From an uncultured Candidatus Saccharibacteria bacterium (lineage in GTDB: Bacteria > Patescibacteriota > UBA1384 > JAGGWG01 > CAZAJM01), in assembly GCA_964485625.1 (NCBI GenBank), contig CAZAJM010000004.1:3349-67348 (forward strand): a stretch of DNA of 64,000 nt. Direction: 5' to 3'. The notes beneath the pieces are model-generated. The model saw only the letters and a list, made by a program, of their open reading frames with translations. It had not been told where the DNA came from and did not search any database. How positions within the stretch are numbered: position 1 is the first letter of the stretch; the number at the start of each line of letters is the position of its first letter. A program made the translations under genes and the position numbers. Below, one piece after another: positions 1 through 64,000 of the stretch.

Positions 1-179
1 ACTAATCCTTCTTTATTAAGTAGAGCAGAGATTAGCTCATATACAGCATAATACGAACGACTAACAGAATCTTTATGGAGGGATTCATCTAAAAGTAACT
101 TTGCGGCCTTGAGATGGTCGCTTGATAATTTTCTTGCCGCAGAAATCTCTTTTTTGTCTAATTTGGTTTCCTTAGACAT
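1..179 (-). CDS. HEPN-domain protein (COG2250-like), N-terminal 59 aa only; the gene continues past the window start. Putative toxin of a HEPN/MNT pair.
   Basis: Minus-strand ATG at 177-179 translates to MSKETKLDKKEISAARKLSSDHLKAAKLLLDESLHKDSVSRSYYAVYELISALLNKEGL, open to the window edge. The D-LKAAKLLLE...SRSYYAVYE pattern matches the N-terminal half of HEPN proteins that pair with MNT. The start overlaps the stop of the upstream MNT gene by 8 nt. Confidence 0.6.
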   Translation of the reverse strand, partial: MSKETKLDKKEISAARKLSSDHLKAAKLLLDESLHKDSVSRSYYAVYELISALLNKEGL

Positions 180-504
180 TTATCAAATCCTTTTTAATTG
201 TCTGAAAAAAGAAAGTAGGCTCGCTCTTCATCTGTTTTATTTTTTTCTTACTGTAGATCATTGCTGAAAAATATATCTCATATTTCAATAGAGTATCAGC
301 TATGGAATTGTAGATTATATCTTCAGTACTTTTTTCTTTCTTTTCAACAACTATGATCAGATCAATATCCGACTCTTCATGATAGTCGCCTCTAGCTTTT
401 GAGCCATATAGTTTAAGACCAATAAAACTACTTCCCAGCTTCTTTTCTAACTGTTCTTTAAGGTATTCTAAGGCCTTTTTTTCGATTTTATTTAAGTGTT
501 TCAT
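172..504 (-). CDS. Minimal nucleotidyltransferase (MNT), putative antitoxin of a HEPN/MNT pair
   Basis: 110 aa. Carries the GSKARGDYHEESDIDL motif (GS-x9-13-DxD of the pol-beta-type nucleotidyltransferase fold). It sits directly upstream of the HEPN ORF and overlaps it. Confidence 0.75.
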   Translation of the reverse strand: MKHLNKIEKKALEYLKEQLEKKLGSSFIGLKLYGSKARGDYHEESDIDLIIVVEKKEKSTEDIIYNSIADTLLKYEIYFSAMIYSKKKIKQMKSEPTFFFQTIKKDLINV

Positions 505-628
505 AACAACTATATTATACTGTAATTATCGTTTTATGGCAAACTATTCTGTCATTTTAATAGGTGTTTGTATTCCTCTGACCGCTCTGATAAGATAGAA
601 CAGATAGTTGAATTAATAGAGATCTATT

Positions 629-1900
629 ATGCTTGATATTAAGTATCTAATTGAGAACAAAGAAGAAGTAGAGAAAGCTTTATCTAAAAAACACACCAGC
701 TTCGATATCGATGGATTAATTAAGTCCTATGAGATTTATAGTGACTTAAAAAAGGAAGTCGATGATTTAAGAGCTGAAGCTAATAGGCTTAGTGATGAGA
801 TTGGGAAGGCAGAAGAGAGCAAAAGAGAGGAGAAGATTGCTAAGGCCAAGATTCTAAAAGAGAAACTCAAAGGCTTAGAAGATGATTTGGAAGATGCCAA
901 GAAAGATTATTTTGAGCGGATGAGTCAGATCCATAACATTCCTCACGAGTCTACTCCTGCTGGGCCGGATGAGTCAGGCAATGAGGTGGTTAAGAAGTGG
1001 GGTAAGCCGACTGTCTTTGATTTTGAGCCTAAGTCACATATGGAGTTAGGCAAGAAGCTAGATATTATTGATAAGAAAAGAGCGGTTAAGATTTCTGGTT
1101 CTAGGTTTACTTTTTTAAAAAATGAGGCCTTTAGTCTGCAGTTTGGTTTAGTTAGATATCTGGAAGATAAACTTACTAAGATGGGTTACTCGCCGATGAT
1201 TCCCCCGGTGATGGTAGAAGAGAAGGCAATGTATGGTAGTGGTTTCTTCCCGGCAGAGAAAGGGGAGTATTACAAGACCCAGGAGGATGATCTCTACTTA
1301 GTCGGCACAGCTGAAGTACCACTGGCTTCTTATCATAGTGGAGAGATGTTGAAGCTAGATGATCTACCACTTAAATATATGGGCTATTCTAGTTGTTTTA
1401 GACGAGAGGCTGGTAGTTATGGCAAAGATACCAAAGGAATTTTGCGAGTCCATCAGTTTGATAAGATAGAGATGTTTATCTATGCCAGCCAAGAAGATTC
1501 TTGGCAAATCTACGAGGAAGAGTTAGCGGCAATAAGTGAGGAGATATTACAGGAGCTAAAGCTTCCTTACCAAAAGGTATTGATGTGTGGTGGAGATATC
1601 GGTATGCCCAATGCCAAAAAATATGATTACGAGGTCTGGATGCCATATCAGCAGAAGTATAGGGAGACGATGAGTTGCTCTCATGATACTGAGTTTCAGG
1701 CTAGAAGGTTAGGCATTAAATACAAAGATAAGCAGGGCAAGAAGAAATATGCTCACACTATGAACAATACTGCTCTAGCAATTGGCCGAACATTGATTGC
1801 TATTCTAGAGAACTATCAGAACGAAGATGGCAGCGTTACTATCCCGGAGGTTTTACGAGACTATGTTAACTTCTCTACTATAGAAATAAAAAATAAATAG
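629..1900 (+). CDS. serS: Seryl-tRNA synthetase
   Basis: 423 aa. N-terminal coiled-coil arm plus a class II core with FRREAGSYGKDTKGILRVHQFDKIEMF motifs. Confidence 0.93.
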   Translation: MLDIKYLIENKEEVEKALSKKHTSFDIDGLIKSYEIYSDLKKEVDDLRAEANRLSDEIGKAEESKREEKIAKAKILKEKLKGLEDDLEDAKKDYFERMSQIHNIPHESTPAGPDESGNEVVKKWGKPTVFDFEPKSHMELGKKLDIIDKKRAVKISGSRFTFLKNEAFSLQFGLVRYLEDKLTKMGYSPMIPPVMVEEKAMYGSGFFPAEKGEYYKTQEDDLYLVGTAEVPLASYHSGEMLKLDDLPLKYMGYSSCFRREAGSYGKDTKGILRVHQFDKIEMFIYASQEDSWQIYEEELAAISEEILQELKLPYQKVLMCGGDIGMPNAKKYDYEVWMPYQQKYRETMSCSHDTEFQARRLGIKYKDKQGKKKYAHTMNNTALAIGRTLIAILENYQNEDGSVTIPEVLRDYVNFSTIEIKNK

Positions 1901-1906
1901 AGAACA

Positions 1907-2275
1907 ATGAAATTGATAATCAATGACAAAAATGTAGAGATTACTGATCAGGAAAGATCATTTATTAACAAAAAGATGGAGTCGATGGCAAAATTTCTAA
2001 GTAGCAATGCTAAACTAGAGATCTATCTAAATGATATTAGAGAAGGGGATAAAGAAGGCATGGATAAGCAGGTTGAGGCGGTGGTGAAGAGTTTTGGCAA
2101 GGTGATTAGAGTTTCAGAGAAAGGTGCCGATACCAGACAGACTATTGAGAGATTGAAAGATAAACTGGAGAGAGCCTTACGGAAAAGAAAAGAGAAGCGG
2201 GTGGATAGACTAAGAAAGACCAAAGCTTTTTTAAAAAGAATGATTCCGACCAATTGGTTTAGAAATGAAGAGTAG
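1907..2275 (+). CDS. hpf: Ribosome hibernation promoting factor / ribosome-associated inhibitor (S30AE family)
   Basis: 122 aa, basic C-terminus. The N-terminal KLIINDKNVEITDQERSFINKKMESMAKFL resembles the sigma-54 modulation / RaiA fold. Assigned by resemblance only. Confidence 0.6.
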   Translation: MKLIINDKNVEITDQERSFINKKMESMAKFLSSNAKLEIYLNDIREGDKEGMDKQVEAVVKSFGKVIRVSEKGADTRQTIERLKDKLERALRKRKEKRVDRLRKTKAFLKRMIPTNWFRNEE

Positions 2276-2281
2276 AGCTAT

Positions 2282-2310
2282 TTGACAATTATAACAGAAT
2301 TTGTTATAAT
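2282..2310 (+). promoter_or_regulatory. Consensus sigma-70-type promoter upstream of secA
   Basis: TTGACA, 17-nt spacer, TATAAT. Confidence 0.6.
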
Positions 2311-2407
2311 ATAGATAATAAAACTTTAATTAGTTTTTTGGGAGTCCCTCGGGGCTTCTTTTTTTCTATTGAAATTATATCCCATCTATTGTACTCTTTA
2401 ATAAGCA

Positions 2408-5083
2408 ATGGGATTATATAATCTAATTTTTGGTGATCCAAATAAGAAAGAGCTGAATAAGCTTGAGCCAATTGTTGAAAAAGTAAATAGTTTTAAAGAT
2501 AGATACTCTGATTTAAGTGACGAGGAGTTAGCTGGCCATACCAATGATTTTAAACGCCGATTAAGTGAGGGGGAGAGTTTGGACGATATCTTGCCCGAGG
2601 CTTTTGCTTTGGTTAAAGAGGCGGCTAAACGTACGGTCGGCATGGTCCATTATGATGAGCAGGTTTTAGCCGGTATTGCTATGCATCAAGGCAAGATAGT
2701 TGAACAGAAGACCGGTGAGGGTAAGACCTTGGCGGCGACCTTACCGTTGTATCTAAACGCATTGGAAGATTCGGTTCATTTAGTCACGGTTAATGATTAT
2801 CTAGCCAGAATAGGTGCTTCTTGGATGGGGCCAATTTACAAGATTTTGGGTCTCTCTGTCGGAATTATCCAAAACGAACAGAAAAGTTTCCTATATAAGC
2901 CGGAGGGTGAACAAAGCTACCAGTCAGATCAAGAAGAGGTTCAAGTTGATGTTGGGGGAATAGTTCCTTGTTCGCGGAAAGAAGTATATAAGTGTGATGT
3001 TATCTACGGTACTAACAATGAGTTTGGCTTTGATTACTTGCGGGATAATATGGCTAAATCAACTGAAGAGATTGTTCAATCAAAACCCGATCAGCCATCG
3101 AAAAAATCTCTTAACTTTGCCATTATTGATGAGGTCGATTCGATTTTAATTGATGAGGCTCGAACTCCCTTGATTATCTCTGCTCCGGATGAAAAATCCG
3201 GTTCGATGTACCAGCGTTTTGCCAGTATTGTTAAGAGATTAGATGAGGAGACAGACTACAATATAGATGAGAAGGATAGGGTGGTAAATATTACTGATAA
3301 GGGTATAGAGAAGATTGAAAAGATTCTAGATATCGATAATATTTACGATCCCAACCAGACCAAAGAGCTTGGTGGAATAGCCCTAGTTCATCATTTAGAG
3401 GAATCCCTCAAGGCCCAAGCCCTATTTAAGCGCGATCGAGATTATGTAGTTAAAGAGGGCGAGGTGGTGATAGTTGATGAGTTCACGGGCAGAATGATGC
3501 CGGGCAGACGTTACTCAGAGGGTTTACATCAAGCGATTGAGGCTAAAGAGGGAGTTGAGGTCCAAAGAGAGAGCTTAACTTTAGCCACCATCTCTTTTCA
3601 GAACCTATTCAGGCTCTACGACAAGCTATCGGGCATGACTGGTACTGCTAAAACAGAAGAGGAAGAGTTCTTCAAAATCTATGGTTTGGAAGTCTTGGTA
3701 ATACCATCTCATGAGCCACTAATTAGAAAAGATCAGTCCGATTTAGTCTACCAAAATAGGGCCGGTAAACTGAAAGCTATCGCTGCAGAGATAAAGGATA
3801 GAAATGAGAAAGGCCAGCCAATTTTGGTTGGAACTCTTTCTATTGAGAAGTCTGAAGAACTTTCGGCTCTGCTTAAAAAGAAAGGTGTCAAGCACGATAT
3901 TCTAAATGCTAAACATCACGAGAAAGAGGCTAAGATCATCGCCAATGCCGGTAAGAAGGGTGCCGTAACTATTGCTACCAATATGGCCGGTAGGGGTGTT
4001 GATATTATCTTGGGAGAGGGAGTTAAAGAGCTTGGAGGACTCTATGTTATTGGCACGGAAAGACATGATGCTAGGCGGATCGATAATCAGCTTAGAGGGC
4101 GGGCCGGTCGACAAGGAGATCCAGGCGAGTCTCGGTTTTTCTTATCTTTAGAAGATGATTTGATGAGAATATTTGGTGGCGATCGGATACAGGGTTTGAT
4201 GAGCACTCTCAATCTGCCCGAAGATCAGCCGATAGAGAACAGGATGGTCAACAATGCGATTAAGAATGCTCAAAACAAAGTTGAGGGGATTAACTTTGAT
4301 ATTAGAAAGCACTTGCTTGAGTATGACGATGTTCTAAATAAGCAGCGTGAAGTAATCTATCGGCTAAGAAGAGAACTGCTTACCGCTAGTGAAAAGAAGA
4401 AAATTGATAAAACGGTTAAATTAGTTAAGGATTATCTTGAATTTATTGTTGATATTAACTCCAAAGAGGGCAGAGATGTAGAAGTAGAGGATATTATCAG
4501 TGAGGCCAATACGGTTTTGGCTGAGAAGAAGATAGATAAGAAAGATTTGGAGGGAAAGAGTAGGGATGAGGTTAAGAAAGTTATTAACATCAGGATCGAT
4601 GAGCTCAGGCAAGCTCGAGTAGAGAGTTTTGGTGAATCTGTCTTTGGAGGCTTGTGCAAAGAGGTGAATCTAAGAACTATTGATCAGCTCTGGATAAATC
4701 ATTTGACCATGATGAGCGACTTGCGTCAAGGGATTGGTTTGAGGGGCTATGGCCAACAAGATCCTCTGGTCGAGTACAAGAAAGAGGGTAAGCATATGTT
4801 TAATCAGCTTGTTAATGAGATCGATCAGAAGGTGGCTGGACTAGTCTTTAATCTTCAAGTACAATTAGAAAGCCAGGGTGAGCAGAAAGTTGAGACAAAG
4901 GGAGCGCCGGAGGCCTTGGCGGCAGGTAATTTTAGCAATTTGAAAGAGCAGGCTCAAACAAACAGTGGTGAGAATACTATTGAGACTGTTGAGAATACCG
5001 GAGAGTATAAGGATGTTGGTAGAAACGACCCCTGTCCTTGTGGCAGTGGTAAAAAGTTTAAAAAGTGTTGTCTAAATAAGTAA
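2408..5083 (+). CDS. secA: Preprotein translocase ATPase SecA
   Basis: 891 aa. DEAD-like motor with a GEGKTLAATLP Walker A and a C-terminal zinc-binding tail CPCGSGKKFKKCC. Confidence 0.95.
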   Translation: MGLYNLIFGDPNKKELNKLEPIVEKVNSFKDRYSDLSDEELAGHTNDFKRRLSEGESLDDILPEAFALVKEAAKRTVGMVHYDEQVLAGIAMHQGKIVEQKTGEGKTLAATLPLYLNALEDSVHLVTVNDYLARIGASWMGPIYKILGLSVGIIQNEQKSFLYKPEGEQSYQSDQEEVQVDVGGIVPCSRKEVYKCDVIYGTNNEFGFDYLRDNMAKSTEEIVQSKPDQPSKKSLNFAIIDEVDSILIDEARTPLIISAPDEKSGSMYQRFASIVKRLDEETDYNIDEKDRVVNITDKGIEKIEKILDIDNIYDPNQTKELGGIALVHHLEESLKAQALFKRDRDYVVKEGEVVIVDEFTGRMMPGRRYSEGLHQAIEAKEGVEVQRESLTLATISFQNLFRLYDKLSGMTGTAKTEEEEFFKIYGLEVLVIPSHEPLIRKDQSDLVYQNRAGKLKAIAAEIKDRNEKGQPILVGTLSIEKSEELSALLKKKGVKHDILNAKHHEKEAKIIANAGKKGAVTIATNMAGRGVDIILGEGVKELGGLYVIGTERHDARRIDNQLRGRAGRQGDPGESRFFLSLEDDLMRIFGGDRIQGLMSTLNLPEDQPIENRMVNNAIKNAQNKVEGINFDIRKHLLEYDDVLNKQREVIYRLRRELLTASEKKKIDKTVKLVKDYLEFIVDINSKEGRDVEVEDIISEANTVLAEKKIDKKDLEGKSRDEVKKVINIRIDELRQARVESFGESVFGGLCKEVNLRTIDQLWINHLTMMSDLRQGIGLRGYGQQDPLVEYKKEGKHMFNQLVNEIDQKVAGLVFNLQVQLESQGEQKVETKGAPEALAAGNFSNLKEQAQTNSGENTIETVENTGEYKDVGRNDPCPCGSGKKFKKCCLNK

Positions 5084-5086
5084 AGA

Positions 5087-5785
5087 TTGATGTCCATTAT
5101 AGAAGTAGAAGATCTAGCTAAAAGTTACAATCACATAGATGTACTAAAGGGGGTTAGTTTTGCTTTGGAAGAAGATGAATTTGTTAGCTTGATCGGTTCT
5201 TCAGGTGCCGGTAAATCTACTCTAGTTAGATTGATGATCTCTGAGGAGAGACCAACTAGAGGGCATATCTATGTTGCTGATAAAGATATTACCCAGCTTA
5301 AACCTAGTGAGGTGCCCTACTATCGTCGAAGAATTGGGGTTGTTTTTCAAGATTTTAAACTTCTGCCCAGAAAGAACGTCTATGAGAATGTTGCTTTTGC
5401 CCTAGAGGTTTGTGGTGCGCCGGGCAGAGAGATTGAAGAGAAGGTTCCATCGATTTTAGAGCTGGTTGGTTTAGAGGACCGTTGTAACAACTTTCCTGAT
5501 GAGCTATCTGGCGGAGAGAGGCAGAGGGTAGCAATTGCTCGGGCAGTGGTTAATGGCCCCAAGCTATTGATTGCCGATGAACCAACTGGAAATCTAGATC
5601 CCAAGACTGCCTGGGGGATTGTTGAGTTGCTTACTGAGATTAACAAGAGAGGTACCATTGTTCTGCTAGCCACTCATGATAACGAGATTGTTGATAAACT
5701 TGGCAAGCGAGTGATTAGGCTCGATGATGGTAAGGTAGCTTCAGACAAGAAGAAAGGTAAGTATGAAGGAGGCAAGAAAGAGTAA
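5087..5785 (+). CDS. ftsE: Cell-division ABC transporter ATP-binding protein FtsE
   Basis: 232 aa with GSSGAGKST Walker A, LSGGERQRVAIARA signature and LLIADEPTGNLD Walker B. It is followed directly by ftsX. Confidence 0.88.
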   Translation: MMSIIEVEDLAKSYNHIDVLKGVSFALEEDEFVSLIGSSGAGKSTLVRLMISEERPTRGHIYVADKDITQLKPSEVPYYRRRIGVVFQDFKLLPRKNVYENVAFALEVCGAPGREIEEKVPSILELVGLEDRCNNFPDELSGGERQRVAIARAVVNGPKLLIADEPTGNLDPKTAWGIVELLTEINKRGTIVLLATHDNEIVDKLGKRVIRLDDGKVASDKKKGKYEGGKKE

Positions 5786-6717
5786 TGATAACAAATATAT
5801 TTAGAGTACTAAAATTAGGCTTTAATAACTTCTATCGCAATGGCCTTCTATCAATGGCTGCGACTTTGATTTTAACAATCACCCTCTTTACTATCAGTAT
5901 CTTTATCACTTTAGTTTTGGTTGGTAACTCAGCTATTCAAAATGTTAGCTCACGGATCGATGTGGTAGCTTACTTAAAAGACGATGTTAGCGAGGCACAG
6001 ATAACAGAGATTAGAAAGGAGTTATCTCTCTTAGACGGAGTTCGTAGCGTGGAATATATTGATAAGAATATGGCCTATGAGAAATGGCAGGGTCAAGATC
6101 AGGATCAGCGACTCAAAGATGTTGTTACCAAAGAGGACAACCCCTTGCCTAGAAGTTTGGAAGTAAAGATGGCCGATCCGGAGAAGACCGAAGCCGTGGC
6201 CCAGTATCTGGATAATGAGGAGATAAAACCATTAATGCACCGAGTGAGGTACAATAAGGAATTAATTGAGAAGCTTAATAAATATATCTCAATTATTAAA
6301 AGAGTTGGAATTGGCTTAGTTAGTATCTTTGTAGCCATATCTGTCTTAGTAGTCTTTAACACTATCAGGCTAGCCATATTTTCTCGAAAAGACGAAATTG
6401 AAATTATGAAGCTGGTCGGGGCCACCCCCGGCTTTATCAGAACCCCATTTCTAGTTGAAGGAACTCTGTTTGGCATTCTAGCAGCGGTCTTTGCCAGTTT
6501 GATAATTCTATTGGGAGTAGAGTACTTACAAATTAGTGGAATATTAAATGCTCAAACAACCCAAGAGATAGTGAAGTTTCTCGGTCCGGAAGCGACCAAC
6601 TACTTTAGTCAACATAAATTTCTAATATTTATCTACCAAGTGCTGGCCGGTATATTAATTAGCGTCGCTTGTTCTTGGGCAGCGGTCTACAAGCATCTGG
6701 ATTTTAGGAGGAAGTAG
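5785..6717 (+). CDS. ftsX: Cell-division permease FtsX
   Basis: 310 aa. N-terminal TM, a large extracellular loop, then three C-terminal TMs (FtsX-like fold). Its start overlaps the ftsE stop (ATGA). Confidence 0.85.
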   Translation: MITNIFRVLKLGFNNFYRNGLLSMAATLILTITLFTISIFITLVLVGNSAIQNVSSRIDVVAYLKDDVSEAQITEIRKELSLLDGVRSVEYIDKNMAYEKWQGQDQDQRLKDVVTKEDNPLPRSLEVKMADPEKTEAVAQYLDNEEIKPLMHRVRYNKELIEKLNKYISIIKRVGIGLVSIFVAISVLVVFNTIRLAIFSRKDEIEIMKLVGATPGFIRTPFLVEGTLFGILAAVFASLIILLGVEYLQISGILNAQTTQEIVKFLGPEATNYFSQHKFLIFIYQVLAGILISVACSWAAVYKHLDFRRK

Positions 6718-6745
6718 TTAGCAAAAATAACTTTTTTAATTTTTA

Positions 6746-6781
6746 ATTACCCTTGACTTTAGGGTAATTTTTTGATATAAT
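6746..6781 (+). promoter_or_regulatory. Promoter of EnvC-like paralogue A with an 8-bp perfect inverted repeat overlapping the -35
   Basis: ATTACCCTtgactttAGGGTAAT spans the TTGACT -35. A 17-nt spacer leads to TATAAT at 6776-6781. Confidence 0.55.
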
Positions 6782-6791
6782 ATTATCAGTT

Positions 6792-8084
6792 ATGAATAAA
6801 GGAATTGGGGCTGTAGTCTTAAAATATACTCTGGTGATTATGCTCATAGCCAGCTTTGGCGGCTATCCTCTTTTGGCTAATTCTGCCAGTCTAAATAAGC
6901 AGCTGGAAGAGACTAGGGAGCAGAAAAGTGAGCTATCTAAGAAAGAAGATAAGGCAGAGAATGAAGCCCAGACTCTAGCTGCTAGAGTGGCTGAGATGGA
7001 CGAGCAAATAAAACAAGTTAGTAAAGAGATTAAAAGAACCCAAAAAGAGATAGAAAGAATAAAAGAAGAGTCTGTTAGGACTAATAAACAGATTGAGTTA
7101 AATAGAGACGAACTTATCAACCAAGAAGAACTCTTGGATCAGGCTTTACTCTACCTATATGAAGAGCAGGACCAACCCTTGCTCTACCAGCTTTTTAGTT
7201 TCGATACTTTTAGCCGTATTTTAGATAGACAGGAATATATCGGTGCAGCTGAAGAGAAAGTGAGTGATACTATCACGGAAATCAACCGAATTAAAGAGGA
7301 GCTAAATCAGAAGCAAGAATCTTTAGTTCAAGATAAGAAAGACCTAAAAGAGCTAACTATTCAACTGAAGGTCTCAAAGAAGTCTATTAAAAAAGAGCAG
7401 CAAAAGAAAGAGAAACTTCTTAAAAAGACCAAAGGCAGAGAAGATAAGTACGAGATGCTCTTAGCTGCTAAGCAGGCTGAAGAGGCGAATATTATCAAAC
7501 GTATCCAGGATCTATCTAGAAGCAAAGAGGGCAAGCATTACAATGGTAGAAAGAACAAGGACAACAAAGATAGTCAGAAGGAAGACAAAAAACAAGAGAC
7601 CAACTTTGTCTGGCCAATTAAAATAGTAGGAAATTATCAAGCTCAGGTTGGGCAGTACTATGGCATGACCGACTATGCTAAATCTGGCGCCTATAACGGA
7701 GCTCCTCACAATGGAATTGATCTTTCCTCAATCCCAAACAAGAATGGTTTTCTAGACCTAAGAGTCAGATCGGTTAGTAAGGGAGAAGTGATTATGGTAA
7801 CCCATGAATCTATCTCAGGGGGCTGGGGTAATGCGGTGGTTGTTGCTCACCCCAATGGGCTATTTAGCCTCTATGGTCATCTAAGTAGAGTAGTAGTAAA
7901 AGAAGGTCAGAAAGTAGAACAGGGCCAGATGCTTGGTATTGAGGGCAATACTGGTGCTTCTACCGGCAGACACTTGCACTTTAGCATCTATATGAAAATA
8001 ACTATCTACAAGACTCCTTGGTACTACGGCCCCGGCTATGACTATCACTGGACTCTAAACCCCCTAAACTTCATGCCTAAGTAA
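6792..8084 (+). CDS. EnvC/PcsB-like coiled-coil M23 (LytM) peptidase, paralogue A
   Basis: 430 aa with signal peptide and a long coiled-coil. The C-terminal M23 domain is in canonical order: PHNGIDLSS ... SLYGHL ... GNTGASTGRHLHFSIY. Confidence 0.8.
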   Translation: MNKGIGAVVLKYTLVIMLIASFGGYPLLANSASLNKQLEETREQKSELSKKEDKAENEAQTLAARVAEMDEQIKQVSKEIKRTQKEIERIKEESVRTNKQIELNRDELINQEELLDQALLYLYEEQDQPLLYQLFSFDTFSRILDRQEYIGAAEEKVSDTITEINRIKEELNQKQESLVQDKKDLKELTIQLKVSKKSIKKEQQKKEKLLKKTKGREDKYEMLLAAKQAEEANIIKRIQDLSRSKEGKHYNGRKNKDNKDSQKEDKKQETNFVWPIKIVGNYQAQVGQYYGMTDYAKSGAYNGAPHNGIDLSSIPNKNGFLDLRVRSVSKGEVIMVTHESISGGWGNAVVVAHPNGLFSLYGHLSRVVVKEGQKVEQGQMLGIEGNTGASTGRHLHFSIYMKITIYKTPWYYGPGYDYHWTLNPLNFMPK

Positions 8085-8095
8085 AGTATTAAGTA

Positions 8096-8183
8096 CCGGA
8101 AGCCTGCCCACCACCCACCTGCCATTGCTGTGCTCAGGCACTAGCGGGCAGGTCACCAGCTTCAGTCTTTGGCAGGCGGGTCC
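8096..8183. repeat. GC-rich hairpin element, copy A (long variant) of a three-member family
   Basis: ~88 bp at ~65% GC: cctgccattgctgtgctcaggcactagcgggcagg...ggcaggcgggtcc. It shares ccgccattgNctgag...caggcgatgNcaggcgg with copies at 26099-26139 and 31242-31282. Confidence 0.6.
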
Positions 8184-8315
8184 GACTTCGAAACACAAAT
8201 ATTGCAAATAATAATATTTAACTGGTTAAGCTTAAAATCGGAAGTCCGACTTCCGATTTTGTGTTTTTAATAATAGTTTAATTACTATAAATAGGCCAAA
8301 AAGTAGTCTTAACTA

Positions 8316-8344
8316 TTGACAAATTTAGACTATTAGTATATAAT
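8316..8344 (+). promoter_or_regulatory. Perfect-consensus promoter driving the high-GC lipoprotein gene
   Basis: TTGACA (8316-8321), 17-nt spacer, TATAAT (8339-8344). GGAGGG lies 7 nt before the ATG at 8390. Confidence 0.6.
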
Positions 8345-8389
8345 CAGGACAGTTTTGTACACCATAGTCGTGCTTTGGAGGGAACATAG

Positions 8390-8857
8390 ATGAAGAAGGT
8401 AATCGTTGTTCTGTTGTTTGTCGTTGTCGTGGTCATCGCTGGTTGTGCCGGCGATGACAACTACTACAATCTCGAGCCTGAGAATGGCACCATCGTCATC
8501 AGGCTTGCCTTCCAGTCGGACATCGACTGGCAGGACCTCGACCCCGGTCTCCGCTTCGTGGATGTTACTCGCGAATGCGGAAATTGCGTTCCCGTTCCAG
8601 TGGAGATCCGCTGGGACGAGGACTTCTACGGCGTAGTTGGCCAGATTGAGCGCCCCGCAGGCGGTCATCTGGTCAGCTGGTACTTTGAGACCAGCGACTA
8701 CGAGTACTACGCCATGGGTGAAACGTTCGTGGAAGTCCGGCCTGGGGAAGAAACAGCGGTTGAACAGACCGTTGGTTTCAACCTCTGGGACGACGAAGCT
8801 TGGGCCTATACGGCTCAGGCTCGGGAGAGAGCAGAGAGCTACGGCTCATCTCCCTGA
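8390..8857 (+). CDS. Lipoprotein of unknown function, encoded in a high-GC island (probable recent horizontal acquisition)
   Basis: 155 aa. Signal peptide with lipobox VIAGC. Codon usage is GC3-rich (atc, gtc, ctc, gac, tac, ggc), unlike all neighbours. Preceded by a consensus promoter and a GGAGGG RBS. Confidence 0.55.
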   Translation: MKKVIVVLLFVVVVVIAGCAGDDNYYNLEPENGTIVIRLAFQSDIDWQDLDPGLRFVDVTRECGNCVPVPVEIRWDEDFYGVVGQIERPAGGHLVSWYFETSDYEYYAMGETFVEVRPGEETAVEQTVGFNLWDDEAWAYTAQARERAESYGSSP

Positions 8858-9031
8858 TCTTTTTCACGACATTTTGGTGCGGCTTTGGACTGTTTGGTCC
8901 GTTTGACATCAGCCCTGAGCCGCACCTTTTCTATAATCAAAAAGTTATCCATTTTTATCCACACTTTTGGCTAGTTGACATCTGTGTGGGTGTGCTATAC
9001 TAGTTAGTGCCAGTAGGGAAAGCTGGTTAGT

Positions 9032-10228
9032 ATGAAACAAAAGGATAAACAAACCCTCTATATAAAAGGAGGGGCAAGACAATTAAAAGAGATAGCAAAG
9101 AAAGCACTTTTTGGAGTGTTGTTTTTATTTATGATCTTACTACCCGTGGTTGACGCCTCGGCTTCTCTGTTAGATGAAAAGCGGGCTGAACTAGACTCAA
9201 TTAGAGAAGATCTAGATGTCTATGAAGCAGAGGAGCAGCGATATGCCAGCGAGGCTAATACTCTAGAGAATAAGATTGCTGCTTTGAATACTGAGATTAA
9301 TAAGATTGAGTCAAAGATTGATTTAACGGAAGGTAAGATTGATGAGGCTCGGTTGAAGATAAATGAATTAAACGATCAGATTAAAGAGAAACAGAAAGAG
9401 CTTCTAGAGCAGAAAGAGATTTTAGGTCAGGCGATTAAATATATGTATGAGGAAGGAGAGACACCATTTGTGGAGACCCTATTCTCTTCAGATACTTTCT
9501 CCCAAATTTTAGATCGTACGGAATATTTAAATACTGCCCAGATGAAAGTAGAGAAGGCGATGGGAGAGATCGATGCTATTAAGCAACAGCTTAAAGATAA
9601 AAGAAAAGAACAGAGAGAGAAGAAGAGAGAGCAACAGAAGTTGCGGAAAGAACTTCAAGGTGAGAGAAATAACTTAAGTAACGCTATTAGCTCAAAGCAA
9701 TACATTTTAAATCAAACCAAGGAGAAGGAATCTAAATATCAGGCCCTAGTAGCTAAGATGCAGAGAGCAGAAGAGGCAGCTCAAGCCGAAGTTAACAGAA
9801 TTTTATCGAGCGTTGGTAGCGGCAGTTACGTCAGCCATGGCCATGTAAACAGGGGAGATATTGTTGGCTATATGGGTAGTACTGGTAATTCTACCGGTGT
9901 TCACCTCCATTTTGAGGTTAGATTAAATACTTCATTTTTCTCTCATACTAATCCTCAACCATATATTAATAATGGCACTTTCATGAGACCGGTGCCCGGG
10001 CCGATTACCCAGCCTTACGGCTATACTAGTTTTGCCCGTCAGGGTTGGTATGGTGGAGGGCCTCATATGGGCATAGATTATGGCGCATATAATTGGGGAG
10101 CTAACAACCCAATCCATGCTGCCGGTAGTGGAGAGATAATATTTAGAGGTTGGCTAGGCGGTTATGGCAATGCAGTGATGATTCTTCATCCGAGTGGTTT
10201 AGTTACTCTTTATGGGCATATGCAGTAA
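9032..10228 (+). CDS. EnvC-like coiled-coil M23 peptidase, paralogue B, with permuted order of M23 motifs
   Basis: 398 aa with signal/TM and coiled-coil. YEEGETPFVETLFSSDTFSQILDRTEYL parallels YEEQDQPLLYQLFSFDTFSRILDRQEYI in paralogue A. The M23 C-half motif GSTGNSTGVHLHFEV precedes the N-half motif PHMGIDYGA ... TLYGHM. Confidence 0.75.
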   Translation: MKQKDKQTLYIKGGARQLKEIAKKALFGVLFLFMILLPVVDASASLLDEKRAELDSIREDLDVYEAEEQRYASEANTLENKIAALNTEINKIESKIDLTEGKIDEARLKINELNDQIKEKQKELLEQKEILGQAIKYMYEEGETPFVETLFSSDTFSQILDRTEYLNTAQMKVEKAMGEIDAIKQQLKDKRKEQREKKREQQKLRKELQGERNNLSNAISSKQYILNQTKEKESKYQALVAKMQRAEEAAQAEVNRILSSVGSGSYVSHGHVNRGDIVGYMGSTGNSTGVHLHFEVRLNTSFFSHTNPQPYINNGTFMRPVPGPITQPYGYTSFARQGWYGGGPHMGIDYGAYNWGANNPIHAAGSGEIIFRGWLGGYGNAVMILHPSGLVTLYGHMQ

Positions 10229-10323
10229 GTGTTTATCCTCTTCAGATAAGTCTGTTGGAGAGTTCATTTCCCAGAAAGACTTCGCTTGCTAAGAGCGGAG
10301 TTTTTCTTTAAGCTTTTAGTTAT

Positions 10324-11763
10324 ATGAGTAGACGAAAAGTATTTCTAATAGGAATTGATGGTGGAGACTGGCAAGTTTTAGATCCTTTAATTAAGGCAGG
10401 TTATCTTAAAAACATTGCTAGGTTTAGGGACAAATATACCAGCGGAGTGCTTAACTCAACCATCCCTCCGGTGACTGCTCCTGCTTGGAGTAGTGTTTTA
10501 ACCGGAGTTGATCCCGGCAAGCATGGGATCTTTTTCTGGCAGAGTCGTTGGAGAGAGAATAGTTCTAGAAGAATATTGACCAATAGAGATATTAAGGTGC
10601 CTCAGATCCCGGATGTTTTAAGTGGTAGGGGAGTTAGTATCGGTATGATGAATGTTCCTTTCAGTTTCCCGGTTAGGAAGGTTAAGGGGTTTATGGTTTC
10701 GGGTATGCTTAATAAGGAGATTGATTCTCGGAGCTGTTATCCGACTGAGAATATTGATTACCTTAAATCAATTGATTACCAGGTAGATTTGTCAACAGAG
10801 ACCAGTGAGTTTAACTATAGTCGATACTATAGGTACTATGACAAATGGCAGGAGATAGTTAGAAAGAGAGGAGAGGCTTTTATACACCTATATCACAAAC
10901 ATAATCAGCCTCAGTTTAATTTCATGGTTTTTGTCGCCCTAGACAGGATCTTGCATGGCCTTATGGGGCTACTAGTTAAAGGCTCTAGTGATTATGACAG
11001 ATTGAGTAGTAATGAGCAGAAGCTATTTGATTTGATTATTGATATTTTAGAAGAACTTGATAAACAGGTTGGCAAAATTATTGAACTTGCAAGTAAGGAA
11101 GATTTAGTAATGATAATTTCTGATCATGGTTTTGCCCAGACTAAAGCGGTGGTAAATATTAACAAACATCTTTTTCAAGAGGGTTTTATTAAGCCCAAAA
11201 GCAAAGCCTATTTAACAAGCCTTCTTTGGAAACTATCTAAAGGATTTTCTCTAAATGAGTTAACCAAAAGAAAATTAAAACAATCTCTAGGTCTAACTCG
11301 GGGCTCTGTGGTTAAGTCTCATCAGACGTTTGTAGATTTTTCCGATCTGGTTGATACCATGCAGAGTGCTGCTTTGGCTGCTCAGGGAGGTGAGTTTGGT
11401 ATCTACCTTCTTGATAAGAGTAAAAGAGAACAGGTTGTTGAGAGTTTGGCTAAGTTAAGAAACAATGAAGGTAAAAATATTTTTAAGAAGGTTGGTAGTA
11501 GAGAAGATTTCTTGAAAGGAGATCAGTTAGAAAAATTTCCTGAAATTATGTTCTTGCCCAATGAGGGTTTTGAGGTGGCCGGCTTAGCTTCGTATATTAG
11601 CGAGTTATTTAGAGAGCCAAAAAATGACTATCGAGGTTGGCATAGAAGAGAAGGGGTCTACATCATTAATCAACCATTAGACGGTAATTTGGTTGACTTG
11701 GTTGATATTGCTCCTAGTATCTATAGTTTTTTAGGAATAGATAATAGGCATTTGGGAGGATAA
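10324..11763 (+). CDS. Alkaline-phosphatase-superfamily enzyme (type I phosphodiesterase / nucleotide pyrophosphatase family)
   Basis: 479 aa. N-terminal IGIDGGDW and NSTIPPVTAPAWSSVLTG, a Thr-nucleophile motif typical of PF01663-like enzymes. Confidence 0.6.
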   Translation: MSRRKVFLIGIDGGDWQVLDPLIKAGYLKNIARFRDKYTSGVLNSTIPPVTAPAWSSVLTGVDPGKHGIFFWQSRWRENSSRRILTNRDIKVPQIPDVLSGRGVSIGMMNVPFSFPVRKVKGFMVSGMLNKEIDSRSCYPTENIDYLKSIDYQVDLSTETSEFNYSRYYRYYDKWQEIVRKRGEAFIHLYHKHNQPQFNFMVFVALDRILHGLMGLLVKGSSDYDRLSSNEQKLFDLIIDILEELDKQVGKIIELASKEDLVMIISDHGFAQTKAVVNINKHLFQEGFIKPKSKAYLTSLLWKLSKGFSLNELTKRKLKQSLGLTRGSVVKSHQTFVDFSDLVDTMQSAALAAQGGEFGIYLLDKSKREQVVESLAKLRNNEGKNIFKKVGSREDFLKGDQLEKFPEIMFLPNEGFEVAGLASYISELFREPKNDYRGWHRREGVYIINQPLDGNLVDLVDIAPSIYSFLGIDNRHLGG

Positions 11764-11827
11764 TTATTTTTGTGAAGAGTATTTTAATTGGTTGGAAATA
11801 AGTAAGTTTTCTTGATAGAATTAGCTT

Positions 11828-12424
11828 ATGAGTAGAAATTATCACATTTGGCGTAAAATTGTTTCCTTTTTACTAATACTCTTTTTAGTAGAGGGATCAA
11901 TACTATTAGTTGATTATTTTAGAAGCCCAAAGTACAGTTCTCAAGCAAAATATATTGTAGTAATCGATCAGGACAAGAGAAATGATAGTGTAGCTAGTAT
12001 TAATGATACTTCTCAGGCAGCGAGCCATTTTGCTGAACTTACTGCTCAGATTATTAATACCTCTTCATTTGTTAAGGATACCTATCGTCGCTCAGGGATG
12101 ATCTACACTCAAGAAGAAATCTATGAGAATAGAGATAGTGTTAAGGCAGAGGTTATCAAAGACACTGAGATAGTTGAATTAGAAGTAATAGATGAGACGC
12201 CGAGAAAGTCCAAGCTTCTAGCTCAAGCTGTTTTTGATCAGTTAGAAGAAGAAATTTCGGGTGATAAATGGAAGGATAGGTCCTTTAGTATTGAGTTGAT
12301 AGACTCGCCTTCTGAGCCGATAGAACCTGTTAGCCCTCAAGTCGGCAGAGACTTGATAATCGGTCTGGTCTCGGTTCTAATACTAACTAGTTTCTATTAT
12401 CTTGTTTGGTCTGATAGAAATTGA
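11828..12424 (+). CDS. Polysaccharide chain-length determinant (Wzz/PCP-like), short form
   Basis: 198 aa. N-terminal TM, soluble domain, then a proline-rich segment (SPSEPIEPVSPQ) followed by a C-terminal TM with LIIGLVSVL, as in PCP proteins. Confidence 0.5.
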   Translation: MSRNYHIWRKIVSFLLILFLVEGSILLVDYFRSPKYSSQAKYIVVIDQDKRNDSVASINDTSQAASHFAELTAQIINTSSFVKDTYRRSGMIYTQEEIYENRDSVKAEVIKDTEIVELEVIDETPRKSKLLAQAVFDQLEEEISGDKWKDRSFSIELIDSPSEPIEPVSPQVGRDLIIGLVSVLILTSFYYLVWSDRN

Positions 12425-13669
12425 TTGATCGGCATGAGAAACAAACAAACTTTAATACTAGTGCTAATTTTGACATTTTCTGCTTTTATTTTCTTTTGGT
12501 CACTTGCTTTTGTTCCAAAAATTTTAAGTTTTACAAATTCAGATTTTGATTATCTCTCAGTTTTTTTTAACTATCAACCTTCTTTTGAAGCCTCAATATA
12601 TTATCTTCTTGGTTTGGCAGTTATCTTAGCGTCTATGGTTATTGGGTATCTTTCAGTTACTAGAATTAAAATGGCTAGAGAAAAGCTTTTTGGTTCTGTA
12701 AAAGTGAAAGAAAGCTGGTTATGGATTGGATATTTTATTACCTTGTTGTTTGGTTTAGCTGCTTATCTACAAGTTGGTGGTTTACCACTATTTGAAATGC
12801 CTTTGAGATGGGAGACTGATCCGAAGTTTATGTTCGTTACATTTTGGCAGTTCTTTTTTCTTTCCGCCTTATTGATCTTTCGTTTTAGAAACAAGAAACC
12901 AATCATGCCAATATTTATTGTTTTCTTTTTTTCGTTAATTTTTATTGCAATTATGGGTGGAGCCAGACATTATCTCGTAAGAGCGACTTTGTTGATTTCA
13001 ATATCAGCATTGTTTGTTTCAAAGAGTTTATTTAGAAAAACGTTTATAGTTTTTATAACTGTAATTATATTGACATATGCGTTTGTTGGGGTTATTTCCA
13101 AGTCAGTTATTAGTAATCAAGAGACCGATAATTATAATGACACTGCCGTCAAGCTATTAACTAATGACTCTTCTGCTTCTTTTTGGTATCTGGATCAGAT
13201 AATTGATCAAAGTAAAAAAAATGGTTTCATGGGTGGGCGGATATTCACTGAAAGTTTACTTAGTGTTATCCCGGGTACAGAATCTGTTTATGGCAACACT
13301 TATGTTTACGATTATTTATTTAATCAAGAGAAGACTGAGAAGAGAATTATTGACGGTCAGGAGATAGAGGCCCCGGTATCTATCGCTTGTACATATTTTT
13401 CTATTCCATTTATGGATTTTGGTAGCTGGTCTTTTCTGTTTTTTGGTTTGGTCGGCTTGGTAGCTGGGGCAATGATCTATATGGCTTTTTTCCGTTGGTG
13501 GTTTATACCTTTTGTTAGTTTGTATTCAACTGAATTAATATATGGTATCTACGGAGGTTTTTACGGACCAAATTTTATTATTATATATATTATCAATTTG
13601 CTTATTTTGGTTTTAGCTTTAATTTATATTATTAATTATAATCAGCGAACAAAAGTTGGTTTAGCTTAG
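12425..13669 (+). CDS. Polytopic membrane protein, O-antigen polymerase (Wzy)-like
   Basis: 414 aa, ~10 predicted TM helices, large external loop. Position inside a glycan locus supports the call. Confidence 0.45.
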   Translation: MIGMRNKQTLILVLILTFSAFIFFWSLAFVPKILSFTNSDFDYLSVFFNYQPSFEASIYYLLGLAVILASMVIGYLSVTRIKMAREKLFGSVKVKESWLWIGYFITLLFGLAAYLQVGGLPLFEMPLRWETDPKFMFVTFWQFFFLSALLIFRFRNKKPIMPIFIVFFFSLIFIAIMGGARHYLVRATLLISISALFVSKSLFRKTFIVFITVIILTYAFVGVISKSVISNQETDNYNDTAVKLLTNDSSASFWYLDQIIDQSKKNGFMGGRIFTESLLSVIPGTESVYGNTYVYDYLFNQEKTEKRIIDGQEIEAPVSIACTYFSIPFMDFGSWSFLFFGLVGLVAGAMIYMAFFRWWFIPFVSLYSTELIYGIYGGFYGPNFIIIYIINLLILVLALIYIINYNQRTKVGLA

Positions 13670-13684
13670 TACTTCTTTTAGCTT

Positions 13685-14731
13685 ATGAATAAAATATTTT
13701 TTATAACAAATTATTTAGGTAGATCTGATAAATCAAAAACCTATTCTTCTAGAATTAGGATTATTAATAACTCTAAGTATAAATTTTTAATTCTCTCAAA
13801 TAGAAAAATCAATAACCCGTTCATCAAATTTATTAATTATCTATCACTATGTTTAATAATATTACTAGGCGTTTTCAAAGATTTTAATTTAATAGAGTTA
13901 CACTATATTAACCCTCTAGGACCTTTGGCAGTTATTGTCAAAAAAATATCCGGAAAACCTCTTTTGCTTTTTATTCAAGGTAGTGATTTAGAGCTTCTTC
14001 CAGAAAAGTATTGGTTCTTTAGAAAGTTGACTCAATATACCCTTAAAAATGCCGATAGAATAATTGTTCTTTCAAAACAACACAGGAACAAGTTGGTTGA
14101 TAGTTATAAAGTTGATAAAGATAAAATTGTTTTATGTAAATTTGGACCGCTAGTTGAGGACTTAGTAAGAGTGGAAGGATTAAAACAAGAAAGTAATAAA
14201 AAGAAATTGATTTTTGTTGGCAGCAATTACATAAAAGGAGGAAAGGTCTTTATTGAATCATTTAGATACTTGCCAGGCAACTATTCTGGAGTAATGGTTA
14301 TTGCTGATAGAAAGTATCGGCAAAATATGGAGAAGATAATCAATGGTTTTGGTTTAAAAGGGAGAATAAAGATGTTTTCTGAGATGGAACATCGTCAACT
14401 AGTCGAAGAGATTAGCAAGTCTGATATTACCGTTATCCCTTCAAAGTGGGAGACCCTTTGTTTGGTTGGTCTGGAGTCCTTGACGATTGGTCGGCCGATA
14501 GTTGGGACAAAAGTAGGAAGGATAGCTGAGTATCTAAAGCCAGGTAGGAATGGGGAGTTTATCAAGCGGGAACCAAGAGATATTGCAAACAAAGTAGGGA
14601 AGATTGTTAGTGATTATTCAATTTATCAAGACTATCTTCAAAAAAACTCAAAGAGGTTGTTAGAAGAGTATAACTTTGATAGTTTTAGTAATAGGTTAGA
14701 TGAGATAAGAGGTGAATTAATGCATAAGTAG
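13685..14731 (+). CDS. Glycosyltransferase family 1 (GT4-type)
   Basis: 348 aa. C-terminal EXFG-like motif region (GLESLTIGRPIVGTKVGRIAEYL) typical of GT-B group 1 enzymes. Confidence 0.7.
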   Translation: MNKIFFITNYLGRSDKSKTYSSRIRIINNSKYKFLILSNRKINNPFIKFINYLSLCLIILLGVFKDFNLIELHYINPLGPLAVIVKKISGKPLLLFIQGSDLELLPEKYWFFRKLTQYTLKNADRIIVLSKQHRNKLVDSYKVDKDKIVLCKFGPLVEDLVRVEGLKQESNKKKLIFVGSNYIKGGKVFIESFRYLPGNYSGVMVIADRKYRQNMEKIINGFGLKGRIKMFSEMEHRQLVEEISKSDITVIPSKWETLCLVGLESLTIGRPIVGTKVGRIAEYLKPGRNGEFIKREPRDIANKVGKIVSDYSIYQDYLQKNSKRLLEEYNFDSFSNRLDEIRGELMHK

Positions 14732-14734
14732 TCT

Positions 14735-15154
14735 ATGATCAAGATTATTATTAGAATTTATCGAATAATTTTACTGCCATTTTGCTGGTTTGCTCCAGCT
14801 AGCTTTCTAAGAGTGTTTTTTCATCGCTTAAGGGGAGTAAATATTGGCAAAGGAGTCGAGATTGGGTATTTTGTTATTATCGATAATCTAATGCCCGAGA
14901 AGGTATTTATTGGTGATGGCAGTGTAGTGGCTCCCAGAGTAACAATCTTAGCGCATGATGACACCTATGGTAGGAGCGGCAGAGTTAAGAGTGGTGTTAG
15001 TATTGGTAGAGATGTATTTATTGGCACAAACAGCGTTATTCTGCCGGGAGTTGAGATTGGGCAAGGTGCTAAGATTGGTGCCTGTAGTTTGGTTAACAAG
15101 TCAGTCGGTGTAGGTGAGGTTGTTGGAGGAGTGCCCGCAAGAAAGCTAAAGTAA
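14735..15154 (+). CDS. Hexapeptide-repeat (left-handed beta-helix) acetyltransferase
   Basis: 139 aa with tandem [LIV]G-x4 hexapeptides (IGKGVEIG, IGDGSVVA, IGRDVFIGTNSVILPGVEIGQGAKIGACS). Confidence 0.8.
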   Translation: MIKIIIRIYRIILLPFCWFAPASFLRVFFHRLRGVNIGKGVEIGYFVIIDNLMPEKVFIGDGSVVAPRVTILAHDDTYGRSGRVKSGVSIGRDVFIGTNSVILPGVEIGQGAKIGACSLVNKSVGVGEVVGGVPARKLK

Positions 15155-15160
15155 TTTAGG

Positions 15161-16960
15161 TTGTTGATGAAAAAGAAAATACTTTTATATGTAAAAAATG
15201 ACCCCTTTAAGGATAGCCGGGTTAATAAGATTACTAGGACTTTACTAAATAATAACTATCAAGTAGACCTTATTGGCGTTAATCGTAGTCAAGATAAACC
15301 ACCAAGTAAGTTTTTAGGTAGGGCAAACTATTATCCGGTGTATGTAAGTAAGGCAGGATCTTTGTTGGGAAAAATATTTGAGATTTGTTTCTTTGTTTTT
15401 GCTACAAGCATAAGGTCGATAATATTGACAATATTTAACAAATATAGCATAGTCTATATTAACAGCCCACCTGAATTTTTAATAATCCCGGCACTATTAG
15501 TTAAGATTCTATCTTTTAATCGGGTTAAAATTGTTTCTGATCTCCATGACTTAGGCCCTGAATTTTATCAGTCAAGATTTTCTAATCGAGGATTAATTTA
15601 CCGGATGATCTGTTGGTCTGAGTATTTATTGGTTCGTTTTTCTGATTCGATTATTGTAACCAATCAAAGCTATAGAGAGACTATTTTGGAAAGATATGGT
15701 TTTGTTGAAAAAGATAATGTGTATATTGTAAAAAACTATCCTAATATATCTGACTACAATATTTTTAGGAAAGCTAAATCTAAAGTAAAAAAACAAGATA
15801 AAAATGTTCTTCTTTATTTGGGCTCCATTAATCCTCAGGACGGAATAATTGGTGCCATAGATAGTGTTAAGAGCATTGTTAATGACAGGGAAAGAAAAGA
15901 TGTTGAGTGCTGGATCGTTGGTGAAGGGGAGGATTTAGAGAGGGCTAAAGATATGGTCGAAAGCCTGGGGCTGGCAGATAATTTTAGATTCTGGGGTGGG
16001 ATCTGGGATCGTAACCGATTAGCAGAAATTGTAAAATCGGCCGATATTTGTTTAGAGCCTGCCCCAAGTAATCCACTTAACTCAAAGTCAACTTTTATTA
16101 AAATATTTGAGTACATGCTAGCTGGTAAACCGATAGTGTCTTATGATCTAAAAGAGACTAGAGTTAGCGCTAAGGATGCCTCAATATATGTTGATCCAAA
16201 AGAGGAAGGCGATTTCTCAAAGGCGATTCTCAAACTTCTTAACAGCAACAACTTAGCTAAGCGTTTGGAGAAAAATTCTACTAAATTAAGCTCCGGATAT
16301 ATCTGGGAGTATGGCCCTGAAAAGAGACTATTAGAATCTTTAGAATCAATTGGAGGTTATAGAAGTAGTGTTTTGGGAAGAGATATCCTAATCCGTATTC
16401 TTGATATATTGATATCTTCCGTTCTTCTAACTGTTCTTCTACCTTTATTGTTATTAATAGCCTTAATTATTAAAATTAGCTCAAAAGGGCCGGCTATCTT
16501 TAAGCAAAGAAGAGTTGGTTTTAAAGAGAGAGATTTTTATATATATAAGTTTAGGACGATGGTAGATGGAGCTAGTGAGGAAGATGTTGAGATAGATCCT
16601 AAAAACCCTAATATCCAGATTGAAGATGACCCTAGAGTGACTAAGGTTGGTAGATTTTTGAGAAAGTATAGCCTAGATGAGCTGCCTCAGTTGATAAATG
16701 TAATAAAAGGAGAGATGAGCTTAGTTGGCCCTAGGCCCCTTGTTAGAAAAGAGGTAGACTACTTTTCTGATAGGTGGAAAGCTAGATTTCGGGTTAAGCC
16801 GGGCTTGACTGGATTAGCTCAGATTTCAGGTAGAAACAATCTAGATGTTAAAAAAGCGATTAGGTTAGACTTGAAAATGATCAATAATTTTAGTTTTAGC
16901 AAATATATAAGTATTCTAATAAGAACAGTTATGGAGGTTTTTTATGGTCGTGGTACTTAA
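15161..16960 (+). CDS. Fusion protein: N-terminal GT1 glycosyltransferase plus C-terminal bacterial sugar transferase (polyprenyl-phosphate hexose-1-phosphate transferase) domain
   Basis: 599 aa. The C-terminal 200 aa have one TM followed by KGPAIFKQRRVGFKERDFYIYKFRTM ... DELPQLINVIKGEMSLVGPRPL, the PF02397 catalytic signature. The N-terminal 380 aa look like GT-B. Confidence 0.75.
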   Translation: MLMKKKILLYVKNDPFKDSRVNKITRTLLNNNYQVDLIGVNRSQDKPPSKFLGRANYYPVYVSKAGSLLGKIFEICFFVFATSIRSIILTIFNKYSIVYINSPPEFLIIPALLVKILSFNRVKIVSDLHDLGPEFYQSRFSNRGLIYRMICWSEYLLVRFSDSIIVTNQSYRETILERYGFVEKDNVYIVKNYPNISDYNIFRKAKSKVKKQDKNVLLYLGSINPQDGIIGAIDSVKSIVNDRERKDVECWIVGEGEDLERAKDMVESLGLADNFRFWGGIWDRNRLAEIVKSADICLEPAPSNPLNSKSTFIKIFEYMLAGKPIVSYDLKETRVSAKDASIYVDPKEEGDFSKAILKLLNSNNLAKRLEKNSTKLSSGYIWEYGPEKRLLESLESIGGYRSSVLGRDILIRILDILISSVLLTVLLPLLLLIALIIKISSKGPAIFKQRRVGFKERDFYIYKFRTMVDGASEEDVEIDPKNPNIQIEDDPRVTKVGRFLRKYSLDELPQLINVIKGEMSLVGPRPLVRKEVDYFSDRWKARFRVKPGLTGLAQISGRNNLDVKKAIRLDLKMINNFSFSKYISILIRTVMEVFYGRGT

Positions 16961-17044
16961 TACCGAAGAATAAGCTCAGAGACATATTAGACACTAATAG
17001 TTGATTTTTCTTATCTCTTTCAGGTATAGTATATGTAATAAACC

Positions 17045-18415
17045 ATGAAAAAGACGGATATATTTTTTTCGATAATTTTGGTCCCTTTAGACGCCGTAGT
17101 TTTAGTAGGAGCCTTTTTAATTGGTTGGTTTCTACGTTTTAAATATGATCCGACCGCTTTGCCAGTTGGCCAAGAGATGGAGATAGCGGAGTTTGTTCGG
17201 ATTATGATCTATCTTATCCCTGTTTGGGTGGCCATATTTGCTTTCAGCGGACTCTATCAAATATCTTTGGTCGGCAAACGGATTAGTAGTGAGGCCGTTA
17301 AAATATTTATTGCCTCTTCTGCTAGTGTTTTGGTGGCAATAATTGTCTTATTTGGTATCAGAGAGGCGACCTTTTCTAGATTGCTTCTTATCTACATGTG
17401 GCTCTTTTCATTTCTACTTGTTTTTATCGAGCGTTCTTTTATGATCTACCTGCAGAGATTGCTCTATAGGCAGAAAATTGGTTTGAAAAACGTTCTGCTT
17501 CTTAGAAATGGTGGGGCAATTGAAGATAGGCTCAGAAAGAGACTTAGTCGGCCTAATAATCTCGGTTATAATTTAGTAGGAGAGGAGAAGGCTAAGGCTT
17601 TGGACAAAAGAAAGCTTTCTGAGATTATTACTCAAAAAAAACCTGATATTGTTCTGCTAGTTGATACTAAACTAGATGAAGTTAAGACCAGTTCATTTAT
17701 GGAGGCCTGTTTGGATCAGGGGGTTAAGTTTACTTTTGTTCCTAACTTGCTTGATATCATTCAGACTAAGACCGAGTTAGCCGATTTCTTCTCTACGCCA
17801 ATATTTATTGTCCATAGTTCTCCACTAGAGGGTTGGGGCAGGGTAGTCAAAAGAATTTTTGATATTATTGGTTCTTTTTTGGCTATTATTATTCTATCTC
17901 CACTGTTTATTATTATTTCAGCTCTAGTCAAGTTAACTAGCCTTGGCCCTGTTCTATATATCCAGCAAAGAGTCGGTAGGGATGGTAGGGAGTTTCCTCT
18001 CTACAAGTTTCGTTCTATGAGTAAGGGGGCAGATAAGCAGGCCGATTGGACTACTAAGAATGATCCTCGTATTACTCCATTGGGCGAGTTTTTAAGAAAG
18101 ACCAACCTTGATGAGATACCTCAATTTTTTAATGTCTTGTTTGGCCATATGAGCTTGGTTGGTCCTAGACCAGAACAACCAAAATATGTCAAGGAGTTTA
18201 GCAACTCTATTCCTAAGTATTTTTCTCGTCACCGGGTAAAATCAGGTATTACTGGCTGGGCACAGATCAATGGCCAGAGGGGAGATAAGCCGATTGAAGA
18301 CCGAGTGCCTTATGATATGTACTATGTAAATAACTGGACGCTTGGTTTAGATTTAAAAATCATATTCATTACCATCTGGCAGATAATATCTTTTTCAAAT
18401 AAGGGAGAAGTTTAA
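17045..18415 (+). CDS. Undecaprenyl-phosphate sugar phosphotransferase (WbaP/WcaJ-like initiating transferase)
   Basis: 456 aa. Four N-terminal TMs, a central Rossmann-like domain, and C-terminal GPVLYIQQRVGRDGREFPLYKFRSM ... DEIPQFFNVLFGHMSLVGPRP. Confidence 0.85.
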   Translation: MKKTDIFFSIILVPLDAVVLVGAFLIGWFLRFKYDPTALPVGQEMEIAEFVRIMIYLIPVWVAIFAFSGLYQISLVGKRISSEAVKIFIASSASVLVAIIVLFGIREATFSRLLLIYMWLFSFLLVFIERSFMIYLQRLLYRQKIGLKNVLLLRNGGAIEDRLRKRLSRPNNLGYNLVGEEKAKALDKRKLSEIITQKKPDIVLLVDTKLDEVKTSSFMEACLDQGVKFTFVPNLLDIIQTKTELADFFSTPIFIVHSSPLEGWGRVVKRIFDIIGSFLAIIILSPLFIIISALVKLTSLGPVLYIQQRVGRDGREFPLYKFRSMSKGADKQADWTTKNDPRITPLGEFLRKTNLDEIPQFFNVLFGHMSLVGPRPEQPKYVKEFSNSIPKYFSRHRVKSGITGWAQINGQRGDKPIEDRVPYDMYYVNNWTLGLDLKIIFITIWQIISFSNKGEV

Positions 18416-18418
18416 ACT

Positions 18419-19570
18419 ATGAATGATTTAAGTACGCTAAATACAGCTTATGTTCATGAATGGCTGGTGAACTATACTGGTTCGGAGAGAGTATTAAAAT
18501 CTCTTTCTCAGTCAATTGACAAATCAGCCCCAATCTATACTACAGTCTATAATCGTGAGAAGGTGCCCCAGTTTGCTAATCGAATAGTTAGAACCAGTTT
18601 TATTCAAAGAGTGCCTCTAGGCCTTAGGTTCTATCAGTATTTCTATCCATTTATGCCTTATGTTTTTGAATCTTTTGATTTCTCAGAGTACGATTTAGTG
18701 ATCTCAGACTCCCATTCTTGTGCTAAAGGTATATTGACCGATCCCAGTACTTGTCATATCTGCTATCTTCATACCCCAACCAGATACCTTTGGCAGCCTT
18801 GGCTTGATGATCGAGCGGAGGGTGGCTTAGTTAAAAAAAGTATTTTAAGTTATATGAGAGTCTGGGATTATCAGGCGGCCAGTCGACCGGACTATTATAT
18901 TGCTAACTCAAAGAATGTTGCCAGAAGAATTAGAAAATACTATCAGCGTCCTGCTAGAGTAATTTATCCTCCGGTTGATACTAACTATTTTGAACCAACC
19001 GAAAATCCTAGTAAAGATTACTACCTCATAGTCTCCCGCTTAGCCGGTCAGAAAAAAATTGAGTTAGCAGTCAAGGCTTTTGTTAAGATGAAGAAAAGAT
19101 TGGTTGTGATCGGTGATGGGCCAATGAGAAAGCATTTAGAAAAACTAGCCCAGGGAAGTAAAGTTGAAATATTAGGCTTTAAGCCTGATAATGTAACTAG
19201 AAGGCACTATCAAAACTGCAAAGCGTTTATCTTTCCTCAGGAAGAGGATTTCGGTATCACTCCTTTAGAGGCAATGGCTTGTGGCCGACCGGTAATTGCC
19301 TATGGCAAGGGTGGAGTTTTGGAGACAGTTGTCGAAGGTAGAACCGGTATATTTTTCAAAGAGCAGACAGTAGAGTCTTTAATCGAAGCAGTGAAGAGTT
19401 TTGACGAGAGTAGGTTTGATCAGCCAGATATCCGTAAGCGAGCAGAGGAGTTTAGCGAGGAGCGTTTTAAGAACGAAATCGATCAAACTATTAGTGAGTT
19501 ATACTTAAAATATCAAGAGGGGCTAAATGGCAAAGAAGAGAGAAGAGAAGAAAAAGAAGGACCTAGTTAA
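18419..19570 (+). CDS. Glycosyltransferase family 1
   Basis: 383 aa, GT-B with EDFGITPLEAMACGRPVIAYGKGG (E-x7-E motif region). Confidence 0.75.
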   Translation: MNDLSTLNTAYVHEWLVNYTGSERVLKSLSQSIDKSAPIYTTVYNREKVPQFANRIVRTSFIQRVPLGLRFYQYFYPFMPYVFESFDFSEYDLVISDSHSCAKGILTDPSTCHICYLHTPTRYLWQPWLDDRAEGGLVKKSILSYMRVWDYQAASRPDYYIANSKNVARRIRKYYQRPARVIYPPVDTNYFEPTENPSKDYYLIVSRLAGQKKIELAVKAFVKMKKRLVVIGDGPMRKHLEKLAQGSKVEILGFKPDNVTRRHYQNCKAFIFPQEEDFGITPLEAMACGRPVIAYGKGGVLETVVEGRTGIFFKEQTVESLIEAVKSFDESRFDQPDIRKRAEEFSEERFKNEIDQTISELYLKYQEGLNGKEERREEKEGPS

Positions 19571-21722
19571 CAGAACTATTTTTCTGGATGGTCTTTCAGG
19601 TGGTCAAAAAAACAACTCCTCTTCAATTAGCTATAGCAAAGAGAATACAGTTGAGTCTGCAGGGGAAAATACTAGTGCTGATAAGAGCGTTAAAAACTCG
19701 GTAGAAAAAGAAAACAATAGTAGTTTTCTTTTCTCAGCCGGAGATGAAGGCTTTTTTGATGTTGAAGTAGAAAGAAATAAAAAGGGAACTAGATTTAGTG
19801 AAGTATTTACTAATTTTATCAATAGGGTCTCATTTACTAAAATTGCTACAGTCTGCTTCCTTCTGTTTTTCTCTCTTGGTGGCTGGTCTCTATATAGTCA
19901 GGCAAGTGATTTAGGAGGAGAAGTTAAAGGTGCTGCTTATCAGGGTAAACAACATCTAACCCAGGCAAGAGAGGCGGTTGATAATTATGATCTGTTGCTA
20001 GCCTCAGAAGAGTTTAAATTAGCTTCAGACCAAATCGGCAAAGCAAGTGAAGAGTTAATCAGAAAAGGCCAATATATGCCCTATTGGGACCAACTCTCTT
20101 ATCAGAATGAACAGAGTTCAATGGTTGCTTCTGTGATATTGATAGATCGGACAATATCTAATCTCAACATGCTTTATAGTAGTTTCTTGGGCCTAACAGA
20201 AAGAGGTGATTTTAGTCAGCAGAGTCAAATTAGAGTATCGAGAAATTTGGATCAATTAAGTAGAAATCTCTCTATATTGGGGGAGAAGATTGATAGTCTG
20301 GGCAGTAGCCAGTACTTTTTTCCAAGCGAAATTGAGGCTTACAATAAAGATATCGAGCTATTAGAAAACCAAATTATATTGATTAAAAGATTTGTTGATC
20401 AAAGCCCAAAGCTTCTGGGTTATAATGGTGAGAAGAAGTATCTTCTATTGTTCCAAAATAATGCTGAGCCTAGGCCGACAGGCGGGTTTATCGGTACTTT
20501 TGGCTACCTAACTGTTGATAATGGTAGGATAGCTGATCTTAAAGTTGATGAGATCTATGGTCCCAGAGATAGGCTAAGGGCAACTAAGCTTGATGGTATA
20601 AAAGCCAGTGAGCTTGGTTATCCGGAGGGTTTTCCTGAAGAGCTAATACCAAATGATCAAATTAAGCAGGAGTATCTTCATTCTTTCTATGTGCAAAATA
20701 CAAATGTAACTCCTGATTTTGGTGAAAGTGCTAGAAGAGCCTTGTGGTCTTTTGAGAATGTTTTAGAGCAACCTGAGGCTGAGGAAGTGATTGCAATTAA
20801 TCCTAATGTTATTGAAAGCATCTTAGAGATTGTTGGCCCAATTGAGGTGGGGGAGCATGGAGTAGAGTTAGATAGTAGTAATTTTAGAGATGTTGTCCAG
20901 TATAAAGTAGAGATAGATAATCCTTTTAAAAAAGAAGACCAAGAAGATTATAACCCAAAGCAAATTCTAGTTGATTTCACTCCTAAGTTTCTAGAAAAAA
21001 TCACTAGCTTAGATATTGAAGATAAGGCAGAGGTATTTGCCTCAATTTTAGATCAAGCGAAAAACAAACATATCTTGGCCTATTCCCAAGATCAAGCCCT
21101 AGAGCAACTAATCACCAGTTATGGGATGGATGGGAGGGTAGACCAATCAAATAGTGACTATCTGCAAATTAATCTAGATGCCTTAAATGCTACTAAGTCA
21201 GGTCTCTTTTTAGAGAAGGACTACCAACTAAATTCCGCCCTTGACAAAGAAGGTAATATTAGACATAATCTAGAAATTACTCTGGAAAATTTGGCTGATG
21301 GTAGTAGAAAATATTACTCCGAGATAGATCTTCTTGTTAGAGTAATGGTGCCTTACGGCAGTGATCTTGAAAGAGTTTTGATCGAATCCAAAGATCAAAT
21401 AGGTGATATTGATAAAATCGCTGAGTCAGGCAAAACAGTCTACTTGATTCCAGTTAGTCTCGATCGGGGAGAGAGAAAAATAATAAATCTTAGTTACCAA
21501 AGCCAGTATTTGCTAGAGGGCGGGGAGAGGTATAGTTTTATCTATCAGACTCAGCCCGGTTCAATTAAGACGGACTTTAGCTGGCGTTTTAGCTCTCCGG
21601 AACGTAGCCGAATTACTAACTACTATCCAAAGATAATAAATTTTATCGATCAATCGACTCTTGGTTATAGTCAGAAGGCTATAAATAAAGACTTCAGAGT
21701 AGATTTAGGTCTCTTGCCTTAG
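19527..21722 (+). CDS. Large membrane-anchored extracytoplasmic protein of the polysaccharide locus (possibly DUF4012-like); start uncertain
   Basis: 731 aa with a single TM near residue 100 (IATVCFLLFFSLGGWSLY) and a large hydrophilic domain. It overlaps the upstream GT by 44 nt. Family assignment is from memory of capsule-locus proteins, not verified. Confidence 0.4.
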   Translation: MAKKREEKKKKDLVNRTIFLDGLSGGQKNNSSSISYSKENTVESAGENTSADKSVKNSVEKENNSSFLFSAGDEGFFDVEVERNKKGTRFSEVFTNFINRVSFTKIATVCFLLFFSLGGWSLYSQASDLGGEVKGAAYQGKQHLTQAREAVDNYDLLLASEEFKLASDQIGKASEELIRKGQYMPYWDQLSYQNEQSSMVASVILIDRTISNLNMLYSSFLGLTERGDFSQQSQIRVSRNLDQLSRNLSILGEKIDSLGSSQYFFPSEIEAYNKDIELLENQIILIKRFVDQSPKLLGYNGEKKYLLLFQNNAEPRPTGGFIGTFGYLTVDNGRIADLKVDEIYGPRDRLRATKLDGIKASELGYPEGFPEELIPNDQIKQEYLHSFYVQNTNVTPDFGESARRALWSFENVLEQPEAEEVIAINPNVIESILEIVGPIEVGEHGVELDSSNFRDVVQYKVEIDNPFKKEDQEDYNPKQILVDFTPKFLEKITSLDIEDKAEVFASILDQAKNKHILAYSQDQALEQLITSYGMDGRVDQSNSDYLQINLDALNATKSGLFLEKDYQLNSALDKEGNIRHNLEITLENLADGSRKYYSEIDLLVRVMVPYGSDLERVLIESKDQIGDIDKIAESGKTVYLIPVSLDRGERKIINLSYQSQYLLEGGERYSFIYQTQPGSIKTDFSWRFSSPERSRITNYYPKIINFIDQSTLGYSQKAINKDFRVDLGLLP

Positions 21723-21752
21723 CAATCGCTGGTTGATTAGAGTTTTTTTAGT

Positions 21753-21781
21753 TTGACAAACGGCTTTATTTGTGATAAAAT
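21753..21781 (+). promoter_or_regulatory. Promoter upstream of the first L,D-transpeptidase gene
   Basis: TTGACA, 17-nt spacer, TAAAAT. Confidence 0.5.
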
Positions 21782-21813
21782 ATAGTTAGTTTTGGACGTT
21801 AATAATCAATATC

Positions 21814-22635
21814 ATGGAGAATAGGCAGCTTAAACAAGAGCAAGGAAACCAAATTCCTTTCTGGCAGGAGAAGGGTGAACGTGAATTTATTCTTATCTTA
21901 GGACTATCTTTAATTGTTATCGGTTTGGTCTTGTGGTTCTCCTTTACTAATCTAGGCCGTCATGTAGGCAACCGAGCCTTGAACTATATTGGTCAGAAAA
22001 CGACCGCCTCCTATGATTATCTAAGAGACTACTTCTCTGATTCTAATAATTTTCAAATTAAGGCCGATGAGAGCATCGATCAGTCTTCTGACAATTTAAT
22101 TGAGTCTGATCCAACTTTTTTCTATGATCCAAAGATTAACCAAATAAAGCCAAAAATAGCTAAGGCTCAAACTTTCTCTTTGGACAAGATAAAAAATAGT
22201 GTATATAATGAGAGGGAGGAGAGTATAGAAACGGCCGTTGCTAGCGGAAAGCCGGTCTATAGCAAAGGAAGGTATATCGATGTTGATCTCTCTTCTCAAA
22301 AGATGACCCTTTATAAAAACGGGGTGAATAAAGGCAACTACATAGTCTCAACTGGTAGCGCCTATCATCCAACACCGACAGGAGAGTACTCGATTAATTC
22401 TAAAGCTCTTAATGCTTATTCTGCTCCTTATGGCCTATATATGCCCTATTGGATGGCCTTTATTGGGTCAAGTTATGGTATTCATGAGCTGCCCGAAACA
22501 GCCAGTGGTGTAAAAGAGGGAGAGAGTTCTCTGGGTGTGCCCGTTAGTCATGGTTGTATCCGCTTAGGCGTTGGGGCTGCTGCTAGAGTTTATCAATTTG
22601 CGCCGGTTGGGACCAAAGTTTTTATCCATCAGTAA
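21814..22635 (+). CDS. L,D-transpeptidase (YkuD-domain)
   Basis: 273 aa. N-terminal TM and a C-terminal catalytic motif VSHGCIRLG. Confidence 0.75.
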   Translation: MENRQLKQEQGNQIPFWQEKGEREFILILGLSLIVIGLVLWFSFTNLGRHVGNRALNYIGQKTTASYDYLRDYFSDSNNFQIKADESIDQSSDNLIESDPTFFYDPKINQIKPKIAKAQTFSLDKIKNSVYNEREESIETAVASGKPVYSKGRYIDVDLSSQKMTLYKNGVNKGNYIVSTGSAYHPTPTGEYSINSKALNAYSAPYGLYMPYWMAFIGSSYGIHELPETASGVKEGESSLGVPVSHGCIRLGVGAAARVYQFAPVGTKVFIHQ

Positions 22636-22659
22636 AGTTATCTAAAAAAGAATTAAATT

Positions 22660-23355
22660 ATGCGGGGATTAATAATCTTCTCTTCAATCTTTATCTTCAT
22701 TGCTGGAGCTTTCCTTTTTTATTTTGGAGGATTTAATTTGCTTGTTCTGGCCCAAGACGATGGTCAGGTAGAGGAAGAGTATCTAATTGGCAACGGCAGC
22801 TCTGATAAATATGAGCTGTTTGAATTAACTGAGGAGGACTCGGAAAAAGTAAATAAAAAGAAAAAGAACAAGATACTTGTCTTTCCTCAAGCCGATGGTT
22901 TTGCTCCTGAGTCTGATGTAGAAAGTTGGGAAGGGATTGCTCCTCTTAAGAAAGGTAAAGTCATTGAGATAATTCTCTCTACTCAAAGACTTCTAGCTTG
23001 GGAGGATGGTAGATTGCTTGGTAACTATCTGGCTTCAACTGGTAAGCCCTCAACACCGACCAAGCAAGGTGAGTTTGAAGTTCTGACCAAACTACCTATG
23101 GCCTACGGTGCCGGCGATGGACAGACTTGGGCCATGCCGTTTTGGCTAGGCATCTATACAGCTGGGGGCAGTGAGAATGGTATCCATGGCTTGCCTTATA
23201 TAGATGGTTATAAAGAAAGTTCGGCCTCTTTAGGCACACCTGTTAGCCACGGTTGTATTCGGATAGCCGATACAAATCAAGAGTGGCTCTATTCTTGGGC
23301 AGAGCTTGGTACGCCAGTACATGTTAGTTGGTCTCCAACCTATGATCAGGAGTAA
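22660..23355 (+). CDS. L,D-transpeptidase (YkuD-domain), tandem paralogue
   Basis: 231 aa with signal/TM and VSHGCIRIAD catalytic motif. Confidence 0.75.
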   Translation: MRGLIIFSSIFIFIAGAFLFYFGGFNLLVLAQDDGQVEEEYLIGNGSSDKYELFELTEEDSEKVNKKKKNKILVFPQADGFAPESDVESWEGIAPLKKGKVIEIILSTQRLLAWEDGRLLGNYLASTGKPSTPTKQGEFEVLTKLPMAYGAGDGQTWAMPFWLGIYTAGGSENGIHGLPYIDGYKESSASLGTPVSHGCIRIADTNQEWLYSWAELGTPVHVSWSPTYDQE

Positions 23356-23390
23356 TTTACATATCTTATTAATTAGATATAATTGAGTAA

Positions 23391-23990
23391 ATGAGTTTAA
23401 AACCAAAGCCTTACCGGCCAGAGAGAGAGGATGGTGAGGAAAAACCGAATAAACCAGCTGCTTCTAATGAGAGAGAAAAAATCTCAACTAGGGGTATGCC
23501 CTTAAGGAATAAATTGTTGGTTTTTCTTATTACAATAATTGGTTTAGTAATTGTTGTTTTAGCTCTGGTTTATTTAAATGGTGGTGATATCAATATCCTT
23601 GCTGATCGAGCAGGTTATGTCTCAAACGATCCCGGAAAGGCCGCAAGCAACTTATTTGAGCATGGCAATGTCAAGGGTGAATCCGGCAGAATTTGTGGGA
23701 TTGTCAGAAATCAATATAATAGTATCATTAGTGGGGCTAAGGTACAGATAAGTGGAGGCGAGATAGATTGGTCGACTCAAACCGATCAATCTGGCCAGTT
23801 CTGTATTCCGCCTCTAGATAGTCAGGCCCAATCTATTCTAGGAGAGGTCTTGGTTGGAGATTATAAGCTCAAGGCAAGTGCTTCTGGCTATAATAGTGAG
23901 ACACAGTCAGTGACAATTGATTCAGGAGAGAAGAAAGAGGTAAGTTTTCATTTGAGTTATTCTAAAGATAAGATGTTGCCTGGAATTTGA
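23391..23990 (+). CDS. Membrane-anchored protein with carboxypeptidase-regulatory-like (CarboxypepD_reg) beta-sandwich domain
   Basis: 199 aa. TM, then ICGIVRNQYNSIISGAKVQISGG ... GDYKLKASASGYNSETQSVTI, typical of the CarbopepD_reg fold. Confidence 0.45.
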   Translation: MSLKPKPYRPEREDGEEKPNKPAASNEREKISTRGMPLRNKLLVFLITIIGLVIVVLALVYLNGGDINILADRAGYVSNDPGKAASNLFEHGNVKGESGRICGIVRNQYNSIISGAKVQISGGEIDWSTQTDQSGQFCIPPLDSQAQSILGEVLVGDYKLKASASGYNSETQSVTIDSGEKKEVSFHLSYSKDKMLPGI

Positions 23991-24129
23991 TAGCAACCAA
24001 TGATTTAAGCTAGGTTGCAAATGAGCTAATATTGGCTCATTTTTTGCTTGCATCAAATATTATTTATGTTAAAATAAGATTGTAGTTAATAAAGTTTAAC
24101 AGGTAAAAAGGGGCATCTAAATTTTAAAT

Positions 24130-26049
24130 ATGGCAAAAAAAGAAGCAAATTATGACGCAAGTGCGATAGAAGTACTAAAAGGCCTAGATCCAGTTAGAAA
24201 GAGACCGGGAATGTATATTGGAGGAACTGGTAAACAAGGGCTTCATCACTTAATCTGGGAGGTTATCGATAATTCCATAGATGAAGCTATGGCTGGTTAC
24301 TGTGATAAGATCGTCTTGATTTTAAATAACGATGGTAGTGTTAAAATTACTGATAATGGCAGAGGTATACCTGTGGAGAAGCATAAAGATAGCGGCAAGT
24401 CTGCTCTGGAAACTGTGCTGACTACACTTCATGCAGGTGGTAAGTTTGGCTCTAAAACCTATCAAGTTTCTGGTGGTTTACATGGTGTTGGTGTCTCGGT
24501 AGTTAATGCTCTTTCTAGCAAGCTAGAAGCCAAGGTTTATCGGGATGGTAAAGTCTATCAACAAGAATATTCTAGAGGTAAATCTAAAGGCAAGATGAAA
24601 AGCTCATCTAAAAAAGATAGTGATTTTTTTGGTGATAGTGGTACAGCGATCAGTTTCACTCCTGATGAGAAGATATTTGATGAAGTGGAGTTTGATTTTG
24701 AGACAATTCTTAATCGGCTTCGCCAACAGGCCTATCTAACCAAAGGAGTCAAGATGAAAATTATTGATCGCAGAGCTAAAGAGGAGAGCGAGTATAATTT
24801 CTATTTCCAAGGCGGGGTTAGGTCCTATGTACGATATTTAACTAAATCTAAGGAAAAGATATCTGAGCCAATATATATTGAAGGTGAGATGGATAAAATT
24901 GGTATTGAGATTTCACTAAGATATACTGACGATTTTAATGAGCAGGTAATCACTTTTGCTAATAATATCTATACTGAAAATGGTGGTACTCATCTTACCG
25001 GATTTAGGTCGGCCCTAACTAGGGTGATCAATGACTATATTAAGAAAAACGAGATGGGGGAGAAGGGTTTAAATAAAGTCTCCGGCCAAGATACTAGAGA
25101 GGGTTTAACAGCTGTGATCAATGTTAAGCTAGGTGAGGCCCAGTTTGAAGGTCAGACCAAAGGAAAGCTTGGTAATCCTGAAGTCCGTTCGGCGGTGGAG
25201 TCTCTAACAAATGATGTCCTTTCGACATACTTTGAAGAGAACCCCCAAGAGGCCAATAATATTAGTGAAAGATCCTTTTTGGCGGCTAGGGCTAGGACAG
25301 CAGCCAAGAAGGCAAGAGAGACAGTTATTAGAAAAGGTGCTCTAAGTGGTTTGGCTTTGCCGGGCAAATTAGCTGATTGTTCTTCAAGAAAGCCGGAGGA
25401 TTCTGAAATATTTATTGTCGAGGGTGATTCAGCCGGTGGTTCCAGTAAGCAGGGTAGGGATAGAGGCCATCAAGCGATATTACCTCTTAGGGGTAAGGTT
25501 TTGAATGTTGAGAGGAAACGACTTGATCGCATTCTGGAAAACAATGAATTAAAATCATTGATTTTAGCTCTAGGTATGGGTGTAGGAGAGGAGAAAGATA
25601 TCGAATCTCTAAGATATGATCGAGTGATAATTATGACCGATGCTGATATTGATGGTGCCCATATTGACACTTTGCTGTTAACGTTTTTCTATCGATACTT
25701 TAAAGAATTAATAACTGAAGGCCACCTCTACTTAGCTAAAGCCCCGCTTTACAAGGTAGAGAAAGGGAAAGAGTCAATCTATGCCTATAGTGAAGAAGAG
25801 CGGGAGAAGGCACTAGATAAATTAGGCGAAAATGCAAAGGTCCAGAGATACAAAGGTCTAGGTGAGATGAACCCAGGGCAACTATGGGAGACTACTATGG
25901 ATCCTGAGACTAGAATTCTTAGAAGAGTCAATGTTGAGGATGCTCAGCAGGCAGATCAAGTCTTTTCTACCCTCATGGGTTCTGAGGTTGAGCCAAGAAA
26001 GAGATTTATCCAAACCCATGCCAAGTCTGTAGAAAATCTAGATGTATAG
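24130..26049 (+). CDS. gyrB: DNA gyrase subunit B
   Basis: 639 aa. GHKL ATPase (LHHLIWEVIDNSIDEA, LHAGGKFG), Toprim (EGDSAGGS) and C-terminal tail. Confidence 0.95.
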   Translation: MAKKEANYDASAIEVLKGLDPVRKRPGMYIGGTGKQGLHHLIWEVIDNSIDEAMAGYCDKIVLILNNDGSVKITDNGRGIPVEKHKDSGKSALETVLTTLHAGGKFGSKTYQVSGGLHGVGVSVVNALSSKLEAKVYRDGKVYQQEYSRGKSKGKMKSSSKKDSDFFGDSGTAISFTPDEKIFDEVEFDFETILNRLRQQAYLTKGVKMKIIDRRAKEESEYNFYFQGGVRSYVRYLTKSKEKISEPIYIEGEMDKIGIEISLRYTDDFNEQVITFANNIYTENGGTHLTGFRSALTRVINDYIKKNEMGEKGLNKVSGQDTREGLTAVINVKLGEAQFEGQTKGKLGNPEVRSAVESLTNDVLSTYFEENPQEANNISERSFLAARARTAAKKARETVIRKGALSGLALPGKLADCSSRKPEDSEIFIVEGDSAGGSSKQGRDRGHQAILPLRGKVLNVERKRLDRILENNELKSLILALGMGVGEEKDIESLRYDRVIIMTDADIDGAHIDTLLLTFFYRYFKELITEGHLYLAKAPLYKVEKGKESIYAYSEEEREKALDKLGENAKVQRYKGLGEMNPGQLWETTMDPETRILRRVNVEDAQQADQVFSTLMGSEVEPRKRFIQTHAKSVENLDV

Positions 26050-26136
26050 ACAAAATGAAAGTAAATATATTATTAAAAAACGTATATAAAAGTAGCTTGT
26101 CCGCCATTGTCTGAGACTTCAGGCGATGACAGGCGG
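26049..26136. repeat. GC-rich hairpin element copy B (AT-rich ~50-bp arm plus 41-bp GC hairpin), flanked by 29-bp perfect direct repeats at 26020-26048 and 26137-26165
   Basis: Direct repeat gccaagtctgtagaaaatctagatgtata is the last 9 codons of gyrB. Hairpin: gtccgccattgtctgagacttcaggcgatgacaggcgggcc. Confidence 0.65.
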
Positions 26137-26187
26137 GCCAAGTCTGTAGAAAATCTAGATGTATAAGTAGATTAAAAATAATTAAAT

Positions 26188-29100
26188 ATGGCAAAAAAAT
26201 CAAATAAAGAAAAAGAGATCAAGAAGAAGGTAGATGAGATTGCAAATAAGCTTGAGGAAGTACAGATTGCTGAAGAGATGGAGACGAGCTATTTAGATTA
26301 CTCTATGAGCGTGATTGTCTCCCGTGCCTTGCCGGATGTAAGAGATGGTCTAAAACCTGTTCATAGAAGAATTCTCTATGCAATGAACCAGATTAAGCTA
26401 GGTCACTCAGGTAGATTTAGAAAGTCTGCTACTGTGGTAGGTGAGGTTCTTGGTAAGTATCATCCACATGGTGATACAGCTGTCTATGATAGTCTTGTTC
26501 GTATGGCTCAGGATTTTTCTATGAGATATATGTTGGTTAATGGTCATGGTAATTTTGGCTCAATTGATGGCGATGCAGCAGCGGCTATGAGATATTGCAT
26601 TACCGGAGATAGCCTTATAGCTACCGATTCCGGCTTGATACCAATATGTACTATTTCTGACAAGGAAGAAGAAGATATTAATATTGAAGTGCAATCAAGA
26701 AATATTAAGACAAACAAAGCAACTAAATTTTTTAATTCCGGTGAACACCCAGTGATAAGTGTTGAGACAGAATTGGGATATCAAATTAGTGGTTCTTATA
26801 ATCATCCTTTGCTGTGCTGGGTAAACAAGGGAGGAACTCCCAAACTTGAGTGGAGATTGTTGGAAAACTTAACCGAAGGTGATCATGTTGTTTTGAATAG
26901 AGAGTCAAATTTGTTTTCTAGCAACATTCCAAATTTAACCGAGTATTATTACAGCTCAAGTAAGACGGAGAAAATTGGTATGCCTAAAGAGATGAATTCA
27001 GATTTAGCATTTTTACTAGGAGCTTTAGTTGCAGAAGGGTCTTTCCATCAAGATAAGATTATTTTTAATAATTCTGATAAAGATTTCTATAAGAAAGTTA
27101 AACAAATTATTACTAGTCAATTTAAAGGTATTAAGTTGTATGAAAGAGATATCAAAGGGAACTGTTTAGAGTTAGAAATTTACCATCAAGAAGTTGTTAA
27201 TTTTCTTATTAACATTGGTTTAAATAATGTAAAATCCCATAAAAAAGAGATACCGTTTATTGTTCTTTCATCTCCCAAAGCAATAATTACTTCTTTTTTG
27301 AATGGTTTGTTTGAGGGTGATGGTTCAGTTTTAGCTAAAACTGACAAAAGGCACCAGGGCAAATCTATTGAATTAACTTATAATTCAAAAAGTAAAAAGC
27401 TAATTAAGCAATTAAAGATAATATTGCTCCATTTGGGGATATTAACTACCAATCCTTATCGAGATAAACGTAGTGATTGTTTTAAGTTAATTATTTCCGG
27501 TGTTGAATCGATTAAAAGATATAAAGAGGAAATAGGATTTTTTTCAGAAAAGAAGAAACAAAGACTTGCCGAAGTTGATAATATAAATTCAGAAAGGATG
27601 AGTAAGAATGATTATATTCCCTATTTAAATGAATATTTAAGAGGGAAGTATGATTTTGTGGAAGTAAAAAAGTACAATTTTGACAGATATAATAGATTAG
27701 AAAAAAATCTTTCCAAAATTATCGATAAAATTGATGATAGTGACAAAAGATTACTTGAATCAGTAATAAAAAAACACTACGTTTTTAACAAGATAGCTCA
27801 AATTAAAAAGGAGCAACCGGAAAATGTCTATTCTGTTAAGGTTGATAGTAAGTGCCATTCTTTTGTAGCTAATGGCTTTGTTAACCACAACACTGAGTGC
27901 AAGATGGAGAAGATCTCTTCATATATTCTCAAAGACATAACTATGGATACGGTCGATTTTGTTGATAACTACGATGGATCTATTCAAGAGCCTTCGGTTC
28001 TGCCAACTAGGGTTCCTAGCCTACTTCTAAATGGTTCGCTTGGTATAGCTGTTGGTATGGCGACCAATATCCCTCCCCATAATTTAAACGAACTTATCGA
28101 TGCCTCTATAGCTCTACTAAACGACGACGACTTAGGAGTTGAAGATTTAATGGAATATGTCAAGGGGCCTGATTTTCCTACGGGAGCTCAGATTTATGGT
28201 ATTGATGGTATTAAGCAAGCTTATTCAACGGGTAAGGGCAAGGTTGTTGTGAGGGCAAAAGCCAACATTGAAGAGGGCAAGAAGGGCAAGCACCAGATAG
28301 TAATTACGGAGATTCCATATCAGGTTAATAAGGCGGAGCTAATTAAAAAGATTGCCGATCTGGTTAAAGAAGATCGGGTTAAAGGAATCTCAGACCTCAG
28401 AGATGAGTCAGATAAAGATGGATTAAGAGTCGTGATTGAGCTTAAGAAAAATTCTTTCCCAAAGAAAGTTCTCAATAACCTATACAAGTTTACCCGTCTA
28501 CAGGACGCCTTTCATATTAACATGCTAGCCCTTATTGATGGCATCCAGCCCAGAGTACTAACACTAAAAGAGGCCTTAAAGCAATTTCTAGAGCATAGGC
28601 GAGTAGTTGTTACTAGAAGGTCAGAGTATGAATTAAAGAAAATTGAGGCTAGATTACATATTTTAGAGGGTCTCAAGATTGCCTTAGACAATATTGATAA
28701 GATTATCCAGACCATTAAAAAATCTAGTAACAGAAAAGACGCTAGTAAGAAGTTGGTTAAAAATTTTGATCTTAGTAAAAAACAGGCCGAGGCAATTTTG
28801 GATATGAGACTGTCCCAGCTCTCGGCTCTGGAAAGACAAGAGATAGAAGATGAGTATAAGGCAAAAAAAGAGCGGAAAGAGGAATTGGAAGCGCTTCTAG
28901 CTTCTGATAAGAAGATGAGAGAGAAAATCCAGGAAGAGTTGGAAGAGGTGAAAGAAGAGTTTGGCGATGAGCGAAGAACTAAGATCTACAAGACTGAAGT
29001 GGGTGAGATTGGCAAGGAAGAACTAATTGCTAAGAAGCCAGCTATAATCACTCTGACCAAAGACAACTATATTAAAAGAATGCCTATCAATACATATAAG

Positions 29101-30093
29101 TCTCAGGCAAGAGGCGGTAAAGGTGTGGTCGGTATGACTACTAAAGAAGAAGATGTTGTTGACAGGATGTTGGTGACCAATACTCATTCATCCCTGTTGT
29201 TCTTTACCGATCAAGGCAAGGTATATCAGTCTCCAGTTCATGAGATACCGGAGGCTAGCCGTAGAGCTAAAGGGAACGCTATTGTTAACTTGCTTCAAAT
29301 CAAGCCTAGCGAGAAAGTAACCGGGGTTTTGGATATTGGTGATATTGAGAAGTCCGATGCTAAGTATCTGCTTATGGCTACTCAGGGTGGCAGAGTAAAA
29401 AAGACCAAAATAGAAGACTATCAGGGTATTAGGCAATCCGGTTTAATTGCCATTCGGTTAAAAGATGAAGATAAGCTTAAGTGGGTTAAGCCAACTAGTG
29501 GCAAAGATAATGTTATTTTAGTTTCAGCCAAGGGTAAGTCGATTAGATTTAGTGAAGAAGATGTTCGTCCGATGGCTAGGAATACCCAGGGCGTAAAAGG
29601 AATTGACTTAAACAAAGATGACCAGTTAGTCGGCATGGATATTATTGCTTCCAAGCAGCAGAAGGCTGATAAGCAGATAAAAGACAAAAAGAAAGAGCTA
29701 GAGAAAGAGAAGGGCATGGACGAAGAAGATGCCAGAGCTCTAGCCGAAGAGACAGGCGAGGCCAAGAAAGGTCTTTCAGATGATCTGCTGGTAGTTATGA
29801 GTAAGGGTTACGGCAAGAGATCTAAGCTAAAGGACTATCCTTTGCAGAACAGAGGTGGCAAAGGAGTTAAATCGGCCAACGTTAAAGATAAAACAGGAGA
29901 TATAGTTCAGATGATGATAGTACCGCCTAGAGGCAAGGGCGATCTAGCCATGGTCTCGGCCAAAGGCAAAGTAATTAGAATACCATTAACTTCTGCGAAA
30001 AAAATGGGCCGCAATACTCAAGGAGTAAGACTGATGAAGTTAAACCAGGGAGATAAAGTAGCTTCAGTCACCTATATGGCTAAGGGCAAGTAA
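26188..30093 (+). CDS. gyrA: DNA gyrase subunit A interrupted by an intein (extein 869 aa plus intein 432 aa)
   Basis: 1301 aa. The extein sequence AAMRY / [29 protein letters not shown] ... [18 protein letters not shown] is colinear with GyrA around the catalytic Tyr. The insert between them has intein termini. Confidence 0.95.
26596..27891 (+). mobile_element. Intein in GyrA, inserted immediately after the catalytic tyrosine (gyrA-a site), with LAGLIDADG homing-endonuclease domain
   Basis: Starts with Cys ([13 protein letters not shown], block A) and ends VANGFVNHN followed by the +1 Thr. Two LAGLIDADG motifs are present, [14 protein letters not shown] and [15 protein letters not shown]. 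In-frame, 1296 nt. Confidence 0.9.
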
Positions 30094-30120
30094 AATACCA
30101 CTTTAAGGACTAATATAGAG

Positions 30121-30150
30121 AAGCCCTGTCAATTGACGGGGCTTTTTCTT
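30121..30150 (+). terminator. Rho-independent terminator after gyrA
   Basis: aaGCCCtGTCaattGACgGGGCtttttctt. Confidence 0.6.
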
Positions 30151-30219
30151 GCCAAAACAAGTTTTATGTGATATAGATAGACCAGACTTGTACCAAACGA
30201 TGCAGCAGGAGTGATCACC

Positions 30220-31062
30220 ATGGCAGCAATAAAACAATATTATAGTCGACGGACTCCATTGGGAGAGATGCTTAAAGAGGCTAGAGATGAGGCTGAGTTG
30301 ACTCAAATTGATGTTGCTGATAGATTGGCTGAGGATTATGGTAAGTCAATTGGAGTACAGGTGATTAGAGATTTGGAATATCTTGGGCCGAGAAATGAAG
30401 ATCATCTTCAGTTGATAAAGCTTATAGACCAAGTCTATGGTTCAAATGTTGCTGAAGAGATTGAGAAGTATGGTTTAGGTTACCGATTGCCATGTGGGGA
30501 TGATTTTGTAAATGCAATTGAATACTCGGGTCTAAGCGGCAACAAATTATCCCAAGAGATCGCTTCACAGCTTAACTATTCTGTATCATCTATGCCAACA
30601 TACATTCGAATCTGGAGGGTTGTCGGTCTGCCAAATATCCGCGTGGCTGAGGAGATCGATGATATTCTTGGTACGGATTTTGCAGATAATTTTGAGGAGA
30701 GCGAGAGAAAGTCTGCAAGGATATTAGAAAGAGCAAGGGCTAAGAGAAAGTCGGATGATTCAGGTTCTAAAACAAGCCAAGATCCTGAAGTGGTTGAAGT
30801 GAATACTGATGAGGAGCGAGTTGAGTTCGACGCAGATGAGCTTTTTGCCGATATGGAATTTGATTTAGAGATGTTAGTCAGATCTTGGAGGGTTGAAGGT
30901 TTCGAGCCTCATATTGAACTAGTGGCGGAAGAGATTGGGGTTTTGGTTAATATGAAGGATGAGTTGTTGGATAAGCTGATTGAGGTGATTGGTATGAGAG
31001 AAGAGATGATTGGCTTAAGAGATGAGATTAGGGCAAAACTTGAAGAGAGAATAAGCAATTAA
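30220..31062 (+). CDS. Hypothetical protein with two XRE-like HTH segments and an acidic C-terminal tail
   Basis: ATG at 30220 sits 9 nt after AGGAG; the GTG at 30211 proposed by the ORF track is less likely. LGEMLKEARDEAELTQIDVADRL is HTH-like. Confidence 0.5.
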   Translation: MAAIKQYYSRRTPLGEMLKEARDEAELTQIDVADRLAEDYGKSIGVQVIRDLEYLGPRNEDHLQLIKLIDQVYGSNVAEEIEKYGLGYRLPCGDDFVNAIEYSGLSGNKLSQEIASQLNYSVSSMPTYIRIWRVVGLPNIRVAEEIDDILGTDFADNFEESERKSARILERARAKRKSDDSGSKTSQDPEVVEVNTDEERVEFDADELFADMEFDLEMLVRSWRVEGFEPHIELVAEEIGVLVNMKDELLDKLIEVIGMREEMIGLRDEIRAKLEERISN

Positions 31063-31241
31063 AGCGACAGTTAATATATATCTTAATAGCAACACGCATT
31101 GTTATTGACTCATATTTTCTGTCGTTTTTTCTTTTTGATTAACTTTTGACTTTTAACCAGAAATAAGGTAGAGTTTAAATTACAAAACAATTTTTTTGAT
31201 TAATGTTTTTTAAATATGGCTATAAAGCTAACTGATCTGGC

Positions 31242-31332
31242 CCTGCCCGCCATTGGCTGAGCCGCAGGCGATGGCAGGCGAGTTAATCATAATTATCCAC
31301 TATAACCAATAAAAGCATTTAAGCAATATAAA
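31242..31332. repeat. GC-rich hairpin element copy C (41-bp GC hairpin plus AT-rich ~50-bp arm, inverted relative to copy B), flanked by 26-bp direct repeats at 31216-31241 and 31333-31358
   Basis: Direct repeat atggctat[a/t]aagctaactgatctggc is the first 9 codons of infB, 25/26 identical. Hairpin: cctgcccgccattggctgagccgcaggcgatggcaggcgag. Confidence 0.65.
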
Positions 31333-33303
31333 ATGGCTATTAAGCTAACTGATCTGGCAGATAAGCTAAAATTAACTAAACTTCAACTTAAGCGAGAGCT
31401 TAAGAATCTTGATATTGAAGGTCTTGATCCAAAGAAGACCTTTTTTGAACGTCAGATTGCAGATCAGATAATTGAAGAGCTTAGAGAGGATAAGGGAGAA
31501 AAAGAAGAAGTAAAGAAAGCTCCAGAAAAACCCAAAGTTAGGGAAGATGAAAAATCCATTGAAATAGGTGAGACAATTACAGTTAAGAATTTTGCCTCTA
31601 AACTTAATTTGCCGGTGACTGATGTGATTAAGGAATTAATGCGTAATGGTGTAGCAGCAACAATTAATGAGAAGATTGATTTTGATACAGCAAGTATTAT
31701 TGCTTCAGACTTTGGTTACTCTGCTGCTCAAGAGCAAGAGGCCAAAGGTATTTTAGAAGAAGACTGGCAGGGCAAGAAACTAGAAGAGAGGCCTCCTGTT
31801 GTTACTATCTTAGGTCATGTCGATCATGGCAAGACCACCTTATTAGATAGAATCAGAGAGAAGAATGTCGCAGGTGGCGAGTCCGGTGGTATTACTCAGC
31901 ATATTGGTGCTTACCAGGCAGAGGTTAAAGTAGAGGGAGATAAACGCAAAATTACCTTCATCGATACTCCCGGCCATAAGGCCTTTACGGCTATGAGGGC
32001 TCAGGGAGCCAAGGTAACCGATATTGCTGTTCTTATTATTGCTGCCGATGATTCGGTTCAGCCTCAAACCAAAGAGGCAATAGATCATATTAAGCAAGCC
32101 GGTGTGCCGATAGTGGTAGCGATTAACAAGATTGATTTGCCCGGTGCTGATGTCAATAAAGTTAAGCAAGATTTAATTGAACTTGGTTTGAATCCAGAAG
32201 ATCTTGGCGGTACTACCCCAACTGTCGAAGTTTCAGCCGAGAAAGGGACTAATATTGATAGTCTTTTGGAGATGATTATTCTAACTGCTGACTTACAAGA
32301 CCTAAAGGCCCCTCTTGATATCCAGCCTAAGGGAGTAGTGATTGAGAGCCATAAGCACAAAGGGGCCGGGGTATTAGCTACTGTCTTGATTAAGCAGGGA
32401 ATTTTAGAGCAAGGTAAGCCAGTCTTGGCAGGAACCATTGTTGGTACCGCTAGAATTCTAGAAGATGAGAATATGGATCGTATCGATAAAGCATACCCCA
32501 GTCAGCCAGTAAGAGTGGTTGGTTTCGATGAGGTGCCGGGAGTTGGCACGATTGTAGAGCAGCTTGGTGATATTAAAGAGGCTCGAAAAGTTGCTCAAAA
32601 AAGGATTGAGGAGGCAAGAAAAGAGGGCAAAACTACAGGTACAGGTTTGGCAGAAGCATCAAAGTCTATTAAGAAAGGTGAGAGTAAGCAGTTGAAGATA
32701 ATCCTTAAGGCCGATGTGGCCGGTTCTCTAGAAGCCCTAAGACAGTCAATTAATGCCCTAGGAGATAAAGAGACGAGTGTGGAAATTATTAGAGCCGGGG
32801 TGGGTCCGGTAAATGAGTCTGACATTGAAATGGCAACTGCTTCAGACGCGGTAATAATTTCATTTAGAATGCCAGTTGATAAAGCCGCAGGTAGTTTGGC
32901 TAAGCAGAACAATATTGAGATTAGTGAGTATGATGTTATCTACAAACTTATCGATGACCTACAAGCCGCTCTAGAAGGTATGCTCGAGCCAACTATTACC
33001 AAAGAGAAGCAGGGTGAGGCAAAAGTATTAAAGGTCTTCTTCTCCAGCAAGAATAGGACGATTGTTGGTGGCAGAATGCTCGAGGGTGAGGCAAATAAGG
33101 CTTTGGATGTTGAGATCCAACGAGGTGAAGATATTATCGCTAAAGGCAAGATTAATACTTTGCAGAGAGAACAGAAAGAAGTAGATAGTGTTAAAAAAGG
33201 TCAGGAGTTTGGTATTGGTTTAGAAACTGACGGCAAGATTAAGCCAGATGATAGATTGCTCTTTTATAGTTTGAAAAAAGAAGTAAGGAAGCTTCCCAAG
33301 TAG
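31333..33303 (+). CDS. infB: Translation initiation factor IF-2 (short form)
   Basis: 656 aa. G domain GHVDHGKTTLLD, DTPGH, NKID, followed by beta-barrel domains. Confidence 0.95.
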   Translation: MAIKLTDLADKLKLTKLQLKRELKNLDIEGLDPKKTFFERQIADQIIEELREDKGEKEEVKKAPEKPKVREDEKSIEIGETITVKNFASKLNLPVTDVIKELMRNGVAATINEKIDFDTASIIASDFGYSAAQEQEAKGILEEDWQGKKLEERPPVVTILGHVDHGKTTLLDRIREKNVAGGESGGITQHIGAYQAEVKVEGDKRKITFIDTPGHKAFTAMRAQGAKVTDIAVLIIAADDSVQPQTKEAIDHIKQAGVPIVVAINKIDLPGADVNKVKQDLIELGLNPEDLGGTTPTVEVSAEKGTNIDSLLEMIILTADLQDLKAPLDIQPKGVVIESHKHKGAGVLATVLIKQGILEQGKPVLAGTIVGTARILEDENMDRIDKAYPSQPVRVVGFDEVPGVGTIVEQLGDIKEARKVAQKRIEEARKEGKTTGTGLAEASKSIKKGESKQLKIILKADVAGSLEALRQSINALGDKETSVEIIRAGVGPVNESDIEMATASDAVIISFRMPVDKAAGSLAKQNNIEISEYDVIYKLIDDLQAALEGMLEPTITKEKQGEAKVLKVFFSSKNRTIVGGRMLEGEANKALDVEIQRGEDIIAKGKINTLQREQKEVDSVKKGQEFGIGLETDGKIKPDDRLLFYSLKKEVRKLPK

Positions 33304-33341
33304 CTTGAATAATATTTAAGTATAGTTTAGTTTAGAAAGTA

Positions 33342-33836
33342 ATGAATAGATTACTTTCTTTTTTATTCAACCAAAGAAACCAGACCACCTTCTTAACTGA
33401 GCTTGTTAGAGCAGCCAGAGTTTTGTCTAAGAAGAATATCTCTGGCATATTAGTTGTTGATATGGCATCAGTTAAAAACGATCAGCCATCTTTGATTAAT
33501 TCAATCGAGCTAGTTAGCAATTTTGTTAGGAAAAAAAGAGAGTCTTTGGTTATCGAAGGCCAGCAGATAGTTGATAGTAATATCACGCCTCCTTTCCCAG
33601 AAAATATCTACTACCATAGCCTAACTGATCGTCAATTGGCTTGTTTGGGTATTAGCCAAACTAGAGAAGATTTTGCTATTTTGGTTGAAAAGGATGGCAA
33701 AATTAGCTTAGCTTATCAAAGCTCAATTAAGACCGATCTTAATTCTGCTCAATTAGAGAGTATTATTAGGACTATTACTAACTCTAGTTATGAGCAGAAG
33801 AAAGTTCTGGCTGTTAGTAGTAGCAGCCAAATATGA
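33342..33836 (+). CDS. Hypothetical protein
   Basis: 164 aa, no recognisable motif. It sits where rbfA would be expected but does not resemble RbfA. Confidence 0.35.
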   Translation: MNRLLSFLFNQRNQTTFLTELVRAARVLSKKNISGILVVDMASVKNDQPSLINSIELVSNFVRKKRESLVIEGQQIVDSNITPPFPENIYYHSLTDRQLACLGISQTREDFAILVEKDGKISLAYQSSIKTDLNSAQLESIIRTITNSSYEQKKVLAVSSSSQI

Positions 33837-33871
33837 TATAATAGCAGTAAGTAGTAAACTGTTAATATATC

Positions 33872-34951
33872 ATGGCTGATTTTTCAGATAATTTAGAAGA
33901 CTTAGGCCTGACACCGGAAGAGAAATCTCTTGAGCCACAGAAAGAAGCAAGCAAGTTAGATTCTCTTAGCAGGGATAATGCTTTAGAGTCCCTTAAGAAA
34001 AGGATCTTGGGATCAAAGAAGAAAAACGAGAGGCTCTCTACTGCTTGGGAGCTGGGAAAAACCGGAGAGAGAAGGGCAGCCAAGATTTTACTTGAGGCAG
34101 CTAAAAGCGAGTCCGATTTAGATGTTAAGGATGAGATAATCTCTGCTTTGGGTTGGCTGGGAGACCAAATCGCCGGAGATTTTTTAGTAGAAATACTAAT
34201 TAAAGATAAAGAGCCACACTTAAGAAGGAAAGCTGCCTGGGCTATCTCTCATATTGGAGAGACCAAGACGGTTGTAGATAGTCTGGTAAAAGTGTTAACA
34301 AGTGATCAGGATCAGAAGGTGAGGGAAGAGGCGGCTTGGGCTCTAGGAGAGATGAATTGTCAGGAAGGAATGAGTATACTGGCCGATGTTGTTCTGACTG
34401 ACGAGTCGGCTAAAGTTAGGAAGATGGCTGTCTGGGCGATTGGACAGATAAAGGGAGAGAAAACTTTAGAGTTGCTTTTAGAAGCTCTTGAGGCTGATAT
34501 GAGTGAGGAAGTAAGACGGGAATCTGCTTGGGTAATAGGCCGAGAGAAAATTGAGGAAGCTAGAGATAGATTAGCAAAGATGCTTAGAAGAGAGGAGCAC
34601 CCGGAGACTCTGAAACTTATCATTTGGTCTTTGGCGCAAATTGGTACTAAAGAAGAAGTAAATTATTTCGACCATATTTTCGAAGAGAATTATCCAGAGT
34701 CAGTTAAAGAAGAGGCTGCTTGGAGCTTGGCTCAGATTGGAGAAGGCAAAGGCTCCCGAATTATTGAAAAACATTTAGAAGACCAAGGTAGTAGCGAAGT
34801 AGTTAGAGTAATGGTCTGGGCCCTGGGTCAAATAGGGGATAGTAAGTCAATTAAAAAAATTGAACAATTAAAAAGAACCACTAAGGATGAAGAGGTGGTT
34901 GATGAGATAATTTGGGTAGTTAATCAGATTAAAGAGAGAGAAGATAAGTAG
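33872..34951 (+). CDS. HEAT-repeat (PBS-lyase-type) protein
   Basis: 359 aa with at least 8 tandem ~31-aa repeats of the form VR.xAAWALGxIG. Confidence 0.7.
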   Translation: MADFSDNLEDLGLTPEEKSLEPQKEASKLDSLSRDNALESLKKRILGSKKKNERLSTAWELGKTGERRAAKILLEAAKSESDLDVKDEIISALGWLGDQIAGDFLVEILIKDKEPHLRRKAAWAISHIGETKTVVDSLVKVLTSDQDQKVREEAAWALGEMNCQEGMSILADVVLTDESAKVRKMAVWAIGQIKGEKTLELLLEALEADMSEEVRRESAWVIGREKIEEARDRLAKMLRREEHPETLKLIIWSLAQIGTKEEVNYFDHIFEENYPESVKEEAAWSLAQIGEGKGSRIIEKHLEDQGSSEVVRVMVWALGQIGDSKSIKKIEQLKRTTKDEEVVDEIIWVVNQIKEREDK

Positions 34952-34973
34952 TTTGGTGAATGTTTAGGATATA

Positions 34974-35003
34974 AAAAAGCCATCAATAGATGGTCTTTTT
35001 TTA
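34974..35003. terminator. Bidirectional Rho-independent terminator between the HEAT-repeat gene and the 16S 3' end
   Basis: aaaaaaGCCATCaataGATGGtCttttttt: the stem is flanked by an A-run and a T-run. Confidence 0.6.
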
Positions 35004-35241
35004 ATCTCTTAAGATCTAAGATTCGGACAAGAATGTTCCTCGGCTTCACAAATGTGAAGACGGGATCAACCTTGCGCCACCGATAAGTATATCGGCGACA
35101 TTCCTATTAGAAAGGAGGTATTCCATCCGCAGATTCCCCTACGGAAACCTTGTTACGACTTTGTCCCAGTCACTGGCTTCACCTTTATTCCACACAAGGT
35201 GGAATGTCCAGTGCCTCCAGCTTCTTTGACATGACGGGCGG

Positions 35242-36054
35242 ATTCTGATAGTTGAAGCAAACTTCAGGTTCCCACTAAGCATGCAGATTTCCCGCACTTA
35301 GCGAGTCCTTAATGCATTTTGTTTTTTAGATTAATAATTTTATCTAGTCCTTTCTCCGTGTAATGCTCCTTGTTTTCAATTAATTCCATAATTCTGGAAA
35401 ATAATTCAAAATCATTTCTTTTGGAGTTACTTCTTAAAGGATTTTCTCTAAAAAACTTGATGATTTTTTTGACGTCTTCAAGTCTTGAGGCTTGATATCG
35501 GTAGCACGTAGAATGATTTTTTCTACGATCTCTTTGAATGTATACAATGCCAAACCCTAAATATTCTTTTATCTGATAGAGCACCTGTTTGTCAAATGCT
35601 TTTAGCTTGATAACAAACATAGGCACAACTCTATTTCTGGTGCCATCGTCTTTTTTCTTTTTTACATAGACGTGAAAACACCCTTCTCCATCAGTTAAAC
35701 CGACTAAATAATCATCAGTAAGCATTAGGTTTTGTCCTTCCCTCGGCAAGTTTTGCCGGGTACTATGACTCAGCTGACTTCTTATGTTATTCATTTGCTT
35801 CTAGTATAACATAAGATCTCCCTGGATTAAATAAATTACTATTCCACACATCCCACGAATTTCTATAATATATTTTTACTTCCCTAACACACACCGGTTA
35901 GGTCGTAAAAAATGGTTTTAATGAAGTAATGATGGGCTATGTTTTGCCGTTGAGTCCTACAGTCAGTATCTCACGATAATTGACCTACTCTTGGCTATAT
36001 AAAAGGATTTTAACCTTTTAGCAAAATATCCTGCCAGGCGTCTTTATTAATTTT
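35242..36054 (-). mobile_element. 16S intervening sequence 1 at the decoding-centre helix (E. coli ~1398/1399), encoding a LAGLIDADG endonuclease
   Basis: Exon sequence ...gacgggcgg stops at 35241 and resumes tgtgtacaag at 36055. Boundaries are +/- a few nt. No terminal G is evident, so the intron class is undetermined. Confidence 0.7.
35309..35794 (-). CDS. LAGLIDADG homing endonuclease (single-motif type) inside 16S insertion 1
   Basis: 161 aa with LVGLTDGEGCFHVYV. Confidence 0.8.
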   Translation of the reverse strand: MNNIRSQLSHSTRQNLPREGQNLMLTDDYLVGLTDGEGCFHVYVKKKKDDGTRNRVVPMFVIKLKAFDKQVLYQIKEYLGFGIVYIQRDRRKNHSTCYRYQASRLEDVKKIIKFFRENPLRSNSKRNDFELFSRIMELIENKEHYTEKGLDKIINLKNKMH

Positions 36055-36381
36055 TGTGTACAAGACTCGAGAACATATTCACCGTAATGTGGCTGACTTA
36101 CGGTTACTAGCGATTCCATCTTCATGGAGTCGAATTTCAGACTCCAATCCGTACTGGGGTACATTTTAAGGGATTAGCTCCGTCTCGCGACTTGGCGAAA
36201 CCCATTGTATGTACCATTGTAGCGCGTGTGTCGCCCAAGACATAAGGGTCATGCTGATTTGGCGTCATCTCCACCTTCCTCCGTGTTGACCACGGCAGTC
36301 CTCTATGACAGATTTAACATAGAGCAGAGGTTGCGCTCGTTCAGGGACTTAACCCGACGTTTCACAACACGAGCTGACGAC

Positions 36382-37243
36382 CATGTTATTCCATTATTGC
36401 TAATGGCATGGACTATACCATCTTCCTTCATGAGGAAGTCAATGATTAATAGCAGTTACAGCCTGCTATTAGGACTACTAGACCTTTAGTAATAGTCACA
36501 AGTCTCTAAGGGCAATTTTATCTGATATTTTAATTGAGTATTTTTTCATTTCACTTATAGCTTTTTTTGCTGTATCTATTGTGAAATATAGACAATACGT
36601 TCCAGCAGATTTGTAATAATAGACTCTTGTATCAAGATTTAGCTTTTTTAACAAACCCTGATCAGTTTTAGTCTCTTGCTCATTTCCATAAACAATCCTC
36701 ATGTCATTTACCAGATTGTTACTTATTGAGCCGTCACCATCAAATCTTCCGCTGACATAAGAATATATGTCAGTCTTATTGTCTAGATTACGTATCAGTT
36801 TCTTAGATTTTTTGAAATTATATAACAGTTTTCTGTCATTTACATAAATTTGATAAGCAACCAATTTTCCGTTTTTATTTGGATAAATTTTATAGTTACG
36901 TATTTTTTCAGCTAACAGATTGTCAATATTTCTGTTTAAAGGCCGATATATTCTTAATTTTATTCTTTCGTTAGAATAATTAGCCTTTTTGAAAAAATTA
37001 TAAAACTTCCAAATGAGTTTAACGTTACAGTTGGTTAAGCCTACACTACTGGTTCTGTGGTATCCATCTGCACACCAAAGCCCAATAATATATTTATGTT
37101 TCAGTAAATCATAATTGCCCACGGAATTACCTTATTAATACTATTACTATTGTAACATGAATCGTATTAATTTGCTATAAGGTTTCTCCGTTTTGAATTG
37201 ATTTTTCCACTAGAAATTACTTTCTAGGGGGTCATTATTAAAT
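36382..37243 (-). mobile_element. 16S intervening sequence 2 (E. coli ~1052-1056 region), encoding a LAGLIDADG endonuclease
   Basis: Exon ...gagctgacgac stops at ~36381 and resumes aaccatgcaacacctgt at ~37244. The catg on both sides makes the junction ambiguous by 4 nt. Confidence 0.65.
36496..37122 (-). CDS. LAGLIDADG homing endonuclease (double-motif) inside 16S insertion 2
   Basis: 208 aa with IIGLWCADGYH and SGRFDGDGSI. Confidence 0.8.
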   Translation of the reverse strand: MGNYDLLKHKYIIGLWCADGYHRTSSVGLTNCNVKLIWKFYNFFKKANYSNERIKLRIYRPLNRNIDNLLAEKIRNYKIYPNKNGKLVAYQIYVNDRKLLYNFKKSKKLIRNLDNKTDIYSYVSGRFDGDGSISNNLVNDMRIVYGNEQETKTDQGLLKKLNLDTRVYYYKSAGTYCLYFTIDTAKKAISEMKKYSIKISDKIALRDL

Positions 37244-37520
37244 AACCATGCAACACCTGTCATCTGGCTCCCAAAGGGCACCTCCGATTTTCATCAGAGT
37301 TCCAGAGATGTCAAGTCTTGGTAAGGTTCTTCGCTTATTATCGAATTAAACCACACGCTCCACCGCTTGTGCGAGTCCCCGTCAATTCCTTTGAGTTTCA
37401 ATCTTGCGATCGTACTTCCCAGGCGGATCACTTAACGCGTTAGCTTCGAGACCAAACGGGGTCGATGCCGCCTAATCTCTAGTGATCATCGTTTACAGCT
37501 TTGACTACAGGGGTCTAAAT

Positions 37521-38535
37521 ATTTGCTCACATTGCTGTGAGGATTGGACTATATCATTTTCTAAAAATTTTCCATTTATTTTTTCTACTGCTAACAATTT
37601 TTTCAATTGTTGAATGAGAAAAATTTGTTAAATGGCTTATTCTAGAAATCCAGTTTTGTTGGCGTTTATGATCTTGATAAAGCAGTAAAATTTTATACAA
37701 CATACTTATTTGTTGTATGTTCGGCGCAATTATTGTAAAAAACCTTTTAAGGGCTTTTTCTGAATACAGGTTTAACCTGATTCTTTTATTTACAATTCCA
37801 ATTTTAGTTTCAATATTCCATTTTACTTGTAAATACTCTTTCAATAACTGAACTTCATTTTTTGAAAAACTATCTGTGCAAAAAACTCCTTTTCTAGCGT
37901 TGCCTATTATTGAACCGTCGTCTAGCCACCATACAGCTAAAGATAATTTGTCTAGATTATCTAGCCATTCTTTACTTATGGTTTTTACGTTGTTTGGATT
38001 CGTTATTTTCCAAATCTTAGTTAATTCAGGCAAAGCTCTACTTTGAAATCTTAGTTTTTTGTATCCGTAACTGCTATTGTCATTGCTTTCATCTTGTTCC
38101 CATACTGCATTGTTTGATGAAATAACCGACAATTTGGCAGCTTTCCAAAAAAAGTATTCTTGTTGTTTCTTTGAATGTCTATATGAGAATCTGGCATTTT
38201 TATACCCATTATGTATTTTTAAACTGCCATCTCCTAATAAAGATCCAAATATTATTGCTTTAGCTTGATCTGAATTAAATAATTTATCCATACTTGTTAG
38301 TATTATATCATAACAAACTATTTAATTCTCAGACACCATAGTCTCTACAGGGCCCGATATCATTTGCATAATATCAGACTCCCTCGGAATTGCCTTAAAA
38401 CACATGCTGTAGTAATCATGTTTTAAATTAAGGTTTCTCCGATAAAACTGAATGCACACTTTAGCATTGCTGCTAAAGGGGACACCTTTTGTTACTATTT
38501 ATTGAATAACGTCTATGAGACGTCAACGCGGTAAC
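37521..38535 (-). mobile_element. 16S intervening sequence 3 near the 790 loop (E. coli ~790-800), encoding a LAGLIDADG endonuclease
   Basis: Exon ...gactacaggggtctaaat stops at ~37520 and resumes gggatttatctaatccctttcgctacc at ~38536. Both flanks carry GGGTATCTAAT-like sequence, so the boundaries are +/- 15 nt. Confidence 0.6.
37554..38291 (-). CDS. LAGLIDADG homing endonuclease (double-motif) inside 16S insertion 3
   Basis: 245 aa with IIFGSLLGDGSL and WWLDDGSI. Confidence 0.8.
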   Translation of the reverse strand: MDKLFNSDQAKAIIFGSLLGDGSLKIHNGYKNARFSYRHSKKQQEYFFWKAAKLSVISSNNAVWEQDESNDNSSYGYKKLRFQSRALPELTKIWKITNPNNVKTISKEWLDNLDKLSLAVWWLDDGSIIGNARKGVFCTDSFSKNEVQLLKEYLQVKWNIETKIGIVNKRIRLNLYSEKALKRFFTIIAPNIQQISMLYKILLLYQDHKRQQNWISRISHLTNFSHSTIEKIVSSRKNKWKIFRK

Positions 38536-38955
38536 GGGATTTATCTAATCCCTTTCGCTACCAAAGCTTTCGTGCCTCAGCGTCAGAACAGACCTAGCAA
38601 ATTGCCTTCGCTTTCGGTGTTCCCTGTGATATCAACGGATTTCACCCCTACACCACAGGTTCCATTTGCCTCTGTCTGCCTCAATTTTGATAGTTTCCTT
38701 GGCGCTTTTCCTGTTAGGCAGGAAAATTTAACCAAAGACTTATCAAAACGCCTACGCACCCTTCACGCCCAATGATTCCGGATAACGCTCGCCCTCTATG
38801 TATTACCGCGACTGCTGGCACATAGTTAGTCAGGGCTGATAGCATGGTAAGTTCAAGATTTATTCCCATGCATTAGAACTTTACAATCCGAAGACCGTCT
38901 TCGTTCATGCGGTGTCGCTGCATCACCCGTTAGGGCATTGTGCAAGATTCCCCAT

Positions 38956-39001
<46 letters not shown>

Positions 39002-39605
39002 GGGGTCACGCTCTCACGTCCCCTAGCCGTCATAGCCTTGGTAAGCTTTTACCTTACCAACAAGCTGATAGCGAGCAGGTTCCTCTCAAAGCGCCGGAGC
39101 ATTTACTGCTAAGAAAATTAATTCATAGCAGACTATCAGGAATTGTTCCCAGTTTCCCGGGGTTATTCCTGTCTTTGAGGTAGATACCTACCTGTTACTC
39201 ACCCGTCCGCCGAGCAACCGAAGTTGCTCTCGACTTGCATATGTTAGGCACACCGCCAGCGTTAATCCTGAGCCGGGATCAAACTCTCCATAAAAATTGT
39301 CTTCTTTTTATCTTTATTTTTAACTCGTCTTAAAAAAGAAAGGGAAGACGAGTATTCTTGTCCGAGTCTCAGATCTTAACACTATTTGTTAAAGTACTAT
39401 TTAAAAAGCCTCTAACGAGAGGCGGTTAAAGCTACCAATATTTGTAATATTTTCTACAAATGCCTCCCAATACTTATTACTTTCTAAATTATAGTCTTAG
39501 TCTAAACAATCTAATTGCTGTTGTCAAGGGTATTGATATGAGTAGTTAATAGAACAAAAAAAGCTCGAATATGTAACAATTTATATTATATGTTAATATT
39601 ACGAG

Positions 39606-40127
39606 CTAGTCCTCTTCTTCGGGTGGTAGATATTTGTCCAGCCAGGGTTTCATAGTATGGTTCCAGCGATATTTACTGATACCAAGAGAAAAACCATAGT
39701 CTCTTCCGTCGTTAATTGATATCATAACGGAGCACAGAGGGAATAAGTCAGTATCTCTTTCTGGTATTTCTCGTATCGATAACCCACTTAAATATCTGTC
39801 TTGAGGGTAAAAAGTTTTGTCGAGGAATAGGCAGCCATGACGTTCTTCCCTTAGAAGTAAGCCGTCCAAATATGGATCATCTCGAAGTAACGTCCTGCAG
39901 TAGACAATTCCTGGAACCACTCCATATAAGATTGCCGGAACTCTTTCAACTAACCGTTTTGAGTTAGAAGCCTGTTGCCCCAAAAGAGCTACTTCTTCAG
40001 TTCTTGCTCTTTCCGAGCCAAATCTCCCTGTCAGCCAGACATGAAACATTAAGCTGTGGTTGAAAAAAGCCTCTTTAATCTCCTCAAATAATTCATCAGT
40101 AACCTCAACAACTTCCTCTTTACTCAT
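39606..40127 (-). CDS. Hypothetical protein encoded between tRNA-Ile and the 16S 5' end on the same strand
   Basis: 173 aa ORF with GC slightly above background; no recognisable motif. Confidence 0.4.
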   Translation of the reverse strand: MSKEEVVEVTDELFEEIKEAFFNHSLMFHVWLTGRFGSERARTEEVALLGQQASNSKRLVERVPAILYGVVPGIVYCRTLLRDDPYLDGLLLREERHGCLFLDKTFYPQDRYLSGLSIREIPERDTDLFPLCSVMISINDGRDYGFSLGISKYRWNHTMKPWLDKYLPPEEED

Positions 40128-40222
40128 GATTGTCTCCTTTCTGGCTTTGGTGGTGCGTTTGTAATTTGAACTTAATCAAAAAACAGGTATTTGTCAATAC
40201 CTGTTAGCGATTGCTCTTAAGA

Positions 40223-40298
40223 TGGTGCGCCTACCTGGATTTGAACCAGGGACCTCGTCATTATCAGTGACGCGCTCTAACCCCTGAGCTATAGGCGC
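40223..40298 (-). tRNA. tRNA-Ile (anticodon GAT), CCA encoded
   Basis: The reverse complement is GCGCCTATAGCTCAGGGGTTAGAGCGCGTCACTGATAATGACGAGGTCCCTGGTTCAAATCCAGGTAGGCGCACCA. It has a 7-bp acceptor stem, a TTCAAAT T-loop, and anticodon loop CTGATAA. Confidence 0.9.
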
Positions 40299-40363
40299 AA
40301 ATATATCCAGATTATTACACAATCTCAATTGATTTTCAAGCCTAGTTTTAATATCATTACTTA

Positions 40364-41614
40364 ATGGACAAGCTTATTAATCAATTCAAGAAGACTTTCA
40401 AAGCCGATCCTAGTTATCTACTAACTGCTCCTAGTCGGGCTAATCTTTCCGGGGCCCATGTCGACTACTTTGAGGGAGTAACAGTCTCAATTGCCTCCTC
40501 AAACTTAGTAATGAAGGCCTTGGTTAGGCCTCGAGATGATGGCAAGGTCAGGCTTTGCTCTATTGATCTAGACAATAAAACTCATATTTTAGATGAAGGT
40601 AGAAAAAGAGCTGGTTTTCAGTCTCTAGAGTACTTGCAGGGTGATAGAGAGGCATATAAGAAAAGGAGGGGTAATAATATGATAAAAGGTTTTAATATTC
40701 TAATCTCTTCTTCTATACCAATTGGCGGAGGCATGTCCTCTTCTTCAGCTCTTTCAGTAATTGGAGCCACTGCCTTCTCTTTAGCTAATGACTTTATTCT
40801 TAACAAGAGAGTCGAAGAGACTAAAGACGATATTATTACTTGGATTGGCGAGCAGGATAAAAAAGCCGACCAGTATCTTGAAGAGATTGCCCATATTGCC
40901 GGTGAGGCAGAGTGGTGGTATGGGACCAAAGGAGGCAAAATGGATCAGTTTACTATTAGCCTAGCCAAAGATGGTCAGGCCTTTATTTTAGATAATAGGA
41001 ATTTCACCTATAGCTATGCTAGTTGGCCAGAAGATTCTGCTATTGCAGTCTGTAATACCAATGTGCCTCATGACCAAAAAAAATCCGGTTTTGCCAATCG
41101 TAGGGAGCAGGCCGAGAAGGCTTTTAGTAAAATTAAAAAATATTTTAAGGATAAGAAGATCGAGACCTTTAGAGATGTTAGTTTGGATATGCTTGAAGAA
41201 GTCAAAGGTAGCCTGAGTAGTTTGGAGTACAAACGGGCTTTGCACCCGGTTAGTGAGATGGAGGAGAGAGCACCTAAGTTTATTAAGGCGCTAAATAATA
41301 GAGATTCAGTTCTAATTGGCAAGATACTATCTCAGACCTACTATAGCCTTAGAGATAATTATGGCACATCCTGCACGGAGTTAGATACAATGTACTCTTT
41401 GGCAGAAAAATTAGATGGTTTTTTGGGAGCTAGAATCACGGGTGGAGGTTTTGGTGGTTGCTTGGTCGCCTTAGTTGAGAGAGATAAGCTGGATTGCTTT
41501 TTGGATAATATCGGGAGAGAGTACAATAATCATAAGGAGATAAAAGAGAGGGATATTAAAGGTAAGTTTGTTGGTTTGGTCTCCGGCAGAGGTCTAAATA
41601 TCAAGACTCTTTAA
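40364..41614 (+). CDS. GHMP-family sugar kinase, galactokinase-like
   Basis: 416 aa. PSRANLSGAHVDYFEG (GalK-like N motif), PIGGGMSSSSALSV (GHMP ATP-binding motif) and GARITGGGFGGCLVAL. Confidence 0.75.
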   Translation: MDKLINQFKKTFKADPSYLLTAPSRANLSGAHVDYFEGVTVSIASSNLVMKALVRPRDDGKVRLCSIDLDNKTHILDEGRKRAGFQSLEYLQGDREAYKKRRGNNMIKGFNILISSSIPIGGGMSSSSALSVIGATAFSLANDFILNKRVEETKDDIITWIGEQDKKADQYLEEIAHIAGEAEWWYGTKGGKMDQFTISLAKDGQAFILDNRNFTYSYASWPEDSAIAVCNTNVPHDQKKSGFANRREQAEKAFSKIKKYFKDKKIETFRDVSLDMLEEVKGSLSSLEYKRALHPVSEMEERAPKFIKALNNRDSVLIGKILSQTYYSLRDNYGTSCTELDTMYSLAEKLDGFLGARITGGGFGGCLVALVERDKLDCFLDNIGREYNNHKEIKERDIKGKFVGLVSGRGLNIKTL

Positions 41615-41676
41615 TGATTGGAGTTAATCTGTGGTATAATAGCTTTAAAATATATAAGTATTAAAGGAGAGGCGAT

Positions 41677-42042
41677 ATGCTTTCTGCTTTTGTTGGTTGG
41701 TACTATCTAGATATCCCCAAAAGGCTTTTAGATTACTTTAAAGTCTGGCTATTTCACCTATATGATCTTTTTTCTGTAAAAATAATTCTTAAAACCTACC
41801 TTGCTCCCTGGAAGAGAGACTTGCTCTCTACTAGAAACCTGTCTCTTAACGAGCGGGTTAGGGTTTGGTGGATGAATGTAATTTCAAGGATGATCGGTGC
41901 TTTTATCAAGACTGCCACTTTAATTGGTTTTCTAATTAGCACCATTGGTTGGCTGGTGTTTTCACTAATCTATTTTTTTGGATGGTTACTTTTTCCATTA
42001 ATATTTATTCTTCTAATAATTGGCTACTCAAATATCCTATGA
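41677..42042 (+). CDS. Small membrane protein (3 TM), translationally coupled to the downstream Clp-like ATPase
   Basis: 121 aa. Its stop TGA overlaps the ATG at 42039 (ATGA). Confidence 0.45.
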   Translation: MLSAFVGWYYLDIPKRLLDYFKVWLFHLYDLFSVKIILKTYLAPWKRDLLSTRNLSLNERVRVWWMNVISRMIGAFIKTATLIGFLISTIGWLVFSLIYFFGWLLFPLIFILLIIGYSNIL

Positions 42043-44507
42043 ACCAGTTTGATATTAAAAAATCAGTTAACTACTCAGCTTACCGTCTTAGGAAGTTCTG
42101 CGGTTCTTGGTTTGGTAAGGTCCTAATAATATTATTTAATCTTATCGGTCTAGTTGGTTTGGGCCTGCTAATCTATCTAGTTTTTAACTACCAGCCCCTA
42201 GTTCTTGATTGGGCTCTAAGGGCAGGAGCAGCCTACTTGGCCTTTAAGATATTTCATATTTTTTATCTAGACTATCTATTGGGGCCAAAACTTAAAGTTG
42301 ATCAGGCTTTGAAATTTGTTAACAGTGGCAAAGAGTTCAACTTGGCCGATGGGCTAGATCCCTGTCTGTTAGGAGTCTTTGAGCAAGAAAAATATCTAGC
42401 TAAAGATATTGCTTTGGGTTTAATAGAGCTCGATGAACTCAACTTTGTCCTAAACCGAGCCGGAATTAGCCGTGATGAGATCAGGAGAAGAATCGAGGAG
42501 AACATTAACGGCGAACAGGTTGGTAGTAGAGAAGAGGTGGTTATTAAGGCCTTTCAAGTAGCCAAAGCTGAGGGGCATGGTGATGTTGGCCCCGGAGACT
42601 TGTTTATTGCTCTAACTATGATCGAACCGGCCTTAAAAAGATTGGTCGATGAACTGGGCTTGAGGTTAGAAGATCTACTTAATATTGTTTACTGGTATAA
42701 CCTAGTTAAGAGGAAGAATTTTAATTTTTTAGATACTAGTGATTTTATCTTCAATGGCGGGGTAGGCAAGGACTGGATCTTTGGCTATACCAGATACCTA
42801 AATCGGTACAGTCAGGATATTACTGACTTAATTAGACAGAATAGGAATAATCTAAAATACATTGGTCATCAGTCAGTTATTGACAAAATAGAGAAATCAT
42901 TACTTAGTAGTCAAGGCAAGAATATGGTTCTGGTCGGTTCGGAGGGTTCCGGTAAGCGTACTTCCGTCTATGGCTTAGCTAGAAGAATAGCTCTGGGCCA
43001 GGCCTATGGTGCTATTAATTTAAAGCGGGTTTTAGAGTTAGATCTGGAAGCTCTACTCTCAGGAGCGACTAGTAGAGGCGAGATTGTAGGAAGGTTGAAC
43101 CGAGTTTTTGGAGAGGCAGCCAGAGTTGGTAATCTAGTTCTTCTTATTGACAATTTTGATAATATATTGTCTACTAAAGCACTTGGGCAGGTTGATGCCA
43201 GCCAGATATTAATACCATACTTAAGCTCACCTGAATTTAATGTGATTGGTACCAGTCAACCGGGTCCATATCATCGGTATGTTGAGAATAACCCGGCTCT
43301 AGATCAACGAATTGAGAAAATTGAGATAGAGGAGCCTGGGGAGCAGGAGATGATTAGAATTTTAGAGGACTCTGTACCGTTGCTTGAAGCTAGAACGGGA
43401 TGTTTTTTCCGTTATCTTGCTATTAAAGAAGTTCTGTTTTTGGCCAATAAGTATGTCTTCAATCAACCTAACCCCCAAAAATCTTTAAAACTTCTAGATA
43501 AAGTGGCTAGTGAGAGTCGGGGTCAGATTGTGACTAGAGAGAGAGTAAGAGAGATTGCCTCTAGCGCCTACAAAGTGCCAGTTGGTGAAGCGGGTCAAAG
43601 GGAGAAAAGAAGACTTCTTAATTTAGAGGAGATACTTCATAGGAGAGTGATTAACCAAAATCAGGCAATTGAAGAGATAGCCCAGGCGATGAGAAGAGCC
43701 AGAGCCGAGATTGGCCAGAAAGGTAAAAAACCGATTGGTAGCTTCTTATTTATTGGACCTACTGGAGTTGGCAAGACAGAAACAGCTAAAGCTTTGGCAT
43801 CAAGTTACTTTAGTGGAGAAGAGAATATGGCTCGGTTTGATATGGGTGAGTACCAGAACAAACAAGATCTCTATCGACTAATTGGGGATAGTCAAGAGGG
43901 AGGCAGGCCCGGAGAACTTTCCCGAAAGTTAAATGAAAGCCCCCACAGCCTGCTCCTGTTTGATGAGGTAGAGAAAGCCCATCCGGATATTTTGAATCTG
44001 TTTTTACAAATTTTAGACGAGGGTGTAGCTACTACCAGCCAGGGTAAGAAATTAGTATTTTCCAACACTATAATTATTGCCACTTCAAATGCTGGTGCCG
44101 AGTATATTAGAAAGAAGATTGAAGAAGGAGTCAACCCAGCTGAGATAAGTGATGAGATCCAAGACTACTTGATGGATAAGGGTATCTTTAAACCAGAGTT
44201 TTTAAATAGGTTTAGTAGCGTGGTCTCTTTCTCCCCATTAACTAGAGCTCAGATTGAAAAGATAGCTAAGATAAAATTAGATAAGCTAAAAAGACAGATA
44301 AAATCAGAGAAAGATATTCAGATAAACTTCGGAGAGAACGTAGCTTCGGAGATAGCCAGCCGGGGTTATAACCCGGAGATGGGTGCCAGACCGATGGAGC
44401 GAACCATAGAGAGACTAATCGAGAACTTAATTGCTAAAAAAATACTTGCCAACGATCTAAAACGAGGCGAGAGTCTAACTATTAAAGTAGAGGATTTTGA
44501 GAATTAA
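42039..44507 (+). CDS. Membrane-anchored Clp/Hsp100-family AAA+ ATPase with degenerate first nucleotide-binding domain
   Basis: Start chosen at the ATGA-coupled ATG (the ORF track starts at 41949). It has two N-terminal TM helices. D1 Walker A is GSEGSGKRT (non-canonical). D2 is canonical ([41 protein letters not shown]), followed by a C-terminal ClpB_D2-small-like region. Confidence 0.65.
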   Translation: MNQFDIKKSVNYSAYRLRKFCGSWFGKVLIILFNLIGLVGLGLLIYLVFNYQPLVLDWALRAGAAYLAFKIFHIFYLDYLLGPKLKVDQALKFVNSGKEFNLADGLDPCLLGVFEQEKYLAKDIALGLIELDELNFVLNRAGISRDEIRRRIEENINGEQVGSREEVVIKAFQVAKAEGHGDVGPGDLFIALTMIEPALKRLVDELGLRLEDLLNIVYWYNLVKRKNFNFLDTSDFIFNGGVGKDWIFGYTRYLNRYSQDITDLIRQNRNNLKYIGHQSVIDKIEKSLLSSQGKNMVLVGSEGSGKRTSVYGLARRIALGQAYGAINLKRVLELDLEALLSGATSRGEIVGRLNRVFGEAARVGNLVLLIDNFDNILSTKALGQVDASQILIPYLSSPEFNVIGTSQPGPYHRYVENNPALDQRIEKIEIEEPGEQEMIRILEDSVPLLEARTGCFFRYLAIKEVLFLANKYVFNQPNPQKSLKLLDKVASESRGQIVTRERVREIASSAYKVPVGEAGQREKRRLLNLEEILHRRVINQNQAIEEIAQAMRRARAEIGQKGKKPIGSFLFIGPTGVGKTETAKALASSYFSGEENMARFDMGEYQNKQDLYRLIGDSQEGGRPGELSRKLNESPHSLLLFDEVEKAHPDILNLFLQILDEGVATTSQGKKLVFSNTIIIATSNAGAEYIRKKIEEGVNPAEISDEIQDYLMDKGIFKPEFLNRFSSVVSFSPLTRAQIEKIAKIKLDKLKRQIKSEKDIQINFGENVASEIASRGYNPEMGARPMERTIERLIENLIAKKILANDLKRGESLTIKVEDFEN

Positions 44508-44530
44508 AACTATTTAATAGATAAATTCTT

Positions 44531-44557
44531 GTTTTGAGCTAAAATCGGAAGTCGGAC
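44531..44557. terminator. 27-bp palindromic hairpin; a second copy of the same palindrome is at 8234-8260
   Basis: aaaatcggaagtcggacttccgatttt just after the stop of the Clp-like gene. The other copy is aaaatcggaagtccgacttccgatttt followed by gtgttttt. Confidence 0.55.
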
Positions 44558-44584
44558 TTCCGATTTTGTTGGCTTTGGTATGGC

Positions 44585-44613
44585 TTGACAAGATGTAAAG
44601 TATGCTTTACATT
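44585..44613 (+). promoter_or_regulatory. Putative promoter with an operator palindrome (TGTAAAG-N4-CTTTACA) for the HTH-Hsp20 gene
   Basis: TTGACA at 44585-44590, a 17-nt spacer containing the inverted repeat tgtaaagtatgctttaca (44594-44611), and TACATT as the -10. Confidence 0.5.
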
Positions 44614-44636
44614 ATATATAGCAACTAATTTAAATT

Positions 44637-45308
44637 ATGGCTGAAGATAAGTTTTCTAACAGATTAAAGGAGCTAAGAAGTGAGATGGAGCTAACCCAGA
44701 AAGAGCTGGCTAAATCTCTTGACATAAGTAGGCAATCGTTGTCTAACTTAGAGAAGGGACAGTTTTTTCCTTCTTTTGGTCTGATTATGGATCTAGAAGA
44801 CTTTTTTGAGATGCCAATTAGAGAGATATATAAATCTAATAAGAAGCCTCAATCCCGTAATTACGGGAAGAGGCAAGGAGGTAAAATGGATAAAAATCAC
44901 TCACCTTTTGACGAACTAAATCGAATGCGGGAAGAGTTTGACAAGATGTTTTCCGATTCTTTTGGCTCTGTTTCTACATCTTTTCCTAAGATAAATCTTT
45001 ATCAAGACGATTCCGATTTAGTAATTGAGGCTGAAGTTCCGGGAATGAGCAAAGATGATCTGGAGATCAATTTAACTTCTGGCTCGGTAAGTATTAGTGG
45101 CGAGCGTAAAGATTCTCAAGAAGTAAAGGAAGATAGCTATGTCAGAAAAGAGAGCTCTTTTGGCAAATTCCATCGCCAGGTGGATCTGCCAGTTGAGGTT
45201 GATGATTCCAAGGCCAAGGCAACTATTAAGGATGGCAGAGTGAAGATTGTTGCTCCGGTCAAAAATTCTAAGTCTAGCGAGAAAGGTTTAGAAATACAGG
45301 AGGAGTAA
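44637..45308 (+). CDS. Fusion of XRE-family HTH DNA-binding domain and Hsp20/alpha-crystallin small heat-shock domain
   Basis: 223 aa. The N-terminus NRLKELRSEMELTQKELAKSLDISRQSLSNLEKGQ is an HTH_XRE. The C-terminus LVIEAEVPGMSKDDLEINL ... ISGER ... RKESSFGKFHRQVDLPVEVD ... DGRVKIVAPV is an alpha-crystallin domain. Confidence 0.75.
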   Translation: MAEDKFSNRLKELRSEMELTQKELAKSLDISRQSLSNLEKGQFFPSFGLIMDLEDFFEMPIREIYKSNKKPQSRNYGKRQGGKMDKNHSPFDELNRMREEFDKMFSDSFGSVSTSFPKINLYQDDSDLVIEAEVPGMSKDDLEINLTSGSVSISGERKDSQEVKEDSYVRKESSFGKFHRQVDLPVEVDDSKAKATIKDGRVKIVAPVKNSKSSEKGLEIQEE

Positions 45309-45368
45309 GATTATCCCTCCTATTTTGGGAGGAATTGAGTTTATACAAAAAAATTAATTAAAATATTT

Positions 45369-48041
45369 ATGAAATGTGATCGATGTCAGAAAAATTCAGC
45401 TCAAATTCAAGTTACTAGAATTAAAGACGGCAAAAGAGTAACCGAGAAGATCTGCCAAGAGTGTGCTCAGAAAGACTCTTCCATTAGCGGCTTTGGTTCT
45501 GCCAGTGGTTCGCCTTTTTCTAGTGGGGGAGACGATATTGGCTCTCTTTTTGATGCTTTCTTTGGTGGAGGCGGTCAATCACCTTTCTCTGCTGCCAGAC
45601 AACCCCGAAGTGAGTCGATAAATATTGCTGATAATTTTAGCTCCGAACTCCAATCGGTAGTTGAAACAGCTAGTGATGTAGCTAGTAAGAAAAATAATCA
45701 ACAAATAGATACTGAGCATCTATTGATTGCTCTAACCGGAGATGATTTAGCTAAGAAGATATTTAAGCGTTTGAAGATTAAACCGACCGAGCTGAGAAAG
45801 AAAGTTAACCAGCAGATTAAAAAAGATAGTTACAGTCAGGAGCCTGATTTTTCTCCTAGAGCCAAGCGAGTCTTTAATATTGCCTACCAAGAGAGTTATA
45901 AGCTAGGTCATAGTTATGTCGGCCCGGAACACTTACTAATGGCTTTGGCCAAAGAAGGTGAAGGCTTAGCTGCTCAAATATTGAAAGAAGTCGGTGCTGA
46001 CTATAAATCAATTAAGAACGCTGTTGTTAAAGTTGTCGGTAAGGGAGAAGAGTATGGCAAAGGTGATCGAACGATGACGCCAACTTTGGATGAGTTTAGT
46101 CGAGATCTGACCGGCCAAGCTAGAGAGGGCAAGCTTGATCCTGTAATTGGTAGAGTAGATGAGATGAACGCTACTATGGAGATACTATCTAGAAGGACCA
46201 AGAACAATCCAGTTCTAATTGGTGAGGCCGGAGTAGGCAAGACCGCAATTGTAGAGGGCTTGGCTACCAAAATTATTAAAGATGAGGTACCGGCTCCTTT
46301 GAAGAACAAAAGACTTTTGGAGCTTGACTTAACGGGAGTAGTGGCCGGAACGAAGTATAGGGGGCAGTTTGAAGAGAGATTAAAGAAAATACTAAAAGAG
46401 ATTGAAGAGAATCAAGAAGATTTGATTGTTTTTGTCGATGAGATGCATTTAGTAGTTGGTGCCGGAGGATCTGGTGAGAGCGGAGGAATGGATGCCAGTA
46501 ATATTTTAAAACCTGCTTTGGCTAGAGGTGATCTACATATGATAGGTGCTACTACTTTAGATGAGTATCAGAAATATATTGAAAAAGATGCTGCTTTAGA
46601 GAGAAGATTTCAGCCGGTAATGGTCGATGAGCCAAATGTGGAGCAGACCATCAGTATTTTAAGAGGCCTAAAGGATGCCTACGAGGCTCACCATCGGGTT
46701 AAGTTAACTGACCAATCTTTGGTAGCTGCTGCTGAGCTATCAGACCAATATATCTCCGATAGATATTTGCCTGATAAAGCGATTGATCTAGTAGATCAAG
46801 CGGCTGCTAAAGTAAGATTGGCCCAAGTTTCAGATCCGGAGAAGTTAAAAGAAGTTAACAAAAAAATTAAGGAGGCGACCAAGGAGAAAGATCAGGCAGT
46901 CGCTGCCCAGAACTTTAAGAAGGCCAATAAATTAAAAAGTGAGATAGAGGATCTTAAGAAAGAGAAAGAGAAAATTGATGTTGGTGTCAAAAAAGACCAA
47001 GCAACCGGACAACCAAAAGTGACTACTCAAGAAGTAGCGGAGATAGTTTCAAGAAGAACCGGGGTGCCTGTCTCTAAATTAGCTGAAGAAGAGAAAGCTA
47101 AGCTACTTGATTTAGAAAAAAGAATCCACAAGCGAGTGATTGGTCAGGAAGAGGCAGTTGAGTCAATTAGCGAGGCAGTAAGAAGAGGCAGAGCGGGTCT
47201 TAAAAGCAAGAATAGACCGGTCGGTTCGTTTATCTTTCTAGGTCCCACCGGTGTAGGTAAGACGGAGCTAGCCAAGACCTTGGCCTATCAACTCTTTGGA
47301 GACGAGGAGGCTCTAATCAGAGTAGATATGAGTGAGTATATGGAGAAACACGCTGTCTCTAGATTAATTGGTGCTCCTCCTGGATATGTTGGTTATGAAG
47401 AGGCCGGCCAACTGACAGAAGCTGTTCGTAGAAAACCATATAGCGTAATACTTCTAGATGAAATTGAGAAAGCTCATCCGGATGTCTTTAATATTTTACT
47501 CCAAGTTTTGGAGGATGGCCGATTAACAGACGGCAAGGGTAGGGTGGTGGATTTTAAAAACACCATTATTATTGCTACTTCCAATATTGGCTCTAGTTTA
47601 ATTAGAGAGAGAAGCGAAAAAGAGGCAAAAGCTAAAACAAAGAAGAAAAAAGAAGAGATCTATGAAGAGACCAAAGAGGATTTAATGGAGCGGCTCAAAG
47701 AAGAGCTTAGGCCTGAGTTTCTAAACAGACTCGATGAGGTGATTGTCTTCCATAGTCTAGGTAAGGAGCAGATTAGAGAGATTGTAGAGCTAGAACTTGA
47801 TAAGACACGAAGATTATTGCGTGGCCAGGGCATTGAGTTGGAAGTAAGTAAGAAAGCCAAAGACAAAATTGCTAGTGAAGGCTATGACCCGTCTTTTGGT
47901 GCCAGACCACTAAGAAGGGTGGTTCAGACCAAGATAGAGAACCCAATCTCTAGTCTAATTTTAAAAGAAGAGGTTGATAAAGGCGATACAATCAAAGTTG
48001 ATCTAGATAAAAAGAAAGACTTTAGTTTTAAGAGTAAATAA
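45369..48041 (+). CDS. clpC: ClpC/ClpE-type Hsp100 ATPase with N-terminal C4 zinc finger
   Basis: 890 aa. N-terminal CDRC ... CQEC zinc ribbon and Gly/Ser linker, two Clp_N repeats, D1 [15 protein letters not shown], a short middle domain, D2 [15 protein letters not shown], and a ClpB_D2-small region. Confidence 0.9.
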
Positions 48042-48077
48042 AAAGACCTAGAAGTAATTTGGTAAGTAGTTAAACAA

Positions 48078-48551
48078 CTAGGCTTTGGTTGGATTTGATT
48101 TACTACCAAGCTTCTTTATGGTATAGATCGGGACGATTATTAAGATATATGCTGCTAGATGGCCGGTTATTAAATATATCCAACTCTCTAGTGCTAAATT
48201 TGAACCGAGATTTATCCAAGTAGAGAGATATATTGCCAATACAATTCCGTTATCAATGATAAACAGAATGTCTTGCTGGTTGGTGGTGACTACATTGTCG
48301 CATAAAATAAAAAGTACCATACCAATAGCAAAACCGGTAACAGTCAATGTTGTTAGCATATTTTCTTCTGTAATTGCCTCAGGATTTCCCAGCAAAACTA
48401 TCGCCAGCAAGGCTATTCCAAGTGTAGCCAGTAATATTATGGAATTACTCTTGTATCTTATAGCAAAGTATTGGATCCCAATAATTATTCCAAAAACAAG
48501 TAGGGCAAGAATAGTGGTGATGATACTCATTTTGTTCCTCCCATGGGTCAA
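48078..48551 (-). CDS. Hypothetical membrane protein (4-5 TM)
   Basis: 157 aa, hydrophobic throughout. Preferred over the antisense ORF 48256-48567. Confidence 0.45.
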   Translation of the reverse strand: MTHGRNKMSIITTILALLVFGIIIGIQYFAIRYKSNSIILLATLGIALLAIVLLGNPEAITEENMLTTLTVTGFAIGMVLFILCDNVVTTNQQDILFIIDNGIVLAIYLSTWINLGSNLALESWIYLITGHLAAYILIIVPIYTIKKLGSKSNPTKA

Positions 48552-48635
48552 GGTGCTGATACTGTAATCTAGATTAGGTTAGCATAGCTTGCTTGTCAAC
48601 AAAAAAGGGCTCGAATAATAGTCAAAAAAATGTTT

Positions 48636-49178
48636 TCAACTAAACGAGCCGTTTAGGTAGAAGGCGGCAACTACATTAGCGTAGATTAATGTCGTTATCA
48701 GCAAAGAAGGTATCAAGATGCTGCTTTTCTTTGTAATGTTGTTTTTTTCAATTGAGATATCTGCACCTTGTCCATTGTAGCATTCTTCAATCATTAGATC
48801 ATTCATCTCAGATCCCAAAATAAAGCTATAACAGAAATAGAATATGAGAATTGCTAGGCTTGTGATAATAGTAGCTATAATGATGTTTGTTAACTGAACA
48901 AAAACCATAAAGAGAAGTGAAATTACAACTCCTGCAGTAATTGATATCAATAGGAAGTTTTTTGTAATCTGTGAAGTGAATTCAGCGGCGCTTGATCTAA
49001 TTAATAGCAGTGCTATTAAAAGAATAACTAAGCTTGAGATTATCATGTAAGTACTACTGTTATCATCAATAGCAAAATTTTGAAAAAACATTAGTGCGAT
49101 AATAAGCACAATAATAATGTTAAAGTTTATTATGCTATAATCAACTTCCGTTCTTGTTTGGTCTACTTTCTTTTCCAT
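48636..49178 (-). CDS. Hypothetical membrane protein
   Basis: 180 aa with multiple TM helices. Confidence 0.45.
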   Translation of the reverse strand: MEKKVDQTRTEVDYSIINFNIIIVLIIALMFFQNFAIDDNSSTYMIISSLVILLIALLLIRSSAAEFTSQITKNFLLISITAGVVISLLFMVFVQLTNIIIATIITSLAILIFYFCYSFILGSEMNDLMIEECYNGQGADISIEKNNITKKSSILIPSLLITTLIYANVVAAFYLNGSFS

Positions 49179-49263
49179 TTCTTCTCCTTCCTGGGGCTGG
49201 TTGTGAGGCTACTAGACTGATATAATAAAGATTAGTTAAATTAATTAATTTTGTCAATAAGCT

Positions 49264-49713
49264 ATGCTAGTAACTACTCATTTAATAGCCGGAGCGACAG
49301 TTGGCTCTCTGGTTGCTAACTTACCACTCTCAATTTTGTTGGCAATAATCTCTCACTATAGTCTGGATTTAATACCTCATCTCGATCAGGGAGTATTTAA
49401 AGATAATAGAAAAAAGTTCTATTTTTGGGCAGCGGTAGATTTTATCGTTGGCGGCTTAGCTCTATATCTAATATTTTCTCAAATTGGTTTTCAACTAAAT
49501 GTATTAATAGTTGCTTTAGCGGCTATAGTGCCTGATTTGATGGATAGCAGTCCAGTAATCTTTAACTACATTCATAGAGTAGGAATTTTTAACAAGTTAT
49601 ATCGATTCCATGAGGCAATCCAGAAGCCAGGCAAGAAGTATATCTATAGTTTGGGCATAGTTAGCCAGATTTTAATTGTTGGAATTTCTCTCTATCTATT
49701 GCTAAAATATTAA
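49264..49713 (+). CDS. Hypothetical membrane protein
   Basis: 149 aa, 4 TM. Confidence 0.45.
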   Translation: MLVTTHLIAGATVGSLVANLPLSILLAIISHYSLDLIPHLDQGVFKDNRKKFYFWAAVDFIVGGLALYLIFSQIGFQLNVLIVALAAIVPDLMDSSPVIFNYIHRVGIFNKLYRFHEAIQKPGKKYIYSLGIVSQILIVGISLYLLLKY

Positions 49714-49723
49714 GCAGGTATTT

Positions 49724-49951
49724 ATGGTATCAAAGATTATAATTTTTGTTTTATCTATAGTTGTAGGCCTTTACTTTTTGGTTAAGAGCGAGTATATTGT
49801 GCGAGTAATCGGTCACAACGCTTGGGTTGATAGTTATTTAGGAAGAGGAGGAAGTTACTTGATGTGGAAAGTGATCGGGATAGCAGTAATGATTCTAGGA
49901 TTCCTCTACTTATTAGGAGACCTTGATCCGTATATTAGTTGGGGGCCGTAG
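49724..49951 (+). CDS. Small hypothetical membrane protein
   Basis: 75 aa, 2 TM. Its 3' end overlaps a tRNA-like fragment. Confidence 0.3.
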   Translation: MVSKIIIFVLSIVVGLYFLVKSEYIVRVIGHNAWVDSYLGRGGSYLMWKVIGIAVMILGFLYLLGDLDPYISWGP

Positions 49952-50030
49952 CTTGATTTGGGGTTGTAGCTTCCCGCCAAGGTGGGAGTAGAGCGGTCCG
50001 GTGTCCACCGGACAGGTAATTAAAAAATAT
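49942..50030 (+). pseudogene. Two tandem tRNA-5'-half-like fragments (pseudo-tRNA) upstream of tRNA-Ala
   Basis: gggggccgtagcttgatttg and ggggttgtagcttcccgcc...gtagagcggtccggtgtccaccggac repeat the acceptor/D-arm start GGGGYYGTAGCT of the adjacent tRNA-Ala. The second has a D-stem and an anticodon-like hairpin but no T-arm. Confidence 0.45.
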
Positions 50031-50046
50031 AGTAAGAAAATTTTTT

Positions 50047-50119
50047 GGGGTCGTAGCTCAATTGGTAGAGCGCCTCGCTTGCACCGAGGAGGTAGCGGGT
50101 TCGAATCCCGCCGACTCCA
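50047..50119 (+). tRNA. tRNA-Ala (anticodon TGC), CCA not encoded
   Basis: GGGGTCGTAGCTCAATTGGTAGAGCGCCTCGCTTGCACCGAGGAGGTAGCGGGTTCGAATCCCGCCGACTCCA. G3:U70 is present. Anticodon loop CTTGCAC. Confidence 0.9.
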
Positions 50120-50253
50120 CTTTTTTATTAAAAAAAGAGGCGGGAATGAAGAACCCGCTAGCCTGTCAGATAAAACTAAAATATATTTTAAAATATCTCG
50201 GCTTAGATGAGCATTAACTAAGACTAAGCCAATGGAAGAAGGGCCTTGGGCCC

Positions 50254-50273
50254 ATCGAATCCCGCCGACTCCA
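50254..50273 (+). repeat. Exact 20-bp direct repeat of the tRNA-Ala 3' end (T-loop half to discriminator), att-site-like
   Basis: tcgaatcccgccgactccac at 50101-50120 and again at 50254-50273. Confidence 0.7.
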
Positions 50274-50443
50274 CCAAAAAAAAGCACTCTGGTGTTACAT
50301 TAGAGGTACAGAGTGTTCGAATTCCTTCAACCTCATAATCGATAAATCTAGTTATTAAACTGGATTTCTCTCTTGACTTTAATTGATTATTAATTGTATT
50401 ATTAAATTGTTCTGTACCGCCAAATCTGAAAGGAGCAGGGAGC

Positions 50444-51049
50444 ATGGCAATAACCTATGATATAAATAGAAGAAAAGCTGAACAAATTCTTAAACTTTTA
50501 GAGAGAATTACAGGTAATAATTGGGAACTTAATTTTGAGGCTTTTGTTTGTACTGATAGTGAGCAAGAGTTGACCTTTGTTCGTGAGCCACTTTCTGAAG
50601 ATGGAGTTGTTGATTTAGAAGAGTGGAAAGAAATTTTTGGTGAACAGATAGAGCATATTCTAGAAGCTGTTAGGCTTGCTCATAGCAGACCGCCTTATTA
50701 CAAGAATGATTGGCAGGTTGCCGCTGGTCCTGACCTTAAAAAGATTGTTCTATTGTTGTCTTGCTTGGGATTAGGAGTGAATATATATGATGGTAGTTTA
50801 GCTAGTGGTGATACAGTAATCATTGATCCCGAGGATAATAATTGGGGTGGACAGCTATGTAGGCGATGTCAAATTTTTGACAAGTTAGGCGGAAGACAAA
50901 ACTTACTTTCTGCCTCAGGACTGCTTTTGCACAGAAGGTATTCAGGTCTCTACAAATTGGCTGCTCAGTTATATATTCTTCTACCTCCCATTATCAAACT
51001 TTCTGAAGGTTCTTTAGTTGATGATGACTCAAATGTAGAGTCAGCTTGA
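50444..51049 (+). CDS. Hypothetical protein
   Basis: 201 aa, no recognisable motif. Confidence 0.4.
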   Translation: MAITYDINRRKAEQILKLLERITGNNWELNFEAFVCTDSEQELTFVREPLSEDGVVDLEEWKEIFGEQIEHILEAVRLAHSRPPYYKNDWQVAAGPDLKKIVLLLSCLGLGVNIYDGSLASGDTVIIDPEDNNWGGQLCRRCQIFDKLGGRQNLLSASGLLLHRRYSGLYKLAAQLYILLPPIIKLSEGSLVDDDSNVESA

Positions 51050-51075
51050 TTATTGTTAACTATTTAACCTTCTTT

Positions 51076-51636
51076 TTATTTTACATTTTTAATAAATTTT
51101 TTAATTTGGTTTTCAAGTTCTTTAACTGTTCCGTTATTATCAACCACTAAATCTGCTTTATCTCTCAATTTCTCAATTTTTAATTCAGTTTCTCTTAAGT
51201 GATCTTTTTTGAACTCCTCAAAAGTTTTATTCTTATCATCCCCTTTCTCTCTGCGGCCGGTGATCCTTTTGTATCTAGTTCTAAGGTCGGCCTTGACATA
51301 GATTAAGTAGAAATTACTATTTTTCTTCAAATTTGTAATATCTTCATTTCTTCTAACTCCGTCTACTACGATCATTTTATTGCTAATATTTTCAATATCT
51401 TTCTCAATTACTCTAGCCAGAATATTTTCACCGTAGATTTCTCTTAAGCTAGTAGAGAGTTTCTGTAAGTTGTCCCTGTTTACTTCTAAGTAAAGCCTCT
51501 CAACTATTTCTTTTAGTACATCAGAGTATTTAATTACTTTCGCCCCATGGTTATTCTCTAGATAGTCTGCAACCTTGCCTTTACCTGAAGCAATCTGTCC
51601 GGCTAAGCCGATGATGATATTTTTCTCTTTATTCAT
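51076..51636 (-). CDS. P-loop nucleoside/nucleotide kinase (dNMP-kinase / dephospho-CoA-kinase-like)
   Basis: 186 aa with IIGLAGQIASGKGKV Walker A and a DGVRR motif as in NMP kinases. The exact substrate is not inferable. Confidence 0.5.
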   Translation of the reverse strand: MNKEKNIIIGLAGQIASGKGKVADYLENNHGAKVIKYSDVLKEIVERLYLEVNRDNLQKLSTSLREIYGENILARVIEKDIENISNKMIVVDGVRRNEDITNLKKNSNFYLIYVKADLRTRYKRITGRREKGDDKNKTFEEFKKDHLRETELKIEKLRDKADLVVDNNGTVKELENQIKKFIKNVK

Positions 51637-51761
51637 CTTTTTGATAGTTTAATTTTGTATTTTGGAACATATCTTTTATATTTAATTTCACTAGCATCTA
51701 GCATTTTTCTGGCGGCTTGCCATTCCTTTTGATTGTGATATTTATCGCTAGCATAAACTAG

Positions 51762-52118
51762 TTATTTTATTCCCGATTGAATAATAGTTTTTACACATTC
51801 ATTACATGGAAATAGGGTACAGTAGAGTATACAGTTTTTGGGTTTTTTATTAGTATTATAGATTGCGTTCTCCTCTGCATGGACTACATAGGGATATTTG
51901 GTCTGGCAGAAGCTTCCTTCTCTGCACCAAGGAAACTTATCATCCGAGCAACCTCTAGGAAAACCATTGTAACCCAGCCCAACTACAATGTTATTTTGAT
52001 CGACAATTACTGCACCTGCTTGAGTTGAGGGGTCTTTAGACCTCTGTGCAATTAAAAAGGCCATCTGCATAAAAGTTTCGTGCCAATCTAAGTAGTTTTT
52101 TCTTTTCTTACTCTTCAT
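51762..52118 (-). CDS. dCMP/CMP deaminase (zinc-dependent cytidine-deaminase fold)
   Basis: 118 aa with HAEENAI and PCNECV zinc-binding motifs. Confidence 0.75.
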
Positions 52119-52234
52119 AACATATCTATGATATCAAAGAACATTTGACATCGCAATTAAGCATTAGGTAAAATGTAGGTAGAGAATATTAATTAATATA
52201 TTAACTATTTGGGGGAGAAAGGATTTAAAAGATT

Positions 52235-52978
52235 ATGACTTGGCAAGATGTACAAGATGCTATCGTTGCTTCTTGGGAAGAGGTGATTACTAGGATTATC
52301 AATTTTATTCCTAGCCTTCTAGCCGCTATCGTTATCTTGGTTGTCGGTTGGATCGTCGGCGTACTACTAGATCGTCTATTTGATAGGATTCTGCGATCAG
52401 TCGGCTTGCAGGACCTATTTGAAAGTATCAAGGTAGAAGATTTAGTTAGTAAAACAGGAATTGAGCTGGATACCACCGCTTTGCTAGGCAAGTTGGTTAA
52501 ATGGATTGTTCTGATTATCGCCTTCCTAGCTTCAGCTGAAGTGCTTGGTTTAGAGAGCGTGGCAGGATTTTTTGATGCTATTTTAGCCTACGTGCCTAAT
52601 GTGATTGTTTCTGTAGCCGTTCTAATTATTGCCGCTGTGCTGGCACAGTTTTTGGCAGAAGTTGTTCGAGGCAGTCTTAAGGCAGGAAATCTAGGTTATG
52701 CCGATTTTCTATCTGAAGTTGTTCGATGGGCTATTTGGGTTTTTGCAATTCTAATTGCTCTAAATCAGTTAGGCGTAGCTAGAGAACTAATTCAGACAAT
52801 ATTCACAGGTTTTGTTGCTATGGTTGCCATTGCCGGTGGACTAGCCTTTGGTTTAGGTGGGCAGGATCATGCCCAAGAGCTAATAGAGAACGTTAAAGAT
52901 GGTATTTCTAGCGGAGAAGAGATGATGGAAGAAGAGCCCGGAATGATGGAAGAGGATGAAGAGGAGATTGAGCTTTAA
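52235..52978 (+). CDS. Membrane protein with repeated TM-helix modules (MscS-N-terminal-like) and acidic C-terminal tail
   Basis: 247 aa with repeated amphipathic/TM helices and a C-terminal EEMMEEEPGMMEEDEEEIEL tail. Confidence 0.45.
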   Translation: MTWQDVQDAIVASWEEVITRIINFIPSLLAAIVILVVGWIVGVLLDRLFDRILRSVGLQDLFESIKVEDLVSKTGIELDTTALLGKLVKWIVLIIAFLASAEVLGLESVAGFFDAILAYVPNVIVSVAVLIIAAVLAQFLAEVVRGSLKAGNLGYADFLSEVVRWAIWVFAILIALNQLGVARELIQTIFTGFVAMVAIAGGLAFGLGGQDHAQELIENVKDGISSGEEMMEEEPGMMEEDEEEIEL

Positions 52979-55245
52979 ATATTGAGCTTTTAATAAGGAG
53001 GGGAGCCTTATTGGGCCATATTTAACTTATGGTTACTTGTAGTCCTTGACAAAGTGTTTTTAGTTGTTTAGACTTAAACCATGATAATTAGAGAACAATT
53101 TAGCAAGAGGGGGATATCGAAGTAGGCATAGATTCAATTACGGTTTCTTTTCTAGAATGCCTAAAAATTTAAGGCATTTTTTCATTGACTTGAGAATTGG
53201 CTAGTAGCTAGAAGCCCTCACTTAGAGCCTAGATTGAGCTCTATCTGAAGGTTTCTAACTGTTAGCCAGATTGGCTAGCGCAAAAATGAACTTTAACAAC
53301 TCGGTTGATAAGTAAAATAAATAGATAAAAATAGAAAATATTTCTATTTGCAATTTCTCGATTATGAAGTAGTTACTTTTGTAAATATATATGCGTATGG
53401 TGGATGTCTTGGTAGAAAGAGCCTATGAAGGACGTGGCAGGCTGCGATAAGCCTCGGTGAGTCGCCAAACAGACTTTGACCCGAGGATTTCCGAATGAGT
53501 TAACTCAGCTTGGTGAAAGCCAAGTTAATCCCGCTTTTTGTGGGATAGGGCACCCGTTGAATTGAAACATCTTAGTAAACGGAGGAAGAGAAAATAATAA
53601 TGATTTCCCTAGTAGTGGCGAGCGAACGGGAAACAGTCTAAACTTCTCGATTTATCGAGAAGGGTTGTGGGGTTTGCAATGTTTAGATCTATCTGTTAGT
53701 TGAAGGTCCCTGGAAAGGGCCGCCAAAGAGGGTAATAGCCCCGTAAACGAAAATAGAAAGATCTAATAGCATTTTCCCCAAGTACCATCGGACACGTGAA
53801 ACCCGGTGGGAATCTAGCTGGGACAACAGCTAAGACTAAATACTCTTTATGCCGATAGTGAACTAGTACCGTGAGGAAAAGATGAAAAGAACCCCTGTTA
53901 GGGGAGTGAAATAGAACCTGAAGCCATATGCTTACAATGAGGTGAAGTCGCGCTTTTGCGTGGTGACACCGTGCTTTTTGCAGAACGAGCCAACGAGTTA
54001 GCTGTATACGGCAAGCTTAATCCCGCTAAGCGGGAGAAGGCGTAGCGAAAGCGAGTTTTAACTAGCGTTTAGTCGTATGCACTAGACCCGAAACCAGGCG
54101 ATCTATCTATGGCCAGGGTGAACCCCGCCGAAAGGCGTGGGGGAGGCCCGAACACGTGAGAGCTGCAAATCTCTGTGATGAGCTGTGGATAGCGGTAAAA
54201 TGCCAATCGAGCCTGGCAATAGCTGGTTCTCTTCGAAATATATTTAGGTATAGCCTTTGTTAATTGCTAAGAAGAGGTAAGGCTCTGGATCGGTCTAGGT
54301 TCCTTTGTGAACCTAAACCGAATCAAACCTCAAATTCTTCTTAGTTTAGACAAAGAGTCAGAACGCGGGGGCTAAGCTTCGCGTTCGAAAGGGAAACAAC
54401 CCAGATCGTCATCTAAGGTCCCCAAATAAGATCTAAGTGGTAAAGGAAGTAGTTCGCCGAAGACAGGCAGGAGGTTAGCCTAGAGGTCGCAATCCTTTAA
54501 AGAGTGTGTAACAACTCACTGCCCAATCCGGTATGGATTGGCGGGCTGCGCCTAAAATGTAACGGGGCTAAGATCTTTACCGAAGATGCGACGTCCGGTT
54601 TTTCGGACGGGTAGAAGAGCGTTCTCATCGCACTGAAGCTCAGACTGTGAGGTCGGGTGGAGCGTTGAGAAGTGAGAATGTTGGCATGAGTAACGAATTA
54701 ATTCGATGAGAAATCGGATCACCCAATATCTAAGGTTTCCTCCGCAATGCTAATCAGCGGAGGGTTAGTCGGTCCTAAGCCCAACCCCGCCTGTGGCGGG
54801 GTCAAGCGATGGGCATGTGGTTAATATTCCACAACTATCACTTGTTCGCTACTATTGCTATAGATGACTTCCGCCATTTGGCGGAACTAGAAAAATTTAT
54901 AGCAAGAGAACAAGCGGTATCCGTACCGCAAACCGACGCAGGTAGATGGGTCGAGAAGACCAAGGTGATCGGAAGAACCCTCTCTAAGGAACTCGGCAAA
55001 AAAGCGTTCGTAACTTAGGGATAAGGACTGCCACGTAAAATTTTTCTTCGGAAAAACTAACGTGGCCGCAGCGAATGTGCCCGAGCGACTGTTTACCAAA
55101 AACACAGGTCTCTGCGAACTCGCAAGAGTATGTATAGAGACTGACCCCTGCCCAATGCCAGTGTGTTACGGGGATATCGTCACTTCGGTGACGGTTGAAC
55201 CTAAGCCCTGGTGAATGGCGGCGATAACTATAATCGTCCTAAGGT

Positions 55246-55843
55246 GGAATAGCTGCCTTAGTAAAATCTAGCTATATGCTGGAACATCTGAGTATAATTT
55301 GGTACTATGGTAGTATGTATCCTTAGATATGTACTATGTTAAGTAAAAAATCAAATTTGCAGGCAACCAGCAGGAAAGACCAATCTTTTGCCTGGTGGCT
55401 AGTAGGATTTACTGACGGAGAAGGATGCTTCTCTGTTAGTAAGTTTAGAAATCCTACAACAAGATCTGGATGGCAAGTATTTCCAGAGTTTGTAGTTACC
55501 CAAGGTGAGAGCAGCAAGCAATCACTTGATGAAATTAAGGATTTCTTCAAGTGTGGAGGTGTATATATTAACCGTAGAAATGATAATCACAAAGAAGATC
55601 TATATCGGTACTGTGTAAGATCGGTTGATGATCTAATCAATGTGATTATTCCATTTTTTGAAAAGCACCCGCTTAAGACTGCTAAACAAAAATCTTTTAT
55701 GGATTTCAAGAAAAAAGTCGAAGCTATAAAAGAAAAACGAAGTAAAAGATAGGAATCCTCAGAGACTATACGCTAGAGTCTGATATTCTATCAGATAAGA
55801 TATAGTCCGAACTTTAGTGCGAGCTAAAGACTAACAAATAATG
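55246..55843 (+). mobile_element. Group I intron at the E. coli L1931-equivalent site, encoding a LAGLIDADG endonuclease
   Basis: 5' exon ends CCTAAGGT (U at -1) and the intron ends in G before AGCGAAATTCC. An S-like element agatatagtccgaac lies ~35 nt before the 3' splice site. Confidence 0.75.
55336..55752 (+). CDS. LAGLIDADG homing endonuclease (single-motif) in 23S intron 1
   Basis: 138 aa with LVGFTDGEGCFSVS. Confidence 0.8.
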   Translation: MLSKKSNLQATSRKDQSFAWWLVGFTDGEGCFSVSKFRNPTTRSGWQVFPEFVVTQGESSKQSLDEIKDFFKCGGVYINRRNDNHKEDLYRYCVRSVDDLINVIIPFFEKHPLKTAKQKSFMDFKKKVEAIKEKRSKR

Positions 55844-55863
55844 AGCGAAATTCCTTGTCAGGT

Positions 55864-56121
55864 AAAATGTCAGAATTTGCCTGAGCAGTGTCGTGAGATG
55901 CTGTTAGTAATCCGGCTAATAACGAGGGAATCCCACAATTGTGGGACAACCCCGTGGGAAGTCTAGACCACTAGTTAGTGGATGGACCCCGTAACGACTG
56001 AGTCGAAAGACGAGATCTAAGACTTAAAGCTTAGATAATACGCCGGCACTCCAATTTATATTTTGGAGTTGAAGAGATAGTCTAATTCTAGTTGAATATA
56101 AAAACTAGTTCTAATTAAATG
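55864..56121 (+). mobile_element. ORF-less group I intron at the L1951-equivalent site
   Basis: Exon GTCAGGT ends in T, the intron ends ...aattaaatG, and the exon resumes AAGTTCTGACC. Internal core ccgtgggaagtc...ggatggaccccgtaacgactgagtcgaaaga and S-like gagatagtctaattc. Confidence 0.7.
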
Positions 56122-56677
56122 AAGTTCTGACCTGCACGAAAGGGGTAACGGTTTGGGCTCTGTCTCGGAGAGGGATCCGGTGAAATTGCAATGTGGGTGA
56201 AAATGCCCACTACTTACGGCAGGACGGAAAGACCCCGTGAAGCTTTACTACAGGCTGGTATTGGATTGAGGGGGCTTTTGTCGAGAATAGGTGGGAGACT
56301 TTGAAGTTAGGACGCCAGTCCTAATGGAGTCGCCAGTGGAATACCACCCTTAAGACCTTTTAATTCTAACCTTGGTTCGTTTCATAGATTGACTGAGGAA
56401 CAGTGCTTGCTGGGTAGTTTATCTGGGGCGGATGCCTCCTAAATAGTAACGGAGGCGTGCTAAGGTTCTCTAGTCCAGTATGGAAATCTGGATGATAGTG
56501 CAAAAGCATAAGAGAGCCTCGACTGCAAGACTTACAAGTCGAGCAGGTGCGAAAGCAGGCTTTAGTGATCCGACGTTTCCCTTTGTACAGGGGCGAAGCT
56601 CAACGGATAAAAGCTACTCCGGGGATAACAGGTTAATCGGGCCCAAGAGCTCATATCGACGGCCCGGTTTGACACCT

Positions 56678-57000
56678 CAACATAGTCGACGATCCACGCA
56701 AGTGGATTATGGGGTGTAACGTTAAGCAATTAGCGTTTAGTAATTCGATCAAAACGGTGGAACCTTCTTTATGTAATCTATATTGTATTGTATAATATAG
56801 GTGTAAATAGAAAGGCAATACCGTGGGAGATCCAGAAAATGGATAACCCGTAGAGACTTAATTGTAATTAAATACAATTAGATTCAGTGTATTTTTGCTG
56901 GATAATACGTCGAACTCTCCGATTTTATCGGAGATGAAGGTATAGTCCAAACCTATTGGAAACATTAGGTAGTAACATTAGAAAATGTTATGTAAATTTG
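56678..57000 (+). mobile_element. ORF-less group I intron at the L2500-equivalent site (peptidyl-transferase loop)
   Basis: Exon ...GACACCT ends in T, the intron ends ...aaatttG, and the exon resumes CGATGTCGGCTC. It carries ccgtgggagatcc...ggataacccgtagagactt and S-like gaaggtatagtccaaacc. Confidence 0.7.
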
Positions 57001-57032
57001 CGATGTCGGCTCATCTCATCCTGGGGCTGAAG

Positions 57033-57730
57033 CAAACATAACTGCTTTCTCTGGTGGAAACACTAGAGTAATTAAACAAGCTCAAAACGGTGAAGGCCAC
57101 TAGTTATATTAATAATGGTTAATACCGTGAGAAAAAAAGTTTTTGAAGTCAATAAAGCTTATTTAGCAGGTTTATTTGATGGTGATGGATCAATCATGGC
57201 AATGATTGAGAAACATCAACAGATGAAGTTTGGATTTAGATTAAGAGTAATTTTTAAAATATCACAAAAAGAGAGAAAATCTTTAATGAAGCTAAAAAAG
57301 AAATTTCTCTTCGGTAAGATCGTATCTAATCGCAAAGCATATGATTGGATAATTAGAGATCAATGTAATATTAAGAAAATTCTTAATTACCTATCACCAT
57401 ATGTGATAGTTAAATCTAAACAAGTTAAGTTAGCATTGAAGATTATTAATGCTAATAAAGACACAAAAGATAACTTTCTAAACACAGCCAAATTGACTGA
57501 TTCATTGGCAAAATTAAACGTTAGGTCTAAAGGCCGACGCAAAAATTATTCAACAATGGTCAAAGAATCTTTTTCTCGTAACGACTGATTGTTACATTTA
57601 TTTGTAACATGAGATATGTTCTAAATTAAGGACATATCACACGGCTTGCACCTAAATTGAATTCAGCAATGAATATCAATATGGTGAAGGTATAGTCTGA
57701 TACTTGTAGCAATACAAGCGAACGTGAATG
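57033..57730 (+). mobile_element. Group I intron at the ~L2532-equivalent site, encoding a LAGLIDADG endonuclease
   Basis: Exon ...GGGGCTGAAG, then the intron, resuming AGGTCCCAAGGGT after ...gtgaatG. S-like gaaggtatagtctgatac ~40 nt before the 3' end. Confidence 0.65.
57115..57588 (+). CDS. LAGLIDADG homing endonuclease (single-motif) in 23S intron 4
   Basis: 157 aa with LAGLFDGDGSIMA. Confidence 0.8.
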   Translation: MVNTVRKKVFEVNKAYLAGLFDGDGSIMAMIEKHQQMKFGFRLRVIFKISQKERKSLMKLKKKFLFGKIVSNRKAYDWIIRDQCNIKKILNYLSPYVIVKSKQVKLALKIINANKDTKDNFLNTAKLTDSLAKLNVRSKGRRKNYSTMVKESFSRND

Positions 57731-57781
57731 AGGTCCCAAGGGTCTAGCTGTCCGCTAGTTAAAGAGGTACGCGAGCTGGGT

Positions 57782-58059
57782 AAGTGAATATGAGCCCAGT
57801 AAAAATCGACTCATAACGGAGAAGTTCATTAGTATGTGATATAATGAATACTGTATGAATAATTCCGTGGGAAGTCCGGTCCGCCAGTTGGCGGATGGAC
57901 CCCGTAAAGACTGACTCGAAAGAGAAGGATTGAGGAAACATAAACTCAATCAATACGTCGATCTTAGTTGTTAAGAATTGATTATGGCAAGTATTAGCCT
58001 AAAATCAATAACTAAGAAAGGTATAGTCTGTACTTTTAGTAATAAAAGATAAATATACG
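57782..58059 (+). mobile_element. ORF-less group I intron near the L2584/2585-equivalent site
   Basis: Exon ...GCGAGCTGGGT ends in T, the intron ends ...aaatatacG, and the exon resumes TCAGACCGTCGTAAGACAGGTCGGTCC. Core ccgtgggaagtccggtccgccagttggcggatggaccccgtaaagactgactcgaaaga and S-like aaaggtatagtctgtac. Confidence 0.65.
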
Positions 58060-58461
58060 TCAGACCGTCGTAAGACAGGTCGGTCCTAATCCGCCGTAAG
58101 CGTTTTAGCTTGAGGGAGGTTGCCTCTAGTACGAGAGGACCGAGGTGAACAAGCCTCTAGTGTACCAGTTGTTAACTCCATTTTCGGATGGAATTACGCA
58201 TCGCTGGGTAGCTATGCTTGGTCGAGATAAGCGCTGAATGCATATAAGCGCGAAGCTCATCCCAAGATTAGGCAAAATGCTTCCTTGAAGATTACGAGGT
58301 TGATAGGCTGCAGGTGTAAGTGGAGCAATCCATTCAGCCGAGCAGTACTAATAGCTGCATTTCTCCATTCTCCCGCTTAATTGGCGGGAAATCGAGTCTG
58401 CTTCATAATCGGAAAATTGCAAATAGATTTATTTATACTATTTTACACTTCGAAGGCATTG

Positions 58462-58580
58462 TTCTGGTGCCCATAGCGAGATGGCCACACCTGTTCTCAT
58501 TCCGAACACAGAAGTTAAGCATCTCAGCGCTGATGATACTTGCTCGGCAACGAGCTGGGACAGTAAGTCGGCGCCAGAAC
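58462..58580 (+). rRNA. rrf: 5S rRNA
   Basis: ttctggtgcccatagcgagatggccacacctgttctcattccgaacacagaagttaagc...gggacagtaagtcggcgccagaac. The terminal helix ttctggtg/caccagaa (reverse complement of the 3' end) and loop C CCGAAC are present. It lies ~95 nt after the 23S 3' end. Confidence 0.85.
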
Positions 58581-58664
58581 AATTTTTTCGAGGTGTTTTT
58601 TTGTTTTTTTAATTTAATTTGTATATAATGTTAGTAGACTTAGTTAATTAACATTGGCGATATT

Positions 58665-58871
58665 ATGAAAAGGACTCAATTTATCTATTCATTAGCAGTT
58701 TTTCTACTCGGTGGATTTTTAACAGCGATTGGTTTTTGGGGTCAGATGTCCGTTAGCGCCGATACTCCTGCTCTTGCCGGGCAAGTAGAGATGTTTACGA
58801 TCTCTCTAATTGTTGGTGCTGCCATGATAGTGGTTAGCGTAATCTTGTTCGCTATGGCTGTTTCTAGCTAG
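58665..58871 (+). CDS. Small two-TM membrane protein
   Basis: 68 aa, two hydrophobic helices. Confidence 0.35.
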   Translation: MKRTQFIYSLAVFLLGGFLTAIGFWGQMSVSADTPALAGQVEMFTISLIVGAAMIVVSVILFAMAVSS

Positions 58872-58991
58872 CAGACAACCTTTTTTGTTATAGGAATATT
58901 GTTTCCAAGTGCTTTGGAGGCAGTATTTTTTTATGATATAATTAAAATATATTTTAGTAATGCTCAGTTTTAATTGAGTTAAAATTTTATC

Positions 58992-59762
58992 TTGAATAAT
59001 AATATTGTAATAAAAATCAAAGACCTCCATAAAACTTTCGGTTCTGGAGAAAGTACCAATCATGTTTTAAAGGGGGTGGATTTAGATATCTATTCAGGAG
59101 ATTTTACGATAATCTTTGGCCCTTCTGGTTGTGGCAAGACCACATTATTGAACACCATGATCGGTTTAGAGCCTCCTACAAGGGGTAAGATATATGTTAG
59201 GGGCAAAGAGATTACAGATATGGAAGATGATAAGCGAGCGAAGTTTAGGGCGAAGAAGTTTGGTATAGTCCATCAAATGCCATATTGGATAAAGTCTTTG
59301 AATGTTCTAGAGAATGTTTCTTTACCTCTAACAATTGCCGGGTCTACTGAAGAAAATGCTTTGAAGAGAGCTAGAAAAACTCTTAGAGAAGTTGGGCTAG
59401 ATGATCAGCAGATGCAGATACCAACAGAGCTTTCCGGAGGTGAGCAGCAGAGAGCCGGTCTAGCTCGTGCCTTGGTCTCTTGGCCCTGGATAATAGTTGC
59501 GGATGAGCCGACTGGTAACTTGGATGTAGAATCTGGCAAAAAGATCATGGATCTACTCAAATCTTTAAGTCAGGAACAGAAGAGAACGGTTGTTTTAGTG
59601 ACCCACAATATTGACTACTTATCTTATGCTAGCAGGACAATTGCTATGGAGGATGGAGAAATTATTGGTGATAGCAGTAAGGATAGCTCTGCAGATATTG
59701 CTCAGAAGCTTAATAGTAAGATAGAAATTCTCAGAAAGAAGAAAGAGGAGTTCAATCAATAA
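58992..59762 (+). CDS. ABC transporter ATP-binding protein (MacB/LolD/FtsE-like)
   Basis: 256 aa with GPSGCGKTT, LSGGEQQRAGLARAL and IVADEPTGNLD. Confidence 0.85.
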   Translation: MNNNIVIKIKDLHKTFGSGESTNHVLKGVDLDIYSGDFTIIFGPSGCGKTTLLNTMIGLEPPTRGKIYVRGKEITDMEDDKRAKFRAKKFGIVHQMPYWIKSLNVLENVSLPLTIAGSTEENALKRARKTLREVGLDDQQMQIPTELSGGEQQRAGLARALVSWPWIIVADEPTGNLDVESGKKIMDLLKSLSQEQKRTVVLVTHNIDYLSYASRTIAMEDGEIIGDSSKDSSADIAQKLNSKIEILRKKKEEFNQ

Positions 59763-59763
59763 A

Positions 59764-60963
59764 ATGAGATTAGGATATATAATAAAATTAAGTTTTAAGA
59801 ATCTGGTCTCAAATCGGCTTCGAACATATCTAACAATTGGAGCAGTTCTAATTGGTATAGGTTCGATTGTCTTTTTAGTCTCTCTCGGCTTTGGTCTTCA
59901 AAGACTTGTTACTTCCGAAGTAGCTACTTTGGAGGAGATGAAGATAATAGATGTTAGCCCTGGCGACTCTGAAATTTTAAGATTGAGTGATCAGTCTCTA
60001 GAAATAATAGGTTCAAATGACCTAATTGAGTCTTTTGGAAAAATGATTAATGTTGCTGGTCGGGCCGGTTATCGAGATTCAGTTATTGATACTGTCGTAT
60101 ATGGTATTGATAATAATTATTTAAACTTAAAGAATATTAAGATCAAAGAAGGAAGAATTTTTGCTTCCCAAGATTCAAAAGAGGTGGTAGTGAATAAGAC
60201 TGTTTTGAATTTGCTTGGCGTAGAGCAGAATCAAGAGAGTATGATTGGTAAGGAGGTTGTTTTTGATTTTATCATTACCTCCGAGTTATTAGATAAGGAG
60301 GGAAGGGAGGTTATCGAGGGTGAGACTTTTGAAATTGTCGGCATTGAGGATGTCAATAAAACACCGGCTATTTATTTGCCCATAAAGTATTTCGAAGATA
60401 AACAGATTTCTTATTATTCAGATCTAAAAGTAAAAGTCAGTAATTCGGACGATGTTAAAGCCGTTAGAGAGAGCATTGAAACTGCTGGTTATAAGACGGA
60501 GTATGTTGGCGACACTGTTACCCAGATTAACCAAGTTTTTGATATCTTTAAGGTTGTTCTGGCCGGTTTTGGTGGTGTAGCAATGGTCGTAGCGGCTCTA
60601 GGTATGTTTAATACATTGACTGTTTCTCTTCTTGAAAGAATTAGAGAGGTCGGATTACTTAAAACTTTAGGAATGAGTAAGAGAGATATTAGAAACCTAT
60701 TTTTATCGGAGGCCTTAATCATTGGAGTGGGTGGCGGTTTAATGGGGCTTATTCTAGGTTTATTAATTGGCAATGGACTAAACTACATAATAAATGTCTT
60801 GGCCGAGGCCTCTGGAGCTTCGACTGTAGCTTTCTTCTATATGCCTTGGTACTTTGCGGTTGGTATGGCGCTTTTTTCCGTAATTTTAGGTATTGTAACC
60901 GGAATCTATCCGGCTAAAAGAGCAGTTAGAGTCAGTGCCTTAGATGCTCTAAGGTACGAGTAA
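59764..60963 (+). CDS. ABC transporter permease, FtsX/MacB-like fold
   Basis: 399 aa. N-terminal TM, a large periplasmic domain, and three C-terminal TMs. Confidence 0.8.
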   Translation: MRLGYIIKLSFKNLVSNRLRTYLTIGAVLIGIGSIVFLVSLGFGLQRLVTSEVATLEEMKIIDVSPGDSEILRLSDQSLEIIGSNDLIESFGKMINVAGRAGYRDSVIDTVVYGIDNNYLNLKNIKIKEGRIFASQDSKEVVVNKTVLNLLGVEQNQESMIGKEVVFDFIITSELLDKEGREVIEGETFEIVGIEDVNKTPAIYLPIKYFEDKQISYYSDLKVKVSNSDDVKAVRESIETAGYKTEYVGDTVTQINQVFDIFKVVLAGFGGVAMVVAALGMFNTLTVSLLERIREVGLLKTLGMSKRDIRNLFLSEALIIGVGGGLMGLILGLLIGNGLNYIINVLAEASGASTVAFFYMPWYFAVGMALFSVILGIVTGIYPAKRAVRVSALDALRYE

Positions 60964-60992
60964 ATTAATTTAGTTTCTTGGGATTTTTTTTT

Positions 60993-61013
60993 GAGCCGAT
61001 TTGGCTCTTTTTT
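60993..61013 (+). terminator. Rho-independent terminator after the ABC permease
   Basis: GAGCCgatttGGCTC followed by ttttttg. Confidence 0.55.
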
Positions 61014-61060
61014 GCTTTAAATATGTGCTATAATAGTGGTAGAAAAAATAATTTCCGTCT

Positions 61061-64000
61061 ATGGTTGGGGATAAGTTAAGGAGCAACTTAATCAGGTTTG
61101 GTTTGTTTGGTTTTATCTTTTTCTTTATTTTACTTAGTCTGATCGTAATATTTATCAATAATGGTGGGCCCGGCTCTGTTCTTGGCACTCAAACAACTCA
61201 AGTCGATAAGACTACTAGTGCTCATTTTGATCAAGGTAATTTAAGTGATGCTGTCACATACGATGATGGGGGAGATGGCGCGGTCCATTTGGATGACTAC
61301 GATAATTGGTATAACGACGATTGGCAATATCGAAAACAGATTACAGTTGATAGTGATCAGGTGGAAGAAGACGTAACTGATTTCCCAGTATTAGTTGAAC
61401 TAAGTAGCGACGCTCAATTAGCGGCCAGCGCCCAAGCTGATGGAGATGATATTCTGTTCACGGATAGTGATGGCAACAAGCTATCTCATGAGATTGAAAA
61501 CTTTGACTCAGGAACAGGCGCTCTAACCGCTTGGGTTAAAGCTGATCTGTCTTCAAGCTCAAATACTAATCTGTTTCTATACTACGATAACGACACAATT
61601 TCAAGCCAGCAGAACGTGGCCGATGTTTGGTCCAATGGTTATCAGTCGGTATTACATGTTAACCAAGATCAGGGCATAGTATTAGGGGAGACAGGCGAGA
61701 TATCGGCTAGTGATAATAGCTGGCAAGAGGTTAGCTTCTCTAACAGTTACACAACCACACCAGTAGTTTTAGCCACTCCAGTTACAGATAGCAATGGAAA
61801 TTACTATCCTTTGGCGGCAATTAGAAATATTGACGAGGAAGGTTTTGAGATAAAAATATCAATGGATGATGGTTCTAGCGGTGAGGTGGCCTCATTTAAC
61901 GAAGAGACGATTAATTGGTTCGCTATTGATCCGGATAGGGCCAATAATTTTGATTGGATGGATGTAGGTACAGTGTCGGTTGCTTCCAATGGTAGCACTG
62001 CCGGCTTATCTTTCAATAAAACTTTGTCGGGTACGCCGATGGTTTTTCTCCAGCCCCAAACTTATAACCAAGGCGCATTAGCTATGACTACCTGGACTGA
62101 TGGCGGTGAATCTACAACTGGTACTGGAGTTATTGGCTGTGTTCATAATAATACTACGGATAGTTGTCTAAGTGGCCAGCCTTCAGAGACCGTCGGCTAT
62201 TTGGCTATAGATGTTAGTGAGTCGGAAATAAGCAGTTTTCAGTCAGGAAGTTATAATATTTCAAATAGCGATTGGCAAAATGCAAATTTTAGCCCTGAAT
62301 ATACTAACCCAAGAATGATGGTCTCTCAGAATGACGACGATGGTGCTCAGGACCCTCAATATGCTTGGGCTAGAAACCTGTCTACTACTGGAGCTCAATT
62401 TAGATATTGTGAAAAAGATGCTGCTGATTACTGCGATAGCCATACTGATGAAGTAACGGTCTGGTTTGCTTTGGAGGATGGTGATATTACGGTTCCGGGC
62501 TCGGCCGACTCTAGTGGCAATGGTAACTTCGGACTTCATTCAATCTCGGCCGGTGGTCAAACTGGGCAGATCCATCTAGGTCAGCAATTTGATGGTAGTG
62601 ACGACTATATCTCTATAAGTTCTGATTCATCTATCAGCCCTAGCAACCTAACTGTTCAGGCTTGGGTCAATCATAGCCGATCTAACCCGGGAGGTACTAG
62701 GTCAATTATTTCTCAAGATAGAGGTAGCAGTACCGATAATTCATATTATCTAGGTTTAGCCGATGGTAGTAATAGTCCAACTTTCTTCTTAAAAGACAGC
62801 GATGGTACAGACAGATCTGTAGTTGGCGCCGGGACATTGGTTCAGGATAGTTGGCACTTTTTAGCAGCGACTCATGATGGTTCCAATTTAGATCTATATT
62901 TAGATGATAGTGACCAGGGTAATAGTGCTAGTGGAGCCTTGAGTTATCCCAGCAACCAACCGGTTAGTATTGGAGCAGATTATAATAACAATTCAACGCC
63001 CTCAACAGATTTCTTTGGTGGCTATATTGATGAGGTAAGAATCTCTAACGTTGCTAGAACCCAAAATTGGTTAAAAACGGAGTATAACAATCAATCTGAT
63101 CCCTCAAGTTTTTACAGTCTAAGTAGTCAAATGATTAATTTGGCACCCAGTGGAACTTACACCTCGCCCTCATCTGGGGATAATGTTATTGATACAACTT
63201 GGAATGGGGGTTGGGGCGATGGCACTGCCGGGTCGACCGCTTTTGAAGCCGATGTAACGATTCCTGCTGATACTTCGATTGGTTTCCAATTCAGGTCATC
63301 GGCAACGGGGGGCATAGATGTTAATTGGTCTAGTTGGTATCCGGCCGACACCACTACCTATGAGGCTAGCTCAACCGGTACCTACAGTCTTACTGCGGAC
63401 CAGCTAAGCAGTGTGCCGTCCGGTATTAATCGATATATTCAAGTAAGAGCAACCTTGAAATCTCCCAATCAGACCAATAACCCAACAATCTCAGGCTATA
63501 GTCTCTATTATCTAGAAGATGCTGATAATCCGGTTAATCCAACCTCAGTAAGTGGTTATCAGGATGAGACCAAGGCCGACTCAATAGTTGATGGTAGCTG
63601 GACCAATGATGACCAGCCATACTTTGAGTTTAGTGGGGCGGACGACGACGATTCTGGAGTAGATGGTTACTATGTTTATTTTGGCACCGATGGTACTAGT
63701 GATCCTTCCACTGCTGGAGATTGGCAGGATCAAGAGGCCGATCCTCAAAGCTACACACCGGCTCAATTGAATGAGGATGATTCTGGCAAAACATTCTACC
63801 TAGGCATTAGAACTCAAGATAACGCAACAAGAAAATATACCAACGGCGACCCAAACTATTATCAGGAGTTTACCTATAAGTTTGATAGTACTTTGCCAAG
63901 CAGGCCGGACTATGTTGATGTTTCTCCAATCGGTTGGGCGACTGTTAATAATTTTGATTTTAGCTGGCCGGCTGCCAGTGACCCTGAAAGTAATGGAGCG
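61061..64000 (+). CDS. Giant membrane-anchored surface protein (DUF2341-like N-domain plus LamG/concanavalin-A-like domain plus beta-rich repeats), 5' part only; runs off the window
   Basis: ATG at 61061, open for at least 980 codons to the window end. The ORF table omits it because no stop lies in the window. It has an N-terminal TM (FGLFGFIFFFILLSLIVIF), DWQYRKQITVD...FPVLVEL...ILFTD (DUF2341-like), and a LamG_3-like core QFDGSDDYISI...WHFLAATHDG...FFGGYIDEVRISNVARTQNWL. Confidence 0.7.
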   Translation, partial: MVGDKLRSNLIRFGLFGFIFFFILLSLIVIFINNGGPGSVLGTQTTQVDKTTSAHFDQGNLSDAVTYDDGGDGAVHLDDYDNWYNDDWQYRKQITVDSDQVEEDVTDFPVLVELSSDAQLAASAQADGDDILFTDSDGNKLSHEIENFDSGTGALTAWVKADLSSSSNTNLFLYYDNDTISSQQNVADVWSNGYQSVLHVNQDQGIVLGETGEISASDNSWQEVSFSNSYTTTPVVLATPVTDSNGNYYPLAAIRNIDEEGFEIKISMDDGSSGEVASFNEETINWFAIDPDRANNFDWMDVGTVSVASNGSTAGLSFNKTLSGTPMVFLQPQTYNQGALAMTTWTDGGESTTGTGVIGCVHNNTTDSCLSGQPSETVGYLAIDVSESEISSFQSGSYNISNSDWQNANFSPEYTNPRMMVSQNDDDGAQDPQYAWARNLSTTGAQFRYCEKDAADYCDSHTDEVTVWFALEDGDITVPGSADSSGNGNFGLHSISAGGQTGQIHLGQQFDGSDDYISISSDSSISPSNLTVQAWVNHSRSNPGGTRSIISQDRGSSTDNSYYLGLADGSNSPTFFLKDSDGTDRSVVGAGTLVQDSWHFLAATHDGSNLDLYLDDSDQGNSASGALSYPSNQPVSIGADYNNNSTPSTDFFGGYIDEVRISNVARTQNWLKTEYNNQSDPSSFYSLSSQMINLAPSGTYTSPSSGDNVIDTTWNGGWGDGTAGSTAFEADVTIPADTSIGFQFRSSATGGIDVNWSSWYPADTTTYEASSTGTYSLTADQLSSVPSGINRYIQVRATLKSPNQTNNPTISGYSLYYLEDADNPVNPTSVSGYQDETKADSIVDGSWTNDDQPYFEFSGADDDDSGVDGYYVYFGTDGTSDPSTAGDWQDQEADPQSYTPAQLNEDDSGKTFYLGIRTQDNATRKYTNGDPNYYQEFTYKFDSTLPSRPDYVDVSPIGWATVNNFDFSWPAASDPESNGA

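Follow-up and report, generated by a model that had tools for sequence, protein, structure and literature searches.

The locus examined here raises the question of why a sharply GC-rich open reading frame (ORF) lies between two peptidase genes of an AT-rich host, what it encodes, and how it came to be there. The window, meaning the whole stretch of DNA that was analyzed, comprises 64,000 nucleotides (64 kb) from a Patescibacteria/CPR-type bacterium. The ORF is located at 8390-8857, and its neighbor genes are secA, ftsE, ftsX, two genes for M23 proteins (here M23a and M23b) and a phosphodiesterase gene. The features on which the argument draws are the following.

6792 to 8084, plus strand: M23a, with a signal peptide, a coiled coil and a canonical M23 domain (HxxxD, HxH; Pfam Peptidase_M23, 1.7e-22)
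8085 to 8233, no strand: non-coding spacer with stops in all six frames, missing from relatives
8234 to 8260, plus strand: probable M23a terminator, a 27-nt palindrome (two 13-nt arms about a single central base) with a T-rich run behind it
8316 to 8344, plus strand: sigma-70-type promoter TTGACA-17-TATAAT, matching at 12 of 12 positions
8377 to 8382, plus strand: Shine-Dalgarno sequence GGAGGG, 7 nt ahead of the ATG
8390 to 8857, plus strand: orphan putative lipoprotein ORF of 155 codons, with a signal peptide at residues 1-18 and the lipobox I16-A-G-C19
8876 to 8932, plus strand: terminator-like hairpin, an inverted repeat with arms 8876-8892 and 8910-8926, then TTTTCT
8945 to 9001, plus strand: native M23b upstream region with TTATCCATT, TTATCCACA, then TTGACA-15-(TGc)TATACT
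9032 to 10228, plus strand: M23b, with a coiled coil and a circularly permuted M23 domain

The original prediction had singled out 8390-8857 for a sharp anomaly in GC and GC3, and recomputation of windowed GC and of a codon index confirms it. GC per 200-nt window rises from 0.30 (8200-8399) to 0.55-0.61 (8400-8899) and falls to 0.39 beyond. The maximum-likelihood GC-rich segment spans 8422-8926, with 57.4% GC against 40.1% in its flanks, and the 1-kb bin holding the ORF is the sole non-rRNA bin above 0.45 GC across the 64 kb. At the three codon positions the GC content of the ORF is 0.63, 0.39 and ~0.68 (0.677); mean GC3 among the window ORFs (n=48) is 0.356 (sd 0.065), and the largest value besides that of this ORF is 0.43. 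Back-translation of the 155-aa protein with host codon usage gave a GC3 of 0.367±0.036, the highest of 2000 draws reaching 0.477, and a CAI-like index was 0.479 for the ORF versus 0.714±0.024 for host genes (host minimum 0.642). Amino-acid composition is thus not the cause of the anomaly; codon usage and composition both depart from those of the host beyond any effect of the protein sequence. Such GC3-rich codons suggest that this coding DNA has not been long under the mutational regime of the host genome. Three alternative-frame ORFs overlapping 8390-8857 are also present as originally listed.

The expression signals around the ORF are of a different character. The segment 8191-8389, which holds the promoter, has a host-like GC content of 0.29. 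This promoter had been described as idealised, and its match to TTGACA-17-TATAAT is indeed perfect; its exceptional status did not survive a count of similar sites, since nine in the window match at 11 or more of 12 positions (two at 12/12, seven at 11/12; 3.2±1.6 in mononucleotide shuffles). The other 12/12 site is at position 2282, upstream of secA. The AT-rich promoter is the house style of the host genome and no mark of foreign DNA. The predicted ribosome-binding site GGAGGG is in place as well and is partly paired with codons 6-8 in the predicted fold (minimum free energy, MFE, helices 8378-8379/8414-8415 and 8381-8386/8407-8412). The hairpin at 8876-8932, within which the MFE helix 8876-8885/8917-8926 falls, closes the cassette on its 3' side.

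On the upstream side, the hairpin at 8234-8260 was picked up by a terminator scan. Its palindrome has a second copy at 44541-44567, with one central base different, after a gene that ends at 44507, and it is probably the native terminator of M23a. This 27-nt palindrome is the only recurring element there: the ORF, the promoter segment and the upstream spacer have no further copy within the 64-kb window. The spacer contains a stretch of 65% GC (8097-8190) and had no nhmmer match in 88 related loci. A structured RNA in the spacer at 8092-8200 was ruled out by folding z of -1.4 and -1.6; the z of -3.75 obtained for 8085-8270 is mostly owed to the terminator.

The insertion site was expected to lie between two EnvC-like paralogues within an FtsEX-EnvC cluster, and FtsE, FtsX and two M23 proteins were found flanking it. 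M23a has an EnvC/PcsB-like architecture, and its orthologues, 49-71% identical, stand directly 3' of ftsX in relatives. M23a and M23b are ~30% identical and both coiled-coil. Pfam finds two M23 stretches in M23b, the best at residues 344-398, corresponding to profile positions 2-53 of 96, where the ORF ends; the BLASTP alignment of the two proteins is non-colinear, with M23a residues 375-406 aligning to M23b residues 272-303. Upstream of M23b stand TTATCCATT and TTATCCACA (a match to the DnaA-box consensus), and TTATCCACA, TTGAC and the -10 element are invariant in an alignment with four relatives. Judged by this conservation, the region 8945-9001 is the apparent right-hand limit of the insert.

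It had been proposed to look for relatives in which the two envC-like genes are adjacent without the insert. The closest relatives (FtsE 92-94%, FtsX 86-92% and M23a 65-71% identical) bear this out: the M23a-M23b gap is 141 nt in loci L083-L086 and 78 nt in L087-L088. In a further relative, L092, it is 102 nt, and none of these loci has the cassette. Because the gap is empty in the closest relatives, the cassette appears to have been gained in the present lineage. In a more distant relative, L091, this spacer holds an unrelated 93-aa orphan ORF of cytoplasmic appearance. Such an exchange suggests a site that admits insertions and not a functional tie to its neighbors, and the earlier description of it as a slot for accessory cargo is a fair one. 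The ftsEX-M23 division cluster of these minimal bacteria thus tolerates cargo just upstream of a conserved promoter with a DnaA-box-like motif.

An abrupt shift in composition could also arise if a fragment of a higher-GC organism had been misjoined into the contig during assembly. Two independent Logan assemblies reproduce the right junction exactly: in both, the ORF is joined without a break to M23b and to the phosphodiesterase gene, at 100% identity. On the left side, Logan contigs end at 8147 (the contig carrying M23a) and at 8234 (both assemblies), and 8148-8233 is bridged by the NCBI contig alone, as a misjoin might leave it. However, the M23a contig already extends 63 nt into the GC-rich spacer, the break at 8234 coincides with the palindrome that is present twice in the genome, and no seam is apparent where the promoter, the terminator and the conserved stretch ahead of M23b meet. 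A chimera is therefore highly improbable; population heterogeneity at the left junction is possible.

That the 155-codon ORF is a real protein-coding gene is well supported. Its frame holds only its own stop, whereas each of the other five frames has 3-9, and its position bias is of the coding type (G1 0.47, A2/T2, C3 0.43). Length alone is weak coding evidence, since an open run of at least 155 codons occurs in 1.3% of structure- and composition-preserving shuffles. The single-sequence AlphaFold2 (AF2) model of the sense product, made up of seven β-strands and a C-terminal helix, reached a pLDDT of 65.7 and a pTM of 0.56, against 36.2 and 0.20 for an antisense-ORF control. Furthermore, a genuine PKD domain (8e-12) is encoded by a GC3-rich, hyper-structured ORF of another locus (L040), so one gene can be coding and equally structured.

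The lipoprotein assignment of the original prediction also holds at the level of motifs. The N-terminus has a charged n-region, MKK, followed by the 13-residue hydrophobic core VIVVLLFVVVVVI and then I16-A17-G18-C19, and the pattern [LVI][ASTVI][GAS]C within the first ~35 residues is matched by this protein only, one of 42 window ORFs. No other lipobox protein, Lgt or LspA was seen in the 64-kb window. From these motifs, the product is probably lipid-anchored at Cys19 on the outward-facing side of the membrane. The mature part is acidic and aromatic-rich, as had been noted (pI 4.05, 28 D+E versus 8 K+R, 14.6% aromatic residues).

The predicted fold may hint at a function. The top Foldseek matches of the model are 1cqy and 1b90 (CBM20) and 2j72 and 2j71 (CBM41), at E 5e-4 to 1e-3. 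These matches have TM scores of 0.5-0.6 when target-normalised and 0.36-0.42 when query-normalised, an rmsd of ~4.8 Å and 10-18% sequence identity, from a model with a pLDDT of only 65.7. Pilin, CopC and Ig-like folds score almost as high, so the likeness to CBMs is at the level of fold class only. Pfam CBM models do not match the 155-aa protein, and its sole Pfam match is at the signal-peptide level (E 0.31). A levivirus-coat-like fold, suggested by the seven strands and the C-terminal helix, was not found among the PDB matches listed. Our best guess from the predicted fold is that the domain may be a surface binding module, perhaps for glycans.

Searches for the origin of the gene covered ~15 billion proteins overall. 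A word-indexed protein search returned the self-match only, and phmmer, run exhaustively on 1.84 billion representatives, returned the self-match and three weak, inconsistent matches at E≤1e-3. These three (cohesin-like, HYR_4C and one other repeat protein) owe their scores to summed weak repeats and are spurious. Pfam, NCBIfam, PHROGs, PADLOC and PDB sequences gave signal-peptide-level or chance matches only; those in NCBIfam and PHROGs were limited to the signal region, and the best PADLOC defence model, BilD (E 0.022, 11.5 bits, 37 residues), is no real match. Neither tblastn and nhmmer against ~90 related loci nor blastn against phages and plasmids, together with a viral-contig scan, detected a relative of the gene. 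Of the earlier claim of a high-GC donor, the atypical composition stands; the donor is a putative one, read from that composition alone, with no true homologue among the proteins searched.

Signs of mobility were sought around the cassette, and no mobility genes, att site, target duplication or flanking direct repeats were found; the only repeat nearby is one of 10 nt inside the terminator region. Two specific kinds of element were tried and rejected. A diversity-generating retroelement (DGR) target would need partners that are not seen here: no piece of the ORF longer than 12 nt has a second copy in the 64 kb, no template repeat, and no reverse transcriptase was noticed. As for an integron cassette, no integrase was noticed among the window ORFs, and the 3' hairpin lacks attC core sites by eye. 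The checks for reverse transcriptase and integrase used the window ORF list, with Pfam run on some of the ORFs.

The coding sequence has a further unusual property at the level of RNA folding. The segment 8422-8926 has a predicted MFE of -254 kcal/mol versus -188±6.9 in shuffles (z = -9.6); a re-run gave z = -10.6 for the plus strand and -8.1 for the minus strand, and folding as ssDNA gave -7.9. Values of z near -10 are those of genuine structured RNAs and not of mRNAs. Among our controls, 25 host coding windows ranged from -2.0 to +2.0, rRNA from -3.3 to -4.5, and 55 windows from high-GC genomes (50-76% GC) averaged -0.44±1.43, with a minimum of -4.7; the positive control, an RNase P RNA (L038), scored -10.6. 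For the ORF itself, z was -6.2 under protein-preserving synonymous permutation and -8.9 under permutation of codon order, and shuffling in 30-nt blocks still left -8.0 (about -8 for blocks of 30-90 nt). Local GC, codon periodicity, amino-acid order and high GC were each considered as the source of an artefact, and each shuffle or control leaves the signal unexplained. In the predicted fold, which is multibranched, about two thirds of the transcript is base-paired, and synonymous sites add to this pairing. A role of the structure in shielding a C-rich foreign transcript from Rho was considered and dropped: G outnumbers C in the sense strand, which does not resemble a Rho loading site. This ribozyme-level self-complementarity had been missed in the original prediction.

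The property extends to other genes of these bacteria. Across ~55 CPR loci, 18 ORFs with a GC3 excess of at least 0.15 had a mean synonymous-permutation z of -3.1, with 28% at or below -4, versus a mean of -0.68 and 2% in 110 ordinary ORFs (Mann-Whitney p = 2e-7). Of ten GC3-rich ORFs examined, eight fall in no Pfam family, and the majority resemble secreted proteins or lipoproteins.

Folding of this order could mean that the GC-rich segment is mainly a structured non-coding RNA gene in which the 155-codon ORF is fortuitous or vestigial. Its z of -9.6 to -10.6 is at the level of the RNase P RNA control and far past any coding control, the plus strand exceeds the minus strand in stability by 35 kcal/mol, with 23 G-U pairs among 197, and GC-rich islands of AT-rich genomes are typically structured RNAs, as exemplified by the rRNA in the window. 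The unit's own strong promoter and terminator, the absence of protein homologues and the 1.3% of structure-preserving shuffles that retain so long an open run would fit such a gene too. Yet Rfam gives no gathering-score match in the region and only chance-level matches, none to a family, even at E≤10. The ORF begins 7 nt past GGAGGG and opens with a canonical signal peptide and lipobox; moreover, no other frame is free of internal stops, position-specific composition is coding-type, and AF2 folds the sense product and not the antisense one. We consider a non-coding RNA gene decidedly unlikely. It is unlikely, too, that a coding gene arose or evolved in place or within CPR gene pools without any transfer, its GC-richness stemming from selection for base-pairing or from mutation of the template-switching type. 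Such an origin would also account for the further genes of this kind in CPR genomes, GC3-rich and hyper-structured and coding for secreted proteins. It is in keeping with the tighter folding of the GC3-rich ORFs and their frequent lack of a Pfam family, with the host-like promoter and 5' region and with the empty donor search. The third codon positions speak against it: those left unpaired have a GC3 of 0.53, far above the host value of 0.36 and near the permutation null of 0.57, which rules out that GC-richness is restricted to stems and shows that pairing alone does not explain the composition. In addition, close relatives are wholly without the gene, and de novo birth from DNA of 39% GC would not yield 57% GC.

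The original prediction had offered a role as an immunity factor or inhibitor for the adjacent M23 peptidases, which can be widened to an adaptor or to action on FtsEX. The position between M23a and M23b downstream of ftsEX invites this idea, the predicted product is extracytoplasmic and would share a compartment with the M23 domains, and a CBM-like β-sandwich, if the model is right, could bind cell-wall glycan. However, none of the relatives in which the FtsEX-M23a-M23b module is retained has the gene, so the module can do without it; the slot in L091 is occupied by the unrelated 93-aa ORF; and the gene has its own promoter and terminator. The protein resembles no described family, and the Pfam, NCBIfam, PHROGs, PADLOC and PDB sequence searches lend the proposed role no support. 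We regard a function directed at these neighbors as quite improbable.

Taking these lines of evidence together, we lean by a small measure toward a cassette gained in this lineage, containing a real lipoprotein gene that was horizontally acquired and whose coding sequence is under selection at the RNA level. The cassette would be a self-contained expression unit (~8262-8940) with a house-style sigma-70 promoter, a Shine-Dalgarno sequence, the 155-codon ORF and an intrinsic terminator, and together with the spacer at 8085-8233 it would fill the M23a-M23b gap. Its coding DNA most likely came from an unsampled higher-GC source and may have been placed under, or have arrived with, a promoter of the host type. 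The product would be exported by Sec, lipid-anchored at Cys19, and would display an acidic, Trp/Tyr-rich β-sandwich. From the pairing of about two thirds of the transcript and the contribution of synonymous sites we infer selection on the RNA in addition to the protein. The likeliest purpose of the structure would be an unusually stable mRNA with gated translation, the gating being suggested by the partial sequestration of the Shine-Dalgarno sequence in the predicted fold. In other respects this gene is of an ordinary kind, an orphan accessory gene of atypical composition in a variable intergenic slot.

If the folding layer holds, GC islands in the AT-rich genomes of episymbionts are no simple signatures of a donor, and the locus offers a concrete instance, open to testing, in which whole bacterial coding sequences are under strong selection at the RNA level. 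Such an instance would be relevant to the stability of mRNAs, to the control of translation in reduced genomes and to the way in which gene finders and non-coding RNA screens classify such regions. A more tentative proposal, possible and not probable in our estimate, is that the gene belongs to an undescribed class of CPR/Patescibacteria accessory surface-protein genes that are GC3-rich and paired at ribozyme level. Members of this class may mostly lack a known family and have base-pairing arranged down to synonymous sites. They could be dual-function genes for RNA and protein, or mRNAs of extreme stability or gated translation where regulatory machinery is minimal; alternatively, they could be products of hairpin-generating mutation, such as template switching. 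Should the class be real, GC islands in these AT-rich genomes would owe as much to nucleic-acid structure as to foreign descent.

Several known systems offer a comparison. The row of ftsE, ftsX and M23 genes recalls the modules of FtsEX with coiled-coil hydrolases or activators (EnvC, PcsB, CwlO, RipC), and the ftsE-ftsX-coiled-coil M23 row is conserved across CPR relatives; this conservation does not extend to the 155-aa gene. E. coli EnvC is without the HxxxD and HxH metal-binding motifs; M23a, unlike it, keeps both, and M23b is circularly permuted. With bacterial lipoproteins, the substrates of signal peptidase II, the 155-aa protein shares MKK, a hydrophobic core and I-A-G-C, whereas its mature domain is unlike any lipoprotein family. 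What the predicted domain would have in common with CBM20 and CBM41 modules, if the model is right, is an aromatic-rich, extracytoplasmic β-sandwich. In the manner of acquired islets and ORFan genes, it is a single self-contained gene with a sharp anomaly in GC, GC3 and codon usage, located in a spacer that varies among relatives and absent from the close ones. It differs from them in having no donor or homologue found, no integrase, tRNA, att or direct-repeat signatures, and a hyper-structured coding sequence. The foreign DNA more commonly discussed is AT-rich; here it would be GC-rich DNA inside an AT-rich host.

Comparisons for a highly structured protein-coding RNA are found in RNA viruses and viroid-like agents, whose RNA is ordered on a genome scale, and among dual-function RNAs such as S. 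aureus RNAIII. The cassette is chromosomal DNA and not an RNA replicon, and its fold is not rod-like, which separates it from the viruses and viroid-like agents. With RNAs of the RNAIII type its transcript shares a length of ~0.5-0.6 kb, its own promoter and terminator, stable stem-loops and an ORF. This ORF fills ~80% of the transcript, not a small part as in dual-function RNAs, and the folding excess of the cassette transcript also reaches its synonymous sites.

The cassette lies between two genes for coiled-coil M23 peptidases, M23a and M23b, in an AT-rich bacterium (~39% GC) of the Patescibacteria/CPR type, whose FtsX has its best matches in Patescibacteria MAGs at no more than 42% identity (search of 185,579 species-representative genomes). 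The gene order, with the signals of the cassette, is as follows.

2408-5083, secA, followed by ftsE and ftsX
6792-8084, M23a
8316-8344, cassette promoter, TTGACA-17-TATAAT
8377-8382, Shine-Dalgarno sequence GGAGGG, 7 nt ahead of the ORF start
8390-8857, ORF of 155 codons
9032-10228, M23b, followed by a phosphodiesterase-family gene

Elsewhere in the window, the 16S rRNA gene is unlinked to the 23S gene, and each is interrupted by insertions with LAGLIDADG endonuclease ORFs (35309-35794, 36496-37122, 37554-38291 and 55336-55752, in or beside the rRNA genes). The 16S gene (35309-39294, minus strand) is split by large insertions, the 23S gene (53377-56723, plus strand) is 3.3 kb long, and the 16S, 23S and 5S genes do not form a single operon.

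The promoter, the GGAGGG and the lipobox signal named in the original prediction were all found, the last as an N-terminal MKK-hydrophobic-IAGC. The promoter, which had been singled out as idealised, is nevertheless native in style: nine sites matching at least 11 of 12 consensus positions occur in the window (3.2±1.6 in shuffles), comprising this one, a second 12/12 promoter upstream of secA and seven 11/12 sites. Such near-perfect sigma-70 promoters, mostly with a 17-nt spacer, are located at 2282, 6753, 21753, 23356 and 52145 (plus strand) and 542 (minus strand); secA and M23a are among the genes downstream. Consensus promoters are the normal style of this genome, and the cassette promoter also looks native because its segment is only 29% GC.

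The sharp anomaly in GC and codon usage that had been proposed for the ORF is real. In 200-nt windows GC rises from 0.30 to 0.55-0.61 over 8400-8899 and falls to 0.39; maximum likelihood places the GC-rich segment at 8422-8926 (57.4% vs 40.1%). GC at the three codon positions is 0.63, 0.39 and 0.67, while GC at third positions (GC3) averages 0.356±0.065 in 48 window ORFs and, apart from this one, never exceeds 0.43. Amino-acid composition does not explain the anomaly, since the protein back-coded with host codon usage has a GC3 of 0.367±0.036 (maximum 0.477 in 2000 draws) and the CAI-like index is 0.479, compared to 0.714±0.024 for host genes.

The transcript is also extremely self-complementary. 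The predicted fold of 8420-8930 has an energy of -254 kcal/mol, where dinucleotide-shuffled sequences average -188±6.9 (z = -9.6; -10.6 and -8.1 for the plus and minus strands in a repeat run). Control z scores ranged from -2.0 to +2.0 in 25 host coding windows of 511 nt and from -3.3 to -4.5 in four rRNA windows. High GC by itself is not the cause, because 55 windows from genomes of 50-76% GC average -0.44±1.43 (minimum -4.7). As a positive control we used a GC-rich, ORF-less island in a Parcubacteria MAG (L038:2166-2646, minus strand), which is an RNase P RNA (Rfam, 158 bits); its z of -10.6 places the cassette at ribozyme level. Pairing is predicted for about 66% of the transcript, with some ten helices of 7-12 bp and 23 G-U among 197 pairs; the lipobox codons form a 12-bp hairpin and codons 6-8 partly pair with the Shine-Dalgarno sequence. 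The excess persists against 30-nt block shuffles (z = -8.0) and codon-order permutation (z = -8.9). When synonymous codons are permuted with the protein fixed, the energy averages -182±7.3, and the native value is -227 (z = -6.2). Limiting the permutation to blocks of 20-52 codons still leaves z at -3.1 to -4.9; synonymous sites are therefore arranged for pairing.

One rival reading is a gene of non-foreign origin whose structure drives its GC content. Unpaired third positions, however, have a GC3 of 0.53 (synonymous-permutation null 0.57, host average 0.36), so the GC-richness is not confined to stems. We consider a non-foreign origin unlikely, and the composition favours an origin of the ORF at higher GC. 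Folding in the ribozyme range would suit a structured non-coding RNA with a fortuitous ORF, and the length of the ORF by itself argues only weakly for coding: 1.3% of structure- and composition-preserving shuffles contain an open run of at least 155 codons. Against this reading, which we regard as quite improbable, only the ORF frame is free of internal stops (3-9 in each of the other five), position bias is of the coding type (G1 0.47, A2/T2, C3 0.43) and the ORF starts with a canonical signal peptide. AlphaFold2 without an alignment predicts a seven-strand β-sandwich with a C-terminal helix (pLDDT 65.7, pTM 0.56), compared to pLDDT 36.2 and pTM 0.20 for a 111-aa antisense ORF used as control. 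The ORF is thus most likely coding despite its hyper-structure. The best reading, which we hold with modest confidence, is a real exported protein with a predicted β-sandwich and a probable lipid anchor, encoded by an mRNA that experiences unusual selection for structure.

Orthologues of M23a (71%, 65%, 54%, 52% and 49% identity) place the cassette in its history. The two lineages nearest to that of the window (FtsE 92-94% and FtsX 86-92% identical) have M23a next to M23b without an insert, the gap being 141 nt in loci L083-86 and 78 nt in L087-88. In L092 it is 102 nt, and in the window 947 nt. Relatives of the 155-aa protein are missing from all of ~90 related loci. In L091 (52%) exactly this slot is taken by an orphan ORF of 93 aa (5426-5707; GC 0.45 vs 0.34 for the locus; folding z -2.9), unrelated to the 155-aa one. 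It comes with a promoter-like sequence of its own, lacks a signal peptide and matched nothing in Pfam or PADLOC. The M23a-M23b spacer thus seems to be a place where insertions recur. In L089 (49%) a coiled-coil CHAP protein (7471-8571) occupies the place of M23b; the hydrolase domain is swapped on the same scaffold, CHAP for permuted M23. The M23 domain of M23b is itself circularly permuted, the HxH half (residues ~268-303, GVHLHFEV) preceding the HxxxD half (~340-398, PHMGIDYG), and the protein ends in LYGHMQ. It is colinear with its homologues in relatives and Saccharibacteria MAGs (L083:3553-4737, L087:4081-5271, L007:10979-12106, L010:10926-12044); canonical M23 proteins instead align to it in two pieces that are out of order.

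To the right of the insert, conservation among five lineages restarts at ~8945 with TTATCC(A/C)nTTTTATCCACA, TTGAC(A/T), 15 nt, (TGn)TATAAT/TATACT and AGTTAGTGCCAG. The sequence TTATCCACA, which fits the DnaA-box consensus perfectly and is invariant in all five, abuts the -35 element of the M23b promoter (TTGACA-15-TGnTATAAT-like; window 8945-9001, L083:3477-3528, L087:4017-4056, L091:5737-5783), and in the window and L083 a second near-copy precedes it. The motif points to possible control of the M23b gene by DnaA or by a different regulator that recognises it.

On the left, two Logan assemblies of reads (SRR15425350 and SRR15425351) match exactly from 8234 through M23b and the phosphodiesterase gene, the contig bearing M23a stops at 8147, and the NCBI contig is the sole bridge over 8148-8233. 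An assembly chimera is unlikely; population heterogeneity at this junction is possible. Both ORF-bearing Logan contigs begin exactly at 8234, the site of a 27-nt palindromic terminator. The palindrome, AAAATCGGAAGTC-C/G-GACTTCCGATTTT, stands 3' of two unrelated genes 36 kb apart (8234-8260 and 44541-44567) and could represent a terminator that is shared or mobile. The spacer that separates it from the M23a stop codon (8085-8233) holds ~100 nt (8097-8190) of non-coding DNA with 65% GC, in which the 8147 contig end falls. This stretch is absent from relatives, has no homologue, shows no significant folding on its own and could be a foreign-DNA remnant or a variable element.

A word-indexed protein search matched the 155-aa protein only to itself (NCBI and both Logan assemblies). 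Exhaustive phmmer on 1.84 billion representatives of ~15 billion proteins returned itself and three matches (E 1e-6 to 5e-4), which we discounted as mutually unrelated repeat proteins with scores summed over three to seven repeats. Matches in Pfam, NCBIfam, PHROGs, PADLOC and PDB sequences were at signal-peptide or chance level only, and the cassette DNA had no match in phage collections, plasmid collections or viral contigs. The original interpretation is partly supported. The cassette is an accessory gene of foreign composition that this lineage gained at a permissive slot within the ftsEX-M23 cluster; no donor was found, and nothing connects the protein with the M23 enzymes on which it had been suggested to act.

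Many CPR loci contain GC-rich islands, frequently in the interval from secA to ftsE, and the ORFs of these islands are mostly secreted or lipoprotein-like and of no known family. We surveyed 645 ORFs in ~55 CPR loci and tested 128. The 18 GC3 outliers (excess of at least 0.15) have a mean synonymous-permutation z of -3.1, with 28% at or below -4, compared to -0.68 and 2% for 110 ordinary ORFs (Mann-Whitney p = 2e-7). The 155-codon ORF ranks second. Other outliers with protein-keeping z of -4 to -7 include L011:6101-6868, L022:5539-6519, L015:4682-6019, L040:4535-6082 and 15134-15964 (minus strand), L047:2694-3590 and L006:2415-3185. Housekeeping genes, from AT-rich or high-GC genomes, lack such an excess. 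One outlier, in L040, contains a genuine PKD domain, so coding and hyper-structure can coexist. GC3 excess and structure may go together because the genes came from a similar kind of donor, because stable or gated mRNAs are selected for, or because of a mutational process. As a gene the cassette is an ordinary kind of thing; what deserves attention is that a coding sequence folds at ribozyme level and that this apparently recurs among GC3-rich CPR genes. The mature domain of its product is acidic (pI 4.05) and 14.6% aromatic, and Foldseek ranks CBM20 and CBM41 modules, along with further small β-sandwiches, highest among the PDB matches to its predicted structure, a likeness at the level of fold class only.

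Follow-up and report, generated by a model that had tools for sequence, protein, structure and literature searches.

A 29-nt gene-end duplication around an 88-bp hairpin-bearing insert at gyrB and infB in a Candidatus Saccharibacteria genome

We analysed a 64-kb stretch of DNA, hereafter called the window, in which the gyrB gene is followed by gyrA and the junction between them is occupied by a small insert bracketed by a direct repeat. GyrB has orthologues in L020-L031 with identities of 92-75%. The intein of GyrA appears as a gap at amino acids 137-568 in the comparison with L020. The features of this locus are the following.

24130 to 26049, forward strand: gyrB ORF (Pfam HATPase_c, DNA_gyraseB, Toprim and GyrB_C), the last 30 nt of which are the target
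26020 to 26048, forward strand: gyrB repeat copy T0, the working terminus (AKSVENLDV and the TA of the stop codon), 29/29 identical to T1
26049 to 26097, forward strand: AT-rich arm of the insert, about 47-50 nt, delimited from the sequence
26098 to 26136, forward strand: GC-rich imperfect hairpin of the insert, a member of a pan-CPR family by its folds, family identity and covariation
26137 to 26165, forward strand: gyrB repeat copy T1, an orphan terminus identical to T0
26188 to 30093, forward strand: gyrA, the 3' neighbour, with a LAGLIDADG intein (Pfam DNA_topoisoIV, Intein_splicing and LAGLIDADG_3)

The repeat, GCCAAGTCTGTAGAAAATCTAGATGTATA, comprises the last nine codons of gyrB and the first two letters of its stop codon. 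Its two copies are perfect over 29 nt, start 117 nt apart and enclose 88 bp (26049-26136), which confirms the description given in an earlier note on this DNA. The first base of the insert, a G at 26049, completes the stop codon TAG of gyrB; the duplication keeps the gene intact, as the earlier note had held. The orphan copy is followed by an A, which makes a TAA, and then by the 21-nt native gyrA leader. A direct reading of the sequence shows a frame open from the hairpin into this copy (ACPPLSETSGDDRR-AKSVENLDV, then a stop). The insert consists of an AT-rich arm and a 41-nt GC-rich hairpin. For the latter, the folding energy is -22.6 kcal/mol (z = -3.3) in the RNA and -8.9 kcal/mol (z = -2.8) in the DNA, and its stem can be extended to 26095-26138. 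The repeat is not a product of chance, because the whole 64-kb window contains only four local direct-repeat families of at least 16 nt. A duplication of the 3' end of a tRNA-Ala gene, classical in appearance, is also present in the window.

A second module of like geometry, missed by the earlier note, lies at the start of infB, with 29-nt repeats, an 88-bp insert and a spacing of 117.

31146 to 31174, forward strand: native promoter-like site TTGACT-17-TAGAGT, upstream of the orphan repeat and kept in relatives
31213 to 31241, forward strand: infB orphan repeat copy, with an ATG at 31216, identical at 27/29 positions to 31330-31358
31242 to 31282, forward strand: hairpin of the infB module, in the same strand sense as the gyrB copy, assigned by family identity
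31283 to 31329, forward strand: AT-rich arm of the infB module, adjoining the working gene start, 80% identical to the arm of L028
31330 to 31358, forward strand: working repeat copy of infB (ORF 31333-33303, with IF-2 domains)

The duplicated block consists of the first 26-29 nt of infB, and the repeat starts at most 3 nt from the start codon. The orphan copy is continuous with the native upstream DNA, whose promoter-like block is also found 5' of infB in L020, L028, L036, L037 and L038, and it opens a 14-codon upstream ORF that continues into the hairpin (MAIKLTDLALPAIG, then a stop). The recurrence of the gyrB hairpin at 31242-31282, which had been noted before, is real (81% identity, same strand orientation). 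This copy is 100% identical over 39 nt to those of L008 and L016 and 97.5% identical to six other CPR loci. Two independent Logan assemblies, made from two sequencing runs, contain the whole infB module at 100% identity. The exact GyrB with its neighbouring protein was not retrieved from the contig index, and independent confirmation hence comes from the infB module only.

The earlier note had also placed a member of the hairpin family at 8096-8183, and this is only in part the same kind of object.

8093 to 8180, forward strand: composite nested hairpin of the gyrB-hairpin family, 3' of an M23 peptidase gene, recognised by its folds and its match to L029

The membership in the family holds, since a block of 20 nt (8159-8178) is exactly that of the hairpins in the gyrB units of L029. 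The structure is nevertheless a composite, with one diverged hairpin within the loop of another, and has no comparable flanking or terminal duplication.

The comparison with relatives shows that the 88 bp are an insertion, as the earlier note had proposed. The gyrB site is empty, with neither hairpin nor duplication, in L020-26, L027, L028, L030 and L031, the last of which has 11 nt between the gyrB stop and the gyrA start. The infB site is empty in L020, L031, L036, L037 and L038. A duplicated gyrB end without the hairpin, which the earlier note would have read as simple tandem duplication, is present in no relative examined. Nor is the motif confined to three places with no other duplications, since more of them were found in the window and in relatives. 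Related modules were found in other samples, in assemblies by JGI and Logan. L029 has three tandem units exactly at the gyrB position of the window (periods of 116, 116 and 115), and the junction is at the same nucleotide (GCC, nine codons from the stop) in both, despite unlike arms and a flipped hairpin. L028 has an infB module with a period of 118, in which the arm is 80% and the flank 77% identical to those of the window. The repeats flanking the gyrB copies (window, L029) and the infB copies (window, L028) are 29-30 nt long, and in every one of these modules the orphan copy lies on the hairpin side.

The hairpin is a multi-copy family with a widespread motif, as had been suggested. The 41-nt element is 95-100% identical in distant Patescibacteria; over these 41 nt, the gyrB hairpin of the window is 95% identical to copies in Paceibacterota (L004, L015) and 92% to one in Saccharibacteria (L013). 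Three of its base pairs covary across 14 variants, and one Paceibacterota genome has at least seven copies. In other CPR genomes the hairpin is found in frame within the genes for DHODH, DinB, RecO and RsmA (twice) and within two unknown ORFs, and five of its six reading frames are open. All 14 hairpin copies of other CPR genomes are bare, lacking both the long flanking duplication and the arm, whereas both simple hairpins of the window have the duplication. To judge from these sequences, the difference points to a machinery that may be specific to this lineage. In Rfam, neither the window nor any of 13 hairpin loci had a match above the gathering threshold, and at E <= 10 there were only chance-level ones. 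The modules lack a T-run and have no internal promoter match above chance; we therefore rejected a role of the hairpin or arm as terminator or promoter. A metagenome scan for the hairpin-arm junction (TGCCCGCCA N20-30 GGCAGGCGAGTTA) returned one bare hairpin (L032) and failed to recover L029, which shows that the collection does not contain these samples. Scans of viral contigs gave a single chance match in GC-rich coding DNA, and there is thus no sign of a phage vector. A protein search with the translations of the five open frames produced no candidates and was uninformative. A search of the available literature found neither the motif in a CPR context nor a description of such elements, and the element appears to be undescribed so far.

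The copies of the repeats have diverged in the relatives in a peculiar way: all of the differences, at least 12 in the gyrB repeats of L029 and the infB repeats of L028, are synonymous. They number at least seven in L029 (P <= 4e-4) and five out of five in L028 (P <= 2e-3), and are A>G, G>A, C>T and T>C changes. Units 1 and 2 of L029 have a single difference in 86 nt but six in the 30 positions of their repeats; units 2 and 3 have arms that are 93% identical, with repeats again differing at 6/30 positions, all synonymous. These data contradict a plain target-site duplication, the reading of the earlier note, followed by neutral decay. We rejected the idea that the orphan copy is a frozen, neutral fossil of the duplicated target because neutral decay should also strike non-synonymous positions, and because divergence in L029 is much lower in the arms (1 in 86, or 7%) than in the repeats (20%). 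The plain form of that explanation also disagrees with the lack of homology between the arms of different copies and with the bare hairpins elsewhere in CPR.

The arms are 45-50 nt long in every module. That of gyrB is unrelated to those of infB and of the L029 units, and arms showed no significant similarity across loci in either orientation (P > 0.1 in all cross-locus tests). Compared with their own flanks they were also not significantly similar, with one exception: the gyrB arm resembles, collinearly from its first base, the tail of a 70-amino-acid ORF (ORF70) and the gyrA leader of relatives. The match scores 37-38 against an empirical null of 21 +/- 4.6 and was exceeded in 1 of 241 windows. 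The arms of L029 weakly resemble this same spacer (P about 0.02-0.03), and the infB arm has no similarity to native infB leaders. An import of gyrA from another lineage has no support, as the GyrA exteins and GyrB rank the relatives alike.

The scenario that we prefer, tentatively, is that of a hairpin-tagged insert, measured by length and mobilised in trans, which would have been joined to nicks about 29 bp apart and later reshaped by recombination between strains. The 88 bp would be a small non-autonomous module, whose only conserved part is the 41-nt GC-rich palindromic element that may circulate among Patescibacteria. It would have landed within gyrB, 29-30 nt from where the reading frame ends, leaving the 29 nt of the landing site on both sides, so that the left copy keeps the gene at full length and the right one stands as an orphan against the hairpin. 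A like event would have affected the first 26-29 nt of infB. In this process, a trans-acting enzyme encoded elsewhere would recognise the hairpin and mobilise it with about 47 nt of whichever DNA adjoins one side, a cargo set by length and not by sequence. Gap filling after joining to the staggered nicks would produce the direct repeat, and only those insertions would survive in which the duplication restores the coding end of an essential gene. Homologous exchange with other strains could then replace both the working and the orphan copy by functional alleles and so account for the synonymous-only differences, and unequal crossing-over between repeats could produce arrays or precise deletions of the module.

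Several observations argue for this measured insertion. Within one genome, two unrelated targets have repeats of 29 and 29 nt, inserts of 88 and 88 bp and periods of 117 and 117; their arms are unlike in sequence yet constant in length; and there are clean empty sites at both gyrB and infB. Such constant geometry with variable cargo, if it holds, points to an enzyme with measuring properties. Other observations speak against it. The ORFs scanned in the 64-kb window include no cognate transposase or other transposase, integrase, Cas1 or reverse transcriptase, and the insert lacks terminal inverted repeats. Arms that are not conserved are unlike any transposable element family known to us, and we know of no enzymatic precedent for the combination of a staggered cut of 29 bp and a cargo measured at 88 bp. 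The synonymous-only changes oblige the model to make an extra assumption, that of recombination with functional alleles, and the near-identity of units 1 and 2 in L029 sits poorly with the divergence of their repeats. The independent events are only two or three. The likeness of the gyrB arm to native DNA fits equally well the pick-up of local cargo and a joint formed by recombination.

The latter is the basis of a possible though rather doubtful alternative, in which the hairpin is not the end of a transposon but a recombination joint between alleles. DNA from a diverged strain would have been anchored by homology at one end and joined illegitimately at the hairpin at the other, or two alleles whose hairpins lie at different positions would have undergone unequal exchange between these. 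The resulting DNA would have the gene terminus and the adjacent spacer twice, one per allele, and the copies would look alike only in the coding 26-30 nt because the non-coding DNA has diverged. This accounts for the synonymous-only differences with no extra assumptions and explains why the recognisable repeat ends at a stop or start codon. It also agrees with the resemblance of the gyrB arm, and weakly of those of L029, to the ORF70-gyrA region, with the bare hairpins elsewhere, and with the role of GC clusters as recombination hot spots in AT-rich yeast mitochondrial DNA. The open frame from hairpin to orphan (ACPPL..RR-AKSVENLDV, then a stop), which is the frame used within RsmA, is what one would expect of a relic gyrB allele with an in-frame hairpin. 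At infB, however, the orphan reads the hairpin in its one stop-containing frame, so an infB allele with only the hairpin would be dead, and the arm is unlike any infB leader. Recombination between alleles gives no reason for equal periods (115-118) and repeat lengths at two unrelated loci. The parental alleles that it requires were not seen among seven relatives, GyrA exteins and GyrB are related alike to the relatives and so give no sign of imported DNA, and such a scar is present at 0/14 hairpins of other genomes but at both simple hairpins here.

Unlikely, though still in contention, is att-type integration, which the earlier note had raised as duplication of an att core. In it, a tiny circular cassette of about 117 nt (arm, hairpin and copy of the gene terminus) would enter the matching terminus by site-specific or short-homology recombination, with the hairpin as the recombinase site and tandem integration giving arrays. 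Integrative elements at the 3' ends of tRNA genes do bring a replacement end. As in these, the identity block here spans from the crossover point to the gene end, reaching the gyrB stop and beginning 0-3 nt from the infB start codon; the repeat copies look like functional alleles, L029 has a tandem array, and the working infB copy of L028 is closer to the window copies (1-2 differences) than to its own orphan (5 differences). The duplicated tRNA-Ala end in the window can be counted in the same sense. Yet no integrase was found in the window, and a double-stranded circle of 117 bp is mechanically unlikely. The near-identical units of L029 carry repeats that differ at 6/30 positions, and this discordance, seen also between units 2 and 3, shows that repeat and arm were not inherited together. 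At gyrB, the repeat boundaries of the window and L029 are identical although the arms are unrelated; at infB, the divergence between the modules of the window and L028 is about that of the flanking gene, as for vertical descent. Far less probable is a local duplication with filler DNA, by slippage or template switching of replication stalled at a pre-existing hairpin. Replication does stall at hairpins, and direct repeats do flank this one, but a tandem duplication would have repeated the arm too, the arms are unlike the adjacent flanks, the constant geometry at two loci would be left unexplained, and relatives without the duplication are also without the hairpin. We give hardly any credence to an artefact in which strain variants were assembled into a chimera at a palindrome that is hard to sequence. 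Hairpin copies do lie at contig ends in one MAG (L008, L016), and the repeat copies resemble different alleles. Against this, the infB module is identical in the two Logan assemblies, related modules come from assemblies of other samples, and junctions like those from repeat to arm within the L029 array need real reads.

Known systems resemble the modules in parts. Rickettsia palindromic elements (RPEs) are palindromic repeats of 100-150 nt, restricted to one genus and found in frame inside housekeeping genes. The hairpin alone is similar, a short multi-copy palindrome scattered in small, AT-rich genomes and in frame in unrelated housekeeping genes, but it has only 41 nt and is near-identical across classes of Patescibacteria. 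To our knowledge, RPEs have not been reported with 29-nt duplications of gene ends. Yeast mitochondrial GC clusters, 'byp' elements and bacterial REP/BIME are also GC-rich palindromes that spread in AT-rich genomes, sometimes in coding sequence, and act as recombination hot spots; their duplications are of 0-3 nt. They belong to other host systems, and no cognate RAYT-like gene was seen here. In Mycoplasma, IS1630 (IS30 family) makes target duplications of 19-26 bp and IS1634 of tens to hundreds of bp. These share with our modules direct repeats far above the usual 2-13 bp and a setting in reduced, AT-rich genomes. They are, however, autonomous, with a transposase, inverted ends and variable duplications, whereas here there is no gene, the ends are not inverted, the repeat is constant at 29 nt and half of the 86-89-bp cargo is not conserved. 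In the comparison with MITEs, the ends of the insert (GACAAAATG... and ...CAGGCGG) are not inverted repeats, the internal palindrome lies at one end only, and family members have only the 41-nt hairpin in common and lack similarity over the whole element. Flanking repeats of 29-30 nt are found at the gyrB and infB modules and are absent from the 8093 composite and the 14 hairpins elsewhere.

Casposons, to which the earlier note had likened the repeat, make duplications of 14-15 bp at their targets, which are 3' ends of genes for tRNA and EF-2. In CRISPR spacer integration, Cas1 duplicates a whole repeat of 23-47 bp, and the cargo is set by length, not sequence. Both share with the modules the integration at a staggered site that results in a long duplication. 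The casposon analogy nevertheless fails, since the duplication is 29 nt long, there are no terminal inverted repeats and the window has no Cas1. The modules differ from CRISPR in that their cargo of 88 bp greatly exceeds any spacer in length and that the end of a gene is duplicated instead of a dedicated repeat. A CRISPR array was also rejected for L029, where the would-be spacers (repeat and arm) are 91% alike and the repeats are gene ends, with no cas genes in the window. Elements integrated at the 3' ends of tRNA, tmRNA and protein genes, and CIMEs, which are integrase-less remnants flanked by att sites, have in common with the modules tandem accretion and an identity block from crossover to gene end that rebuilds the gene; here there are only 88 bp, no integrase was found, and the same geometry is seen at two targets. 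Integron cassettes are also small promoter-less units in arrays with imperfect hairpins that have unpaired bases, and in integrons the attC hairpin is the recombination site. The units described here differ in carrying a copy of the target gene end. Inspection of the sequence shows that the RYYYAAC and GTTRRRY cores are absent from the hairpin consensus, and the window has no IntI or attI. A diversity-generating retroelement was rejected because the differences are not adenine-specific and the window has no reverse transcriptase.

If they hold, two points would be new. A structured GC-rich element of 41 nt persists nearly unchanged in distant classes of Patescibacteria that otherwise have no DNA but rRNA in common. 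This would be a CPR family of mobile repeats comparable to the RPEs of Rickettsia, tolerated inside essential proteins, and the hairpin would mark gene flow among episymbionts that are regarded as isolated. The other point is an insertion of DNA at the very ends of essential genes (gyrB, infB) in which the damage is repaired by the duplication of 29 nt of the coding end. A more daring version, to which we assign little likelihood, is that this CPR lineage has an integrase with two rulers, as in CRISPR adaptation. It would capture the hairpin tag with a fixed length (about 88 bp) and insert them at nicks one repeat length (29 bp) apart, where AT-rich intergenic DNA meets the end of a coding sequence, with arrays growing from the gene-proximal side. 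Such an enzyme would be related or analogous to spacer acquisition, but free-standing and active on ordinary genes. In practical terms, gene callers and the strain-resolved assembly of CPR genomes will be confused by the upstream ORFs, orphan gene ends and tandem arrays to which the modules give rise.

The duplication that the earlier note reported at the 3' end of gyrB is real and larger than stated there: it concerns a pair of window loci, arrays in one relative, and a CPR-wide hairpin family. The note had described a perfect 29-nt repeat of the gyrB terminus around 88 bp, and we found both copies without a mismatch, enclosing an AT-rich arm and a GC-rich hairpin:

24130-26049, gyrB ORF (Pfam HATPase_c, DNA_gyraseB, Toprim, GyrB_C)
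26020-26048, first copy of the gyrB repeat, GCCAAGTCTGTAGAAAATCTAGATGTATA
26049-26097, AT-rich arm
26098-26136, GC-rich imperfect hairpin (stem extendable to 26095-26138)
26137-26165, second copy of the gyrB repeat, GCCAAGTCTGTAGAAAATCTAGATGTATA
26188-30093, gyrA ORF with LAGLIDADG intein

The repeat is in frame and encodes the final nine residues of GyrB (AKSVENLDV) and the 'TA' of the stop codon; the base that follows makes this TAG (the working stop) at the first copy and TAA at the second. A chance origin is excluded because the entire window (39% G+C) contains just four families of local direct repeats of at least 16 nt. The folding energy of the hairpin is -22.6 kcal/mol for RNA (z = -3.3) and -8.9 kcal/mol for DNA (z = -2.8). 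We call the hairpin and arm between two copies of a gene end a module; the working copy belongs to the functional gene, and the orphan copy is the extra one against the hairpin.

Another of the four repeat families marks a second module, overlooked in the earlier note, at the start of infB (IF-2 domains). The note had listed its hairpin, along with a third site:

31213-31241, orphan copy of the infB repeat, AATATGGCTATAAAGCTAACTGATCTGGC
31242-31282, hairpin of the infB module
31330-31358, working copy of the infB repeat, AAAATGGCTATTAAGCTAACTGATCTGGC
8093-8180, composite in which one diverged hairpin lies inside the loop of another

The two infB copies are identical at 27 of 29 positions and lie 117 nt apart, as at gyrB. 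The AT-rich arm (47-50 nt) is 3' of the hairpin, and the order (orphan copy, hairpin, arm, working gene start) mirrors that of gyrB: in both modules, the orphan copy abuts the hairpin and the working copy abuts the arm. Because the DNA upstream of the orphan copy is the native infB leader of relatives, including a conserved promoter-like TTGACT-17-TAGAGT, the insertion consists of the hairpin, the arm, and one repeat. Window 27549-37369 and 30926-33441 are matched at 100% by two independent Logan assemblies (two sequencing runs). The infB module is no assembly artefact, and for the feature as a whole such an origin is a weak, highly improbable explanation. The claimed recurrence of the hairpin holds in full at infB, which has its own repeat and arm, but only in part at the third site (8096-8183 in the note), a nested composite with no comparable flanking duplication.

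Directly to the right of this composite, a GC-rich stretch (window 8390-8860) includes several islands of 66%+ GC; its overlapping ORFs, on both strands, match no Pfam or PHROG family, and it may be foreign DNA. Each module also gives a short ORF, terminated in both cases by the same loop TGA of the hairpin: MAIKLTDLALPAIG* (31216-31260) uses the start codon of the orphan infB copy, on the native transcript, and MKVNILLKNVYKSSLSAIV* (26055-26114) begins within the gyrB arm. These may act as upstream ORFs on IF-2 and GyrA expression, or else be a coincidence. In the window, gyrA and infB are separated by a 283-aa ORF with an HTH-like N-terminus (30211-31062; no family in Pfam or PHROG), 150 nt upstream of the infB module. 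This ORF is confined to the lineage of the window, gyrA and infB being adjacent in the relatives L020, L028, L031, and L036.

Searches with GyrB and IF-2 and contig look-ups retrieved syntenic loci (L numbers below) from hosts with 92-75% GyrB identity, with both empty and filled sites:

gyrB end, empty: L020-26, L027, L028, L030, L031
gyrB end, filled: window (1 unit), L029 (3 units)
infB start, empty: L020, L031, L036, L037, L038
infB start, filled: window, L028
ORF70 between gyrB and gyrA: L020 7929-8141, L028 2760-2972, L029 2669-2881, L030 4592-4798

The gyrB stop and gyrA start are 11 nt apart in L031; the other empty gyrB ends have a 70-aa cysteine-rich ORF ('ORF70') between the genes. 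L028 (GyrB identity 89%) carries the infB module (period 118), and L029 (also 89%) has three tandem units immediately 3' of gyrB. The repeats of L029 start at 2272, 2388, 2504, and 2619 (periods 116, 116, and 115), and Tandem Repeats Finder gives 3.3 copies at 91% identity. The earlier note had taken a duplicated gyrB end lacking the hairpin as the mark of simple tandem duplication; in every relative examined, a duplicated end comes with a hairpin, and plain slippage is a weak, very improbable explanation.

ORF70 is conserved (68-70 aa) and zinc-ribbon-like, with two Cys-x2-Cys pairs and no family; it occurs in most relatives and is missing from the window and L031. The gyrA intein (about aa 137-568) is shared by L028 and L029 but not by L020 and L031. 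It occurs in both genomes that have a gyrB module, and also in L028, which lacks that module.

The earlier note had read the repeat as a target-site duplication. Our results support this reading in part: the empty sites point to an insertion, and a constant geometry fits an enzymatic one. Inserts measure 88, 88, 89, 87, 87, and 86 bp; arms keep to 45-50 nt despite their differing sequences; and the repeat spans 29 to 30 nt at gyrB and is recognisable over at least 26 nt at infB, where 29 nt would also be possible. At gyrB, two lineages whose arms differ share one breakpoint, the hairpin-repeat junction falling at the identical nucleotide in the window and L029 (GCC, nine codons before the gyrB stop). 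The hairpin-proximal target ends of gyrB (GCCAAGTCTGT) and infB (other strand, GCCAGATCAGT) share 8 of 11 bases, a likeness that is suggestive only.

Other observations speak against a simple target duplication. No transposase, integrase, Cas1, or reverse transcriptase was found among the ORFs of the window. The gyrB arm of the window, the L029 arms, and the infB arm have no significant similarity in either orientation, the only alignable arms being those of the orthologous infB modules in the window and L028 (80%). Relative to the arm, the hairpin of the window's gyrB module is flipped with respect to the infB modules and L029. The start of this gyrB arm matches the last codons and stop of ORF70 well and then resembles the gyrA leader of relatives (score 37-38; 241 real AT-rich windows gave an empirical null of 21 +/- 4.6, with one higher value). 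The L029 arms show a weak likeness to the same spacer, and the infB arm resembles none of the infB leaders compared. Finally, all differences between repeat copies are synonymous. The four gyrB copies of L029 all encode AKSVENLDV* despite at least 7 substitutions, six at third positions and one at a synonymous Leu first position (P <= 4e-4), and the five differences between the L028 infB copies are all synonymous (P <= 2e-3). In the window, the single infB coding difference (ATA/ATT) and the gyrB stop difference (TAG/TAA) are silent. Units 1 and 2 of L029 differ at 1 nt in 86 and their repeats at 6 in 30, which implies different histories for repeats and units and rules out that the target survives as a neutral 'fossil'.

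When one genome per species was scanned, the motif turned up together with its outer stem at 14 sites. These belong to Paceibacterota (one MAG alone has seven copies), Zambryskibacteria, Saccharibacteria, and a MAG that bears the label Actinomycetota. Five further matches, in GC-rich genomes, lack the outer stem and were rejected as chance coding matches. The two hairpins of the window are 95-100% identical to copies in those genomes over 39-42 nt, and nothing else aligns with the window except rRNA. A structure of three stems is backed by the 14 variants, in which three pairs show compensatory changes. The consensus is open in five of its six reading frames, and the hairpin lies within ORFs at 6 of the 14 loci (hosts: dihydroorotate dehydrogenase, DinB-type polymerase, RecO, RsmA twice, and two unknown proteins), both RsmA cases translating it as ACPPLTEPTGDGRR. 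It matches no Rfam family, and with no description found in the literature searched, the family appears to be undescribed so far. In these genomes the hairpin is bare, with neither arm nor long flanking repeat; in the same test, flanking repeats reached significance at one AT-rich locus, L019. Duplication accompanies 2 of 2 simple hairpins in the window and 0 of 14 elsewhere, which argues for lineage-specific activity rather than sporadic accidents.

In one Paceibacterota genome, the hairpin is embedded in two paralogous conserved non-coding regions of roughly 300 nt (L004 4330-4680, L015 3130-3480), where an inverted pair (TTCCGCC...GGCGGAA) encloses it on its flanks. The regions have no Rfam match and may represent either a structured RNA or some larger repeat carrying the hairpin. 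Two contigs of the MAG labelled 'Actinomycetota' (about 40% GC) start at a hairpin copy 100% identical to the infB hairpin of the window (L008 1-46, L016 1-100). The hairpin probably breaks assemblies, and the label looks doubtful.

The reading we rank highest, albeit tentatively, is a non-autonomous module mobilised in trans. The hairpin would be its recognition tag, the cargo would be the hairpin plus about 47 nt, set by measure and not by sequence, and integration would use nicks spaced by about 29 bp. Survival would be limited to insertions that, through their duplication, restore an essential coding end. Later homologous exchange with other strains may have replaced the repeat copies by functional alleles; the gene body could serve as its anchor at the working copy, and the native flank at the orphan copy. 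Arrays, or a precise loss of the module, would result from unequal crossing-over, which would likewise account for the patchy distribution. Ranked second, and possible though doubtful, is a role of the hairpin as the joint at which diverged alleles recombined. This readily explains the synonymous-only differences, the likeness of the gyrB arm to the ORF70 tail and gyrA leader, and the bare hairpins elsewhere. However, it leaves the constant geometry unaccounted for, needs parental alleles that were observed in none of the seven relatives, and gained no support from a test for imported gyrA DNA. It also requires an infB intermediate that would be lethal because the orphan copy reads into the sole frame of the hairpin that contains a stop. 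Att-type integration of a tiny cassette bearing the gene end, which we rank third and find unlikely, fits the arrays and the identity block reaching the gene end, but no integrase was found among the ORFs of the window and the near-identical L029 units 1 and 2 (1 in 86) have repeats 6 in 30 apart.

Among known systems, the hairpin alone behaves like mitochondrial GC clusters and like Rickettsia palindromic elements, showing the feature tested for that kind, several copies that sit in frame within unrelated genes. The module resembles MITEs or IS with very long target duplications (IS1630, IS1634), but has neither terminal inverted repeats nor whole-length similarity. It shares a long stagger and a length-defined cargo with casposon or CRISPR-type integration, but not the hallmark of casposons, Cas1 and a 14-15-bp duplication. 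As in tRNA-type att duplications, a gene end is rebuilt, but the co-inherited integrase of att-type integrative elements is missing, as are the attC cores of integrons and the unrelated spacers of CRISPR arrays. Because at least one defining feature of each fails, we assign the module to none of these systems; in its workings, it would come closest to an insertion whose stagger has the size of the repeat.

The window also has a duplicated tRNA-Ala end (50047-50274, also 49940-50017), the last 20 nt (TCGAATCCCGCCGACTCCAC) being repeated 154 nt downstream. In the 134-bp insert, a T-run and AT-rich DNA are accompanied by a GC hairpin (GGGCCTTGGGCCC), which adjoins the orphan copy. CCA follows the orphan copy and not the gene copy, and tRNA-like fragments lie immediately upstream of the gene. 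The logic is that of gyrB and infB (a duplicated terminus, with a hairpin beside the orphan copy), but with other sizes and another hairpin. Homing elements are dense in the window. The 16S and 23S rRNA genes (35129-39306 and 53377-58000) are split by large insertions, typical of CPR genomes, with LAGLIDADG endonuclease ORFs:

35309-35794, minus strand
37554-38291, minus strand
55336-55752, plus strand
57115-57588, plus strand

What the first reader, a model, noticed from the sequence alone, without database searches (positions are those of the whole stretch)
31216..31358. Second copy of the GC-hairpin element, in the infB leader, flanked by a 26-bp duplication of the infB start that creates an upstream mini-ORF mimicking the infB N-terminus
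atggctataaagctaactgatctggc (31216-31241) and atggctattaagctaactgatctggc (31333-31358) bracket 91 bp. That stretch is a GC hairpin followed by an AT-rich arm, in the opposite orientation to the gyrB copy. The upstream duplicate keeps the ATG and reads MAIKLTDLALPAIG*, running into the hairpin. The real infB thus sits behind a 14-codon uORF that shares its first 9 codons, followed by a stable GC hairpin. Two independent insertions with near-identical geometry support a mobile or recombination-driven element. The uORF plus hairpin could also act as a translational or transcriptional attenuator for infB. The total insert length (88 vs 91 bp) and repeat length (29 vs 26 bp) are similar in both copies.
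Basis: seen in the sequence. Interest (0 to 1): 0.7.

Follow-up and report, generated by a model that had tools for sequence, protein, structure and literature searches.

The report
Selfish GC hairpin inside infB's start
A 41-base GC-rich hairpin from an apparently undescribed family of selfish DNA, found mostly in candidate-phyla-radiation (CPR) bacteria, has landed inside the first nine codons of the essential gene infB; the gene survives because a second copy of its start sits behind the insert, and the old start is left as a fossil mini-gene.

Summary
Two 26-nt copies of the infB start (25/26 identical) lie 117 nt apart and bracket a 41-nt GC hairpin and a 50-nt AT-rich stretch. The upstream copy reads MAIKLTDLALPAIG*. 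The gyrB 3' end has the same layout and the same 117-nt period.

One detail is wrong. Both hairpins lie on the + strand in the same orientation; only the AT arm changes side.

The hairpin belongs to a widespread 41-42-nt family, mostly in CPR genomes, with covarying stems. About 13 copies sit in frame, always 42 nt, inside housekeeping genes. Other copies lie in 23S rRNA insertions, between genes, or nested in each other. The pattern scan of IMG/VR, BLAST of phage and plasmid collections, Rfam scans of both hairpin loci and four literature searches found nothing.

Six relatives keep the gyrA-infB neighbourhood and the infB promoter and start, and have neither hairpin nor duplication there; the two whose loci reach gyrB lack the gyrB insert too.

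The upstream copy keeps the native promoter and leader, so it is the displaced original start. The working start sits behind a new leader. A third case (L037) has two copies that differ only at synonymous sites. This matches the layout of mobile cassettes that replace a gene end.

The uORF is best read as a by-product, not an evolved attenuator. How the duplication arose, and why both periods are 117 nt, is unresolved.

The parts
31146..31174 (+). Native infB promoter-like site (TTGACT, 17 nt, TAGAGT), upstream of the fossil start
   Evidence: Promoter scan. The same TTGACTTTnnACC...TAnAnT motif precedes infB in six relatives.
31175..31215 (+). Native infB leader (41 nt, AU-rich, no Shine-Dalgarno core)
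   Evidence: By eye it resembles the L028 leader in sequence and matches it in length (41 vs 37 nt); no formal alignment was made.
31216..31241 (+). Upstream repeat copy: the displaced ('fossil') native infB start, codons 1-9
   Evidence: It is contiguous with the native promoter and leader, and it carries ATA at codon 3 like the closest relatives L028 and L080.
31216..31260 (+). 14-codon uORF MAIKLTDLALPAIG*, stopping at a TGA inside the hairpin
31242..31282 (+). GC-rich hairpin element (41-nt variant), member of the CPR-wide family
   Evidence: Covariance model, 67.4 bits, E = 8e-17. Near-identical copies occur in many CPR metagenome-assembled genomes (MAGs). Stem covariation. Folds.
31283..31332 (+). 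Unique AT-rich spacer, now the immediate leader of the working infB start
   Evidence: No similarity to the gyrB arm, to the native leader, or to any sequence held. No promoter called inside it.
31333..31358 (+). Downstream repeat copy: the working infB start
   Evidence: It opens the 656-aa IF-2 ORF (Pfam domains listed).
31333..33303 (+). infB (IF-2, 656 aa)
26020..26048 (+). Working 3' end of gyrB (last 9 codons plus TA of the TAG stop); proximal repeat copy
26049..26095 (+). Unique 47-nt AT-rich spacer after the gyrB stop
26096..26137 (+). Hairpin element at gyrB, a different sequence variant, in the same orientation as the infB copy
   Evidence: Covariance model, 66.8 bits on the + strand; alignment A1.
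26137..26165 (+). Displaced copy of the gyrB 3' end (TAA stop, as in L028), contiguous with the gyrA leader
8103..8180 (.). Degenerate pair of hairpin elements, one nested in the other, in the intergenic region after ORF 6792-8084. No flanking duplication.
   Evidence: Covariance-model hits at 8114-8152 (27.4 and 24.2 bits); sequence; flank test z = -0.1.

Best explanation
WHAT IT IS. The infB-leader structure is a lineage-specific insertion scar. It was made by a member of a widespread selfish DNA family, found mostly in CPR genomes and apparently undescribed: a 41-42-nt GC-rich imperfect palindrome.

The element sits after nucleotide 26 of the ancestral infB ORF, in the one reading frame that contains a stop codon. 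On its own this would kill an essential gene. The insertion is tolerated because the inserted DNA also carries, or created, a second copy of the first 26 nt of infB behind a new 50-nt AU-rich leader.

HOW THE LOCUS NOW WORKS.
- The upstream copy is the displaced original start. It is still attached to the native promoter and translation-initiation region.
- It is therefore most likely transcribed and translated into a 14-residue peptide that ends at a TGA inside the hairpin.
- IF-2 itself is made by separate initiation at the second ATG, 72 nt further on, in an unstructured SD-less leader of the kind most genes here use.
- The uORF and hairpin are by-products of the insertion, not an evolved infB attenuator. 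They must still impose some cost or modulation on infB expression.

SHOWN.
- Family membership and stem covariation.
- In-frame copies in other genes.
- Empty sites in relatives.
- The native promoter and leader lie upstream of the first copy.
- The same layout occurs at gyrB and in L037.

INFERRED.
- Translation of the uORF and independent initiation at the second ATG.
- The way the duplication arose.

ORIGIN OF THE DUPLICATION. I favour a recombinational cassette that restores the gene end, probability about 0.4. In this model the element arrives together with a replacement gene end and displaces the native one. Known parallels are fungal mitochondrial mORF cassettes and integrative elements that mimic the end of their target gene. 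The alternative is a one-step transposition-like insertion of an 88-bp unit with a 29-bp target duplication, probability about 0.3.

The confidence given (0.72) is for the core claims: a selfish-element insertion, a fossil start, and a uORF that is a by-product. It does not apply to the choice between the two origins.
For: FAMILY.
- The same 41-42-nt sequence occurs in Zambryskibacteria, Paceibacterota (at least 7 copies in one MAG), Saccharibacteria, a Parcubacteria-group MAG and others.
- The 21 variants are 99.3% paired in the proposed stems, with compensatory changes at 3 pairs. None of 500 shuffles reached the observed covariation score.
- 13 copies lie inside long ORFs: PyrD, LeuRS, DinB, MnmA, CysRS, RsmA (twice), CCA-adding enzyme, ScpA, IMPDH and three unassigned ORFs. 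I named these proteins from their sequences without a database search. All 13 are 42 nt and none is in the TGA frame.

LINEAGE-SPECIFIC.
- Six relatives with InfB 66-78% identical have the conserved promoter and a single infB start, with no hairpin.
- The two relatives whose gyrB-gyrA junction is covered (L028, L032) also lack the gyrB insert.

FOSSIL START.
- The promoter TTGACT-17-TAGAGT and a 41-nt leader that resembles the L028 leader in sequence and length precede the first copy.

SHARED LAYOUT.
- In three independent cases (infB 5' end, gyrB 3' end, L037 kinase 3' end) the displaced copy abuts the hairpin and stays with the native flank.
- In all three the working copy lies on the gene-body side behind a unique spacer of 11-50 nt, whatever the polarity of the hairpin.
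- Each duplication ends within 0-3 nt of the ORF boundary.
- In L037 the two copies differ at 7 positions in 39 nt. All 7 are synonymous third-position changes, and the stops differ (TAG vs TAA). Relatives L084 and L085 have empty sites with TAA.
- In the window, the displaced copies also carry the states seen in relatives (ATA, TAA).

WHY A PATCH IS NEEDED.
- The infB hairpin is in the frame that contains the TGA stop.
- At gyrB, read-through from the gene body into the hairpin and the displaced copy would replace the last 9 residues.
- At L037, the 41-nt hairpin plus one extra G is in frame with the displaced copy, so there the patch was not strictly needed.
- Near-terminus copies that are in frame and 42 nt (L004, L019, L025) have no duplication.

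NOT A REGULATOR.
- No terminator is called. The leader fold has z = -0.08 and the hairpin does not pair with the second start in the centroid fold.
- 31 of 41 genes lack an SD core.

PRECEDENT.
- Gene core, inserted C-terminus, mobile element, displaced native C-terminus is the documented layout of mORF cassettes. In the Allomyces atp6 case the native copy is identical to that of the sister species, and in the Glomus cases it is 91-98% identical to the close relative (PMC3630166).
Against: - The two window repeats are almost identical (29/29 and 25/26), while the adjacent spacers match nothing, including the native flanks. A donor allele close enough to give identical coding sequence should also have had a similar flank.
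- Both window loci have exactly the same 117-nt period, possibly 29 + 88 at both. A recombinational patch does not predict this; it looks like a molecular ruler.
- No nuclease, integrase or transposase gene is associated with the hairpin in the loci examined.
- Most family members are bare 42-nt inserts with no duplication. Whatever made the duplications is either rare or a separate process.
- The L037 evidence for two functional alleles comes from another genome and may not transfer to the window.
- Translation of the uORF and of infB was not measured.
Confidence: 0.72

Rival explanations
1. One-step transposition-like insertion. A defined 88-bp unit (41-nt hairpin plus 47-nt arm) is inserted at cuts staggered by 29 bp, and fill-in duplicates the target. 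Only insertions whose duplication spans a gene end survive in a gene-dense genome.
For: - Near-identical repeats at both window loci.
- Identical period of 117 nt. With the infB repeat read as 29 nt (27/29), both loci have the same 29 + 88 geometry.
- The spacers are foreign to the local sequence, as expected for inserted DNA.
- From my own knowledge: long, variable target duplications are described for IS1634/IS1549-type elements, and 14-37-bp duplications for casposases and Cas1-Cas2.
Against: - The arm lies 5' of the hairpin at gyrB and 3' of it at infB, while the hairpin keeps the same orientation. One asymmetric unit cannot give both.
- The two arms are unrelated, and the two hairpins are different variants (about 8 differences).
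- All other family members examined are bare 42-nt inserts with no long duplication.
- All three duplications end within 0-3 nt of the ORF boundary, which is unlikely for random staggered cuts (my rough estimate is below 0.01).
- The 7 of 7 synonymous differences in L037 do not fit neutral drift of a dead copy.
Confidence: 0.3
2. Dedicated regulatory leader. The uORF that mimics the infB N-terminus, together with the stable hairpin, is an evolved translational or transcriptional attenuator that tunes IF-2 synthesis.
For: - The uORF keeps the ancestral initiation region, and its stop lies inside the hairpin. Ribosome traffic on the uORF would therefore open the hairpin.
- The hairpin is locally stable: -24.7 kcal/mol as RNA.
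Against: - The arrangement is absent from all six relatives, which share the promoter and a single start.
- No U-tract terminator is called.
- The hairpin lies 50 nt upstream of the working ATG and does not pair with it in the centroid fold. The leader fold is no better than shuffles.
- The same geometry occurs at the 3' end of gyrB, where no leader is involved.
- The hairpin is a generic insert in unrelated ORFs.
Confidence: 0.07
3. Decayed scars of two larger integrative elements (integrase-mediated attL/attR). Each element had integrated into a gene end and carried a mimic of that end, and almost all of each element was later deleted.
For: - Direct repeats bounded by the gene end are the classic att signature.
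- The window also holds a textbook example. The last 20 nt of tRNA-Ala (50101-50120) are repeated 154 nt downstream (50255-50274), with an AT-rich stretch and then a short GC palindrome abutting the displaced copy.
- From my own knowledge: replacement of a 5' end by an integrated island is known for dusA, and replacement of a 3' end for icd (phage 21/e14).
Against: - Two independent decay processes would have to leave exactly the same 88-91-nt remnant.
- No integrase or element genes remain.
- The hairpin lies on the P side of the core at gyrB and on the P' side at infB, in the same orientation. This does not fit one attP architecture.
- The hairpin family mostly occurs with no repeats at all.
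Confidence: 0.12
4. Assembly artefact: strain variants collapsed in series by a de Bruijn assembler.
For: The repeat lengths (26-29 nt) are close to commonly used k-mer sizes.
Against: - The identical infB structure is present in the window and in two Logan assemblies from different runs.
- A third example with diverged copies exists in an unrelated JGI metagenome (L037).
Confidence: 0.02

Closest known systems
Fungal mitochondrial mORF (mobile endonuclease ORF) cassettes with an inserted C-terminus and a displaced native C*-terminus (Allomyces atp6; Glomus atp6, atp9, cox2, nad3; PMC3630166)
   Same: - The order is gene core, re-supplied terminus, mobile insert, displaced native terminus.
- The displaced copy resembles relatives.
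- In L037 the inserted copy differs only at synonymous sites.
- The duplication is bounded by the gene end.
   Different: - No endonuclease ORF is present. The insert is only 52-91 nt, a hairpin plus spacer.
- The window copies are nearly identical rather than diverged.
- The layout also occurs at a 5' end (infB).
- The host is a bacterial chromosome.
Rickettsia palindromic elements (RPE), 'selfish DNA in protein-coding genes' (from my own knowledge)
   Same: - A repeated palindromic element inserted in frame into housekeeping genes of a reduced, AT-rich genome, tolerated as an extra peptide loop.
- Copies also occur between genes and in RNA genes.
   Different: - The sequence is unrelated and much shorter (42 nt, against roughly 100-150 nt).
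- It is shared nearly unchanged across lineages that are classified as separate phyla-level groups.
- RPEs are not known to come with duplicated gene ends.
Yeast mitochondrial GC clusters and Magnusiomyces 'byp' elements (from my own knowledge)
   Same: - Short GC-rich hairpin-forming mobile inserts in a very AT-rich genome.
- Found between genes, in rRNA and in coding sequence.
- Optional between strains.
   Different: - Organellar, with unrelated sequence.
- GC clusters make only short AT target duplications.
- byps need translational bypassing, whereas every in-ORF copy here is 42 nt and open.
Site-specific integration with a gene-end mimic in attP: tRNA-gene islands, phage 21/e14 in icd, dusA islands (from my own knowledge)
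   Same: - Direct repeats that run exactly to the gene end.
- The working gene uses the copy supplied by the element, and the native end is left as a pseudo-copy.
- Both 3' and 5' ends can be targeted.
- The window has a tRNA-Ala example.
   Different: - No integrase and no element body.
- Three different targets share only the hairpin.
- The hairpin's side relative to the core is not constant.
REP/REPIN elements mobilised by RAYT (Y1 HUH) transposases, and IS200/IS605-derived palindromic elements (from my own knowledge)
   Same: - An imperfect palindrome of about 40 nt with conserved bulges.
- Precise insertion without a target duplication for most copies.
- Occasional doublets and nested copies (L012; window 8103-8180).
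   Different: - REPs are extragenic and species-specific.
- No GTAG-type head.
- No RAYT or TnpA gene was seen in the loci examined.
- No gene-end duplications are described for REPs.
Phage T4 gene 60 bypass insert with the mobA cassette (bioRxiv 10.1101/2022.08.31.505936, seen in the result list; otherwise from my own knowledge)
   Same: - A short mobile insert in a topoisomerase or other essential gene.
- A stop codon and a hairpin lie at the start of the insert, with matching codons on both sides.
   Different: - No bypass is needed here. The working infB copy has its own ATG, and gyrB ends at a normal stop before the insert.
- The gap would be 117 nt, far beyond known hops.

Membership tests
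CPR GC-hairpin element family (defined here; covariance model R1) | Match to the 42-position covariance model, with the three stems | tested here: met
   31242-31282 scores 67.4 bits, E = 8e-17, on the + strand. The stems are 99.3% paired across 21 variants, with 3 covarying pairs.
CPR GC-hairpin element family (defined here; covariance model R1) | Insertion polymorphism: present here and absent at the same site in relatives | tested here: met
   Six relatives have a single infB start and no hairpin. The gyrB site is empty in L028 and L032.
Rho-independent terminator / transcriptional attenuator | GC-rich stem followed directly by a U-tract | tested here: not met
   No terminator-like site in 30900-31500. 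The hairpin is followed by GUUAAUCAUAAU.
Leader-peptide (uORF) attenuation of a downstream gene | The uORF and its alternative structures are conserved in related leaders | tested here: not met
   Absent from six related infB leaders. The leader fold has z = -0.08, and the hairpin does not pair with the second start.
Leader-peptide (uORF) attenuation of a downstream gene | The uORF is translated and its translation changes downstream expression | not testable with these tools
   Needs ribosome profiling or reporter fusions. The uORF does retain the ancestral initiation region.
MITE (non-autonomous transposon) | Terminal inverted repeats plus a fixed-length target-site duplication at every copy | tested here: not met
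   The element is a palindrome, but flank tests on 23-25 distinct copies found a duplication at only 3 loci.
REP/REPIN-RAYT | Extragenic location and an associated RAYT (Y1 transposase) gene | tested here: not met
   13 copies lie inside ORFs. No Y1 transposase was seen, but neighbouring ORFs were only listed and read by eye; whole genomes were not searched.
mORF / homing-endonuclease terminus-replacement cassette | Re-supplied terminus in frame with the gene core, and the displaced native terminus beyond the insert | tested here: met
   Seen at infB, gyrB and the L037 kinase. The displaced copies carry the states seen in relatives.
mORF / homing-endonuclease terminus-replacement cassette | An endonuclease ORF between the two terminus copies | tested here: not met
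   Only 88-91 nt (52 nt in L037) lie between the copies, and no ORF fits.
Integrase-mediated island (attL/attR with a gene-end mimic) | Direct repeats that run to the gene end | tested here: met
   The repeats end within 0-3 nt of the start or stop codon at infB, gyrB and L037.
Integrase-mediated island (attL/attR with a gene-end mimic) | An integrase gene and an element body between the repeats | tested here: not met
   Nothing but the hairpin and spacer lies between the repeats. The neighbouring ORF 30211-31062 has only a weak HTH match.
Any Rfam family | Covariance-model match | tested here: not met
   At gathering threshold only rRNA and tRNA matches appear in the window. Permissive scans of both hairpin loci gave only chance-level hits.
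Integron attC site | R''/R' core sites (RYYYAAC ... GTTRRRY) flanking the imperfect palindrome | tested here: not met
   The hairpin ends are CCTGCCC... and ...GGCAGGCGGG. No GTTRRRY or RYYYAAC is visible in alignment A1.

The most novel reading that the evidence does not exclude
The hairpin is the cis-element of an undescribed DNA-mobility system found mostly in CPR genomes. When it enters the first or last roughly 30 nt of a gene, it lays down a fixed-length unit (period 117 nt; a 29-nt copy of the gene end plus 88 nt of hairpin and filler) that rebuilds the interrupted end. This would be an ORF-less counterpart of endonuclease or integrase cassettes, with its own molecular ruler, and it would allow invasion of essential genes such as gyrB and infB.
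Probability: 0.15. Interest if true: 0.85.

Novelty: new variant of a known kind. Interest (0 to 1): 0.62.

Why it matters
- It would add a selfish palindromic element to the CPR (Patescibacteria). It is short, GC-rich, shared almost unchanged across groups classified as separate phyla, and tolerated as a 14-residue loop in core enzymes. This parallels Rickettsia RPEs and yeast mitochondrial GC clusters. It would be a ready marker of horizontal DNA flow among these uncultured, reduced genomes.
- The copies at gene ends show how a small insert can enter essential genes without killing the cell. The end is supplied a second time, and the native end, with its promoter or downstream flank, is left as a fossil.
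- For annotation, this produces spurious uORFs and pseudo-ends, shifted start sites and extra loops in conserved proteins.
- For infB, about 117 nt, a translated decoy start and a stable hairpin now lie between promoter and gene. That is a natural experiment on SD-less initiation in CPR bacteria.
- The equal 117-nt period and the origin of the spacers are unexplained. They may point to an unknown insertion mechanism.

Tried and rejected
- Rfam: gathering-threshold scan of the whole window and permissive scans of both hairpin loci. Only rRNA, tRNA and chance-level hits.
- Hairpin pattern in IMG/VR viral contigs: 0 hits. BLAST of the consensus against INPHARED phages and PLSDB plasmids: no match.
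- Literature searches for a CPR palindromic or MITE-like element: nothing relevant.
- Are the two AT arms the same element, inverted? No similarity in either orientation (p = 0.92 and 0.69).
- Are the arms copies of the native flanks, as a longer tandem duplication would give? No (p = 0.75 and 0.56).
- Source of the arms anywhere in the window or the fetched loci: none.
- Was the central 5.1-kb segment between the two hairpins (gyrA, ORF283) imported as a block? GyrA exteins are 91-96% identical to L028 and GyrB is 92%, so there is no sign of foreign origin. Sliding nucleotide identity shows no break near either insert.
- A second, empty-site allele of this organism through an exact GyrB look-up: not on record.
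- Nuclease, integrase or transposase genes beside intergenic hairpin copies: none stood out when the neighbouring ORFs were listed and read by eye; they were not scanned against a profile library. ORF283 gave only a weak HTH match.
- Protein-database search with the four hairpin-encoded peptides, to count host proteins. No information gained.
- Translational bypass and a crRNA-like 'hairpin + guide' reading were considered and set aside. Both genes have complete normal ends without them, and the repeat lies on different sides of the hairpin at the two loci.


Full report
OBSERVATION

The sequence is as described. ATGGCTATAAAGCTAACTGATCTGGC (31216-31241) and ATGGCTATTAAGCTAACTGATCTGGC (31333-31358) are 25/26 identical and lie 117 nt apart. 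The single difference, ATA/ATT, is a synonymous Ile change. Between them lie a GC-rich hairpin (31242-31282) and a 50-nt AT-rich stretch (31283-31332). The upstream copy reads MAIKLTDLALPAIG*, and its TGA falls in the 5' arm of the hairpin. The downstream copy opens the 656-aa IF-2 ORF, 31333-33303.

The gyrB 3' end carries the sister structure. A 29-nt exact repeat sits at 26020-26048 and 26137-26165, again with a 117-nt period, around a 47-nt AT-rich stretch and a hairpin at 26096-26137.

Neither repeat can be chance.
- Flank-against-flank alignments give z = 11.9 and 15.6.
- Only five local direct-repeat families of at least 16 nt within 400 nt exist in the 64 kb.
- The infB structure is not an assembly artefact. 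It is identical in two Logan assemblies from different runs.

One part of the description is wrong. The two hairpins are not inverted relative to each other. A covariance model of the element scores both on the + strand (67.4 and 66.8 bits), against 33.7 and 27.4 bits on the - strand. Only the side on which the AT-rich stretch lies differs.

WHAT THE HAIRPIN IS

A pattern built from the bases shared by the two window copies was scanned over GTDB species genomes and JGI metagenomes. It recovered near-identical 41-42-nt copies. The consensus is CCTGCCCGCCATTGGCTGAGCCTGCAGGCGATGGCAGGCGGG.

The copies come from low-GC genomes labelled as follows:
- Zambryskibacteria;
- Paceibacterota, with at least seven copies in one MAG;
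- Saccharibacteria;
- the Parcubacteria group;
- one MAG labelled Actinomycetota.

The remaining hits were partial matches in GC-rich genomes and look like chance.

Twenty-one distinct variants align without trouble. The three-stem hairpin they imply is 99.3% paired. Compensatory changes occur at three pairs (C-G to U-A, U-A to C-G, G-C to U-A or C-G), and none of 500 shuffles reached the observed covariation score. The invariant columns are partly fixed by the search pattern, so conservation alone proves little. The covariation lies mostly in the pattern's wildcard position and in columns outside the pattern.

Thirteen copies lie inside long open reading frames. From the sequences, which I named by eye without a database search, these look like PyrD, LeuRS, DinB, MnmA, CysRS, RsmA (two copies in one gene), a CCA-adding enzyme, ScpA and IMPDH; three further ORFs (in L014, L018 and L025) I could not assign. 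Every one of these copies is 42 nt. They occur in either orientation, and none is in the single frame that contains TGA. The most frequent reading is the Pro/Gly/Ser-rich ARLPSPAGSANGGQ.

Other copies lie elsewhere:
- in an insertion of 23S rRNA (L006, L021);
- between genes;
- in tandem or nested inside one another (L012; window 8103-8180).

For these copies no flanking duplication was found at nucleotide or peptide level.

The element gave no hit in IMG/VR (exact-pattern scan), INPHARED phages or PLSDB plasmids. The window-wide Rfam scan at gathering threshold found only rRNA and tRNA, and permissive scans of the two hairpin loci gave only chance-level hits. Four literature searches found nothing relevant.

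Taken together, this is a selfish palindromic element of the same general kind as Rickettsia RPEs or yeast mitochondrial GC clusters. As far as I could check it has not been described.

The two window copies are different variants (about 8 differences). Each is closer to copies in other lineages than to the other window copy. They are therefore independent arrivals.

WHAT HAPPENED AT infB

Six relatives (InfB 66-78% identical) were fetched: L028, L032 and L080-L083. In five of them gyrA lies directly upstream of infB; L082 has two small uncharacterised ORFs there instead.
- All six have the promoter motif TTGACTTTnnACC, 17 nt, TAnAnT.
- All have a leader of 10-38 nt and a single ATGGCnnTnAAA start, with no hairpin and no duplication.
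- The gyrB-gyrA junction, covered in L028 and L032, also has no hairpin and no duplication.

In the window, that promoter (31146-31174) and a 41-nt leader that resembles the L028 leader in sequence and length precede the first copy. The first copy is therefore the original infB start in its original place. It also carries ATA at codon 3, like the two closest relatives.

The hairpin follows nucleotide 26 in the stop-containing frame. A bare insertion there would abolish IF-2. The gene survives because a second copy of nucleotides 1-26 follows 91 nt later, behind the AT-rich stretch, and continues into the intact ORF.

At gyrB the logic is mirrored.
- The working 3' end (stop TAG) is followed by the AT-rich stretch, then the hairpin.
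- After the hairpin comes a displaced copy of the last nine codons, with the stop TAA as in L028. This copy is contiguous with the gyrA leader.

A THIRD EXAMPLE AND THE COMMON RULE

Among roughly 24 distinct hairpin loci, only one other shows a duplication. It is L037, from a Kaiserbacteria-like metagenome contig.

There a histidine-kinase gene ends ...GSQFYVELPEAK-TAG. After 11 nt comes the hairpin, and then a second ...GSQFYVELPEAK-TAA followed by the native-looking terminator. The two 39-nt copies differ at seven positions, all of them synonymous third-position changes. Two relatives (83% identical) have a single end with TAA and no hairpin. Neutral decay of a dead copy would not give seven of seven synonymous differences. 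Both copies look like ends of working alleles.

Across the three cases the same rule holds.
- The displaced copy directly abuts the hairpin and stays with the native flank.
- The working copy lies on the gene-body side behind a unique spacer (50, 47 or 11 nt).
- The duplication ends within 0-3 nt of the start or stop codon.
- The displaced copy can lie on either side of the hairpin: 5' of it at infB and L037, 3' of it at gyrB.

Copies near a gene end that are 42 nt and in frame (L004 LeuRS, L019 RsmA, L025) have no duplication. Read-through at the three duplication-bearing sites would give different results:
- at infB it is blocked by the TGA in the hairpin;
- at gyrB it would replace the last nine residues;
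- in L037 the 41-nt hairpin plus one extra G is in frame with the displaced copy, so a simple in-frame state could have existed there first.

HOW THE DUPLICATION AROSE (INFERENCE)

Two models remain open.

(a) A recombinational cassette that restores the gene end. The hairpin arrives together with a replacement terminus, as in fungal mitochondrial mORF cassettes (gene core, inserted C-terminus, endonuclease ORF, displaced native C*-terminus; PMC3630166). Integrative elements whose attP mimics the end of the target gene work the same way (tRNA genes, icd, dusA; my own knowledge).
- This explains why the duplications stop at ORF boundaries.
- It explains why the patch always lies on the gene-body side whatever the hairpin polarity.
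- It explains why ordinary family members have no duplication.
- It explains why the L037 copies differ only at synonymous sites.
- It does not explain why the window copies are almost identical while their spacers match nothing, not the native flanks, each other, or any held sequence.
- It does not explain the shared 117-nt period.

(b) A one-step transposition-like insertion with a long staggered cut. If the infB repeat is read as 29 nt (27/29), both window loci become 29-nt duplication + 88-nt insert (41 + 47).
- This regularity suggests a molecular ruler.
- This model needs the arm to lie on either side of a hairpin that keeps its orientation.
- It needs two unrelated arms.
- It needs three boundary coincidences.
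- It needs a special explanation for L037.

I put (a) at about 0.4 and (b) at about 0.3. The remainder goes to decayed integrase scars and unknown mechanisms.

The window also contains a classic gene-end duplication of the integrase type. The last 20 nt of tRNA-Ala are repeated 154 nt downstream, with an AT-rich stretch and then a short GC palindrome abutting the displaced copy. This shows that insertions which mimic a gene end do occur in this genome. I did not follow it further.

FUNCTIONAL CONSEQUENCE AT infB

Transcription from the native promoter now runs through the fossil start, the hairpin and the spacer before reaching infB. No promoter is called in the spacer and no terminator anywhere in the region.

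The fossil ATG keeps the complete ancestral initiation region. Only 10 of 41 genes in the window have a Shine-Dalgarno core, so an SD-less AU-rich leader is the norm here. The 14-codon uORF is therefore very probably translated, and it terminates inside the hairpin.

The working ATG lies 72 nt downstream in an AU-rich, weakly structured stretch. In the centroid fold the hairpin does not pair with it. The whole leader folds no better than shuffles, z = -0.08. Occlusion of the infB start is therefore not predicted.

Nothing indicates an evolved attenuator. The arrangement is absent from relatives, it is mirrored at a 3' end, and it is built from a generic selfish element. It must nevertheless divert some ribosomes and lengthen the leader. 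Whether that matters is an experimental question.

COMPARISON WITH KNOWN SYSTEMS, AND NOVELTY

By behaviour, the hairpin family resembles RPEs, mitochondrial GC clusters and REP-like palindromes. By sequence it belongs to none of them. It also fails the defining features tested for MITEs (no constant target duplication), REP/RAYT (it occurs inside genes and no RAYT was seen), attC sites (no R boxes) and intrinsic terminators (no U-tract).

The gene-end layout matches mORF and integrase cassettes in the order of its parts. It lacks any enzyme gene, and the whole insert is under 100 nt.

I class the finding as a new variant of a known kind. The points of real interest are:
- near-identity of the element across lineages classified as separate phyla;
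- invasion of essential genes through re-supplied ends;
- the unexplained 117-nt regularity.

LIMITS
- Only 64 kb of this genome was available.
- The nearest relatives are about 78% identical at the nucleotide level, too distant to detect short imported tracts.
- The mobilising enzyme is unknown.
- The attempt to count host proteins through the hairpin-encoded peptides failed.
- No expression data were available.

Noticed in passing
window 50047-50274: The last 20 nt of tRNA-Ala(TGC) (50101-50120, TCGAATCCCGCCGACTCCAC) are repeated exactly 154 nt downstream (50255-50274). The second copy is followed by CA. Between the copies lie an AT-rich stretch, a small GCGGG...CCCGC hairpin and a GGGCC-TT-GGGCCC palindrome that abuts the displaced copy. 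This is a classic att-like scar with the same order of parts as the gyrB insert.
   Followed up: partly
window 26188-30093 (intein at about 26599-27891): gyrA is 1301 aa because it carries an intein with a LAGLIDADG endonuclease (Pfam Intein_splicing and LAGLIDADG_3). Relatives L028 and L032 have intein-less gyrA of 868 and 861 aa.
   Followed up: partly
window 30211-31062: A 283-aa ORF with only a weak HTH match lies between gyrA and the infB promoter, preceded by a terminator-like hairpin at about 30120-30150. In relatives gyrA is followed directly by the infB promoter, so this is a further lineage-specific insertion in the same 5-kb stretch.
   Followed up: partly
window 36057-39294 (- strand) and 53377-58579 (+ strand): The 16S rRNA gene is split by large insertions that carry LAGLIDADG ORFs (for example 35309-35794). 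The 23S match spans 3347 nt for a 2925-nt model. A 59-nt repeat (55952 and 57865, 85% identical) lies in and after the 23S gene. This is typical of CPR rRNA operons.
   Followed up: no
window 26055-26114: The gyrB spacer opens a 19-codon ORF (MKVNILLKNVYKSSLSAIV*) that ends at the same hairpin TGA, in the same frame as the infB uORF. L028 has a real 70-aa Zn-ribbon ORF at the equivalent position after gyrB. The spacer could be the remnant of a small gene.
   Followed up: no
window 8233-8262 and 44540-44569: A near-identical 30-nt perfect palindrome (TAAAATCGGAAGTCSGACTTCCGATTTTGT) occurs at two distant intergenic sites. It looks like a bidirectional terminator or a second small repeat family.
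   Followed up: no
L012 3412-3495 and about 6604-6685 (minus strand); L019 5156-5197 and 5774-5815: One Saccharibacteria locus has two hairpin elements in direct tandem and, elsewhere, one element inserted precisely (42 nt, no duplication) inside another. One Paceibacterota rsmA gene carries two in-frame copies 618 nt apart.
   Followed up: partly
L068 versus L001, L058 and L063: These contigs share the same left flank and hairpin, but L068 continues with a different right flank immediately after the element. Either the hairpin is a recombination breakpoint or it causes chimeric assembly.
   Followed up: no
L010, L016, L023, L036, L054: In a 40-42% GC MAG labelled Actinomycetota, which has ORFs that look like selenocysteine-pathway genes, the 41-nt variant sits inside a longer repeated element (...TCGACCTTG-hairpin-CTCGAA...ATTCTCG...). 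It often lies at contig ends, which suggests a larger multi-copy repeat that carries the hairpin.
   Followed up: partly
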